From Hormiphora californensis (Eukaryota > Animalia > Ctenophora), in the NCBI GenBank assembly GCA_020137815.1, contig CM035352.1, positions 7,874,001 through 7,938,000 of the forward strand: a stretch of DNA of 64,000 bases. The letters are read 5' to 3'. Shown in pieces: positions 1 to 64,000 of this stretch. The stretch's first letter is position 1. Each line of letters opens with the position of its first letter. Below the pieces are notes generated by a model that did not search any database, was not told the origin of the DNA, and was given only the letters and a program-made list of their open reading frames with translations. Position numbers and translations under genes: made by a program.

Positions 1-218
1 CCGTTCTATGCCGGATATCTAAGTGAAATTGAATGAGTAAAAGGGCTAGAATCGTTGTTGTCAAGGTGATAGTCAATGATTGAATCGGTTGTCAGGGACA
101 GTTCATGGTAGCCTTTAGTCTAGGAAAATGATACTGCAGAGAAGCTGTGTAAAATGATGAATTGAGAATTTTAGTCCAGACAGGGGCGGAAGGTGCAAAA
201 GGAAGAGAGAAAAAGAAA

Positions 219-272
<54 letters not shown>

Positions 273-410
273 TGGGTGGAGCTGCAGCAGTTGAATCTGG
301 AGCTAGCAGCTACACACCTCTTCGTGTAGGTGTGCAGCATATAACTAAATTAAGTGATACCCCCTCCCAACTTTTAATGGGTATATCATCTCTTACTATC
401 ACCCCTCCTA

Positions 411-503
411 TAGAGTCAGACACCGATTTACCGGGATATATCGGGGTGAAATATCACTGTAAACTCCCTATATCGGGGTCCGGTAAATCGGGGTCCGACT
501 GTG
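411..503. mobile_element. Small CAGT-ended (Tc1/pogo-like) MITE; related copies near 28080-28117 and 49469-49541
   Basis: Imperfect inverted ends agtcagacaccgatttaccgg ... ccggtaaatcggggtccgactg. The same motif recurs elsewhere in the window. Confidence 0.5.
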
Positions 504-525
504 GATCTAGTAGCTCTATTCGTAC

Positions 526-3500
526 CTGTGACTGAGTCACACCGATCGTCGTAGTAAAGGGTGTTCTCTCTTACACAATCACAAGGTTTACACCCATCTC
601 TCCTGCCGTAGAAACCATCCTGAAAACAACACAAACATTAGATCTCTGTTAAAAGATATATGTAACCGTAGTAACCAATGGTTACTAACTATCCTGAAAA
701 CACAAAATCTTCTGTACAATTTGTGGACAATGTACGATATTCCGGAGGGATAATTTGTTGAGTAAGGGTAGGTTAGTAACCAGTGTTTGCTCAACAATTG
801 GGATAACCCAGATCAGTAGGTTTTCAGTTGGTGACATAGACACCGTGCGCGACCAAGATTGAGCTCACACACAGGTGTCTGCTCCGCCCCAAAAAGGGTC
901 GTTTCTTTCAAGGGATGTTGCACGCGATCCACTGGACCGATTTGCATCCGGTTTGTCGCAAAAGACTACAAATTATCCTAATATACTGGAAAATACCCGA
1001 GAAGTTTGTCTGTCAACAGGAAGTGGGTCAAAATTGACACTGAAGTCAAATCTATATTCTGGCTTCCGAGAGTTTCTGCTACTACGCCCATGCGATTTAG
1101 AAGATATTGGGAGATATGTTAATGCAATTAGCATCAGCTATTAATGCCGGGTATTTTCCAGTACTCACAAGAGTTCAACCTATCTTCTGATACCCTCAGA
1201 TTCATTCTAAACCGTCTGGGAGTGGTGCAAAAAGGCTCGGAAGCCAGATTATAGATTTGACTTCAGTGTCAATTTTGACCCACTTCCTGTTGTAGTCTTT
1301 TGCGACAAACCGGATACAAATCGGTCCAGTGGATCACGTGCAATTTGGCTTGAAAGACACGACCCTTTTTTAGGGGGCGGAGCGGACACCTATGTGCGAG
1401 CGGTAGGCGGTAAATGTTAACCAGATCTGTGAGAATTTCGCACGTTTTTGCCCATAACTCAGCCATTTCTTGACCAATTTGCAAAATCTTTGGCTCATTG
1501 GAAAGAGGACATCGAGATCTCTCAAATGAGCTCAAGAAAATGAAAATTGGCGCAAATTGCGCGGCGTGGTGGCGAAAACGCGCATTTTGCGCCATGACGC
1601 CGCGCATTTTGCGCCGATTTTATTTTTATTGGGCTCATTTAAAAGATCTCAATGTCCTCTTTCCAACGCACCTAAGATTTTGCAAATTGGTCAAGAAATG
1701 ACTGAGTTATGGACAAAAACGTGGTTTTGCACGTACGTTTTCTCTCAGATCTGGTTAACATTTACCGCCTACCTGTGCGAGCTCGATCTCGCACGCACTA
1801 AAGTCGGATTTTTTGAAGTTGTCACCCCAAAATGACCGCGCATGTGAAATTTATCAATTTTGACGCGCACACCACACGTTAACATGTGATGTGACGCGCA
1901 AAAACATTCCGCGCACGAAAAGGGGGGTGACAACTTCAAAAAATCCGACTTTAGGTGTCAATGTCACCAAGGTTTTCAGAATGTCTACCTCGCAGGTTGC
2001 ACACTTGTCTCCTCGGTAGTTTTGTTTACAATCACAAGCTCCCGTAGTAAAGTCACACTCATCAGATAGGGAGCCGGGCTGGTAGCACCTACACGCTGTG
2101 GAAGAATGGGGGGGGGGGGGTTAGGACACATAGTAATAGAAATTGGGGGGGGGGGTTAGGATATGTCCTATTTCAGGCTGGTAACACCTACACGCTGTAA
2201 AAGTAAAAGAATGGAAGGTTAGGACACATAGTAAAAGGAAGGGAGGGTTAGGATATGGAACATAAATAGTAACATCAGATCAGGTCTGGTGACACCTACA
2301 TGTTAGAGGGGTTAGGACATAGAATATACTGATTGGTAACACCTACACGATAAGTGAGCAAGGGGTTTACAAGTTAGGAAATAGAAGACGCATAAAGGAT
2401 AACATAAAGTCGGATTTTTTGAAACTGTCACCCCCCTCTTCACGCAAAGTCGCAAAATTTGTCATATCTCCGGTTCCTGATAAGATAGAGACTTGAAATT
2501 TGGAGATTCGGAAAAACTTAGCATGATCTTTGTAACCTCCAAATTTTAAGTCTCTATCTTATCAGGAACCGGAGTTATGGTCATTTTAAGAAATTTGAAA
2601 ACTCTAAAAAACGACAGTTATTTAAAATCCGACTATAATCAAAATAATCCCCATCAGAATATCATACTGACTGGGATTCATTGATAGCATATATTAATTG
2701 ACAGTCTGAAAACTAAAAAACTCACGTTGGCATTGTTGGGTGACAGGGTTGAGGTATTGCCCAGCGGGACAGCCATCACACTTCCATGGATCAATGTTGG
2801 TCCTATCGGGGAGACAGTTGCACTCTCCGGTCATATCGTCACAACTAATGGACCCGTCCACAGTGCCCCAAGGGTTACACTCACAGGGGAAACAGTAGGG
2901 GAAACTGTAGAAACCTTCCTGAAAGAAAGAGGGAGGGTTTGAAATTGGGTCCATTGCAACCTATTCTCGCTCCGCGTATGTGAGATCGATCTCAGTCGCG
3001 ACGTCGATCTCACTCAGGTATCAATGTGGCCAAGTAAAGGGTTGAAACATGTGCATTACTCGTCCCTGATCATAGCGCAGGGCTAGTTATGATATCCATG
3101 ACTAGCTATATCCATGTGATTCTAAAACAGGATTCACTATCAAACAACTGACCTTAATGAACGAACATGCATGCAATTAACCTACCTGGCACTTGTCGCA
3201 CTGTTCTCCGCCAATGTTAGCTTTACACACGCAGTTACCATCATCATCACATGGTTTATTAGCGAACATGATCCCCTGGTTGTGACACTGACACGCTGAG
3301 GAGGGAGTGGTAGTAAGGAGAGTCTGTATATCCGTCGCAAAGTTATTTTCCTACCGAATTGTGGATCAAAGTTGGAGATAAAGTCATAGAGGACGACAGA
3401 TATCAAAGTCAAATTCATCGCTTGGTTTGAAAGAGAATGATATTGTGACCGGTGGGTAATTGATTGATAGATGTGTTGAGACTCAGTCTGTAATGCAGCT

Positions 3501-4903
3501 AGTGTTTTAGTGCACCAAGGAGCATCTACACTTATCTAACTAAATCCTAGGTACTTAGTGCACTTACAACGCCGCCCTTAAAACTCAATTACTTTCTAAA
3601 AGTGACAGGCTCGGCGACACCTGATATATAAATAAAGCTAAGAATATATTGATAGTATCCAATACACCTCTTTATCATTCACTCAGGGGGGGGGGGAGAT
3701 TCACTCACGTTTAACAAATTTGAGCCACCCATGACTCTCCACAGTCCCGTAATAGTTCTCAGCGAAGCACGTGTACCGGCCCTCATTGCTGAGTTGTAGG
3801 TTTGTGAGGTCGAGGAGCACTATCGTGTTGCCTCCCGTCGGTAACCTACCAAACCTGGGAATCGGAAACTGCACCTGGGGGATGGCAGAGACTGTTTTAA
3901 TTGGCACGTATACTTGATTTTTGAAGTCTTGTTTGTTAAAACCACCCACAAATGGTAAGAATAAAATAAAGACTATTCTTCTTAAGAAGTAAGTATTCCC
4001 GCTCTTGCACAGGTAGGTCGATGATTCTCCCCACGCCAATTTACACCCCTACTCCCAGGAACAATGAACAATGCAGTGACTCCCCCCTCCGGTATGTGCA
4101 GCAGACAGGAGTAATATATTTGGGGATGGAAGGAGTAATAATGTTTTTAATAGAATTCATGGGGCCCTCTTTAGTCGCACGGGATTGAAGACTGGCTATT
4201 GTAGGCTTAGGAAGAAGGATTTGAGAGAGGGTGTTAACAATAGAGAGAGTGCAGTGGGAGACAATGAACTTCTGCAGCAGTAGGTGATAGGCGGCGACAG
4301 GTGCTAAATGTTAAAAAGAGGAGTTAGGGTCTAGGGAATTAGGGAATTAGGGAATTTCGAGCCTATATTTGACGTCATTACAGAGTAGCTAAAGCGGCGA
4401 TTTGGGACTAAAGACTGATCAATACTGCAAAGCACCAACCAGAGGACCTGTCTGGTGACAACAGACCCCGACAGTTCGTTCACGGCTCAAACAGGGTCCG
4501 CAGCGCCAGACAGAAGAGGACACAAAATGCTGCTTACTTTTTGAGGGCTATTATTCAACAACTGCTTACCGATATCGGTGAATTTACTGGGTTAAACTTT
4601 AGCGCCACATTAGCAAGTGGATTAGCTTTGATTTTGCAGTAAAACTGGAAGTCTTGCCCCACTTCTACCGTGTGGTTTCTCGGCTCTGAAATGAACATGT
4701 TACTAACATTGTTACTAACAATTTGTTAGATGTGGAACGGGGGGGGGGGGTAAAAATTGAAATATACCGAGGAGGTATGATAGGGGTCAATTGAGGGTCG
4801 ATTATATGTAACCTAAAAACCACACATTTCTTCCTGAGTATGTACCTGTAATAACGACAGGTCCCCCGATTGAGATTGAGCTGGCTCCCCTCTTACTCCG
4901 GGT
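526..4903 (-). CDS. Multi-exon gene for an extracellular protein with one Ig-like domain followed by laminin-type EGF repeats (partial; both ends unresolved)
   Basis: GT-AG exons with matching phases at 4903-4846, 4685-4570, 3874-3709, 3295-3186, 2918-2726, 2095-1989 and 619-526. They translate to TRSKR..EPRNHTVEVGQDFQFYC...LQLSNEGRYTCFAENYYG (I-set Ig), then CQCHNQG..CVCKANIGGEQCDKCQEGFYSFPYCFPCECNPWG..CRCYQPGSLSDECDFTTGACDCKQNYRGDKCATCEDGFYG (laminin-EGF cysteine pattern). Confidence 0.8.
1402..1773. mobile_element. Palindromic MITE with 9-bp TSD, nested in the 828-1970 element
   Basis: GGTAGGCGGTAAATGTTAACCAGATCTG ... CAGATCTGGTTAACATTTACCGCCTACC. TSD TGTGCGAGC at 1393-1401 and 1774-1782. 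Confidence 0.9.
1799..1953. mobile_element. Small MITE with TAAAGTCGGATTTTTTGAAGTTGTCACCCC TIRs; related element at about 2405-2637
   Basis: Perfect inverted termini of about 30 bp. It interrupts the right TIR of the 828-1970 element. Confidence 0.8.
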
Positions 4904-5680
4904 CTGAAGGCCTCCACCGTGGGTTAGGGTCGATAGTGTGGATATCAAAATGAGCAAACATGTCAACCAACCCATGCTGGGGGGTTGTTTTAGAGCTCGG
5001 GGTTAGGGTAGAGGGGGGGGGGGTTGCAGAGAGGGTTGCGAACAGAGGTAATCGACATGTCAACCAACCCATGCCGCAGAGGGTTGAGTCGCTTCACACT
5101 GTTTCCGTGCTCCGCAAAGAAAGTATGAACAATTTAAGCAGAGGGGTGGGTAAGGCTGCCAGAGAATTAAAGGGGTTACTACAAGTACAGCAGGGGGAAC
5201 ACTTAACTTGTTTGAGATTTGGGGGCGACATGATAGTGCACAGGCATTGTAATTGATAGCCTGCTAGTGGCTACAAAGAGACGTAGAACGAACAAGTTGG
5301 GAATGAGAAATGAAAATATAAAATGGCTAATGATGCGGGCATTGCAGACGGGTCTAGGGAATAAAAACGTGGCATATGCAGTAGTAGACAACATGTATGA
5401 GGGCAGGGCTAAGTATAGCTGATAGCAAACAGGGGTCAGGGAGCTTAGGGCTAAGTACACTTATTATAGCTGATATGTGTGCAAACAGGGAGATGATGAG
5501 GGGGATAGGAAGCAGAGAATTAGAGAATGATTGGATCATCAACACTAATTGGGTAATCCATGGTACACCAATTAATTATCTAATTAGTTCAATTAGGATC
5601 AGGTGCAGCAACTAAACCCAATTCTACACCGGTAATTCTTATCAGAAACACCAAAGAAGAACACGGGGGAAAGAGAAGTT

Positions 5681-5682
<2 letters not shown>

Positions 5683-5739
<57 letters not shown>

Positions 5740-5744
5740 TATAT

Positions 5745-5787
<43 letters not shown>

Positions 5788-5935
5788 GATTAGATAGAGA
5801 GAGAGAGAGAGATAGAAGAGAGAGAGAGAGCAGGCTGCGAGGAGCTCTATGCTAGAGAGCGTCTAGAGGCGATCGCGCGTCGCATAGAGAGATCGCAGCT
5901 CTCGCTGGAGAGACTCGAGAGAGAGAGAGAGAGAG
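5683..5935. repeat. (GA)n microsatellite; similar GA/CT tracts at about 224-270, 7284-7583, 8535-8750, 9300-9430, 11495-11567, 37452-37725, 40975-41120 and 41477-41562
   Basis: Direct inspection. Confidence 0.95.
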
Positions 5936-7288
5936 AAAAGGAGACGAGTTGACAGACAGTACGACTGTTGACTGCTGCACCCAAATTAGATCTTTGGCGG
6001 GTGACATATCATCTGATAAAGCTGGCTTGTGTAAAACTTGAAACTTACACGGAGAGTGAGTAAGTGAGATTCAGTGAGTGAGTCAGAGAGAGATAAAGAG
6101 AGATAGAACGAAAGAAAGAAAGACAGAAAGAGAGAAAAAGAGGGTGGGATGAAAAAGCTGAAAAGAAAGCCTGCATAAACTGTGTCACTCCCTGGGTGGG
6201 GCGGGGGCTCCAAACAATATTACTCTCCAGAGCTAGAGGTGGACTGCAGCAGGGATATATCAGTCTATGTGAAGTGATCCCTGACCCTATTGATTTATAC
6301 ACCAGGCCAGGGATTATGAATACTATCCCCATCAAACGAATAATTAAATCAAGAAAGAAACCTATTTAATGTCTTTAGTAGACCCTTGTAAACAGGGCTG
6401 TGTAGTGCATGTGATTCTCTGTTCTCGAGAAGAGGATTGGCCTGACTCTTCTCGAGAACCGCGGTCATGGAGCATTGGCCTTCCAGATATAATGAAGTTG
6501 AACTAGCTACTCTTGTAGCATAACAAAATAAAGGAAATATTCAAATTCACATGTCGTCAAAGGACGGAAGCAGATAAAAAGAAGAAAGACATGGCTTGAT
6601 TTAGAAAGAGAGTGAGAGAGATCGATAGAGAATGATTGAGACAGAATGCGAGAGATTGATATAAAAGGTAAAGAGAGAGGAAAAACACGCCTAGCGTTAC
6701 GCTAAGCAAACAAACAAATACCAAATTTAGGAGCAGACAGTAGACGCCAGTCTGGGCAATTGATTCAGTACTAATAGTAAAGCAATACGATAGAGATAGA
6801 TAGATAAAGAGAGAGGATAGAGAGAGATAGAGAGAGAGAAAGAAAAGAGAGAACATATAAAAAGTAGAGAACTACTACAAATGTGCAAGGAACCCCGCCA
6901 CCACCAGCAGCAACAACTTTGTCTCGTACGTCTCAGGCAGGTAGTGTGTGTAATGCGATTTGTGGAGTATACCTGCCTTCAAATCGACTGTCTGAAATTC
7001 AATAGAGAGCTAGTAAAAAGGAGAGAAAAAACTATATGTTTCGGGAGTTGTTGAGGTCAGCATTGGAACACATTATATGCTGCAGGTAGGTACTGTAAAG
7101 GCTGATATATTTGTCACGTGTGTGTAGAGTCTGTGTTTGTCGTAAAAAGCACTGTACAAGGGCACCCTGCTGCAGCTAACAAGGGAGAGAGAGGTGGGTA
7201 GAAATCCAACTAGATTAAGGAAAATCGGATCGAAAGAGAGTGATATAGTGGAAGGAAGAGTAATGCACGACCTCACCCAGCTTTCTCT

Positions 7289-7377
<89 letters not shown>

Positions 7378-7400
7378 GTCTCTCTCTGTCTCTCTCTGTC

Positions 7401-7459
<59 letters not shown>

Positions 7460-8539
7460 TCCTCTCTCGGTCTCTCTCTTCTCGTCCATTCTCTCTTCCT
7501 CTCGGTACAGCTGCTCTGTCATGCTCTCGGGTCTCTCGTCGCACTCTCTCGTCTCTCTCTCTTCGGTCTCTCTCTCTCTCTCTCCCCAGCATTATGCAGG
7601 GTTCGTGCAGGATTTATATATTATATTGTAAGGGGAGGGAACAGAGATAAAGACCTCCAGGAGGGGATCTGGAGTAGTATCTTAACTCAACCCTTTACTA
7701 CTGTATTGCAAAACAAGACATTCTATAATGGAGCAGGGCAACAGAAGAAGAAGGCTCCCACCCGGGTATGCAACAATTCTTACAGTCGTATCCACTTCCT
7801 AAACAGGATGATGATGATGGGTTAAAACATCTGGCAAGAATTCGTCCAGGAATATTATTATATTCACATTGCAAGACGAATATATTGCTTCTCAGTTCTC
7901 GTGATGGGCATGACGGACGTACGTCACTTTCATATGCTAAATCAGGCTATTATTATTACTATCTGATAGTAGTTGTTTGTGTCATAGTACAACAACGCCT
8001 AGATATGCTGGTAAGGGTTTATTTTAGCAGTAAACGTAATGATTTTATTGATAAAGGAGCAGTCAGTATCGTCACTCATCCCCAAACCCATGAGTATTAT
8101 TCAGGAAAACACGACAAGCAATTCATTGAGCAAGTAAAACGAAATGGAGCCTGGTGCACATCTTACTGTACTCACTCTGCATAGGAAATTTAATTAGGGG
8201 CAGTAAAAAATTTCAAAAATTTCACACCCAAACACAGGTGTGCATGAGAGAAAGTGGGGGAGGGAATATTAGTGTCGCGGCGGTCCAATAACGGCTGCAC
8301 TAGGGACCTAAACACGATGGAAGAAGCAGCAGCAGTGGAGCTGCAGAATCAGTCAAGCGAACACTAGCAAGAGAAAAGGACGTTTAATAAATTTACAAGG
8401 GCACACCAGAGAGAAAGAGATAGTTAACAACTTTAGCACACGCACAGGCAATTGGAGGGGGGAAGTAACTCCCATTGCCCCCAACTACCGTCACTGTTCC
8501 AAGGCGGTGCACAGGGTGAGAGACACAGTGGCGGGGAGA

Positions 8540-8570
<31 letters not shown>

Positions 8571-8577
8571 TGAGAGA

Positions 8578-8627
<50 letters not shown>

Positions 8628-8631
8628 GAGT

Positions 8632-8663
<32 letters not shown>

Positions 8664-8682
8664 CAGAGACAGAGACAGAGAC

Positions 8683-8760
<78 letters not shown>

Positions 8761-9344
8761 ACAACCTGAGAAGTAAGATACTACCCATGGTTAATTGCCG
8801 GAACTGACTGTATACAAAGTTCCACGTTTTAATTTTGATACCGAATTAAAGTGCACTACTTCAGTATCAAACATCTGGAACGAGAGATACAAGCAGGACA
8901 GATATAATTTTGCTGTCAACTAAAATCAGTTAATAGTTGTTGAGTAAGGGGTTATGTTCAACAATTATAATTGTAGGATAAAGTGAGATATTGCCGGAAT
9001 GCGATAACTGTAATCCCTTCGTCTCCAGAAAACAGGGAAATTGAAAAATTTCCTTGTTTTATAGGTTGCTTTAGGCAATCACAATCCCTCTTTTCCTTGT
9101 TTAGGTTACTTTAGGCCGCACCCTAACAGTATAAGGACACAAAGTTTAGGGATCAGGTCTATTTGGAGGGAGCTACTACCCTTGTCTAGTCTACGTCTCC
9201 CCTTAGTAAGTTTACCCCATGATCCTGGTTCTCCGGTCTCCGGTCTGGAGTATTGCCGGCCCTTCGTCCGGTCCCGATCTAATATAAATCCCGGTGAAGA
9301 GAGAGGGTGAGAGAGATAGGGAGAGGGGGTGAGAGAGATATTAT

Positions 9345-9425
<81 letters not shown>

Positions 9426-9705
9426 TAGAGAAATAGATACATCGCGATCTTGACCGGATAAAATGATTTGTCTATTTCTATTATCCATGTTGACGTACAC
9501 TTTATAAAAGGCGTGGGTTCATAATAGCTGAATGCCAATATTATTATTATATCTCTGTACAGAATTAACATGCTGTTTGCACACTTTGCAGCTACCCCTG
9601 GTTCCCCTACTGACTTTGTAACAAGATCTCTACAGTCGCAGTCGTAGTCATAGCAACACGCTCTAATATGTTACCGGCATATTGATGTATCTCCATGGCA
9701 ACCCC

Positions 9706-11191
9706 TCAATACCGTGCAGTACGGGGCCTACTGCTGCTATACAAGTCTCTACTTTTCCAAACACTCTCTGTGTAATCCCGCATCTCGCCCCAGTGTTTCT
9801 TAGCTGCTAGTATTTGGTTGTTTTTCCTGGCTTCCTTGTGGAACTGTGAACTCTTCAATTCGTACCATTTTGGTTGGGGACCCCTCAACCGTTCTAACTC
9901 CTGAAAGAGTTAAGAGATTTATTGGTTGTGAGAGGGAATTATAATAGTCTATCTTGAATTGGATGTCAACTCAGGCCCACGAGGCAGTGGAAATGGTGGG
10001 AGGAAGATTTGAGAAGTTAAACACGCGCGCTGGCGCTTTCAACTTTCTCGAACTCTGGTCCTTCGCGCGCTACGTCTACGGTAAGTTACAATTCTCACGC
10101 CCCCTGGTGCACAACAGATGTTGTCCCAAATCACCTGGAGACGGCGCACTTCCAACAATCTCCTCTCCTCCAGTCTCAGGGACTCCAGCCGGAGGGTGTT
10201 GATATCCTCCCTAAAGGGGGACTCATCCAGGTCTAGAAGGGGTCTCGGGGCACCAGAACTCCAAACTTGGGAATCGAGATCCAGAGTCCTGGGGTTGGGG
10301 GGGGGGGGGGGGTTAGACGACTAGAGACCTGGGGGTATGTGTTAGAGTGTTAGATATCTTAAAGATATGTATCTCATGTACAGCGAGTGGCAATATTAAC
10401 TTACAATCGAGCAGAAGACCGACATCTCTCCAAAGACTCCCTTGTTCGCTCCAGAGACTCTCTCGTTCTTCTCAAATCATCTGCCCGGTCGATGGCCTCC
10501 CTCGTTTTCCTGATCTCTTCAGCAGTCTCCCTCTTCCGTCTCATATCCTCTGCATTATCCAGGATATCGAAATATTCCTCAACCGCTGAGGTATCCTGGA
10601 TGGGGGGGGGGGGGGGGGTTAGGGTTAGAGTTAGAATTCTCCCGCTCAAATGAGCATTGAGTTCGAACTAAACTGGCCGGTAAAAAGAATTAAAATAGTC
10701 CACACTTCTAATGCGAAATAACTTTTTTAACTCTCTTTTTAACACTCTTTTTAACTCTCTTTTTAACTCTCTTCGACACATCAAAAGCGAATGTAGATCA
10801 AACGTGACAAGTTTTGTTTCATAGACCCTTTTGTAGAAATGTGCAATGTATTTTAGGACCCTTTGACATAATTAGACCAATTGCATTGCAGTACAGTGCT
10901 CCTTCCCCCCTATGTAACTCTACATGTATGAAATTAGTGCACTAATCATGTTAATACACAGTACAGAAGTTATATGATTAGCGGAATGAATATATTAATT
11001 AATTAATTAAGTTGCATTACGTGCATGTATGCTCGTCTGCGTAGTGCCCCCAGATGCTCTGTTAGGGCTGTGTCCGACTTGTTGAAGGGGTGATAAAGCC
11101 AGGGTCGGTAGTAATAGGATGAGTAGTAATGGGGTCGGTGGTAGTACGGCCAATAATCCAATGTCCTCATTGTGTCGCTATGATGAGTCAT
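9706..11191 (-). CDS. Uncharacterised protein of about 236 aa (Tyr-rich N-terminus, coiled-coil, C-terminal RGPQPKWYELK..FHKEARKNN motif), 4 exons
   Basis: Phase-consistent GT-AG exons at 11191-11021, 10595-10405, 10288-10135 and 9900-9706. An AG acceptor lies 9 nt upstream of the ATG. Confidence 0.7.
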
Positions 11192-11491
11192 CGAGATTAA
11201 CTGCTTAGCTCAGATTTTTCCTTGTAATGTTGCTAAAGTAGTAAGGGAAGAAGGGAAAAAATTGTATATTATTGCCTACACGGCCAATCAAATAATGCAC
11301 AAGATCTTAACAACTGAGACCTGAATGAATGAGAAATGCAGGAGCAGAGGAGCTGGATTAACAGAGATATTAACACGAAGCACTGTTTACCACTATGATT
11401 CACACGAGAGATGCAGAAAGGTAAGTGGCTTCATGCAAAAGCAATTGACTTTACTGAGCACTGGCTGCATGTTAGTAACAAGCGTAGTAGG

Positions 11492-11573
<82 letters not shown>

Positions 11574-12825
11574 GCCCGTGGTGACGTCCAATATCAAGTG
11601 CACACTGTCCGGTTCGGATACAATGCAGCCTATGACAAGCATTAGGTAACACACGTGTCTTGAGAACTTTCTTGGAAGTGTCCTTTTCATATCAATTAAT
11701 AATTGTTAATATCCATCTAATTAATAACCCAGCATGGCTTGATATATTATGTAATAGCGCCTATATCGGGAAGACAATAAGGACCTGCTGCTACCAGGCT
11801 GTGCTGGTGGAGAATTTAGAATTGCACTATATATTATCACCCAATATACCTAGCCAACAATATGTATGTAATTGGCAGAGACAATTATACCCAGACGTTC
11901 GCCCTTTAGCGGCCATAAAAAACTTTGTATTCTCTATTATTATTACTATTATTACTGCCTGTCTGTCAGAATCTGATTGGGATGTTTGTCGGAATCTGTC
12001 TGGGTACCACTCTGGGTAGACCTGGACCCACAGGGACACTTCATTTCTTCGTGATACCCGCTGTCTGGCACCGTAAACCTGTAGTCTTCCCAAACTGAGA
12101 TGCACGCTAAGGAGTCCGACCATCGACACCAGACTGGAACCAGGAAGGCAGGATTCCCTCGCCGCCACATGTCTTATATAATTCCCTGTGTATTTTGCTT
12201 TTGTTTTCGCTCCTCCCTGGCTGGCTTCTTCATACCACAATGATTAGCGCTTTTTATCCCCCTCTGTGTTATATTCATTCCTCTCTTTCCCTCTTCCTGC
12301 TCTATTCCTTCCTCTCCCTTCCAGCTTCCTGCTCTATTCCTTCTTCTCCCTCTCTCCCCTTCCTGCTACCTATCTCCCTCTCTCAGCCCTATTCCCTCTC
12401 TCAGCGCTATTCCCTCTCTCGCTCTCTTCCCTTCCTGCTCTCTCCCTTCCTGCTCCGTTCCTGCTCTCTTTCCCTCTTCCTGCTCTATTCCTGTCTCCCT
12501 GCCTCTCTCTGTGTTATTTCGGTGGTGGTGGCGCTGGGATTATTTTAAAACGTATCCTTCCAAAGGAGGAGAGTTAAATTATAAACTTCGCTTTTTAATT
12601 TAACCGCCTCATTTTGATTAGCCCTCCAGAAAATTGTATTGTAGTAGAGGAAACTAGGCACTAGGCAGTCCTTTCATATTATCTATATTATGAACTACCA
12701 CCCTCACTCTCAACATAGCTGAAGACGTGAAACATAGTGTTCTCGAAAGCTTCTGTCAATTTTAATTGATTTAGTACCATTATATCGTTGTTTATCTTTT
12801 TAATATATCCTCTATATATTTTAGT

Positions 12826-15598
12826 ATGATGGACCCCGCTTTTGGATGTACACTGGGAGTCACTACCACCCTGACTATCACCCTGAACACCCTCTTCTTC
12901 CTACAACTCCGCTCCAAACGCACCCCTACAGCCCTCCTCCACCGCTCAGTGGCCCTCTCTGACATGCTCCTCGGACTAGTTTCACTCCTCTCCGCAGCAT
13001 CATTCTTTATCGACAGGACCTTCTCAAGTATATCCTGGCTGTGTCCAATCTTGGCAGCGGGTACTGAGATACTCCCCTCTACAACTCTCTACTCCCTACT
13101 ATTCATCCTGTCTACTAAATGTATTATAATCTATTTCCCACTCCGATCTCGTCATCTCATTACCCATCGGAATGTCTTAATTCCTCTCCTTATTCTCTGG
13201 ATACCCAGGTGTCTGTACGTGGTGACTAGAGTTCTGGTATTCGGATCGGACTACTGGCCCGATATTGGAACCTGCCTGGCGGGACACTTCTTTCTCTGTT
13301 ACAATTTTGTCTGGGTCCTTGGGGTTGCCACATTCCTTCCCCTTCTCCTGATCATCCTGGTAACAGGACTAATAGGTGTAAAGGTGAAGAAGCGACAGAC
13401 AGACAGACAGATCCTGATGAGTGAGGTTAAGAAGGCGGTTGAGAGGAGCAAGAGGGACAGGGATAAGAACTTTGTAGCACGGGTTCACAACCCACTGTAC
13501 TCCGGATCTGATCCGGTTATCCTGCAGTGTTCCACTGAAAATTCATCAACTTCCCGTGTTCCGGTTGGTGGTAAACGACAGCAGCGAAGGGTTAGAGCTC
13601 ACAGTGTAGCCTATACCGGACCTATAAACGGTCTATCCCCGATCTATGCGGCCACCCCCGCCCTTAGAGCCACCTCATCCCTCAGATCACTAAGGGACGA
13701 AGAACAGAGTCTTCCTAACGTGAACCCTGGGATGGTAAAGAGGCTGAAAAGACTCAAGAGTGTGGACAGTACACACAGTTCACACAGTACAGTGGATAGT
13801 ATCCAGGAAGAACCGTGTATAATGACGGATTCTGAGGAGAGTCTGATTCCATCCAATCCCCGACCTAACAAACTCAAGGACTATCTTTCAAAGAAGCACA
13901 GTTTGGTGAGTATAGCCAGTATTGCATCACGCCGGCCCTCCCGACACTCAACCATCAACTCGCCCATATCCCGTTGGAAGAGGGTGTTTGAGGCAACTCG
14001 GAACAGTCCAAAGAAGGACGCCCGTCGAGCTACCGTCACTGTGGTTCGCTGTGAGCCCGGTAGTATGACGGTAGAGCTAGCTGAAAAGCAGCGGAGGTTT
14101 AGCATGAACGAGACTTCTGTTAGGAAGCACGGCGGAGAGATGGAAGGGTATGGTAACAGCTATTAGAACACTACAACCTGCACCTGAAGTTGTCCTCCAG
14201 GTGCCGGAGATAATGATCCAGGTCGATGAGGCAGAAGAGAAGAGAGTCTCCATTACTTCTACAACGCGGGTCAGGGGGCCAGTTGGACAGGTTGTGGTGA
14301 GAGAGATTGCAGCTGTGAACCGGCTAAATGTTAACTGGACCCCTCCAAAGTCCCTGATGACTGCTCCCTGCAAGGTGGTGGAGCTGAAGGTCCCGAAGGC
14401 ACGGGTTATGGTGAAACAAGTGGAGGTGGAGAAGAAAACAACGAAAGAGGAGGTGGAAAAGAAAGTGACACCTCCTGAGAACAAGGATCCATTAGGGAAC
14501 ATGCCGACGGGGAGGTTTAGAAGAACTGCGAATGGGGTTCCTCCTGTGAAACCCAAACTACTCCGCACTTCAAGTAGATCCTCTGTTCCAGGGGCCCAGA
14601 GAGTGGTGACCCGCCGGGTGGGCCGGGTACACGGTCAGGGAAGAAGTCCATTACAGACACAAGTCAGTGCCCCGGCAGCTTCTTCACACCCTACTTCACC
14701 TCCTAAACAGAGGAGACAAGGTGTGATTGCGTGTCCTAATGCTCCCCAACCTACTATCGCTCCAGAGCTACCCTCCTCAACTCCATCACCCCATCTGTTG
14801 GACGTTATTGCACTGAAGTATCACCGAGGGGATGGAGAGGTGAAATCGCTGAGTTGCTACGATTTGGCGTATGAGACAGAAACTGAACGGGATATCGAGG
14901 CTGCACAACAGTTTCTCAACAACTATAAAAACAAGTTCCAGCCCCACATCATTCCAATGTGGACTAAAAGGGGGGATAATACAGTGGTGCATAAAGCACG
15001 GAAACCCATCAAACTACCCCGGGCATTTCGTGTTGTTGAGGACGGGGGAGGGGGGTTTGATCCGATATACCGGACAATTAACAATGGCCCGGTGTTTGTT
15101 ATAAAAAACAAGGAACCTCGATCAGACATTGTAGAGGACAAGAAGGCAACCATGAGGAGATCACTCTCCCAGCCGACTGTACGGCGAGACTTTGTACTAC
15201 TGGGTGAAAACCTGGGCGGTGGTTTCATCGACAGGAAATTGAGTAGGTCTCTACAAAAGAAAATGGAGCTCAGGACAGCTAGTGCTAAGAGTAACCAGAG
15301 TGTGTATTGTCTGGTGATCAGTCTGATGGTAGCACTTGTATCTGTGTTATGCTATGGCCCCATGTTCCTAGTGTGGTTGTTACACGTGGTTAACAGACAC
15401 TCAGATCTCCAGATATCTCACATGGTGGAGGGGTTAACTCGAACATTACCAATTACTGGACCTCTCTTTTTTGTTGTCCTGCCAGTGCTTCATGGCGGGT
15501 TTAACCCACTAATTTTCATTCTCATGGGGTGTAAGAGACTCAAACTCAGCAGTATAAGAAGTTCCGCTAGAAAGCTAAGAAAAAGACGTTCAATGTAG
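12826..15598 (+). CDS. Rhodopsin-class (family A) GPCR-like protein with a very large ICL3; reading frame broken near 14150
   Basis: ORF 12826-14166 has five hydrophobic helices (TM1 TLN, TM2 SVALSD, TM3 end STKCIIIYFPLRSR, TM4 WIP, TM5 FLP). The overlapping ORF 14150-15598 ends with TM6 (LCYGP) and TM7 (FNPLIF) plus a basic tail. Confidence 0.8.
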
Positions 15599-16982
15599 GT
15601 CTCAGGATCTTGTGCACGTGTGATGTTTTAGAGTGTGAGTGTGATATTTATGAGATCTGATTCAAGTACTTGTCTTAACATGCATAAAATTAGTAGTATA
15701 GTGTTTGTGCGTTGTGTGCCAGACCGAATAACAGCAAAACAAAAGGGCAACTATTAGTATTCATCTATCTTTCTCTCTATCTTTCTCTTTCCCTCTCTTC
15801 CCTCTTTCCCTCCCTCTCTATCTTTCCCTCTATCTCTTTCTCTCCCTCTCCCTCTATCTCTTCCTCTCTCCCTCTCTCTCTCCCTCTCTTTACTCTTTCC
15901 CTCTCTCTCTCCCTCTATCTCTTTCTCTCTTCCTCTCTCTGTGTAAATGGGCGGCAGCGGACAAAACACAGACAACAACAACGATAATGACCTCAGATTT
16001 CCGGCTTCCATTTTCGGATAAGTGGAGAGGTTGTGTGAACCACCGGGAGTTCTCTGACATCTCCGCCCACTCTGATCTACTCACTGGCTGCTCCTCGTTA
16101 TCATCTTCACCCTCGTCGTCATCAGGAAACTCTAGTGTCACCTGGATCAAGAATGGAATGGAATGTTAGGTACTATTACTCTACTACTACAGAGTGGATA
16201 ATATCAGATATTGTAGACAGTAGTAGCAACGGATGTAATGAGATAATAGCTCCAACTACTACTGAATATAGGCTCTTACCTTGGCGTGCGGGAAAAGAGT
16301 TTCATCGGCCATATCTGGCTCTCTCTCTCTATCGCTAATCGGTTCTAGAAATTACTGCTACTGCAGAAGATAAAAGTTCATCATCTTGGTAGTTCGGTGG
16401 TAATTTTATAAAATAATCGTAATTACAAATCTTAGGCATATGATAGTGATTCAATGTGGAGTTACTAAGAACAGAAAAAGAGTTTTCAAACATAGCGGAC
16501 GCCGACCTTTGTGCCCCATGATTGAATTTTGGGATCACTGCCCGTGCCCCGTAACGAGGGGTGTCAGCCCAAGAGCACCGTACATATTTAAGAGTATCAA
16601 AATAGGGTACCACAAAACGTTATCCGCTTGTCCAAATGTTTTTAACTCGAATTTCGAACGACCTTCAAACTAATTCTCTTTAATCAATATCATTTTAGGT
16701 GATAATTGATCATTGAAATCATACCAAGATCGTTCTAACGCCAATGAGGGTGATACCGTGAACAACATTGGTGAAAAACGGCGTTTTTCACCAATTCAAA
16801 ACGGTGAAAAACGGTGAAAAACTTACGGTGAAAAAACGGTGAAAAGCAGCAAAAAAGGCACCAACTTTTTTTTAATTTTTTTTTGTTTTTTTTTAATTCA
16901 CTAACCCCAACACCGATTGGCATCACTTTCCGACAGCCGAAGAGAAGCTGCCGAAGAGAGAAAGGGGGTAACCGTATGAAGA

Positions 16983-18107
16983 GTTAATCGCGATGAGTCT
17001 CATTCGGAGCCTGTACATGTTAAGAGCGGAGTTCCCCAAGGGTCAGTTTTGGGACCGATGCTCTTTTTAATATATCTGAATGATATCACAACGGTTGTGT
17101 CAGGAAGTACACTGCGGTGCTTTGCAGATGACACACGAATCATGAAGAGTATTGGAGGAGAAATGGATATGAAAATACTCCAACGGGACCTGGATTCGGT
17201 TACCGAGTGGTCACTGAGAAATAACATGAAACTGCATACGGATAAGTTTGAATTCCTACTGCATGGCGTTTCACGTGACCATCTCATGCACCATCTCCCT
17301 TTTACTGCTGATATCTTGAGCTACAGCACTTCAGCAGGGCTGCTGAAACCTATGTCCTCGGTTAAGGATTTGGGCGTGCTTGTTCATTCTGATCTAACCT
17401 GGTCCGGTCACATCGCTACCATCGCCGAAAACGCTAAGAGGAAAGCAGCATGGGTGTTTAGTGTGTTCAGGACCAGGGATAGAGGGGTTATGGTAACCCT
17501 CTACAAGAGCATGGTAAGAAGCCTGCTGGAATACTGCTGCCCTCTTTGGAATCCTACCAAGATCCAGGATATCCAGGTTTTAGAGGGGGTGCAACGCTCC
17601 TTCACCAGACGGATCTCTGAGTGCAAGGGGATGGATTACTGGCAGAGACTGCAATACCTGGGCCTTAGCTCCCTGCAGCGCAGGAGAGAGAGATACTCCA
17701 TTCTCCACATGTGGAAGATCATGCACGGCCTAGTCTCCAATGACCTCAAAATAAGGTTCACAACTGGAGGCCGACTTGGAGTTCGAGCGGTGGTTCCCAA
17801 ATTAACCAAACTGTCCACTATGGCCAAACAGACAGCATATGACGGATCCTTTGCTGTTATGGGACCACGACTATGGAACTGTTTACCTGCAAAACTTAAT
17901 CAAATTGACGAGTTCCAGGTATTCAAAGTTCAGCTGTCAAGATACCTGACGTCGTTTTCGGACTGTCCCCCAGTTACGGGATATGTACGAAGCTCCAGGA
18001 ACTCTATACTAGACATGAGACTGAACGACGGGGAGTTGCAAGCAAGCGATACCCCGGTCGGAGTGTAAACGGCGGCGAATCATCAGAAGTAACCAGAAGT
18101 AAGTAAC
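16983..18107 (+). mobile_element. 5'-truncated LINE (CR1-group-like RT C-terminal half)
   Basis: SGVPQGSVLGPMLFLIYLND, FADD, LEYCCPLWNP, SLQRRRERY and GPRLWNCLP motifs. Stop at 18068, followed by a short AGAAGTAAC/AAGT repeat tail. The 5' boundary is approximate. Confidence 0.85.
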
Positions 18108-19849
18108 ATAAGGAACCATAATAAAGTTCAAGAGCCTCCAAGAGCACCCAAGAGCGCACCCGATCGAAGAGAGACCACACCTGAGAGCGCACCACACCCA
18201 AAAGAGGCCACATCCAAGAGCTCACCACCTCCAGAAGACACCACTTCGAGAGCGCACCACATCAAAGAGAGCTCCCCATCCAGAAGATACCACGCGCAGG
18301 GGACACCACGCGCAGAAGAGACCAGCGCGGCGTTGTATTTGCGCGTGCGGTCTCTTAAGTTTAAAGTTTAAGTTTAAGTTTACGCACAATTTATCACAAA
18401 GTCACACAATTAATATATAACTTCGTCCCGCTCTTACACCATACACTAATAAAGTGATACAAGGCTGAGAGGTGAAAATATACAGTTCACATCAGCGGTT
18501 TCCTAAAGCGGTTTAAACAATACTTAGAGACAGTGATACACATCCTAGTAGCATTAGATGCACAAAATACGAGGAACAAGGGGTTATAGAAAACAAGGTA
18601 ACGAACTAACAAAACAAGCAGACAAACATAAAAACAGATTAAACAGAATACACAAAGTCACAGACACAACATCAGCAGTCAATACAAAACGGTTAATACA
18701 AAAACATACTAACACACGTACAAACACATTCACAGACAAACAGACAATCACAAACACATACACACAGATTCGGTAATAAATAAATAATAAATTAGCTGTC
18801 CTTCAAACACACACTCACTGAAGAGTCCTTGACAAGTTTTTTATCGAGAAAAACGTATTGAGAAAAACGGTATCCTTGACAAGTTTTTTATCGAGAAAAA
18901 CGTATTGAGAAAAACGGTGTGTATGGTCTTCTTTCTTCATTCTTCGGCATAAAACTCAGCCAGTCTGGAACCTCAGCTACTCAAACTCTGCTAAACAACT
19001 CAGAGGCCAGAAAATGTTAACAATTTACACAAAATGCACACTTGAAAATATTAACTCATTGACTCAGTCATAGGTGGTCCCTCTACTAAGTCTCAGGTAG
19101 ATGTAGGAAGGAATGGTGTAGAAAGTAGGAAGGGATGTAGGAAGGAATATAGGAAGGAATGGTGCAGAGTAGAGACAGTAGGTCAGGTGGGATGTAAGGA
19201 AGCTGGAGAGAGGGTCTGGAAGAAGAGACAGCACCTAGGACACGGGAAACCCAGGAACGAACCAGGTAAGGACAGGGAGGCAGACTATTTAGTTCCATGG
19301 AACTGCAGGAAGAAATGATGTAGGATTGAGAAAGCAGGTCATAGGTGGGATATAGGGGAGCTGTAGTGTGGGTCTGGAAATAGGGCGTGGTGGCAATGGT
19401 AGCGAGAGACAGCAGACAGGACACGAGAACATATGTACGAACCAGGTAAGGACAGGGAGGCAGACTATTTAGTTCCAGGAAGGAATGATGTAGGATTTAG
19501 ACAGCAGGTCATAGGTGGGATATAAGGGAGCTGGAGTGTGGGTCTGGAAGTAGGGTAGTGGTGGCAGTGATAGCGAGAGACAGCAGACAGGACACGGGAA
19601 CCCAGGAACGAACCAGGTAAGGCCAAGGGAGGGATCTATTTCCCAAAAGTTGTGAAACAGGATCAGATTTAGAACCGCATGCAAGGAGTATTATAGGCAG
19701 GGAATAATGAGGCGTTTATGTGCGGAGCTGGAGCCTGGGGGAAAACAACAGATTTACTGTGAAGTTAACTGGACTGGGTGCCCAGGAAATGATGCAGGTA
19801 GATTTGTGCCGGGAAGATGGTGCGGTACTGATATAATGCCGAGTGAGGT

Positions 19850-22795
19850 TTATTCAGGTCCATAAGCCAAAGTAAACATATGGGTTTTCAAGGCCTTTTT
19901 AAACATCGGCAAGGTTTCTGTGGTTCGAATTTCTTTAGGTAGGCGATTCCAGATCCTCGGAGCAGCTATACTAAAAGCTCTCTCAGTGGTTTTGTAGTTG
20001 TAGTTACTGTGTACCTCTTCCAGTCTTGTCGTGTCACAATCGACTCTTAAACTCATCGGTTTTTGTTTCCGTCTTTGTAGCATTTCTGATATGTATCCAG
20101 GCGTCCCATTATTCAGGGATTTGTATACCATCATACAGATCTTATATTCTATTCTGTGTCTAACAGGTAGGAAGTGGGATTTTTTCCGTAGATCTGTTAC
20201 ACCACGTCTGCTACGTTTACCATGGACAAAGCGAGTGGCAGAGTTCTGTAGCTTCTGAAGACGCTTCACATCCTTGTCTTTGAGACCTATCAGTAGAGCG
20301 CTACAATAATCAATCTTTGAGTGTATCAGTGAGTTCACAAGTTGGGTCTTTTGCTTTTTGTTCAGTTTGCCTGCAATTCTCCACATGTTGACGAGTTGGT
20401 AGTTGCACGACTGAACAACTCTGGAGACGTGCTGGGACATCGTGAGTTCGCTATCGACCATGACGCCGAGATTCTTAGCAACTGGTTTGACTTCCGTTTC
20501 TTCTTGTGCAATGTTCAGTGTGGCATCACTGGTAGATTTATCCCATTTGTTTCGTAGGATAAGAACTTCTGTTTTATCCGGATTCAACTTCAACAGGTTC
20601 TGTGTCATCCAGAGACGAATGTGAGACACACAGCTCTGAACTTTCTTTATCACATCATCGAATGTTTCTGGTGTGAAAGCTATCGAAAGTTGAGAATCAT
20701 CCGCATACATGTGCAGGCTGAGACCATATAGTTCCGCTATTTTCTGTAGATCTCTGGTGTATAGTATGAACAAGAGGGGCCCCAGGATGGAACCCTGAGG
20801 AACACCAATGCTGATAGACTTTGCTTCTGACTCGACCGAACCTATCTTTACTCTAGCTGTTCGATTAGTAAGATATGATTCAATCCAGCTCAATACCTTT
20901 CCAGTCACTCCATAATCATGTTTCAGGCGGTGTAGTAGCTTGGCATGAGATATGGTGTCAAAAGCCGCTGAAAGGTCCAGAAGAACTAGGATGACCTTGG
21001 TCTTTTTATCCAGCTGCACAAGTATGTCGTTTACTATCTTGATAGTGGCCGTTTCACAGCTATGTTTCGATCGATAAGCAGATTGAACTTCACTGAACAG
21101 TCCATTACTCTCCACGTAGTCAGTAAGCTGGTCAGCGACGCATTTCTCCAGGACCTTCGAGATGAACGAAAGGTTTGAGATTGGTCGATAACTATTAAGT
21201 TCATCAGGGTCTAGGTCACTGTTTTTGTATGATGGACGAATAACAGCAGACTTTAAGCTATCAGGGACTTCTCCTTTGGTGAGACTGGTGTTCACAATCT
21301 TAGAGACTATTGGAATGAGGGCTGGAAAAGCATCATTGACGAATGAAGTTGGCATAGGGTCCAGGGTACAGTGTTTCTTGTTCATAGCACGGACAGTAGC
21401 AGCCAGCATCGAATCGGAGACAGGTTGAAATTTCGCAAACTTTGGCAACTCTGCATCTGTTTCTAGTCGCGGTGTCAGTTCAGGAAGATCGGCTGTGAAA
21501 TCCGGATCAAGCTGAATTTTCTCATAGATTGCCGCGATCTTGGAAGTGAAAAAGTCGATCATCCGGTCTGGAAGCCCATCTGGATCGTCAGTGGAGGGGA
21601 GTTGGGTCGGTGTCTTTTCCTTTCCGAGCAGGTGGTTTAGGATTTGATACAACGCAGCATGATTTCCGTCTGCTGCCTCTAGACGCTGTTGGAAGAATTC
21701 TCTTCTGGTGCGATTGAATACAGTTTTAGTAAACCGGATCTCAGCTATGAACAACTTTTCAGCTATTAGAACTTTTTCGTGGCAGACTGGTTTGTTCTTT
21801 TGCTTCTGTTTAAGGGCTTTCTTGTACGCTGACTTGTACTTCCGCTCTGCTTTTCGGCGTTTGTGTAGAGCATCATAGCACTCTTGAGTAAACCAAGGGG
21901 GCTTAGAGGCTTCCGAAACAACTTTCTCCTCAATCGGTGCTAACTGGTCAAGTATGTCTTCAAGTATGGTGTTATACAGTTTGACACATTCATCGACTGA
22001 TTCAGGAAGCGGAGATTGACACAGTTTTGATTTCAGAATCATATCCCGCACCAATTCAGTAGAGACTCGTTTCATCGAGCGGCCAGTGATCGTTTTCTTA
22101 TGTTTGATCCCGTTTGCTGAGCCACAATGAATTTTGAAGTCAACTAAGAAGTGGTCGGGTACTTCAGGGGTAGGTGTGACATTCAAAGAGTCAAGAAGTG
22201 GGACATCTTTTGTCAGTACTAGATCAAGGGTGCCCCCGTGGAGGTGAGTCGGTTCTCGAACATGCTGTATCCAACAATGATCCTCAAGTATTTGCAAGAA
22301 ACTTTGGGCAAATGGACAGAGCAGTTTTTCCACGTGAACATTAAAGTCACCAGTTATCAGATGATGTCCAGACTTCGATGAAAACACTGAAAGAAACTCC
22401 TCGAACTCCTCAAGGAAGATCGCCTGTTTGGAAGAATCAGGGGGACGGTAGATAACAGCAACTCTCGTCAGGTCTATTCCAGGTCCATCAAGTATTGCTT
22501 CCAGCAACTCAAAGCTCAAGAAGACTTTACGAGATTTACATAGTTTCACTTTTAGTTCTTTCCTGTAAACAATGGCAACTCCACCACCTCTGCTACCGCG
22601 AGGAACACTGAGCAGCTTGTAGGGGAATTCTTCTATCTCCTTTGATAGAGCAGATTCTTTTGGAGATAGCCAAGATTCGGTTACACACATCACATCTATT
22701 TCCTGATCCATAGTTAGTACCAAGACTTCCTCTGTTTTGTTGCGAATCGAGCAGCAGTTGATGTTTCCGAAACTAAGAGAGGGAACTTTAGACAT
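19850..22795 (-). CDS. LINE ORF2: APE endonuclease + reverse transcriptase (981 aa)
   Basis: NINCCS, TESWL, GGGV, YRPP, GDFN, TLDLV and DH motifs (APE); SYRPISNL, QSAYR, LDLSAAFDT, GVPQGSILGP and YADD (RT). Confidence 0.95.
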   Translation of the reverse strand: MSKVPSLSFGNINCCSIRNKTEEVLVLTMDQEIDVMCVTESWLSPKESALSKEIEEFPYKLLSVPRGSRGGGVAIVYRKELKVKLCKSRKVFLSFELLEAILDGPGIDLTRVAVIYRPPDSSKQAIFLEEFEEFLSVFSSKSGHHLITGDFNVHVEKLLCPFAQSFLQILEDHCWIQHVREPTHLHGGTLDLVLTKDVPLLDSLNVTPTPEVPDHFLVDFKIHCGSANGIKHKKTITGRSMKRVSTELVRDMILKSKLCQSPLPESVDECVKLYNTILEDILDQLAPIEEKVVSEASKPPWFTQECYDALHKRRKAERKYKSAYKKALKQKQKNKPVCHEKVLIAEKLFIAEIRFTKTVFNRTRREFFQQRLEAADGNHAALYQILNHLLGKEKTPTQLPSTDDPDGLPDRMIDFFTSKIAAIYEKIQLDPDFTADLPELTPRLETDAELPKFAKFQPVSDSMLAATVRAMNKKHCTLDPMPTSFVNDAFPALIPIVSKIVNTSLTKGEVPDSLKSAVIRPSYKNSDLDPDELNSYRPISNLSFISKVLEKCVADQLTDYVESNGLFSEVQSAYRSKHSCETATIKIVNDILVQLDKKTKVILVLLDLSAAFDTISHAKLLHRLKHDYGVTGKVLSWIESYLTNRTARVKIGSVESEAKSISIGVPQGSILGPLLFILYTRDLQKIAELYGLSLHMYADDSQLSIAFTPETFDDVIKKVQSCVSHIRLWMTQNLLKLNPDKTEVLILRNKWDKSTSDATLNIAQEETEVKPVAKNLGVMVDSELTMSQHVSRVVQSCNYQLVNMWRIAGKLNKKQKTQLVNSLIHSKIDYCSALLIGLKDKDVKRLQKLQNSATRFVHGKRSRRGVTDLRKKSHFLPVRHRIEYKICMMVYKSLNNGTPGYISEMLQRRKQKPMSLRVDCDTTRLEEVHSNYNYKTTERAFSIAAPRIWNRLPKEIRTTETLPMFKKALKTHMFTLAYGPE

Positions 22796-22797
22796 AT

Positions 22798-24234
22798 CTA
22801 GTTTTTTGCCTGTTCTTCAATGAGGGATAGGCGGAATGGGCACAGCCGTTCTCCACTGTGATGATCTCTGGCTCGTGTTTTAAAAGTTTGAGACTTGTTG
22901 CAATTGACACAGAACTTCTTATCTCGGTTGGTGCAGGTTTTAACATCGTGGTCATCGCCGCAGAGTTTACACACCAGAACAGTGCTAGTACAGTCCGCTG
23001 TTTTGTGTTTAAACCCATGACACTTGAAACACTGTGGTATATGGTATCGTTCAACTACATTCAGTCGGGACCAGGCATAGTACACCTTTCCTGTTTCGAG
23101 AAGACGTTTTTGGAGGGGAATAGGGAGTCTTAAGGCAACTGTACACTTTTCCTTGTTTTGGAAATGGCTTTTTATGTAAACCACAGTAACATCCGGTGAT
23201 ACTAGACATGGGTTTTTCTGTTGCAGAGTAGTGAGTACTCGATCTTTGGCCTCTTCCGTTGTCAAGCTCTCTATATTTTCCGGAACATTGAGAATCGTGA
23301 CCTTGGCAGTTCCAGAGATCACAGACATGATGGCATCCTCGGGAATCGATTTGGTGACCAGATCCTCGACTGCTTCGATATTAGTTGATTCAGGGAAACC
23401 TACCCTGACTTCTGCAGCATGGTTTGTATCCATGAAGAGCATAGGAGTCTTTGCTAGGCAAGTGGTTAGGGTCTTCGAGATGTTCTCAGGGTCATTTGTT
23501 CCACATGAGATTCTTATTCTGTGGGACTTCTCACGGGGCACTGTTGGGGCCGGTGGGGGTGGGGCAGATTTAGGAATCGGCGTTGCTAGAAGTGGCTGCT
23601 TGTTTTGGCGCTGCGTGGGCTTCTTCTGACCGGCAACAAACCATGCAGGTTCTGCGGGAACAATAGTAGCATCTGCTACGTTTGTTGGCTCGAGTTCAGG
23701 CTGTTGGGTAGTGGCAGTGGTTAGGGAGGATTCAATAGGGTTGAATGTGGCTTGGATAGGGTTTAGTGTGGATCCAATCATTTGGGCTACTTTCTCAGCA
23801 ATAGCATTGAGTAACGAGTTGCCGGGTGTTAGTAATTGGGCAGTGTAAATACAAGATGGACAAGTCCAATCAGGTGTTTTGAAAACTTCACTACCTTGGG
23901 GAACGAGGTCTAACGCAGCCACGAGAAATTTCAGTCCAACACACTCAGCATGATAGTCAACATTGCATACCTTGCAGTGCATGACTCCATTGGAATCCTG
24001 TACGTTGCTTCCGCACAGACATGGCTTTGCAGCGGTGGTCATATGGTAGGGAGTGTTAGGTTGGCCGTGAAAGGACACAGGATGTGGAGTGGAGGAAAGG
24101 GCGGTAGGGAAGAGGGTTGTTCCGATCAAGGAGTTCGGTGGGATGTTGGGGTCTTTGGTTTTACATACCGGAGTTGTTGGAGACGAAGGAGACGAAGGGT
24201 AGATGTTGGTCATACTTCGACTTCTCGTGATCAT
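22798..24234 (-). CDS. LINE ORF1: PHD finger plus gag-like CCHC zinc knuckles (about 478 aa from the ATG at 24234)
   Basis: CLC..CKVC..YHAEC..WTCPSC (PHD); CFKCHGFKHKTADC, CKLCGDDHDVKTC and CVNC..H....C knuckles. The ORF-track extension to 24564 runs into MITE and flanking DNA and is not part of the element. Confidence 0.85.
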   Translation of the reverse strand: MITRSRSMTNIYPSSPSSPTTPVCKTKDPNIPPNSLIGTTLFPTALSSTPHPVSFHGQPNTPYHMTTAAKPCLCGSNVQDSNGVMHCKVCNVDYHAECVGLKFLVAALDLVPQGSEVFKTPDWTCPSCIYTAQLLTPGNSLLNAIAEKVAQMIGSTLNPIQATFNPIESSLTTATTQQPELEPTNVADATIVPAEPAWFVAGQKKPTQRQNKQPLLATPIPKSAPPPPAPTVPREKSHRIRISCGTNDPENISKTLTTCLAKTPMLFMDTNHAAEVRVGFPESTNIEAVEDLVTKSIPEDAIMSVISGTAKVTILNVPENIESLTTEEAKDRVLTTLQQKNPCLVSPDVTVVYIKSHFQNKEKCTVALRLPIPLQKRLLETGKVYYAWSRLNVVERYHIPQCFKCHGFKHKTADCTSTVLVCKLCGDDHDVKTCTNRDKKFCVNCNKSQTFKTRARDHHSGERLCPFRLSLIEEQAKN

Positions 24235-24300
24235 CGTCGTCTTTTCTGTTATCACTACTTTAACTTTATCGAGGCGTCTCTTGGCTTTTACTTGACATGC

Positions 24301-24336
24301 CTCAATAAATAGTTTTACGTTGTAGTTGATGAAAGT
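24301..24336 (-). other. Spliced-leader-like 36-mer at the LINE 5' end
   Basis: The minus strand reads ACTTTCATCAACTACAACGTAAAACTATTTATTGAG exactly at the element boundary. It is AT-rich, has no ATG, contains an ACTAC core, ends in TTGAG and is not followed by a GT donor. Confidence 0.65.
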
Positions 24337-24982
24337 TTCTGCGCGTGGTGTCCCCTGCGCGCGGTATCTTCTGGATGGGGAGCTCTCTTTGATGTGGTGC
24401 GCTCTGGGAGTGGTGTCTTTTGGAGGTGGTACGCTCTTGGATGGGGTGCGCTCTTGAACTTTATTATGGTTCCTTATTGGGTTCGATAAAAGGCAACAAC
24501 AAAAAACAACTCGGCGAACATTTTTAAATTTCTGATTTAAATAATGCGCGCACACCAATGCCACGCTTTGTCAAATACTATTGCGCGTTACATTCAATGC
24601 ATCGTATTTATCAAAACTGATTTAACAACAAATGTTGAGCTCCAAATTCCAAATTCCAAGCACAGGTTTTTATTTGTTAGTTTATTTTCGTCTTTTTGTG
24701 CTTTTAACGGTGAAAACGCTCCCTTTTGTCCACCTTATCGCTTTCTGGGCATTCACAAGAGTATTTTCTGTATGGTGTTATCCACGAGGATTAAAAATTC
24801 TGATTGGCGATCCAAAAAATAGTACAAAGGAAAAAGTACAGCTGCAGGAGCCTTCCTGCTTGGAGGCTCCTGCAGCTGTTGCCTGCTGTAGTCCTTTGTT
24901 GATGCGAATAGAACAGATTTAATAAATTGGCTAGTTGAAAATGGTGTCCTGGACTCATCTATCACCTCCAAAAAGGTAGTTC

Positions 24983-27900
24983 ATGTCTGAGAAGTTACCT
25001 CAAGAGAAAGCCCCTGGGCCATCCACCACGTCACAGGAGTACCAGAAAACTAAAGGTACAAATCGTTAAAAACAAATCTTACTGTTTCGGGTTTCCTCGG
25101 GCGGATCAACTAAGTACTAACAATGTCACTCTTTCAGCGACTACAAAGATCCCTGGTACGGCGGTGTTTAGATCTCCCTACTCCATTGCCAGTAATTCTC
25201 CAGCATGCACCCCCTACTACATCATGTCCACACCCGTTACTGCCGCTATGAATTCTAATGCTAGTGACGAGGATAAGCGGAGACATATCCACAACGAATC
25301 GGAAAGGAAACGAAAGAACAAGATGACGAAATGGGTGACAAGATTGAGTGCCATTGTTCCTGACTGCCAGCCTAAAATGAGTAAACATCTCATACTGGAG
25401 AAGACTGTACAGTTTGTGGAGCAGTTAAAGCAAGAGGCTGAGCTTCCAAATGATGTCCAGGCGCTCAAAGCTGAGATTGTGAAGCTCACGAAGAACGTGG
25501 AGTATCTGTCAACTGAAAATGCTCACTTTATGACTCTGTTAAAACATGCACAGAGCCTGAGTAGAGGTGCCTGGTCACTGAACATGTCTATAACACGAAA
25601 CCGATCTTCATCAAGTAAGAGTTTTATCATAAAACATCGGCAGGTAAGCATAGCATTATGAAACATAATGTAGTTATTTTTGTTACCTCCGTCCTCCATC
25701 CACTCTTCAGACAATACATCTAAAATGTAACATGTTTAACAGGCAGTGAGGGTGAGGACACTACGACAATGACTCCTACACTTGACAGGGTATCTGTCTC
25801 TAATCTTACCAAGGCATCCTCCGCCCCTAATCTACCGGTAAAATATTGATTAACATGGAATTGACATGTTAGCATGAAATTAACATAAGATTATCATGAA
25901 ATTAACATGTTGTTTTTCAGACGATAGTGCCAGTGTCAGGTACGACCTCGCAGAAGTTGTACACCCTTCCCCAACCTATACAGGTACACAACACAAATAT
26001 TTAACAGCACTAAAATATTGATATGAGTGATCACTGAGAGGGAGAGAGAGGGAGGTACAATGTCTCCTGACTCCGAGAAGGAGGGGAGGTACAATGTCTC
26101 CTGACTCCGAGAAGGAGGGGAGGTACAATGTCTCCTGACTCCGAGAATGAGGGGAGGTACAATGTCTCCTGACTCCGAGAAGGAGAGGAGGTACAATGTC
26201 TCCTGACTCCGAGAAGGAGGGGAGGTACAATGTCTCCTGACTCCGAGAAGGAGGGGAGGTACAATGTCTCCTGACTCCGAGAAGGAGGGGAGGTATAATG
26301 TGTCCTGACTCCGAGAAGGAGGGGAGGTACAATGTCTCTTGACTCCGAGAAGGAGGGGAGGTACAATGTCTCCTGACTCCGAGAAGGAGGGGAGGTACAA
26401 TGTCTCCTGACTCCGAGAAGGAGGGGAGGTACAATGTCTCCTGACTCCGAGAAGGAGGGGAGGTACAATGTCTCCTGACTCCGAGAAGGAGGGGAGGTAC
26501 AATCTCCTGCTTCCAGGTTTCTCCTGACCCTCTCGTTCATCAGGTAACGCTGCAACCCAAAGTAACTATGACCGCAATGACAACTACTGTTGGACCTAAC
26601 TTGGTGGCAGCTGGAACCCCCTTGGTATCTGCTAACCCATTACTGGCCGGAACTAACCTGGTCTCTGCTAACCTGGCCCAGGGAACACCTGTCCTAGCCC
26701 AGGGGACACCCGTCTTGGCTCAGGGGACACCCGTCTTGGCACAGGGGACACCTGTACACATTGCAGGAGTTCAGGTATTAATAGTGTAAGGTCAGAAAGT
26801 TTGTTATTCGTTTAGACTTTAGAGGGAGTTTTACTGGTTCAGGTATTTCTTCTGGTATTGGTTATCATTTAGCTGTTTAATTATGTGCCTAAATGTTCAC
26901 AAATCAATTTTCCCTCTCCTCAGGTTAAAGACAATACGGTGTTGAAGACAGCTCCCCAAGGTGTTACCGGGGGTACTACACACTCGATCCAGGCCTTACT
27001 GGGGGATAACAATGCAAACAACAAGACTGTCTTTCTACAAACTGCTAGCGTTCCAACTGATGGTAGGTTTGTCTGTCACTTTGTCTAGTGTCTGGTGCAG
27101 TGGATTTGTCTGTTTGTCGTTGTGTTTGCTGATGGTTGGTTTGTATGTTTGTCTGCGTTTTTGGTGAGTGAATAAGAGAAATATGATTTTACTTTCCTGC
27201 GTCATTGTGAATGGTACTTCCCTTTATCCAAATCTTCCCTATAATACAGGTGGAGCTAACGCAGTCTACATGACGAACAGTCCCATTGTAGCGGGCCCAA
27301 CCCACCAAACCCCGGTCCTGATCCAAGGAGAGAACGGTCCTGTGGTGATCATGATCCCAGCAGCACTACCCCTCCAAACTGCAGTCCCTCTCAATACAAT
27401 GTCCAGCAACCATATCATGTGTGAGCCGACATCGTACTTCAAGAGCCCCATTGTGCTAAACCAGTTCCCGCAGCTGCTGAATTATCAAGCGAGTGGGGAT
27501 CAGCCCGGGGGTCCTGGGGCTCCTGGGCAGGGTGTCACTGGGACTGTTCAGGTCGGATCAGCCGCTGTTATACAGGGTGAGTGTATTAAAATTGTGAGAT
27601 AGTGAGATAATATATTATAGTGGCCTTTTTGAAGTGTTCTAATATAAAGTAGAGCAGGAGCTGGTATATTATTGGTTTTATTTTACATGTAAAAGCCGGG
27701 AGTGATAAGAAATACACTGGAAATCTAACCCATCTCCCCATCTTTCCAGGGAGCCAGGGACAGCCCATGGTAGTCGGGACCCAGCCGGTTATTGCCCAGT
27801 TATCCTCCACAGCCACAGCTCCCACAATGGTTAACGTGAATCCTGGTGCTAGTGTCATCCAACAAGGGGGACAGGTGATTCAGCAGGGTGGACAGGTGAT

Positions 27901-29529
27901 TCAGCAGGGTGGAATGGTCGGGGTTCACACTGGACCCGTTACTGGCCCTGTCCTGATACCACAGGTAGATATAATGGGTAATTAGAGGGCAATTAGCGGG
28001 TAGATATGGGTAATTAGTGGGTGATTAGAGTTTTAATTTGATGTAATTAGTGATGGGGTAATATGTAATTTGATGTAGCTACAGTCGGGCCTCGATTTAC
28101 CAGCCCTGATTTACCGTGTCATTACATCTCTATCTCCATCAGGTATCGACTCACCAGGGTGGTCAATGTTTCATACCAATGGATGGTCATCACATGGTGC
28201 CAGTCCAACAGGTCACCACTACCCTAACAGCAGCTGGATCTGTTGATCAGATGCTACAAACCACCACACCACAACCACCCGTCAGCAGGTATTTGGTATA
28301 GTTACCCCCTAATATTCCATCTAGATTGCCCCTAATTGCGCCCCTCAGCTCCCCCTAATTGCCTCCCTAATTGCTAACTCTCACAGTTGCAGTGCACCGG
28401 GTGCCGACAGTGCTCTATCACAGGGTGAGAGCAAATACAAATAGAAACAAGTTAGTTAGTCAAACTAACTTGTTTCTATTTGTAATTGCTAACTCTCTCT
28501 AGATTATTTTCCCACCCTAATATTGCCCCCTAATCTCCACCCGTCCCAGGTATATAACTCCCTAGCTCCCTAGCTCCCTAGACCCACCCTAATCCACCAC
28601 CTCTTCTTGCAGGACCACGAACGTGACAGATTTCTCCATCTCCCCTGCTCCCAAGACCCACCCTAATCCCCCTCCCTCCCCAGGACCACGAACGTGACAG
28701 ATTTCTCCATCTCCCAAATCTGCCAGACCCAGCAGCAGTATAACTCCCTAGCTCCCCTTAATTGCTCCCTAGACCCACCCTAATCCCCCACCTCTTCTTG
28801 CAGGACCACGAACGTGACAGATTTCTCCATCTCCCAAATCTGCCAGACCCAGCAGCAGTATAACTCCCTGGCAGGGGATGACCACCAGAGTGACAAGTCA
28901 GATGACATATACCTCAGTACGTCAGATAGTAGGTAGATAATTATAGCATGATGACTGACACTACTACACTTCTGCAAAACAATATTTATTTGTCCTGTAG
29001 TTCCGTTATCTTGTAAGACTCCCACTGGCAACTAACCGAGTCTAGGAGTCAGGAGATAGGGTTTTTTTTCATAGCCACCTCTAATAAACTGAACAGCTAA
29101 CCCCCCCATTGCCCTCTATCAACTGTTAGCTAACCTCGTCTATCCCTCCTCCCAAATGTTTATAATACTTTATGCTGTTAGCTAACCACCTCTATTCCCC
29201 ATGAATTTAACAGCTAAATATCCAACCCTATTGCCCTCTAATCTTTATGTATTATTAGCTAACCACCTCAATTCTTTCCCAATGTTGTTGTTAGCTAACC
29301 ACCTCTATTCTTTCCCAATATTGCAGCTCCCACCCCCTCCCCCCAAATCACCATCTGACCACTTCTAACCACCTCAATTCTTTCCCAATATTGCAGCTTC
29401 GGTAGTGAGTGCTACACAACGTTAGGTAATGTCACCCTCAGTTCTGCGAGGGATGGAACACCTGAACCAGGGTCCGAGGGAGGGAAACAACTCAGCCACA
29501 GCATCGCCAACCTTACTGGAAATAACTGA
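24983..29529 (+). CDS. USF-family bHLH-zip transcription factor with a long low-complexity C-terminal region (multi-exon)
   Basis: KRRHIHNESERKRKNKMTKWVTRLSAIVPDCQPKMSKHLILEKTVQFVEQLKQ followed by a zipper-like segment, then a series of GT-AG exons with Gln/Pro/Val/Gly-rich sequence. Start and stop are inferred. Confidence 0.75.
26051..26507. repeat. Intronic 35-bp minisatellite, about 13 copies
   Basis: Unit GGAGGTACAATGTCTCCTGACTCCGAGAAGGAGGG with near-identical copies. Confidence 0.95.
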
Positions 29530-30007
29530 AACAATGATAGATTGGAATGTTGTGAGGCTCACACCGCGCTCTGTGAGGGTTCGGTAGATAAACTGGAATG
29601 AGATTTGAGATGTGTGAAAGATTAGATGAATTGCTCACTGCTCAGACTCGATTCTTTATGAGCGCACAAACTGCTAATAATTTATGTGATGGTAATGTGG
29701 ATAAACAATATATGTAAAGGTGACATAACTTGCACGCTTAAGCTGAACACAGTATGTTTTTCAAAGGAAAGAGTTATTTATGATGCGTTATTTATCTTTG
29801 AAATTGAAATGTTGCAAAAAATGCACTGCTGCGATCTATTTTTCGTTTCATTATACAAAATGTTCTTTTGGATTTTTACAAAAAGCGTTTAACCCAGGGA
29901 AAAGTTGATAAAACCCAACGCTTGTAAAGATCCAAAATGAACACCCTACACATGTATTCCGAATATGATTTAATAACTCTACACTCCGTATATTAATAGC
30001 CAGCACA

Positions 30008-33000
30008 ATGGGTAAGAAGACTAAAGTAGGAAAGTCCCGTAAGGACAAGTTTTACCAGCTAGCCAAGGAGACTGGTTACAGGGCCCGATCAGCCTTCAAA
30101 CTTATCCAGCTCAACAGGAAGTTTGGTTTCCTGGAGAATTCTCGAGTGTGCATTGATCTGTGTGCCGCTCCTGGGGGATGGTGTCAGGTTAGTGTCATTG
30201 CGTGGCGTCATAGTGTGACGTCATCGTGACGTCATTAGATCCTATTGTACAGAGTACCCAGCTCACATTGTTTATAGTTATCTCCCAATTCAACCCCCCA
30301 CTCCCCGCCCCGGCCCCCTCACCCCCACCCCCCCCCCCCAAATGTTTTGCAACCCCCTCGATATAGTTACGCTCCTTGTTTTGCAGGTAGCTGCCAAGTT
30401 CATGCCGGTATCATCCATCATTGTCGGAGTTGATCTCGTACCCATCAGGTAAGTCTCTTTACTCTTCAGCCTTGTTTTCCCACCTCCCCTCCCTCCTAAG
30501 TCCTATAACTGTATTATTTCCCAGGCCCATTCCCCCAAATAACTGTATTATTCCCCAGGACTATTCCCAATGTTACGACGATAGTGGATGACATCACGAC
30601 AGAGAGTTGTCGATCTAAACTAAAGAAACACCTCCAAACTTGGAAGGCAGACTGTGTGCTGAACGATGGTGCCCCTAATGTTGGACAAGCCTGGGCACAG
30701 GATGCTTTCAGTCAGGGTATGTAGAGGGGGGAACTGTGGGACATCGTTTGCCGCACTTTGTGCGACTGTTAGTGTAGCGGTGATAGCGTCGCCAGGGTTC
30801 ACTATGGGGTGGATGGCACTTTAGAGTTTAGTCAGGGTTGATTTTGTTTTTTCTCCTCCAACTGCAACTCAGCTGTTTCTAAACACCCTCTCCCCCTCTT
30901 CCAGCTCAACTATCTCTATCTAAACACCCCCTCCCTCTCTTCCTCAGCTCAACTGACCCTGCACGCCTTCAAGCTGGCATGTGAGTTCCTCAAGGAGGGT
31001 GGTATATTCGTCACAAAGGTGTTCCGATCTAAAGACTACCAACCTCTTATGTGGGTCTTCCAGCAACTCTTCAAGAAAGTCATGGCTACCAAACCACAGG
31101 CCTCGAGGAATGAGTCCGCCGAGATATTCGTTGTGTGCCAGGTAACTTCTGCCTTCTTTTCCATCTCTAGCTTTTATCTTTCTCTAATTTCTCTATAAAA
31201 TCCCCTTCTTTCAGCACTTCCTGGCCCCTGAGAAGATAGACCCCAAGTTCTTTAGCTACAAAAGTGTGTTTGCTGAGGTCACCAAGGATACGATCAGTAA
31301 CAACAATCAGAAACTAAACCTTATCAACCCCGCCGTAAGTGAAGTTTAAGTCTAACGACTAACAGTGCTGTAATTTAGTGAAGTTTCACACTACATTTAG
31401 CCAGTTTCCTAGTCAAGGAATGAAGTGTGTCAATTTTAAAAGACCACTAGTTTTATTTGTGTCTCTGTCACCATTCCAAAGAGTATAACACTAAGGTCTT
31501 GTTCCCAGAAAAAGACAAGGAAAAGGGAGGGTTATGCCGATGACGCTACCCTGTCCCTTCACAAGACTGTGTCTGCTAGAGAATTCATTGACTCACCTGA
31601 CTTCCTTGATCTGTTGAGTATCGCTTACACTATCGGTAAGTGCAATGGTAGGACACTAATATCCGTTGTTTGAACGGACAACTAATTCGTTGATATATAA
31701 CCGTGGAGTTTAGCTAACACTCGCAATTCCCCCAAGAATGTGACACTAATTTTACCCCCCCCCCCCCCCCAGAGATGAAAGATGACAAGTTGAAAGACAG
31801 CAAACATACTACTGATGACATTCTAGAGTACCTCAAAGATGTCAAAGTATTGGGAAAGAAGGAAATCAGGTTAGTGTATAACAGTCTTAAGAAATAAGAA
31901 ATAACTACACTTTGATACAGTTAATTGAATAATTAATATCAGCACTAATATGTAAAAACATGCACTCTTATCTGCTCAGTTATCCGTGCCTAGGCTTAGG
32001 ACCATGGCCAGGGCCTTTTTTGTGAAAGGCAGATTTAACACGCTGAATCTTATCCACTAGCTCCCTAAATGTGGCATTTTCCTCATTTTCCTCCTTATCT
32101 TCGTGTTTATCATCTTCTTCATCTTCTTCATCTTCTTCGTCAACACTATCAATTGGAAAGGTTGGAGCTATCATATCTCCACTGGTATCAGCCGTATCGT
32201 TGCTCTCCGAAACACTATCAATTGGAATGGTTGGAGCTATCATATCGTCACTAGTGTCAGCCGTATCGTTGCTCTCCGAAACACTATCAACTGGAATGGT
32301 TGGAGCTATCATATCGTCACTGGTATCAGCGGTATCGTTGCTCTCCGAAACACTATCAATTGGAAAGGTTGGAGCTATCATATCATCACTAGTGTCAGCC
32401 GTATCGTTGCTATCCGAAACTAGGAAGGTTCCATTTCCTCCAGCTATCATGATAGACCCTTCCGTAGCTGTATCCGCAACTGGTAGTGCAACTGATAAAG
32501 GAAGGGTCATTATAGTTAGGGGATTTTAGTAAAAAAAGGGCCAAGTTTTCAGCAAAATTTTTAACAAGCTAGGGGGGGGGTGCAGCCCAAAAAAAAACCA
32601 ACCATACCCTGGATTTTCAAAAGTGTTGATTTTTTTTGGTCGTTTTTGATTTTTTTTGATTTTTTTTGGTCGTTTTTGATTTTTTTTAATTTTTTTTGAT
32701 CTTTTTTGATTTTTTTTAATTTTTTTTGATCTTTTTTGATTTTTTTTGATCTTTTTTTATTTTTTTTGATCGTTTTTGATTTTTTTTGAATTTTTTTGAT
32801 CGTTTTTGATTTTATTTGATCGTTTTTGATTTTTTTTGAACTTTTTGTTCAACATTAAACAATCAAAAAAAATCAAAAACGATCAAAAAAATTCAAAAAC
32901 GATCAAAAAAATTCAAAAAAAATCAAAAACGATCAAAAAAAATCAAAAACGACCAAAAAAATCAAAAACGACCAAAAAAAATCAAAGAAATTTCAACCAA

Positions 33001-36000
33001 AAACGACCAAAAACGACCAAAAAAAACCAACCATACCCTGGGTTTCGGAAAAAGTTTGAATTTTTTTGGGGCTGCACCCCCCCAAGCTAATTTCTTCACC
33101 AATAGGTCCGGATAGGTGTCTAGTATGACCAAAAAAAAGTACACGATAATCGGAAGTGCGCACGCGTACTGAGCGCGCAAGAAGTAAACACATGTAATTA
33201 CATGTATTTCTAGCCTGGCACGAAAACCCAAAAACTATCTTAGGAGACGAGTAGAGAAAAAATCAAGGGCACTAGATTGTGTAGCGTCCTCGCATTAGTG
33301 GGGGTAGGTGCTGGAATTAAGTCTCTATCTCATCTGGTTAATTAGATAATTGGATAATTAGATATGCGCATAACCGTATTTTGGCTATATGGCTATAGCC
33401 ACTTAGGAATGGTTTATAGACTTTTCACTGGTGCCATTTTGTAGGCAATAGCCAAGTTATGGGGGGTCGACGTCGGACATTTAAGCTCTATCTCCAACCG
33501 TTTGGCCGCTATTTGGCTTTAAAGATGCTCAAAATCGGGCTTTTTACCGTTTTTTGCTCATTTTGAGCATCTTTAAAGCCAAATAGCGGCCAAACGGTTG
33601 GAGATAGAGCTTAAATGTCCGACGTCGACCCCCCATAACTTGGCTATTGCCTACAAAATGGCACCAGTGAAAAGTCTATAAACCATTCCTAAGTGGCTAT
33701 AGCCATATAGCCAAAATACGGTTATGCGCATATCTAATTATCCAATTATCTAATTAACCAGATGAGATAGAGACTTAATTCCAGCACCTACCCCCACTAA
33801 TTCGAGGACGCTACACAATCTAGTGCCCTTGATTTTTTCTCTACTCGTCTCCTAAGATGGTTTTTGGGTTTTCGTGCCAGGCTAGAAATACATGTAATTA
33901 CATGTGTTTACTTCTTGCGCACTCAGCGCGCGTGCGCACTTCCGATTATCGTGTACTTTTTTTTGGTCATACTAGACACCTATCCGGACCTATTGGTGAA
34001 GAAATTAGCTTGTTAAAAATTTTGCTGAAAAAATATACTAAAATCCCCTTACTATTAGCTTAATACACTATACTATAGACCTAAGTCTATCATTTAAAGG
34101 AAAATACATCTAAGAAACATGTATCGATCGTTGAAACCAATAAAAGCGAAATACAATTATTTCATTCTTATGAACAGTACCTGTTAGTGTAATTGCACAC
34201 GTCAATACCAATAGAATTGTTGGAAAGTTCATTTTTAGAGACGATCAACGCACCGCAAGATGTAGAGGGAAAATGAATGATTGAGCTCTTTATCCCCCCC
34301 CTTTCTCTCACACGGGGTCACCCCTCTGTTTCTCCATCTCTTTGTTTCTCTATCTCCATCTTTTTGTTCCTATTCCTTCATTGAGATTTCAACAGTGTTT
34401 CTTGTTCGTTTCTGATCTGATGAGGCGAGGGTGATACATGTTTTGCAGTTCAAGCAACGCATCAAACATCGTCATTTTATCATTTTGCTTTGGGGCCTAA
34501 TTTGGTTTTTGGGACCGGAGAGTCTAGCTATGTTTTATTAAAGTTGATAAAATTAATGTAGCAGGAATGAATAGAGAAACAATGAATGATAGACTTATTT
34601 GATGATGACCCCCCTGCCCCAGCCCATTTTAATTTCCTACCTCCAGTCCTACTATCTTTCCCTTCCTCTATTTCTCCCATTAAAACACCACCAACTCCAC
34701 AGGGCAGTGATAAAGTGGAGGGAGAAGATAATAAAAGAAGAGAACCCAGACCAGGGAAAGGAGGATAAAGAAGAAGAGATGGAGGTTCAGGAGGAAGAGG
34801 AGGATGAGAAGGTTAGTGTGAGAAGGGTGGATATAAATGCATGATATACCTATCAAGTATTTAATCAAGTATTTAATCACTCTTCTCATCTTCATTATAT
34901 GAGGTCGAAAAGAGTAAAATTCAGTTCAGGATTTCTTTCTTCACAGCACTGTATAATATATCTGATTTCAGACTAAGATTGAGCACCAAATCCTGGAGTT
35001 GGAGGCAGCAGAGAAGGTTGCAGAGCGACACAAGAAGAAGAAGCAGAGCAAACTAAAAGAGAAGAATCTGAGCAAAGTGGCCCGAAACTTGGATGTACCG
35101 AAAGAGGCATTTGGCGCAGATGAGGACCCATCTCTATTTAATCTTCACAACATCAAGTCGAAAAAGGTAACACAGAAAATAGTTGTAAATCAAACTTCAT
35201 TGGCCCTTAAAATACGAATTTATACTTCCACACTCAAGTGTTCCCTATACTATCTCTATTCATTTTCTAAAAACAACACTGCTTCCATTTCAGCATCTGG
35301 ACGAAGTAGAAGAAACCGAGATATCAGCTGGAGAAGAGGACGAAGAAGAAGAGCTGGAGTTCGAGACAGAAGATGAAGATGAGAGTGAGAAAGAAGAAGA
35401 AGAAGAGTCTGGGGAAGAGATAGACTCTGCTTCAGATGAAGATGAGGAGGATGGTAAAGAAGAGGAGGAGGAGGAAGAGAACCCCCTGGTTGTGAAGGAG
35501 AGTAAGGAGAAAGTGGATAAAACTAAACTGTGGTTTAGTAAGGTGAGGAGATCACTTCTCGTTTTGTTGTAATTGTTACGCACGGCTCTCCCTCCTCTCC
35601 GGGCGTTCTCAAATTTCACCACCTTGTCTACCACGGTGAGCTAAGTCCAGCTAGCTTCAACTACTGCCAAGATACAACAAAGGATCAGCTACAACTACAA
35701 CTCCTACCTACAATCACATATCAGATAAGAGCGTTCATTTATTGTTCATTTTTTGTTCATTGTATTTCCTAGTGGCTGTTTTCTGTTTTTTAGTTGTCTG
35801 TTGTAGGGTGCCTCCTGTCTGTCCTTATTCCTCGAGTATTGTTGTAGTTGTGTCTTTGTGTCCGTGTTTTGGAGTAGTGGCTTTTGGGCACTGCCACTAG
35901 GGCCTGCGGGGCTCTTTTACTTCTGCTGCCTCCTTCTCTAGTTCCCTTGCCTAGGCAGGTTTGCGTTCCCTCCCTTTTTTAAGGGTTCCGGTTGCTGTAC

Positions 36001-37448
36001 GTTTGTAGGGTCCGGTTGGGATTGTGTTAGCCAGGTCTTTTAGTCCACCATTTCTCCTGCAGTGGTGGGTCCCCGCGGCTGTGTTTGGTGTGGGGCCTTG
36101 TGTGAGCCAGTGGGGTGCACCCCGGGTGGCAGTTAGGGCAGTTAGGGCGGCGTGTCTAGGGTGTGAGCTAGGGGGCTCCTGGGGTGGGGAAGGAGGGGGG
36201 TTTGGGTTAGATCTCATCTTATTCACTAACATGAAGCAATCCGACATACCAGGGTTTCATTCTCAGGGCATCTCTCCTGTGTGAGAAAGAGGTAAAGATC
36301 TTTCACTCTCCACCTAACCCAAACATGTTTCAGGATCACAATATAGAGCGGTTGTATTGATCACAATCACCCACCCATTTTCCAGGTTTTCCGCGTACCT
36401 GTTTCTATATAAGTGCACATTGCTCAGTGTGCAGTATGCAGTATGCACTCCTTCTCTTTTCTAGTTCCCTTTCAGGCAGTCAGTTCTTTTGCTCTACCCT
36501 TCTTCTTCCAGTATTTTGTGTCTTCCGGTTCGTCGTCCTGCCTTGTTAGGCAGGTCATTTTCCAGACAGGGGAAGTTTTTGAAAAATTGGGGGGATAAAG
36601 AGATATTCCCAGATGAGGATGAGGAAAGAGGGGTTTTTAAAGAAGATGAGGAGGGGGAGGAAGAGAACCCCTGGTTTAAAGAGAGAAGGGGGAAAGGAAA
36701 AGTGGAAAAAAAAAAAAACTGTGGTTTAGCAAGGTGAGGAGATTGAAAGTTGTAATATCATCACTTTACTATCTTCATTTTGACATTAAAATCCTTTCTG
36801 GCTTCTTCCTATCCAGCACAATTTAGGGTTCTCATTCTCATGAAGTAACCATGTAACACCCCATGTTCCTCAGTTGAAAGAGAAGTTGGCAGAAGATGAT
36901 GATGAGGAGGATGAGGACAGAGAGGTGGGAGCCATGGCTAATGCACTGGGTGTAGCTACCGACAAGAAAAGTATGTGAATCCCGGTTTAATAGAGATTAA
37001 TTTGTAGCAGTTTGATCAGTTTGTCCCTCTAAGCACGTGTCCTCTCTCTCCGTCTTCCTCCCACTAATACTAACACCAGCATCACCCCTGCTAGAAGTTA
37101 CATTCGATGTTCCTGTGGAAACACCCAAAGAAGCTGATAAACCTGAAGAGAAGAAAAAGGAAAAGAAAGGAAATGATGATGATGATGATGATGATGAATC
37201 GGAGACTGACACAGAAGATGGTACGATAGTGATTAGTGATACAATGGTCTTCTTTTGTAAAATCGTTCGAACAAGGGGTAAAAGATATAGGAACGATGGA
37301 GTGATTAAAAAAGTCGAGCAAGGCTATGTTAAGACATGCAACTAACATAGTTCACCCTCACAATAGAGTCAGATGATGAAGACTACAGGGAGCTGAGAAA
37401 GAAGAGGAAGAAGGGTCCTGAGGACAAGGAGGACTTGGAGGTAGTACC

Positions 37449-37509
<61 letters not shown>

Positions 37510-37667
37510 CATCTCTCCAGTCTAGCTCTCTCCTCTCTCTCTCTCTCTCTCTCCTCTTCCTATCTCTCTCTCTCTATCCTCTCTCTCTCTCTTCTTCTCT
37601 CTCTATTCCTTCACTTCTCTCTCTCTCTCCTCTACTCATCTCTCTCTCTCTCTCTATCTCTCTCTCC

Positions 37668-37703
<36 letters not shown>

Positions 37704-39106
37704 CATCTAGCTCTCTTCCTCTCTCAGGTAGTACCCGCCCAGAAGAAGCAGAAAGCCCTCACAGCTGCTGAGTTGGCTCTCGGCCAGAAGATTGTTACCA
37801 GCAGAAAGGCAAAGAATGATCTCATCGATGAGGGTTACCACAGGTTAGTGGTGTCACGAGACTAGTGTGAAGGGGTGAAATTGCAATTTATAACTACCAC
37901 AGGTTAGTTATAAATTGGGTCATGATGCCTGTCTGGTGGTCCCGATCTGAGCGCATAAGCACTGATAAATCAAAAAGGGTCACCGCCAGACAGATTTTCC
38001 CTCAGTACCGATCTTTTAAGACTTCGATCATGCTAAAATACATGCGACAATTAAACCACGTGTTTGAACCTGGGTCTGGTTCAGGTTTGCTCCTCACATG
38101 TCACAACACCAGGTTTGAAAGTGGGGTGGCCGGGAGGGGGGACACGTCTCTCACCATCCATTCCCAACCCTAACCTCACATCTCCAGAGTTGTTACATCT
38201 CACTAGGTTTGCTCCTCCACTAACCTCCCTAACCTCACCAGGTTTGCGTTTGGTGACGAGGAGAATGTTCCTGATTGGTTCGAAGATGAGGAAAAGAAGT
38301 ATTACAAGAAGGCCATGCCAGTAACCAAGGAGGAGGTAGAGGAGTACAAGCAGCAGATCAGGGAAATCAATGCCCGGCCTATTAAGAAGATCGCAGAGGC
38401 AAAGGCTAAACAGAAGTACAAGGTACGTAGTATATTAGGTGAGGTGGGGTACATAGTATTTACATTTATTGTCCAGACGGAAGGAGACAACTAAACTTCC
38501 TCTTTGACCATCATGCGGCTAATAAATCGATCCTTCTCTGTTTCAATAACACACTCACCCCCCTTTTCCAGGCGATGAAGAAGCTGAAAAAGTTGGCAGA
38601 GGCAGCAGACTTGATCACGGATAACACAGACGGTCAACAGGCGGAACAGGTTCACAAACTCAGACAAATGATGAAAAAGAATGCACTGGCAAAGAAGAAA
38701 CAGGAGACGACTTATGTGAAGGCTAAACGAAGTAAGTGTATGTGGTTACCAGTGGTTACCGGGTTACTAGGTTACCAAATTCTACCGAAAGGTCACAGAA
38801 AGAACGGTGTTGTAACCTTGTCATAGCGTAACGAAGTTCAAAGTGCATAATAATGATTACAGCCAAATTATTTTGAAGCAGTTAAATCTGTAACATTAAT
38901 TTGAAGCACTTTGTAACATTGATTGTGTTTCCTCAGTGCACGGAAAACATCAGAAGAGACCTGCAGATGTGAAGGGTCGAGTAAAGTACGTGGACAGCAG
39001 GATGAAGAAGGACGTGGACGGGATGAAGAGAGCAGAGGCCAAGAAGAAGGGGGCAGCAAAATCCAAATCAAGGAATCGAGTAGGCCACAAACCTAGATCC
39101 CGGTGA
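30008..39106 (+). CDS. FTSJ3: Pre-rRNA 2'-O-ribose methyltransferase FTSJ3/Spb1 (multi-exon)
   Basis: N-terminus [48 protein letters not shown], then [18 protein letters not shown] and [14 protein letters not shown]-terminal [23 protein letters not shown] and [11 protein letters not shown]. Confidence 0.95.
31980..32510 (-). CDS. Putative acidic low-complexity protein with four 23-aa tandem repeats, nested antisense in an FTSJ3 intron
   Basis: 176-aa ORF with 69-bp in-frame repeats ([23 protein letters not shown]), an Asp/Glu run and a non-repetitive basic C-terminus. Confidence 0.4.
   Translation of the reverse strand: MTLPLSVALPVADTATEGSIMIAGGNGTFLVSDSNDTADTSDDMIAPTFPIDSVSESNDTADTSDDMIAPTIPVDSVSESNDTADTSDDMIAPTIPIDSVSESNDTADTSGDMIAPTFPIDSVDEEDEEDEEDDKHEDKEENEENATFRELVDKIQRVKSAFHKKGPGHGPKPRHG
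32519..34048. mobile_element. Foldback MITE with TTA TSD (PIF/Harbinger-like)
   Basis: TTA|GGGGATTTTAGTA ... TACTAAAATCCCC|TTA. Near-perfect inverted arms of about 450 bp centred near 33540. Confidence 0.85.
32572..33083. mobile_element. Foldback-type element with T-rich/A-rich tandem subrepeats, nested in 32519-34048
   Basis: GGGGGGGTGCAGCCC ... GGGCTGCACCCCCCC termini, (TTTTTGATCG)n / (CGATCAAAAA)n arms, and a flanking direct repeat AAGCTA at 32566-32571 and 33084-33089. Confidence 0.85.
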
Positions 39107-39744
39107 TCACATTTTAATAGATCGGACAGTTTTTAGGGGCTTTTATTTAACTTATTACCTCGATATTAACTTATTACCCGGAGTGATCTGAATAAGGTTG
39201 TGCGTGATCTGATCAGGGTTGTACGTGATGTTTCTATCTGCATTCTGTTTTAGTAGGCCAGAGAGCAATCAACTGATCTGTGACGTAGACACTCATTTAC
39301 AACATTTTTAATTGGACAAGCCAAAATATTGTCTTTTTCTTTGCCTATTCTCCCTTTCTCTTTCTCTCTCTCTCTTTCCCTATCTCTCTATCTCTCTCTG
39401 AGAGTCTCTCTCTATGGCATGTGTTGGCACATTTTTGGACGTCTTCGCCTTTCTCCTTCATTCCTATGTGCGATCATATCAGCGACGATTGGAGGAAAAT
39501 AAATTGGAAAATGGTCGTTGAAAAAACTATTCAGCCAATCATAACAGCTGATGAGAGAGAGAGAAAGAGAAAGGAGAGAGAAAGGAATTGGAGAGATGGA
39601 AATTGGTCAGACAAAACATAGAGACAATAATTCCTCGGTGGCAGCCTGTAGTAGTCCGGCAGCACGATTTAGTTCTTTCATCTTAGGCTTCTTCCCTTCA
39701 AATACCTACAAGTGCAGCACTGTCTGACGTTGCAGGAGACACCA

Positions 39745-40030
39745 GAGCGAGAGCTTTTCGTGGACTGAGGTCTGAGAGATCGGAGAGAGATAGAGAGCTT
39801 CCGCAGGCGCTGAGACTTGAGAATTCGGAGATACAGAGAGCTTTGCAGGGACTCGGAACTTAAAAAATAGAGGGAGAGATAGAGAGCTTTCCTGGCACTG
39901 AGAGACCGGAGAGGGAGAGAGAGAGAGCTTTCCTGGCACTGATCACTGAGAGATCGTTAGATCAGGCATCATCTAGAGATCAGCTTTTCAGGGAAGAATC
40001 TAGAGAGCTTTTCAGGGGGAATAATCTGGA
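39745..40030. repeat. Degenerate minisatellite (AGAGAGCTTT core)
   Basis: About 7 recurring AGAGAGCTTT(T/C)C...GGCACTGAG-like units. Confidence 0.6.
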
Positions 40031-40138
40031 ATCTAGTACGTGTCTGTTGTAACAAGTTGACACTGCCAGCTGCAGCTCAGATCTCAGACAGACTTCACAC
40101 AGTTCCACCAGGTGTGCGTGTTCTTTTGTGAAAATAAA

Positions 40139-40993
40139 ATGTCCCTTTTTTCACTCCTTCTCGTTCTTCTTGGAGTGGTCGTCCCTGGATCTGAATCCTG
40201 TAAACGGAAGATTTCCCGAAGGTAAGTGCGGTATGCTGAACAATGTTCAGTGAACATGATACCTGTTCTAACCGGTCATATAGCTAGATAGGGGGCTAAA
40301 TTTTCATCTAATTTGTTCTGTTTCTGTTTTCATTATTGTCATTGTTGTCTCGGGTATGTGTTTTTGATAGTTCGGGTGGTGTATCAGTTCTAGTTTATAC
40401 AATGGCCTGGCCCTAGGCGTTATACATCAAAACCCCACATTATGTCTTACTGACTTTGTCTTAATCGATTTAAACTGTTCCCTACTCATCCGTTAGTTTC
40501 AAACAATCATGCATCACATATTATGTGAATATAATATGTCTGACTGACTAATCTGATCTCCGAATACAGCTCACTTTTCAGTTGCTTTAGGGGTAGGACT
40601 GTTTAGGAATGTATTTTGAGCAGAGATGGACACTGGACAGTGCTCTCTTTCTGCTCCGCTTTTCTTTTTTTTCTTTTTTTTTCATGTCTTCATCGTTCCT
40701 ATATCTGTCACCCCTATATCTGCTCCGCTTCTTGGGTCATGTTCATGTCTTTGTGGCATACCGCTCTGATGACGAGTAGTGTCATTTTGTTTGGCCCTGG
40801 CCGGCGTGTCCGGTATATAATATCAAAACCCAAATTGTTATTTGCTCTCTCTTTTCTCTCTCTCACTCATCCCTTCTCTCTCTCCCTAGCATTCTCTCTA
40901 TCATTCTCTCTATCATTCTCTCCCTCCCCGCTCGAAAATGTTTATATCAAAATTCAAAACCCAAATTGTTATTTTCTCTCTCTTTTCTCTCTC

Positions 40994-41029
<36 letters not shown>

Positions 41030-41033
41030 TCTT

Positions 41034-41108
<75 letters not shown>

Positions 41109-41470
41109 CTCTTTCTCTCCCCCTCTCTGGCCCGGCCCTTCCTCAGGCCCCAGATTGAACATTTCATATACATTTGCATGTGAAGTAGCCTGGTATAATA
41201 CCACTCTAATTCAGCCACCATTAAAATATTATCTAAGATCCACAATCCCTTCTCTCTCTCTCTCTCCCTATCATTCTCCCTATCATTCTCTCCCTCCCCG
41301 CTCGAAAATGTTTATTTTCGATGCCCCCTCTCGATCGCTTGCATAATAAAATTAAACCTTACTGGGTCATTGTGTTATGTTATGTCCTCCCATTATCTCT
41401 CCATGCTATAAATCCCTCTCCCTCTCTCATGTATTTCACTGTCTCCCCCTGCTTATTGGGCTAAGAACCA

Positions 41471-41568
<98 letters not shown>

Positions 41569-44500
41569 CTTCTTCCTCGCCATTTACCCCCGTACCATCT
41601 GTATCATGTGTAGGCGTTGCTTCTCACCAGCTTGCATGACACCAAATATATTACGTTGCTATCACATTTTGCAGTTTGTTGATTTGCCTTCGTGAGCAGC
41701 TGAGATCATCAATATTGATGATCTCACCTACTATTTTTAGATACCCAGAGTCCCAATTTAATTTAGGTACCACTTGCACTAATTTGAAAAAAATGTTGTC
41801 ACTTCCTGTTTTAAGATTCCTCTAACGTCTAATATCCGGACCTCTAATTATTACTAACAGACCAAAGTCTGACCGAAAATGTGCGCTATCTCTGCAGTAT
41901 AATAGAACAGTGTTTTCTTGGAATCAATGAGTTGACCAATCGGCTGTTTTTTGTGCGCTATCTCTGTAATATTATAGAACCGTGTTTGCTATCTCTCTCT
42001 CTCTCTCTCTCTTTAGAAATCTAGATTGTGTTGTCGTGGTTGTACATTCTACACAATTGATTTTATTGCTGTTCTGGGTATCGTACGACCTTGGCGCTCT
42101 TTTCTACACTTTCTCGTCTTCACCTACATATGGTAATAATGGGGGTGTACTGTGTGTGCGTGTGTGTGCGTGTGTGTTAATAATGGTAATAATGGGGTTA
42201 ATAATGTGAAATATTCTACACACTGAGTACACGATGTAGTTTTATCCTGAGATTGGTATCTGACTGTTTTGTCCTAAATATCTCGTTAAAGAACTTGGTA
42301 TTAGTTCGATATATGATGTCTGATCAGTGTTCTCACAATCCCTCCAGCCCTTTCCACAATCCCCTTTCCACAATCCCCCTCCAGGCGCCAGCAGAGTGAT
42401 GTGAAGTATGTGAGTGTGTTTTCACAATACCCCTACTCCTCCAGGCGCCAGCAGAGTGATGTGAAGTATGTGAGTGTGTTTTCACAATACCCCTACTCCT
42501 CCAGGCGCGAGCAGAGTGATGTGAAGTATGTGAGTGTGCAGCTCTCCTCCGAGGGTGGTGCCCCAACCGTCACTGGACGATATGTACACACTGACCGGGG
42601 ACGGGTGGCTGCTTTCACTGGGATACCATATGCTGAACCACCCATTAAAGAGAGACGGTTCTCCCTACCTGTTAGGAAGACCTTTAGGAAAGGTATGAAA
42701 CTGTGAAATGTCGAGATCGAGTGCTCAAACAGTATGAAACTGACATGAAACTCAGTTTGATAGGGAACAGGGTTTCCTTTTTTTAATACTAGTGGCTAAA
42801 TTTTTTATGCCCTCGAGTGCCCGAACATGAATTTTTATGTTTTATTTTAAAATATGTACCATGTTTACATACCATGTTTCAGGTGATAAGATCAGTGCGA
42901 CTAGTCCCCCAAACTCCTGTCTTCAAATCCGCTATCCACCCTTCCCATTCTTCGTCATGGAACAAACTAGGTGGGTCAACTTCATCTTGGCATTCTGCCA
43001 TAGTTATCAAATTATCTGTTACAGTTACTAACCAACAAACCCCCTCCAACATAACACCTCCTCCCCTCCAGTATTTCGGAGGACTGTCTCTATCTGACTT
43101 TAACACCCCCTCTGTTTTCCAGTATTTCGGAGGACTGTCTCTATCTGACTATATTAACACGTCCCCTCCCCTCCAGTATTTCAGAGGATAGGACTGTCTC
43201 TATCTGACTTTAAGGGTACGCTAACCAAAAATTTTTTTCGAGTGCAGGGAAATCTCTTACCGTAGGGTTGTAGGCCATGCCAAGGAGACCTCAAATATGC
43301 AATTTGAGTTCTCAAGTCGAATTCATATTTTTGCTACAGCTGCTTGAAAAAATGAACTGAAAATAAGTTTTTGGCATCTCAAAAATTTTTTTTCAAAGAT
43401 AGGAGCATGAAAATTTGGGGATTTGAAGAGGACATGAAGGTGAATAACCACAAACATTTTTTTTGCAATCCGAGCTGATTTCCTGTCCTGAGATGGATTT
43501 CTTTTTTTCCACTTTAACGCCCTATTTGGCAAAGTTCCGAAAACATGTGAAAGCTGTAAATTGGTGAAAAGTTGCGTCTAACGATTATCTAAGTGGCCAT
43601 AAATTTTGGGCGTGTCCTTATTTGAGATAAGCTGTACAGAATTTTTTTTGTGAAAGCCGTCATTTCAGAAATAAATAAATTCCCTGTATCTCAAAAACGG
43701 CTGATCGTAGAGACCTGAGACTATGCTTAAACGATTCAGAAGGTCCGATTTTGGGGGGTCTTCTGAGAGACATTTTGCTCCTACTTCAACCGTTTTTGCT
43801 GTAATTGCGAAAAACAAATTCTATGAAAAGGGCAAAAGCTAAACTCCAATATCCTGTAATTAGGGAATTTTAGCTAAGAAAGGACCGAAACTATGGAAAA
43901 ATGTTTAACAAGCTAATTCCTTCACTATTTGGTCCATATGGGTCCCTATAATCATCAAAAACAAAATCACAAAAAATCCACGATGGCGAAGATGGGTTAT
44001 TGTTTTTCGCAATTACAGCAAAAACGGTTGAAGTAGAAGCAAAATGTCTCTCAGAAGACCCCCCCAAAATCGGACCTTCTGAATCGTTTAAGCATAGTCT
44101 CAGGTCTCTACGATCAGCCGTTTTTGAGATACAGGGAATTTATTTATTTCTGAAATGACGGCTTTCACAAAAAAAACTCCGTACAGCTTATCTCAAATAA
44201 GGACACGCCCAAAATTTATGGCCACTTAGATAATCGCAACTTTTCACCAATTTACAGCTTTCACATGTTTTCGGAACTTTGCCAAATAGGGCGTTAAAGT
44301 GGAAAAAAAGAAATCCATCTCAGGACCGGAAATCAGCTCGGATTGCAAAAAAATTTTTTGTGGTTATTCACCTTCATGTCCTCTTCAAATCCCCAAATTT
44401 TCATGCTCCTATCTTTGAAAAAAAATTTTTGAGATGCCAAAAACGTATTTTCAGGACATTTTTTAAACAGCTGTAGCAAAAATATGAATTCGACTTAAGG

Positions 44501-47500
44501 GCTAAAATTGTATATTTGAGGTCTCCTTGGTATGGCCTACAACCCTACGGTGAGAGATTTCCCTGCACTCGAAAAAAAATTTTGGTTAGCGTACCCTTAA
44601 CACCCCTTCCCTGCAGTATAGCGGAGGATAGGACTGTCTCTATCTGACTTTAACACCCCTTCCCTCCCTTGCAGTATATCGGAGGACTGTCTCTATCTGA
44701 ATATCTTTACTAAAAAACCCTGGCTCTCACCCCCCACAACATCTCCCCACCCTGTAATTGTATACATACACGGGGGCAGTTTTAGTAACGGTGACGGTAT
44801 CAGTAGGGACGGTTCAGCTCTCACCGATTACGGAGAGGTGGTACTAGTGACAATTAACTACCGTCTTGGTTTCCTTGGGTTCCCTGATTTACCGGGCGTG
44901 ACGCCAAATCTGGGGCTCTGGGATGTCCTAATGGCGCTCCAGTGGGTCCAGGATAATATAGGGGTGTTCGGGGGTGATAAAGATAATGTGACGCTATTAG
45001 GGGAGAGTGCAGGAGGGGCTCTAGTGACGAATCTCCATACCTCACCTCTCACCGGGGCACTTTTTGCCCGGTCGATAGCACTCTCTGGAACTCAAATAGC
45101 ACCGTGGGCTTTTAACAAACGAAGGTAGGTGAAGAAGATAGGGGAGAGCAGGGTGAGAACGTTACTTTAACTAGGAGAGAGCAGGAGAGATTGTTACTTT
45201 AACTAGGGGAGATCATGCTGAGATTGTTACTTTAACCCTTTAAGGACGAGAAGGATTGGCTCGATAGATTTTTCTAATTTTTCGTTTATAAGTAGATATT
45301 ATCACCACAAACTACCTCGAAAAAGAAATTTGAAGTTTCGACATGTAGTTTTTGCTGGGCCCACTGTGTCATATATGACTCTATCGTCCGTAAGGGAATT
45401 CTAGTAACAAATGTCATTTGTGCAAAAGTATGGGTCCAATAGTCAAATTTTATGCTTTGAGGCAGTCTATAGCTATAATTTCCACAATCTTGAACGGTTT
45501 TTACTCGAAAAATACCCCAAATTCTACATTTTGTATCATATATGACTCTATCGTCCCAAGTGGTAAATTCTCCAAAAACATCCATAACTCGGGCTAGAAA
45601 AGGAGCTAAGAGACAAATCAGGGCACTAAACTGTGTAGAATCATCGCATTAGTGGGGGTAGAGCACATATTTAGGTCGCTATCTTGCCCCCTAATTGATA
45701 TAATTGGATAATTAGCTAATTATCTGTCCCGCGCATGCTAATAAATGAAACTTTGCTTTGGGAAGGAGTTATGAGGCAAATGGGGGCACTAAAATGTGTA
45801 GAATCATCACATTAGTGGGGTTAGAGCACATATTTAGGTCTCTATCTGGACCCCTAATTGAGATAATTGGATAATTAGCTAATTAGTTGCCCTCCAGCGC
45901 TAAAAAATTTAATTTGGTGGAGTATACAAGACAAATGGGGGCACTAAAATGTGTAAAATCGTCGCCTTAGTGGGGGTAGAGCACATAGCTGAATTTCTAT
46001 TCCCGCTCCTAATTGAGATAATTGGATAATTAGCTAATTGACGGTTGCATAATGCCCCCTTTTTACCATATACCGTGGTTTCTGGATAATCCTGAGCTCT
46101 TTTGTTCAATCTAAGGATCTTTTGGCATCCCTTTACCCCATTTGTATCACCTTTGACTCGTTTTACACAATAATATAGCACTCTATACAACCCTAGACGC
46201 CGACTTCAGCTCTGTACAACCCCCTTGCTTCATCCTACTCCTAGCTAGACCTCTCATACACCATCCTAAACGCCTTCTACATATTTTCGATGGAGTTCAT
46301 GAGAAGTTGGCAAATGAGATTGTGAGAGTGATGAAGAGAAATAATGTATGGGGAATCTAAAATGTGTGTCCAATGATAAAAATGGGAAACTGTAGTACAT
46401 TAGGGGTTGAACGTGTTGTAGGAGCAATAGGATATCCCAAAAAAAATCGGTTAGGAAGGTGTATGGATCCCGAAATTATAAGAGGTCTAGGATGAAGCAA
46501 GAGGGTTCTAAAGAGCTGAAGGCGGTGTCTAGAGTTGTATAGAGTGCTATATTATTGTGTAAAACGAGTCAAAGGTGATACAAATGGGGTAAAGGGATGC
46601 CAAAAGATCCTTAGATTGAACAAAAGAGCTCAGGATTATCCAGAAACCACGGTATATGGTAAAAAGGGGGCATTATGCAACCGTCAATTAGCTAATTATC
46701 CAATTATCTCAATTAGGAGCGGGAATAGAAATTCAGCTATGTGCTCTACCCCCACTAAGGCGACGATTTTACACATTTTAGTGCCCCCATTTGTCTTGTA
46801 TACTCCACCAAATTAAATTTTTTAGCGCTGGAGGGCAACTAATTAGCTAATTATCCAATTATCTCAATTAGGGGTCCAGATAGAGACCTAAATATGTGCT
46901 CTAACCCCACTAATGTGATGATTCTACACATTTTAGTGCCCCCATTTGCCTCATAACTCCTTCCCAAAGCAAAGTTTCATTTATTAGCATGCGCGGGACA
47001 GATAATTAGCTAATTATCCAATTATATCGATTAGGGGGCAAGATAGCGACCTAAATATGTGCTCTACCCCCACTAATGCGATGATTCTACACAGTTTAGT
47101 GCCCTGATTTGTCTCTTAGCTCCTTTTCTAGCCCGAGTTATGGATGTTTTTGGAGAATTTACCACTTGGGACGATAGAGTCATATATGATACAAAATGTA
47201 GAATTTGGGGTATTTTTCGAGTAAAAACCGTTCAAGATTGTGGAAATTATAGCTATAGACTGCCTCAAAGCATAAAATTTGACTATTGGACCCATACTTT
47301 TGCACAAATGACATTTGTTACTAGAATTCCCTTATATTACGGACGATAGAGTCATATATGATACGACGACTAAAACGTTAATAACTCATTCAATTTTCAA
47401 TATTTTTTGATGCGGTTTTTTGCATTCGATTTGTTATTTCAAGTAGTTTCATCCCTTCAAAGGATTATTTGTGCCCCTCAAAAACAAAAATTTGAGAGGG

Positions 47501-50500
47501 GTTTTTAAAAAAAGGCCTAAATTAGCCTTCCGAGAAGGGCCATAAAATTTTTTTTTTCGATTTTCCGAGCAGATTTAGACGTGGTTTTGGGTTCAAAATC
47601 CCTAAAACTAGCTTGTGACAAAAAATTAGCCACCTAGACATCATGTAGCGCCTTCCAGACGGTCTAGAATGGACCGTGTCATATATGACCTATCGCCCTC
47701 AAAGGGTTAACTAGAAGAGAGCAGGGTGAGAACGTTACTTTGACTAGAAGAGAGCATATCTGTTACCCCCTTCCTCCCCTCTCAGATCTAAAGAAGAGGT
47801 CGAGAAATGGCCAAAGATACTGGAGATGACCAAGTGCCAACAGAACAGTGTGTGCTGTCTCCGCAACCTAACCGGGGTTGATATCTATACAGCCCTTTAT
47901 AAACTCCTGGAATACTTTCCGGTCGATACTTGGCCCCCTATGGTGGACGGGATTCTGGTTACAAGCGATCCTGTGGATGCCCTGAACGAGGGTCTCTTTA
48001 TTGACCGTGAGTGTGAGGGTGGGGTGGCAGTGCTGGCTCCAGCAAAGCTGCCAAGCGCGTTGAAATGTTTAAAATGCGTGAAAACGTACAATTTTGCCGC
48101 GTACAATTTTGGGAACGGTGCAGTGGTCTCCGGCCACTTCACCCCCTGAAAATATTGGGCTGGGGCTTGCCGCTCCATCTCGTCTCTGCCAAAATTGCTG
48201 AGCAGTATAATTTGTGGTGTTCTCTCTCTCCTAGTTAAAGTAGCATTCTCTCCTGTTCTCTCTCTTAGTTAAAGTAACAATCTCACCCTGCTCTCTCCAG
48301 GCCCATTGCTGAGCGGTGTTTGCGCTAACGAGGGCAGTCACATTGCAGAAGCAATCGCAAACGGATCTAACATCTCTATCAAATACAATACGGTTAGTGC
48401 GGTTTATAAAATGTAATAAACCGTCCAATTTGTTGTCCGCGTTTGTTCGCTGGTGCCAGGTCCCCCCTAATTAATTAATCAAATTAATTGATCTTTTTCC
48501 AGGATACCTTAACAAGAAAACAATTCCGGGATCTATCAGTGGATAATCCATTCAACCAAAACGGAACCTTCCCCTGCATGTCGGACAATGGTGATGCTCT
48601 AGTAGAGGTTTGTTTGTTTGTTTGTTTGTTTGTTTGTTTGTTTGTTTGTTTGTTTGTTTGTTTGTTTGTTTGTTTGTTTGTTTGTTTGTTTGTTTGTTTG
48701 TTTGTTTGTTTGTTTGTTTGTTTGTTTGTTGATTAGGACTGATTGAGAGTTAACATAATAATAAGATACTCTGTCCAGGACAGAGAGGACAGTCTGTCCG
48801 TACTCTCCGCTGCGTGCAGTCATGTAGTATGACAAGAGAATTAACTCTAAATTTAACCTTGCCCTTTAGTTGTACCCTGCAAAGGGAGGTAAGAAGATGA
48901 AGGAACAGTATGCAAGGTTCATGGGGGACTGGCTGTTAACATGTCCCCAATTTTCTACTGCTGAGATAATGTCTAAAGTGGGGTACAGTGTTTACCAATA
49001 CACGTTCAACTACCATTGGGATAGGTCAGTTATAAGGCCTCCCCCCCCCTCTTTATCTCAGATTTAACCCACTTTTCAAGCTCTTCTCTTCGGGGTTCTT
49101 TCGTCTTTCCTGACCCTTCTCTGTCAGGCATCACACTGATGATAACACTGACTAAAGAATTATAACACTGAATCCCCCCTCTTTTTCCAGTGCCCTACCC
49201 GATACAGAGAGTTGGATGGGGACACTCCATGGATTTGACCTGGCCTTCATATTCGGGCTCCCCTTCTCCACCAACTCCCCCTACACTATAGTATCCAGTA
49301 AACAGTTTAATAAAAGAGATAGAGCCATGAGTAGATCCATGATGGGGATTATCAGTAGCTTTGCTCACACTGGTGTGCCATCAGCCCAGATAGACAGCTC
49401 AACTGTGTGTTGGAGCAGTCTGACGAAGGATACCAAGGATATTCTCGTAGTGGTAAGTGTCTTGCAGTTACAGTCGGACCCCTATATATACTGGACAAAA
49501 CTCTTTCCCCCGAGCATCCCGGTAAATCGGGGTCCGACTGAAGTTTGTAAATCGTGGTAAGTGTTGACTTAACTGTTGAATCGTGCAGTTAGTTTGTAAA
49601 TTGTCATCCTATTGGTGGTCTAGATATATATATCTTAGTTAGTTAAGACTTCAGACGTACTAGCCAATATTTGTTTTCTTGGCGTCTGAGTTCATATAGA
49701 TTTGTGCAAGGGATAAATTTTATCGAATTTAATCACTTGGTGGTCAAAATTGACCACCGAAAATCCCATATTCCGAAAGTTTCGCTATTTTATGAAACAC
49801 AGCATGCTACATGAACACAACAACAAGACATGTACCTGCCGCGACCACACAAACTGGTTCCTCCCCTGACCAGTCCAGTTGGTCTCCGTCGCAGGTCAAT
49901 GTAGCTGAACCAGCCAGGGTATAACCCTCTTCACAACCCACTGTCAGGGTCTCCCCTGGCCCTGCTGCCGTGTTAGTGATGTTGGAGTATTCCACTGTTA
50001 TGGCACTGCAGTTCACTGCAAAACACGGAGGGGATTAGCACTGCAAAAGATGTGAGGGCATTACATGATTTGGGAGGGGGGGGGAACTCTTTTTGAGTTC
50101 TTTGAACAAACCTGCATTGTAGGTGACTGATGCAGTGTCAGTTGACTGAAAGACAACCCCAGTAACCACATCTCCGCCCCACACCGCTTCACACGAAGTA
50201 CTGTCATCACTGAGAACTACGTGAAAGAATCGAATCGTCATTGATATAAATGAGGATGTCTTCATCTGTTTTATGGAACTCAGCTACCATGATTGTTGAA
50301 TGAAAAGTAGCGTGTAGATTGTAATCGCAATCATCAAATCGTGTCACTCTCACTTCAGATGTGCTGAGATCAACTGTTATGTTGTGATACTCCTCATTTG
50401 TGTGCAGAAATGCAACATCCAAGATGCGAGGATTGACCACTGGATAGTGGTTGTATGTTTATAACCAACGGCTCCCATTCTAGGTCCCATTTCAAGAGAT

Positions 50501-51552
50501 TCCCTTTCTCGACACTTTTGAACACTGAAAAAAGCAATGTCACTGAATTCAAAGCGAATAAAAGTTTGGCAGATGTTCCTGGACTAAAACTACCTTAAAA
50601 AATACAGTAATAAAATACAGTAATGAAATACAGTAATAGTACCTCCATCGGTGGTATTGGCTTGATGGGCAATCAGAAGTAAGCTAGACAGAATCCACGA
50701 AGTTTTCATGTTTATCAATCGGCGTTGTACAAACGAAATACAGGTGCAGCAGTAAAATATTGTGTCAAGATAGAGAAAAATCGATTAAAGACGAGAATGC
50801 ACTAAGATAATGCCGGTAAAAAGGTTGCCACGAATGACATTGTGCAGCAGCTGGGGTAATCGCTTTCTTTACCCTTCTCATTTCTTCTTCATTGGATGCC
50901 CCATCTTTATAGTATAGTGGTCACGTGTCTTCTCAAAATGATTTAGCAGGGAGAGCTATTTACCTCTATTTGCCTCTAACTGTTAACTGACCCTTCGTCA
51001 GTTCAGAATCTTAGTGAATGAGAGCTAGAAAATCATTTCTTGTCATTTGTCAGAGAGGGGCCATTTCTCCATTTTTCTTTTTATCACGAGGGTAGGCAGC
51101 AAACTTTGCCCCCCCCCCCCCACTTTGCTTCATCCCCTCAGCAGCGGCCGTAAAACAACCTTGCCAAACGGGAGCCGAAAAGTACAGTAGTATAGACTAG
51201 CGGCATCCATTTGGGTATAAAGTTAAAGAATTTACACGTTTGGGAACTGAAAAATTTCCAGTCGATATCTTAGCATATTTTTAGTACTTAAGGTCTTTTT
51301 TGTTTCTGTTGTTGTGGAATAGCAAGACTCCTATATAATTTCTCCTCGTTTTCAGGATTAACGCCTCAAAATATCACTTTACCCACCCCCACCCCACCTA
51401 CTTTACCCACTTTACCCACCCCACCCCCACCCACTTTACCCACCCACCTCTTTCAGGACAACGGTGGAATGAGGACTGAGAGTTTCGAGGGGAGGCTGAG
51501 CTCCTGTCACACACTAACAAACACTGCCAAGGAAAAGACTATAAAATGTTGA
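40139..51552 (+). CDS. Secreted type-B carboxylesterase / cholinesterase-family protein (multi-exon)
   Basis: Signal-peptide exon 40139-40221 (MSLFSLLLVLLGVVVPGSES). Motifs GIPYAEPP, SEDCLYLNIF, VYIHGGSF, NYRLG, FGGD..NVTLLGESAGG (catalytic Ser), ANEG (Glu) and GTLHGFDLAFIFG (His). Last exon 51457-51552. Confidence 0.9.
43214..44596. mobile_element. Foldback MITE with TTAA TSD and GG termini (Kolobok-like)
   Basis: TTAA|GGGTACGCTAACCAAAA ... TTTGGTTAGCGTACCC|TTAA with inverted arms of about 600 bp. Confidence 0.85.
45236..47706. mobile_element. Non-autonomous piggyBac-like element (TTAA TSD, CCC...GGG ends) carrying a nested foldback
   Basis: TTAA|CCCTTTAAGGACGA ... TCGCCCTCAAAGGG|TTAA. Confidence 0.75.
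45393..47332. mobile_element. Large foldback element (inverted arms of about 830 bp), related to the 32519-34048 family
   Basis: AGGGAATTCTAGTAAC ... GTTACTAGAATTCCCT. It shares the CATTAGTGGGGGTAG and GATAATTGGATAATTAG motifs with 33290-33360. Identical ORFs on both strands reflect the palindrome. Confidence 0.85.
48608..48730. repeat. (GTTT)n microsatellite at an intron 5' end
   Basis: About 30 perfect copies. Confidence 0.95.
49807..50709 (-). CDS. Nested secreted protein with a C-terminal sushi/CCP domain (frameshifts in exon 2)
   Basis: Signal exon 50709-50643 (MKTRGFCLAYFLIAHQANTTDG), exon 50524-50112, and an exon from 50015 encoding C..LTVGCEEGYTLAGSATLTCDGDQLDWSGEEPVC (sushi). Confidence 0.6.
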
Positions 51553-51643
51553 ACTGGTTTATACCGTGTGTGTGATTTATTGTACACCATCATGTCTTAG
51601 AGTTACGAATGATGAATACTTGCCTTTTTCCAGTGCTAAAATA

Positions 51644-51827
51644 ATTGCCAATTTCACCATCGGACACACATTGTACAGTGTAAAGTGAGCGCGCGCGGAC
51701 CGCCGAACGTGATTCAGGGAGCTCTCTCGCGCGGTAATGTTTGACCACGCGCGCGGCACCTCTCTGTTTCTGAAAAGTTGAGCGCTGAAAAGGGCCAGCG
51801 TGTGTGTCGGAAGGTGAAATTGGTAAT
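51644..51827. mobile_element. Small palindromic MITE-like element
   Basis: ATTGCCAATTTCACCATCGGACACAC ... GTGTGTCGGAAGGTGAAATTGGTAAT inverted ends. Confidence 0.5.
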
Positions 51828-52031
51828 TCCGGGGACAATAAGAACGGGTTATTTAGCTTAGCTAAAACAGAGATAGAGGTATAGCATATTAAACACAGTC
51901 AAATGATCTTCTTTTGACATGGCGATATAGCTACCGATCAACGGTTACAATTCACAGCTATTATCTGACTCTAGTATTCTGCTCTATCTGTCCGGTTAAC
52001 ACAGTCTTATAAAACAAACAGATCTGGCCTC

Positions 52032-52753
52032 TCATTTCTGTAGGACAAACTGATCAATGAATTCCTGTTGCTCAGCTTCAGCCTTCTCCAAACTCTGTAA
52101 CTGAATTCTATATCGCTCTAGCTGGGTCCGCTTTTCATGGATTAGTCCGATTAGTTGCTGCTGCTGACTTTCTCTCTGCTTAGCCATGCTCTTCAATAGA
52201 TTCCTTGCTCCGATAGCCTGAGGAAAATATCAAGTTTCAGCCGTGAGATGACTCATTGGGCAAGAGAACAGTTTGGATTAGGGTTCAATGAGTGACTCCT
52301 ATCCATACCAGACTCCAGTCGGTCGGAATGATGCTCTAAACTTGACCACAATAAAACAAGTTGCTCACCTTCAACTTTTCCCGCTCTACTTCGGAGGAAA
52401 GGCCATCCATCAGCTCAATAAAACCATTCACTATCTGCTGGAAATCATCTATCTCTGAAAAAAAAGAGAGCTTAAATATAGATTGCAGTTCCTTTCTAAC
52501 AGCTATCTGAACCTCTCAGAGTAAAAGAGTCCTTAAAATCTTTAGAACCATCAATCAATCAACAGACAAGATTCCCCGGCCCCCAGACAACTCCCGATCC
52601 CTCCAGCCCCCGGCCTCCAAATAACAACTTACTGTCTACGAATTCCTTGCACTCCTCCCTTAGCTGGAGGGTTTTGGTGCCAGTCTCGTTATCTAACACT
52701 CTAATCTTGTTGATGTCGTCAATATCGAACCCATAGTTATCATCAAGTGCCAT
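52032..52753 (-). CDS. IFT20: Intraflagellar transport protein 20 (3 exons)
   Basis: [31 protein letters not shown]|[24 protein letters not shown]|[56 protein letters not shown]. Confidence 0.95.
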
Positions 52754-53227
52754 GGTCTAACTAATGGTATTGGTATTGGTTGTTAGTAAATAGTAACAAT
52801 GTTACTCAACAAGGTATTGGTTAGTAGTGACGTCATATATTTAGGTTGTAATAACATTTTATTGGGGAATATTGTTTTGTTCAAACAGGGTCGAGTAAAG
52901 GGGAATAGAAGCGCATCCAATATTAAAGAAAGACAAAGTAAAATCTTGTGAAGTAGAACATACCAATTACACACACACAGACTATCTGTGACACACGACA
53001 CGCACTATTATATTTTAACATCAAGAAGAAGTCGTTTTTACAGCCCCTCGTAAACCATATTAAACCAGTTAAAGATCTGTTACAGAAAGAGTTTATAAGT
53101 CCACAGTTCTAGACTGTAACAGGGGATTAAGAAGTAAGAGAGACCGAAGTAAGGTATAAATCTGAAGGTACACCCCTAAAAATGAGAACCAATGCCATAC
53201 CATTCCGCCAAATATCAAAATACCGGA

Positions 53228-56200
53228 TTAAACAAGAAGAGATTTTAGTAGAACATTTGTGAGAGGGGTCGATGAAGAGGGTAGGAAGGAGCAGGCCTTG
53301 TCTTCGTTTTGGTAGCTGGAGTTCATCTCTCTCCACTTCCACTCTGCTACACGCTGTTTTAGTCCATCATTCGTTGCCTGGAGAACATCAAGGAGTAGTA
53401 ATAAATGGGTATCTTCTTTAGAACACATATGCTCAAGCGCTAATGACTAGGCTAAAAGATTCATCAATATGCGATCTAAGTTTACTGTTCAAGAATAAAA
53501 CATCGTCTGTCTGGCGACACAAGACCCCGATTTGATTCTGAGCTCCCAGATGTGGTCTGCCGCGCCAGACAGTACATCGTAATCACCTGCTTTTCATTCG
53601 CACACTACTGTCAACATCTCGGATAGGAAGAGTTATCCACTCATTACAACTTCCTCTTCGTGATCTTGGAGCAGAGATAGAGCGGACAAACCCACAGTCT
53701 GTCTCAATCCTCAGACTATCTGACTCTTCTTTTTGTTTCTGAAATAGGTGAATGATAAACATGAATTTTGTAGACTAGAACTGGGGATGAAGTATTTCAA
53801 TGTTTGATCGATGAACGAACCAGTTTCGTAGGGTCATTAACAGGAACTACAGTCCGAATATTCCTTCGCTGAAGACACAATGGGTCATATTCATCACTGC
53901 TTATAACATCCAAGAACAGAGGACCTTTGCAGTTCGATGCAGTCAGGTATCGACTAAACAGTTTCCTCTTTTCGGAGTCAAATCTTCGGTATTGAGGTCC
54001 GGACAGTTTCGACTGAATTTCACTCTAAGGGGGGTTGGGAGTTAGTGGAAGGGAAGGGAGGGCCGAATTATACCCCATTAGAGCTCTGTTTCATTGCATC
54101 ACATGGGACTGGGAGTGCGAATTGACACTTGTGATATTTCCCTGTGTCGTTACTAGGGCGACGCGCAGTGTAGCCGCGCGTTTACACAAAACTCGCGCTT
54201 TTATCCCCTACTGAGGAGGGTCGCGCCGTACACACCTGTACCCTGTTATAAACGGAATCCTCCCATCTTGAGTAAAGCGATTGGTACTTGATCCGCCGAT
54301 CTAGCTGATTCTTCAGAAGCTGATCTTCCAAGTCCTGAAATAAGAGAGACTCAGGTAATTTGCCTAGCTCAACCCCCTTTACGCGAAATTCTCTTACAAA
54401 TATAAAGGAGGGTTAGAACCCCTCTTATCTTCCCCTTATTGATTGTTGCATGTCATAGGGGAAGAGGCACATAGGTCCGATGCTGAGTAATGACAGAACA
54501 CCTAGGGGTGGTTAACCACGAGTCCTAAAAAGACTGGCTGTATTTTATGTACGGTGGCAAACGTGGGCTAAAGTGTGTAGTGAACCACTGAGCATGCACC
54601 ACTCTGCCTTCTATAGGCTTAGTGGAACAAACCAGTGGTAAATTATGCACTCAGAGTCCTTCAGTTCAACTCCTATTATATGTTGTCCTGGCTAACTCTA
54701 GAGAGATCCAGCCGTCCCGGAGTGGTGATCCGGACGGGGTAACCGCAACCAAAGAAAAACAATATGAACAAAGTTATACACAGAACACGCATAGGCACTT
54801 TCAACTGCAGAACACTCCGAACAGCTGACAAAGTCAGCGAGCTGGCTTATCAATTCTCTAAACATGGTATTGGTCTTTTGGGTATTCAGGAGCACCGAAT
54901 TGTCCATCCAGAGACTGTTAAGAGAACCCAGGCTGGGCCAGACTCAATCCTATTAACATCGACAGCCTGGCGGAATAGTATGGGAGCGTCTGTAGGAGGG
55001 GTCGGAATCTTAATGGGGACCAATGCATCGAAGCTCATTGTTGAGACAAGAGTGGTTTCTAATCGGATCCTGGCCGTTACCTTCGCCGGCAATCCCAAGC
55101 TGACGCTTGTTTCCGTTTACTCCCCGACAGAGGGTGCCGATTTTGATGAAGTTGAACAGTTCCACAACGAGCTAAGAGAATACCTACACGAAGTACCTGC
55201 TCACAATCTCCTGATTGTTTGTGGTGACTTCAACGCTCGCCTTGGTTGGGAAGGAACTGCCTCTGGATGGTACTATCACCGTACCACCAGCCGTAACGGT
55301 GTCCTTCTGAAGGAAACTATGGAGGAAACCAACTTGGAGGCCACCAACATTAGATTCCGGAAGAAGAAGAGTCGTTTGTGGACATTCCTGTCGGACGGGA
55401 CACAGCGGAAAGCTACCCTTGACTATATACTTATCAGGAGAAAGTGGAGGAACAGTATTAAAGACACCACGACGTCCGAGGCGCTAAGCTCCCTTGGATC
55501 AGATCACCGGTTGCTGATTGCCAAGGTCAAACTCACTCTACGAAAGAGGAAGACCTTGCCAGGAAGAACGAATCCTGATTATGGCCCCCTCAGAACCGAC
55601 CCGGATCTGAGGGATCGTTTTACTGTTGAGGTTCAAAACCGATTTTCCTGCCTAACATCTGATGCTGAAGATGAACCAACTACTAACTATGGTCACTTCA
55701 TTAAAGCAATACAGGAAACGAGTAAAGCTCTCCTTGGGAAGAAGCGGAAACGTCTGAAAGACGTTGTGGCAGAGGACTATAGAGTTAAGCGAGTGAGAAC
55801 AGAGTTGGAGTGTGCCAGTAAGGAGTACCACGATGCACCAGACGAGGAGACGAGGACTAGAGTAAATAGGGCGAAGGAAGAGTTATCGGGGGCCTATGGA
55901 CAAGTTGAGTCGGAGATTATTGAGGGTAAGATCAGGAGGGTAGAGGATGCTGCTAGGAATGCTAAGTCACGAGAAGTTTGGAGGATAGTTAATGAGGTCT
56001 CTGGTAGAAATCTGAGGACAGCTAGTCAGTTGGAGGGGGGCTCGCCGGAAGAGAGGAATGATATATGGTTGAATCACTTCCGAACCCTACTAGGGTCTGC
56101 ACCATCAGGGTCATCAGACACGGAAGTCGAACAGCTCTTCCCCCCGGCGGATATCTTCACTGGTAGCTTCACTCTTGAGGAATATCAGAGGGCCAAGAAG

Positions 56201-58267
56201 AGGATTAAGGAGGGGAAGGCTTATGGGGATGACAGCATCTCTCCTGAGGTTCTAAAGAGGTGTGATCTGGATGAGATAGTGCTGGGTTTTTGTAACGGTG
56301 CATTAGAAGGTAAGGGTATCCCAGAACAATGGACAGTCAGTAATATCATCCCTGTCCCGAAGAAAGGTGATCTTTCCAAGCCTGGGAACTACCGTGGTAT
56401 TGCACTGACTTCAATCGTCGCAAAGACATTGAACAGGATGCTACTACATCGCATCCGGCCCTATGTCGAGACAAAGCTTCTCGACTCCCAGAACGGATTC
56501 CGGGAGGGGCGCTCAACCACCAGTCACATCCTGACGCTGAGGAGGATACTAGAAGGTGCGAGGAGGAAACAGCTTCCGGTAGCCATGGCTTTCATCGACT
56601 TCGTTAAAGCATTTGATAGTATCAACCGATCAAGCCTGATGAAGATCCTGAGAGCATATGGTATACCGGATGCTATCGTAGACCTTATCCAATGGCTTTA
56701 CACTAACACTAAAGCACAGGTCTTAACAGCTGACGGCCTCACTGCTATCTTTGAGATCGTGGCTGGTGTCTTACAAGGCGACACCTTAGCCCCATATCTC
56801 TTTATCATAGTACTGGATTACTGTCTACGGATAGCACTCAGCAGACACCCGGAGATCGGTTTTACTCTGAGACCTGCTAGGAGTAGAAGAGTTGGGGCAT
56901 CTAGAATTACAGACACTGGCTTTGCAGACGATGTGGCCCTGCTGGCAAACTCGGTTGAGGAGTTAGGAGTTGTATTACGTGAGGTTGAGACGGTGTGTAA
57001 GGAGGTTGGTCTGGCTATTAACCAGAACAAAACGGAGCTCATAGTGGAGAACATCCCTGATCCAGAGCCGCTCCTTACCTGTGACGGACACACGATCAAA
57101 AGAGCAGATGACTTCAAATATCTTGGATCGTGGATCAGAGATTCCAATAAGGACATCAAGAACCGGAAGAGCAAAGCATGGGTTGCCTGCCACGGATTGA
57201 AGAAAGTCTGGAACTCGGATCTGAACGACGAACTAAAGTGCAGGTTATTTGTTGCTACTGTCGAAACCGTCCTCCTCTATGGCTGTGAAACATGGTCCCT
57301 TACCAAGCAAATGGAGAAGAGCCTTAATGGAACCTACACTAGGATGCTGAGAATGGCGCTCAACAAGAACCAGTGGCAACTCCGTATGACCAATGGAACG
57401 TTGTATGGTATTGGAGGGTTACCAATTCTCAGCACTAAAATAGCAGAACGCAGACTACGTCTAGCCGGTCATGCCCAACGCCATCCTGAGCTGACCCTCC
57501 ACAAAGTCCTTCTTTGGGAACCGCTCCATGGTCAAGCCAAACGTGGCAGGCCTACGAAAACCTTTGTGGACGTTTTACGGCAAGATACGGGTCTGGGTGA
57601 CGTGAAGGAGATAGCCTCAGTGATGGAAGAACGTGATGCGTGGAGAAAACTTGTTCAAGGCGTTCGGGAATTCCACCCGCCTTAAGTCAAAAAGTCAAGT
57701 AGAACATACTGCACTGACTGCACTGGCTGTATAATTGGATCACATTGCATTATTATTAGGACCAAGGGGGGGGGGGGGTCGATCCTTTTTGATGTGTTTC
57801 TAAATTTGTACTGGGTCTAAATAGCCAGTATTTCATATTTGGGCAGGGAAATACATTGCATACCCACCAGATACATAATAATTATACCTTAACGAGAGTG
57901 TTCTCAGTTTCTGAGAGTTCCCTATAACGCCGCTCATTGCATAGCACCTGCTTATAGCACTCCTTTTCTATAACTTCCGTCTAGGGGGAGAGAGGTGGAG
58001 TGAGGGGGCCAGGGGCTAATGATCAACACGCATTGAATCTACTTGCTGGAAAATTATCAACTGGGTAATTTTGTGAATCATACCAAAAGTAAAACTTACA
58101 GCAATTTTACTAGCTTCAGTATTCTGAAAAGCGTGAATTAGAAGTGGTGGTTTATTCTGTCCATTCTTTTCGCTTCCTCTCTTCCTCTCAGTGGTAGGTT
58201 TCTGACGACTCATGGCATCGGTTAGCAGCATGTTGATAGTGTGGGGCTTGTGTACCTCTATACTCAT
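53228..58267 (-). CDS. FAM228-like protein (multi-exon; RTE in an intron; ends approximate)
   Basis: Exons translate to ..ETENTLVK|DLEDQLLKNQLDRRIKYQSLYSRWEDSVYNR..KRKLFSRYLTASNCKGPLFLDVISSDEYDPL..DPTK..WITLPIRDVDSSVRMKSR. This matches my recollection of the FAM228 pattern (W..NV, F.D....EYDP, W...P....S..R..SR). Confidence 0.55.
54420..57699 (+). mobile_element. Full-length single-ORF RTE-clade LINE
   Basis: Intact ORF, AAGTC-repeat tail directly after the stop, and candidate TSD TAGAAC at 54414-54419 and 57700-57705. Confidence 0.85.
54764..57685 (+). CDS. RTE-type APE endonuclease + reverse transcriptase (973 aa)
   Basis: IGTFNCRTL, IQEHR, YSPT, GDFNA, LDYIL and SDH (APE); NYRGIAL, QNGFR, FIDFVKAFDS, GVLQGDTLAP and FADD (RT); RRLRLAGH..RGRP C-terminus typical of RTE. 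Confidence 0.95.
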   Translation: MNKVIHRTRIGTFNCRTLRTADKVSELAYQFSKHGIGLLGIQEHRIVHPETVKRTQAGPDSILLTSTAWRNSMGASVGGVGILMGTNASKLIVETRVVSNRILAVTFAGNPKLTLVSVYSPTEGADFDEVEQFHNELREYLHEVPAHNLLIVCGDFNARLGWEGTASGWYYHRTTSRNGVLLKETMEETNLEATNIRFRKKKSRLWTFLSDGTQRKATLDYILIRRKWRNSIKDTTTSEALSSLGSDHRLLIAKVKLTLRKRKTLPGRTNPDYGPLRTDPDLRDRFTVEVQNRFSCLTSDAEDEPTTNYGHFIKAIQETSKALLGKKRKRLKDVVAEDYRVKRVRTELECASKEYHDAPDEETRTRVNRAKEELSGAYGQVESEIIEGKIRRVEDAARNAKSREVWRIVNEVSGRNLRTASQLEGGSPEERNDIWLNHFRTLLGSAPSGSSDTEVEQLFPPADIFTGSFTLEEYQRAKKRIKEGKAYGDDSISPEVLKRCDLDEIVLGFCNGALEGKGIPEQWTVSNIIPVPKKGDLSKPGNYRGIALTSIVAKTLNRMLLHRIRPYVETKLLDSQNGFREGRSTTSHILTLRRILEGARRKQLPVAMAFIDFVKAFDSINRSSLMKILRAYGIPDAIVDLIQWLYTNTKAQVLTADGLTAIFEIVAGVLQGDTLAPYLFIIVLDYCLRIALSRHPEIGFTLRPARSRRVGASRITDTGFADDVALLANSVEELGVVLREVETVCKEVGLAINQNKTELIVENIPDPEPLLTCDGHTIKRADDFKYLGSWIRDSNKDIKNRKSKAWVACHGLKKVWNSDLNDELKCRLFVATVETVLLYGCETWSLTKQMEKSLNGTYTRMLRMALNKNQWQLRMTNGTLYGIGGLPILSTKIAERRLRLAGHAQRHPELTLHKVLLWEPLHGQAKRGRPTKTFVDVLRQDTGLGDVKEIASVMEERDAWRKLVQGVREFHPP

Positions 58268-59109
58268 CGTCTAGAGAGAGAGAGGGAGAGAGAAGTGAAG
58301 GTGATATAGTACACTTGGTCTAGATAGATAGAGATAAGTAGAGGTAGGTCATGGAGTTGGTAGGGTGAAGGGAGAGGGTAGAGATTTAAAATGTGATATA
58401 AAAAGAGATGTGTGAAGCGAAAGAGAGCTGGTAGAGAGCTAGAGAGAAGGGATATATTGGATTGAAAATACATATTTTGTTGTTGAGCTGTGTCTTTGAT
58501 CAATAAAGCATCGCTAACTTAAAATCTTATACACATTTTATACATCGTTGTCTTTACGCAATTTTGGCAATAGAAACACAACAAAACTGTAAAAAAAGAT
58601 CGTCCGCAAATTGGATTCGTCTCTCCATACCTCACTTCCACACAATTCAAAAACAAAAAATTATTCTTTCCCTTCGCATCATCGTATTCTAAGGAGAGAA
58701 TCGAACGACACAACAAACTTATGCGGAAAACAAAATTAGCGATCAGCCGTGGTTGCGATCTTCGGATCTTCAGAGGGCAAATAACCAATAACTCATAGCA
58801 GATAGGGTTTCACAATTCATAATATTTAGGCAATAGGCTGGTATACACATTTCATAATGGATAGTTTTATCTGCACTTTTAATCAATGGACATGCTTTTA
58901 TCGACTACAAATTGAATATTAGTCAGACTATTCTCAATGTAGTCGGACTATACTATTCTCAATCCTTTAGAACTCATATCTATTGTTTGACTCTAGAATA
59001 ACTCTTTTTAAACTTTGAATATATCCAACTTGCTTGCTACGAACATGTTTTGGACCTATAATTTATTACAGAGAAGCAGGACTGTTGCAGATAAAACCAT
59101 CCACTATTA

Positions 59110-60245
59110 TTACACATCAGCTGTACAATTTACATCTGTCTGACGGCGCCGACCCGATCTGAGTGCAGCGTCGCGTGCTCAGAATCAAAAGGGGTCTGGC
59201 GGCTCCAGACAGATTTACATAAGGTTCATGTTACATAAGGTACATGTTACAATATGAGGTACAAAGGCTACATAAGGTACACATGACTATCAGGTACAAA
59301 GTTACATAAGGTACTGTTGACTGTTATTGTTTCTGTTATTCTCAGTTTCATAACTGCCCCCACTACTCCCTGCACTCCCGTACACCATCCTCCTATTCTC
59401 TAACATCGAGTTTCTGTTCCCAATGGGAGGAAGCCCCGCCGTATCTTCACCCCCAGTTGTCAGTTGGTCTGATTCAAGTTGTTTCTTCCTATTATCCTTC
59501 ATTACCCTCCAATTGTGAAGGAATCTCCGGGATGTATCCGTGATCTCCTTCCCGTCTAGCATTCGCCAAGACTGCTCGTCATCACTATGATCCGATCCCG
59601 GAATTTAGGTTTCCTGCAAACAGGATTTCCGTCGAGTTCGAGTTTCCACAGAGCCGGCAGAGAACCAAAAACCCTGGACTAACTCTTTAGACTGGCAAGC
59701 TTGTTAGTTCTTAGAGTAGAGCTGGGTGAGACTCTTCAGACAAGCCAGATCCTTTATCGAGTCAATCGAGTTGTTACTGATATTTAGGACCATGAAGTGA
59801 CCCTGACAGGACACATGAGAGTTCTAGGATCGAACAACATTTTCTCTCCTTGATGGCAACTGTTGATTCTCAACATGGAGTTCTTTCAGGGAGATACATT
59901 TCTCAAGATTCTCAATTACAATGATGTTAGTTGAAGCCGAGATATAACTTGCTGAGATTAGGGCACCGGTGCAGTCCTTCCAACTTCGTGATGCTGTTAT
60001 TCTGTAGGTATAGGATGAGTGAGGCTGGTGGCAAAGGTGAGGTTCTCTATCTTCTCAATTCGGTTGTCGTAGAGGTACAGAACGGACAAACTGGAGCAAT
60101 CTTGAAGGTTCTCGATTACTGATATACTCTTGTCCTGAAGGTGGACGTGAGTTATCCGCCGGAGAAACTGGGTCAGGGATTCGTCACTCCGTCGAGAAAC
60201 GTGACCCAGACATTTGAGTAACAGTTCGTTTCTTATTCGTGTCAT
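59110..60245 (-). CDS. PPP1R42: Leucine-rich-repeat protein, PPP1R42/LRRC67-like (several 1-nt frameshifts; 3' end approximate)
   Basis: MTRI..LL..DESLTQFLRRITHVHLQDK..IENL..SLSVLYLYDNRI, then in shifted frames LYLQNN, LSKLYLGFN, LKELHVENQQL..GEKMLFDPRT, GNP..KPKFRDRIIV and LDGKEI. Confidence 0.75.
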
Positions 60246-60398
60246 AACAGCTTTGAGTCTGACAAAGATAGGGGGTTTAGAAGGCTGTTATAAGGCAGTG
60301 TGGAGAATGTATAATATCAAAATATCATTATCAGTGTGATCTTCACAGACAATATTGAACTCAGATCAAATGTACAAAACAAAGTAACAATGCAATAT

Positions 60399-60800
60399 TC
60401 ACTTTCCCTTGTCCCTGAAGTAATCAGCAAAAGTCTCGCACGTCTCTACACACACGCTTGGAAACATGTTAGCTGCATATGTTGCCAGAATTACAAGTGT
60501 CGTTGTTTTCACAAGGATAGCCCCACCTCCAGGTCCATCAACCACCCGCCCATAAATACTGTTCTTGTCAGACCTCAAACATTGGTACTCATAACCCGTA
60601 CTACTCAACTGGAACCCCTCATGTCTGAGGACGGTGGGTTCTCGGAATAGTTTTACAATGTAACTGATCTCCTCTGGATCTAGGAGAAAACCGACCGATG
60701 AGGCTCGGAGAGAGGAGTCTTTTCTGCGAATGATAGCAGCGTGTTCAACATGTCCGGAAGCAATGAGTCCGTCTTGAAGAAGTCCTTGGAGGTGATTCAT
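60399..60800 (-). CDS. PFN4: Profilin-4-like protein (intronless ORF, 133 aa)
   Basis: MNHLQGLLQDGLIASGHVEHAAII..YQCLRSDKNSIYG..GAILVKTTTLVILATYAANMFPSVCVETCETFADYFRDKGK fits the profilin-4 pattern. Confidence 0.85.
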   Translation of the reverse strand: MNHLQGLLQDGLIASGHVEHAAIIRRKDSSLRASSVGFLLDPEEISYIVKLFREPTVLRHEGFQLSSTGYEYQCLRSDKNSIYGRVVDGPGGGAILVKTTTLVILATYAANMFPSVCVETCETFADYFRDKGK

Positions 60801-62469
60801 TTTAACTCTCTGACATACATTTGCTAAACGAGTCGTGTGGAAGGTGAATGGTGCGACAACATCATCAAGAGAACGGATGTGTAACTGAAGTTGGCTTCAG
60901 GTCGAATTTAAAAAGAATGATAAAAACACACATAAAAACACTAATTGGCTTCAGGTCAAAAGAATTATAAAAACACTAAAAATTACCAAGGGTTCATATA
61001 TCAAAATGCATATCCACAACTGGTAACAGTGTCGAGATTCAAGAAAAAAGCAGAGCCGGTGGAGAGCTAAGAACTCTTTTAACCTATCAAGCTTGTTATT
61101 CATAGAGTAGACCTGAGTGAGGTTCTTCAGGGGGCAACCTACTGAGTACCGATCGAACGGATCGGTAGTACCACTGTGGTAGGACGCAGCTGAATGCTGT
61201 GTCGAGAACAGGGCATCAATCAGACTCTGGGGAACAGGCCAAGGGCGGCGGCCAGGGTCAGGGGCATGACCCGTGGGGAGTGAAACATCCCACAACCAAG
61301 GATCAGGGCGCAGCCCAGGTAGGGGTGATTGAGGTGCAGGCCGCCGAGGGCAGAGGGCTCGAGAACTGCCAAAATTTGGAAAAAAGAACGACCGGTGCAA
61401 TTTGAGGGCTCGAGAACAAAACAAAAAACTTTCCAGTTTCAAAAAAATCCAGATTCAACAAAATTTGTGGAAAAACTTGAAGATTGTAGCGCGGCAAAAA
61501 CAGTAACGCGCGAATTAAATAACAGAAAACGATGCAATTTGAGCCGCGCAGCTAAAAGTTTCAATTTAGAAACGAAAATAAAATCAACCGGGCCGCGTTT
61601 TTCCTCTTTTGAATTTCGATTTTCGCCTCCGTGTCCAAATTTCGGATTCATTCGGTGTTTTACCACTTTTAAGGTTCACAGTGAATCTCCTGACCGTGGC
61701 TCACGCCTCTATAACCGGACGCACACTCTGCATCGCACAGGGACACACTGGGCCCAGGCCCCAGCCCCCAGCTTCATCCCCGGGTTCACTCTGTGACCAA
61801 TCGTGGTGGGCGTTTTGATATCTGAAACGGGAAACCCCGGTACCGGTTACTGTTGTGTTCAAAAGAATAGAGTGTCCATATCAGCGGAGATCAAGCAAAA
61901 GAGTTAACTGTTAAGATATGGTTTGGGTTTGAGTTTTGGATAGGGGTTTCAATAGTAGGCAGTAGCCCTAACCCATCTCGGCTGCTAACATCGATGAATT
62001 GTTAGTTCCCTCACGCACATCCCTGGCCCCTACAACGAGAGGAGGCAGCAACACCAACCACAGCCTTACCGCGTTCCTTACCCTTGTAACATGTGCTGTC
62101 TTTTTTGGTGAGCTGGTTTCAAAACAGATCACAACTTTTTACCAGTAGAGTGAGTAAAGGTGAGGCAGAGTGTGAGGCCAAGTAGGGCAATTTTCATTCA
62201 AGTCAATCATTTTCGGTACTCAAAGTAATTTTTGATTTGTTTCTGACATATGCATTGGCACGGATTGGCAAACATATATCTTGGCAGTATCATGTATCAT
62301 CACTGCAGATACTCACAGTCAAGCCAACTTATTAGCTCCTACAGTATAGTCCCAGCTTCTCTTGACTAATGAGTGCTACCTAACTAAGGATTATGATTGG
62401 TCGATTTCCCATGCAAGGGATATCCACACGAAATTGAGGGGTAGCGACTAGCGAGATACTAAAGGAATA

Positions 62470-63262
62470 TAGTAGAGTCGATAACTACATCGACCTCTCC
62501 CAATTGTTCCAGTTTTTGTCACATCTGTTTGGAGCCTCGACACGACCTCTAAACAGGTGTTACTTTTTCACAAACTGTTTTCATCTTGGTGTAATCAGCA
62601 GTTGAAATGTTGCTGATCATAACAAAAACCTGACTAAATTTTTTCAACTTGGGGTAAAACCATGGGTGTCAAAAGTTAGCTCTAGGTCCCCTGAGTAACC
62701 ATCCGGAGACTCTAAGAGATATTTCAAGCCGTTCTCCCGTAATCATTAATCCCGGTGGAGAAAAAAATACAATGCGGACGTACGTGAGCGCTGGCAGGCT
62801 GTTTACATGTTATTGTATGTCTCTCACTCTCTCTGGAAAAACCGCACGTGCGGTTGCGCCGCGCGAGATAACTCTTTCTCAAGGGGGAGAAAAGAGATAG
62901 ACGCACATTAACGTTATACATTAAAGTTGAGGTTGTAGGCAATTGCACGTACGTCCATACTCAAATATGTGCTCTACCGGGATTAATGATTACAGGAGAA
63001 CGGCTTGAAATATCTCTTGGAGTCTCCGGATGGTTACTCAGGGGACCTAGAGCTAACTTTTGACACCCATGGTTTTACCCCAAGTTGAAAAAAAATAGTT
63101 CGGTTTTTGTTATGATCAACAACATTTCAACTGCTGATTACACCAAGATGAAAACAGTTTGTGAAAAAGTAACACCTGTTTAGAGGTCGTGTCGAGGCTC
63201 CAAACTGATGTGACAAAAACTGGAACAATTGGGAGAGGTCGATGTAGTTATCGACTCTACTA
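62470..63262. mobile_element. Palindromic MITE with arms of about 290 bp
   Basis: TAGTAGAGTCGATAACTACATCGACC ... GGTCGATGTAGTTATCGACTCTACTA, with ATA on both flanks. Confidence 0.85.
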
Positions 63263-63914
63263 ATAGGAGTAGGACAGCGAGAGAGGGAGATAGATAATGA
63301 GATAAACCATTTCATTAATAAGATCTTTGATGATACGAGATTAAATGATAATAAAACATCCTAAAATTCCTGTCAATTTGAAAAGTTTATCTTTCTGTCT
63401 CCCGCTCATTCGTTGGACTGTCCAAATCTAATTAACCGTAAAAGTAAATTAGAGAGGCCCAAACCTGCTGAGTTTTAACTGTGAGAGGAAACTGTAACTT
63501 CGCTAAATTACATAGAAATTATGTTTCCGGCCTGCGAAGAGCAAGAAAGTGCAATTCTCGCTGGGTTCTCTCTCTTTCTTTCTTTCTCTATCTCTCTCTC
63601 TCTCTCTCTCACTCTCTCCCTCCCTCCCTCATTACCCCCGAAAGGTTTGTCAGTAGTGGTACCAAGCTAATTTGCACTTTGATACTCAACACGCACTTGT
63701 TGTGTGATTCTTTCCTCTCTCTCTCACAAACTTGGTGAGGTTGTGTTTTCATAAATTATCTCAACATATATGTATTATATTCAAATCCGCAGAACAAATA
63801 TATCAAATAGCCTCCTCTTCGTTCTCTTTTGTTGCGGTGGGGTCTAACTCAATCCAATAGAGCTTGGTTTGCTATGCTCTCTGAGAAAGAGAAATGGAGA
63901 GGGTGTCGAGCCGA

Positions 63915-64000
63915 GTGGTATCAAATCTCTCTGAGAGGAACGAGCAAGGCAGGGTGGTATCAAATCTCTCTGAGAGGAACTCGAGCAAGGCAGGGTGGTA
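63915..64000. repeat. Tandem repeat of about 40 bp running off the window end
   Basis: Two or more copies of GTGGTATCAAATCTCTCTGAGAGGAAC(TC)GAGCAAGGCAGG. Confidence 0.7.

Follow-up and report, generated by a model that had tools for sequence, protein, structure and literature searches.

The LINE that lies in the window, the 64,000-nt stretch of Hormiphora californensis DNA analysed here, begins with the spliced leader (SL) of its host, and there is strong support that SL-headed copies of this kind derive from trans-spliced RNA. The element probably transposes via an RNA to which trans-splicing adds a new leader at one constant junction; the terminal AG of the leader relic is the most likely site. 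LINEs lose the sequence upstream of their RNA start with each jump, and the known remedies are internal promoters and self-cleaving ribozymes. Host trans-splicing would be a third route to a LINE 5' end, here in an animal and in at least three element families.

The element was found to be an intact LINE of CR1/L2 type, a type assigned from domain layout, and it lies on the minus strand inside a MITE (Table 1). The preliminary description of this DNA had placed a 36-mer at 24336-24301, ahead of a 66-nt stretch and the ORF1 start codon, and this arrangement was confirmed with the ATG at 24234, together with the absence of a GT donor after the relic (the next bases are GC), the openness of both ORFs and the splitting of a palindromic MITE, with the refinement that the SL match extends 2 nt further, to 24338. 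When up to 3 mismatches were allowed, the window had a single occurrence of the 36-mer and 100 shuffles had none. With GC after the exon in place of a donor and a MITE before it, the locus is not itself an SL RNA gene. Measured against a putative 44-nt SL exon, the relic is 6 nt short at its start. ORF2 starts 2 nt past the ORF1 stop and its Exo_endo_phos and RVT_1 domains both exceed the Pfam cut-off. Of the parts that define a type IC ORF1 (PHD, RRMs and three CCHC), the PHD match of ORF1 lies under that cut-off (E 5e-4), and the three CCHC knuckles are conserved across the alignment. Relatives of ORF2 include a Mnemiopsis leidyi protein (37%), while no relatives of the LINE proteins or alignments were found among viral contigs or prokaryote genomes. 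On each side the LINE is bordered by an arm of a single inverted-repeat element (24337-24446 and 18208-18317, 93.6% over 110 nt), and the arm upstream of the LINE has very high contig depth. At 24337, other MITE copies have loose ends that look like the central loop found at 18318-18354, which indicates that the insertion separated the loop from the left arm. The AA at 24338-24337 occurs in the MITE arm as well as in the SL and the (AAACTT)n tail, which implies either a 2-nt duplication or microhomology, and the last AA of the tail may be a 2-nt target duplication.

Table 1. Features of the SL-headed LINE and its insertion site (positions in the window)
Feature	Positions	Strand	Remarks
Central loop and second arm of split MITE	18108..18354	.	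Inverted-repeat comparison
(AAACTT)n tail	18355..18381	-	Final AA at 18356-18355
LINE 3' UTR, ~1.5 kb	18382..19849	-	Repeat block inside, 19151-19641
ORF2, 981 aa	19850..22795	-	APE endonuclease and reverse transcriptase
ORF1, 478 aa	22798..24234	-	Putative PHD finger; three CCHC-type knuckles near the C terminus; provisional type IC layout
LINE 5' UTR, 66 nt	24235..24300	-	In one unbranched contig with SL (X1, X5)
Antisense-SL segment of LINE UTR	24241..24275	-	Predicted pairing
Spliced-leader relic	24301..24338	-	Last 38 nt of SL exon, TTGAG end
Palindromic MITE arm, LINE target, upstream of LINE	24337..24477	.	CAG sits 2 nt ahead of relic

The 36-mer is the spliced leader of the host, as had been proposed. 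The 38 nt of the relic were 100% identical to the exon of the SL RNA genes L001, L002 and L004 on metagenome contigs, which make up 3 of the 5 metagenome loci with the exact 37-mer. Each continues into GTAAG and has a conserved upstream region, with Sm-like sites and hairpins 3' of the GT donor. Their post-donor GATTTTCCG resembles GAUUUUCGG of Hydra SL-A (PMC7986045), and two hairpins whose variation is confined to the loops enclose a second U-rich site. No SL family was matched in an Rfam search of the SL loci, and the SL patterns had no match in viral contigs or prokaryote genomes. In run X1 the SL stood at a depth of ~100,000, while the LINE 5' end had 222-230. Run X22, tentatively taken as RNA and under the same species label, contained short SL nodes (depth 440 and 320, 2 differences) and one contig joining the SL to unrelated sequence, although contigs cannot reveal RNA ends; the LINE UTR and ORF1 start had no contig cover there, which is uninformative on expression. 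Leader copies are also dispersed in two ctenophore genomes (718 and 491, PMC8527503), and many of them may be retroelement heads and not SL genes.

The SL head is family-wide in the LINE of the window, and this is strongly supported by DNA contigs from two studies (runs X1 and X5), evidence that consists of contigs and read depth, with counts that refer to the contigs listed. One X1 contig covers 24239-24328 at a depth of 229.7 against 222.5 at the ORF1 start, and one X5 contig covers 24239-24324, SL/UTR junction included. As the bins at 24271-24292 equal single contigs exactly in both runs, the SL is the only sequence upstream of the LINE UTR among the contigs listed, none of which has a UTR copy with a different upstream sequence. 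The family has roughly 6 5' ends by a single-locus depth of 31-38, or 3 if those loci are at half depth.

The remaining two of the five metagenome loci proved to be elements, L005 and L003, each carrying 42 identical SL bases. L005 is a distant relative of the LINE (its ORF1 is 84% identical to P0050, which is 33-36% identical to the window ORF1). L003 is an unrelated ORF1-only element, assigned by a fold search to the fold of L1 ORF1p (top match 2yko, E 1e-5; predicted model pLDDT 69, pTM 0.35), and its ORF had no informative Pfam match and no informative PDB sequence match. The leader has lost 2 bases in L003, 2 in L005 and 6 in the window copy. Neither L003 nor L005 contained a tandem SL, the window relic being too short to judge.

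Two leaders on one junction are strongly supported in the L003 family, whose UTR runs, at the same junction, into a different leader both in X5 and in X1 (record 6, depth 487). The second leader matches the Hormiphora leader in PMC8527503 at 22/22 nt and the SL type of the window at 5/22. The preliminary description had named different SLs on the same junction as decisive, and this was found in the L003 family only, while one SL type was detected in the window's own; no swap can be claimed for the latter, since all copies detected bear a single SL type though the genome holds two. As SL-headed copies exist and one joint bears two leaders, the elements likely obtain their 5' end by host trans-splicing and not from a promoter of their own, and the addition of fresh SL is well supported. 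SL copies are so abundant in the genome that accidental neighbours must occur, and a one-off template switch onto SL RNA, an insertion by a stray SL or a mis-assembly might be suspected at the window locus. Such an accident is very improbable, as the joint falls exactly at the exon end in 3/3 elements with neither SL intron nor SL promoter, is spanned at multi-copy depth by contigs of independent runs, and bears two SL types at one junction.

A different account is that the relic is transcribed with the element, through an initiator, an internal promoter or protection by a hairpin, and is inherited as 5' UTRs generally are, with trans-splicing swapping it occasionally. A promoter role of the SL is known from the Ascaris SL gene and was counted in its favour, and such a role has been proposed for dinoflagellate retrocopies (PMC12014239). 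The one SL type in all detected copies of the window family also fits this account, as does a predicted hairpin that would shield the AG. We consider it distinctly unlikely, because the match to today's SL gene exon is perfect in all three elements, unrelated or distant as they are, and inheritance alone would shorten a head that loses 0-6 nt each round. At least 18 contigs in X1 and at least 18 in X5 reach the SL 5' bases before diverging, a count that may mix element families and include SL genes. Moreover, the L003 swap requires trans-splicing at the junction regardless.

Under the favoured reading, renewal of the leader by trans-splicing, the cycle starts from genomic copies headed by the SL exon. 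A copy would be transcribed from flanking or host promoters, its UTR being only 66 nt, and the spliceosome would join a new capped SL at GAG|GC, restoring the full 5' end with no trace. The UTR is predicted to fold back onto the leader, and ORF2p would copy the RNA by target-primed reverse transcription, as is standard for LINEs, with 0-6 nt of leader lost. A loose home-made descriptor, used with no positive control, matched no HDV-like ribozyme in any of the 3 elements, and an Rfam scan of the loci and of the element gave neither a ribozyme nor an SL family. The fold-back is a prediction in which antisense-SL segments of the UTR bury the terminal AG, which was fully paired in the predicted folds of the window and L003. 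The element 5' UTRs hold such segments with predicted pairing to both leaders: in the window, 24275-24265 would form 11 bp (one G-U) that straddle the SL/UTR boundary, the Hormiphora-type SL finds a perfect complement of 11 nt at 24263-24253, and 24258-24241 is common to L005 (17/18). Among the pairing tests, for which several statistics were tried and left uncorrected, SL bases 1-30 against the whole UTR did no better than shuffles (window 0.73, L005 0.60, L003 0.08), the junction helix test failed for L005 (0.80), and the L005 antisense alignment was not significant against either leader. The UTR as a match to an extinct older leader was rejected, as that leader is still present in the genome.

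The role of the relic's own AG as acceptor in a further round is only inferred. The preliminary description had joined this step to the trans-splicing origin; the origin stood, whereas the acceptor role is tentative. The relic ends in GAG with no pyrimidine tract (58% pyrimidines and 42% A upstream) and its use should be hindered by the predicted full pairing of the AG in the window and L003. CAG was found at 8/8 acceptors of the neighbouring bHLH gene in a by-eye, stop-free gene model that is not unique. Fresh leaders and the swap could be had without a GAG acceptor if one or a few source copies with a normal promoter and an outron carried a proper acceptor at the same junction, the SL-headed daughters being dead ends like processed pseudogenes. 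A rare outron-bearing source could be absent from the data, as contigs drop rare variants and record filtering omits some, and the depth of the X5 junction contig (964 against feeders of 2314 and 1136) leaves space for unseen paths, although the gap tracks G+C and records may be missing. Such masters are nonetheless unlikely. No listed contig of the two studies has another upstream sequence on 24271-24292, although single-locus contigs are visible in X1, and a retrotransposed master would lose its own outron, leaving intact families to hang on one ageing locus. The antisense motif of the UTR is moreover conserved between elements whose ORF1 families are ~35% identical, as would be expected if the SL were always part of the RNA. 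Neither a 36-mer confined to this LINE and lacking an SL RNA gene nor a set of active master copies all headed by a separate outron or promoter, with SL-headed copies leaving no daughters, the two outcomes named beforehand as contrary, was encountered.

Should the relic AG indeed be used under leader renewal, the antisense segment might act as a trans-splicing guide: by base-pairing to SL RNA as it arrives, it would push the identical relic aside, expose the weak GAG and keep the SL donor close to it. Predicted pairing with the donor region of free SL RNA (window -14.1 and L003 -13.4 kcal/mol, with no shuffle control) is consistent with this speculative and rather doubtful role. If it were true, any read-through transcript would become, through the guide, a retrotransposon RNA that is capped, full-length and independent of a promoter of its own. 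The UTRs in any event look co-adapted to the leader, and whether an SL relic in DNA can work as an acceptor becomes a testable question.

NeSL, CRE, SLACS and CZAR elements encode a restriction-like endonuclease and have SL genes as their targets, where LINE sequence comes to adjoin an SL exon. The window LINE as an SL-gene-specific element of the NeSL/CRE/SLACS kind was rejected, given its APE domain, its MITE target and the lack of SL promoter and intron. R2 is among the LINEs that have a promoter or an HDV-like ribozyme at the 5' end. With CR1-group type IC LINEs (L2 subgroup 2 / CR1 subgroup 3, PMC4120745) the element shares an ORF1 with CCHC knuckles and a putative PHD finger, the APE-RT ORF2, a simple-repeat tail and a duplication of at most 2 nt; unlike them, it has a host-SL 5' end and a 66-nt UTR largely antisense to the SL. 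Trans-spliced transposon RNA, as proposed here, is described in Hydra, where ~30% of TE Iso-Seq reads bear the SL (PMC12220107), and in Schistosoma mansoni, where six SL-containing transposon genes led the authors to suggest retro-transcribed trans-spliced elements (PMC5832876); the available portions of both accounts mention neither family-wide SL heads in DNA, nor swaps at one junction, nor SL-complementary UTRs. Our literature search turned up no account of SL heads shared by a whole family or of antisense-SL UTRs, though Derelle et al. 2010 and the supplement of PMC8527503 may list leaders or relics. In dinoflagellate retrogenes (PMC12014239), reverse-transcribed trans-spliced RNA likewise leaves a re-spliced SL relic in DNA, with host genes as cargo and re-splicing at an internal AG that yields tandem leaders, whereas the window LINE and its kin carry a retroelement and have no tandem leader seen. 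L1Tc has its own 5' promoter, Pr77, and an unspliced RNA (PMC1874656, PMC3185411). L1Tc, R2 and the window LINE face one problem, how to keep a defined 5' end when copying goes through RNA, and unlike the other two the window LINE, in which no ribozyme was detected, has as its 5' end the leader of its host.

The LINE under study (see table) has an ordinary body and an unusual, host-supplied 5' end, and the observation made in the preliminary description is real. Its claim of an intact LINE inside a palindromic MITE was borne out, as both ORFs are open and both flanks are arms of a single palindromic repeat (110 nt, 93.6%). ORF2 carries APE and RT domains with scores over the Pfam cut-offs, and one of its relatives is named as a Mnemiopsis leidyi protein (37%); ORF1 has a PHD finger scoring under the Pfam cut-off and three Cys/His knuckles kept in five relatives. 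For a second element the nearest Atlas clusters were mostly ctenophore. Together with the likeness of the leader to that of Hormiphora, given below, this makes a ctenophore the most probable host. The layout of the window LINE appears to be that of ORF1 type IC, known from one L2 subgroup and one CR1 subgroup (PMC4120745), and the L2/CR1 clade is a likeness by layout. The 3' part of another LINE ORF2 lies at 16980-18068 (+) and the MITE begins 40 nt past its stop, so that three elements are stacked there.

Features of the window and of locus L003, an element found on a metagenome contig
Feature	Coordinates	Strand	Description
LINE under study	24336 (or 24338) to 18357 (or 18355)	minus	
ORF1 and ORF2 of this LINE			478 aa and 981 aa, both open, 2 nt gap between
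3' UTR of this LINE			1.5 kb, terminates in (AAACTT)n
bHLH gene	25224-28424	+	multi-exon, Pfam HLH, tail long and rich in Q/T/V; divergent from the LINE
LINE, presumably RTE-like	54743-57685	+	intact 980-aa APE-RT ORF, apparently full-length
Inverted repeats	45391-47334, 33083-34012, 62470-63262, 43344-44467		long, near-perfect, up to 852 nt, 99%
Two long adjoining ORFs	12775-15598	+	the reading frame changes between them near 14110-14166
L003	1-1252		complete 1.24-kb element: SL, 20 nt, 319-aa ORF, short 3' UTR, (TTTGTA)n tail

The 36-mer at the head of the LINE (24336-24301) occurs once in the window, 66 nt upstream of the ORF1 ATG, and is followed by GC, in agreement with the earlier statement that no GT donor follows. 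The 44-nt spliced leader (SL) stretch aligned to the Hormiphora leader (sequence as printed in PMC8527503) with a score of 53, the best of 2000 shuffles being 36. A degenerate pattern derived from the 36-mer, blind to the Hormiphora type of leader, retrieved five loci from the metagenome collection, all with an exact 37-mer. Three of these (L001, L002 and L004) are SL RNA genes with the exon, a GTAAG donor and a conserved upstream region, which upholds the proposal that the 36-mer is a spliced leader carried by SL RNA genes. They have U-rich Sm-like sites, one of which resembles the Hydra SL-A Sm site (PMC7986045), and two hairpins, differing in loops only. As L004 shares 87% identity with L001 and L002, themselves 99.7% identical, there are two independent versions of the gene. 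The SL RNA gene sits in the rDNA spacer (L001:1-407 and 2030-2165; L002:1-59), on the strand opposite to the 18S rRNA and some 1.6 kb upstream of where the latter begins; the spacer versions are 13% apart and the SL exon is identical. In the DNA run X1 the summed depth of the 38 SL bases is near 100,000, against 222-230 for the LINE 5' end, and at least 18 contigs extend upstream into the missing first bases of the leader. In X22, a run guessed to be RNA, the SL shows up in nodes of depth 440 and 320 that carry two differences, one contig joins the SL to unrelated sequence, and the LINE is without coverage. A further genomic-looking SL relic, truncated about 5 nt into the exon and with an unrelated flank, was seen in run X7 (record 22).

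The SL head appears to be shared throughout the family of the window LINE. One X1 contig, of depth 229.7, covers 24239-24328 and so takes in 62 nt of UTR and 28 nt of SL, that across the ORF1 start has depth 222.5, and one contig of X5, from a different study, covers 24239-24324. In each run, bins 24271-24292 are exactly as deep as the single contig that covers them, so among the contigs listed at 80% likeness in X1 and X5 none carries another upstream sequence on the UTR, contigs being prone to lose rare variants. About six 5' ends were estimated in X1, or three if the reference contigs are at half depth, the reference being five seemingly single-locus contigs (depth 31-38) chosen among the rows listed, with rows at depth 6, 73, 83 and above omitted. 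The X5 junction contig (depth 964) falls far below its feeding contigs (2314 and 1136), and library bias is indicated, as X5/X1 ratios climb with G+C (3.7, 4.2, 10.4 and 19.9 at 26, 36, 42 and 61%). A third contig, for which the bin depths imply a depth of 37 in X1 and 1136 in X5, shares the UTR end and ATG at 24231-24268 and then diverges; it may represent a derivative element that bears this head.

The remaining two loci, L003 and L005, are elements whose SL portion comprises 42 identical bases and starts 2 nt inside the exon; their flanks are unrelated and neither has a tandem leader. L005 opens a PHD ORF1 with 84% identity to P0050, a protein relative that is 33-36% identical to the window ORF1. 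The L003 ORF has 26 relatives on contigs of 0.9-2 kb and its model best matches human L1 ORF1p (2yko, E 1e-5), which makes L003 an SL-headed ORF1-only LINE-type element of a large ctenophore family. Its depth in X1 and X5 climbs steeply across the first 140 nt, a pattern that would be expected of shorter derivatives sharing its head. SL heads are not universal among LINEs, since the apparently full-length, presumably RTE-like LINE of the window bears none. Some 40 nt ahead of its ATG (54722) a hairpin loop contains the octamer GTGGTGAT, and two of the four GTRGTGAT sites in the window lie directly upstream of a LINE start codon.

When run contigs were placed on the L003 5' end, the UTR of this family was found, both in record 6 of X1, which has depth 487, and in X5, to run on through TTGAG into another leader, matching the Hormiphora leader at 22/22 nt and the window's type at 5/22. 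The genome holds both leader types, the L003 family bears either at one junction, and a fresh SL is added there at a fixed position. The preliminary description had looked to different SLs at one junction, which the L003 family displays with its two leaders but the window family, with a single type, does not. Inheritance of a fixed head cannot yield both L003 leaders, for which trans-splicing at the junction suffices. Addition of a fresh SL at a fixed junction is probable for the window family too.

The relic's own AG could act as acceptor for the new SL, and we lean towards it as the simplest candidate because no outron-bearing copy appears among the contigs listed. Against it count its GAG without a pyrimidine tract, the CAG at all eight acceptors of the adjacent bHLH gene (modelled by eye, with 4320 stop-free chains among the options tried) and the predicted hairpin; the objection is softened by S. 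mansoni, where intron acceptors are stronger than outron acceptors (PMC5832876). Of the rival readings, a hidden master copy that supplies the outron is unlikely, a head inherited with rare swaps slightly more so, and an accident scarcely credible. The divergent bHLH gene, from near 25224, is a possible read-through source for the window copy; its third intron is filled by a 34-nt tandem array (about 25990-26510).

Pairing between UTR and leader was spotted by eye in the window and then tested on L003 and L005 with UTR shuffles, all fractions being uncorrected and from three elements, among which some tests failed. The terminal AG has a predicted pairing probability of 1.0 in the window and L003 (0/300 shuffles each) and 0.93 in L005 (32/300, not significant), and SL bases 14-23 are predicted paired in all three (0.027, 0.003 and 0.047). 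The window element and L005 have in common an 18-nt motif (17 identical) right before the ATG, which complements the Hormiphora-type leader better than the window's type. Predicted duplexes with the former reach -10.6, -12.8 and -12.3 kcal/mol (0.022, 0.010 and 0.006), the fractions for the window's type being 0.14, 0.15 and 0.006. Perfect complementarity to the Hormiphora-type leader extends over 11 nt in the window UTR (1/3000 shuffles, 3/3000 natural segments), 8 nt in that of L005 (76/3000) and 6 nt in that of L003 (297/3000). By these predictions the window UTR would suit both leaders, one at its 3' end and the other in its middle, and it seems adapted to a host-supplied 5' end. As 5' hairpins are typical of C. 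elegans trans-spliced RNAs (PMC9984361), the plain reading of the UTR hairpin would be a role in translation or export, other readings being a guide or a shield.

Elsewhere in the window, the long inverted repeats, two of which are made of related 130-nt units, appear from their sequence to be young foldback or MITE families, and the two adjoining ORFs, taken together, resemble a 7-transmembrane receptor in which one intracellular loop is very long.

Comparison systems include NeSL, CRE, SLACS, R2 and the Ascaris SL promoter. Family-wide SL-headed LINEs, leader swaps and antisense-SL UTRs were not found in a search of the open-access literature, and the accessible parts of PMC12460157 and bioRxiv 10.64898/2026.05.21.726589 contain no SL-headed elements. 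Hydra has the SL on about 30% of transposon Iso-Seq reads (PMC12220107), S. mansoni has it inside six transposon genes, for which retro-transcription of trans-spliced elements or else mis-assembly has been proposed (PMC5832876), and dinoflagellate retrogenes carry SL relics that are re-spliced at an internal AG (PMC12014239).
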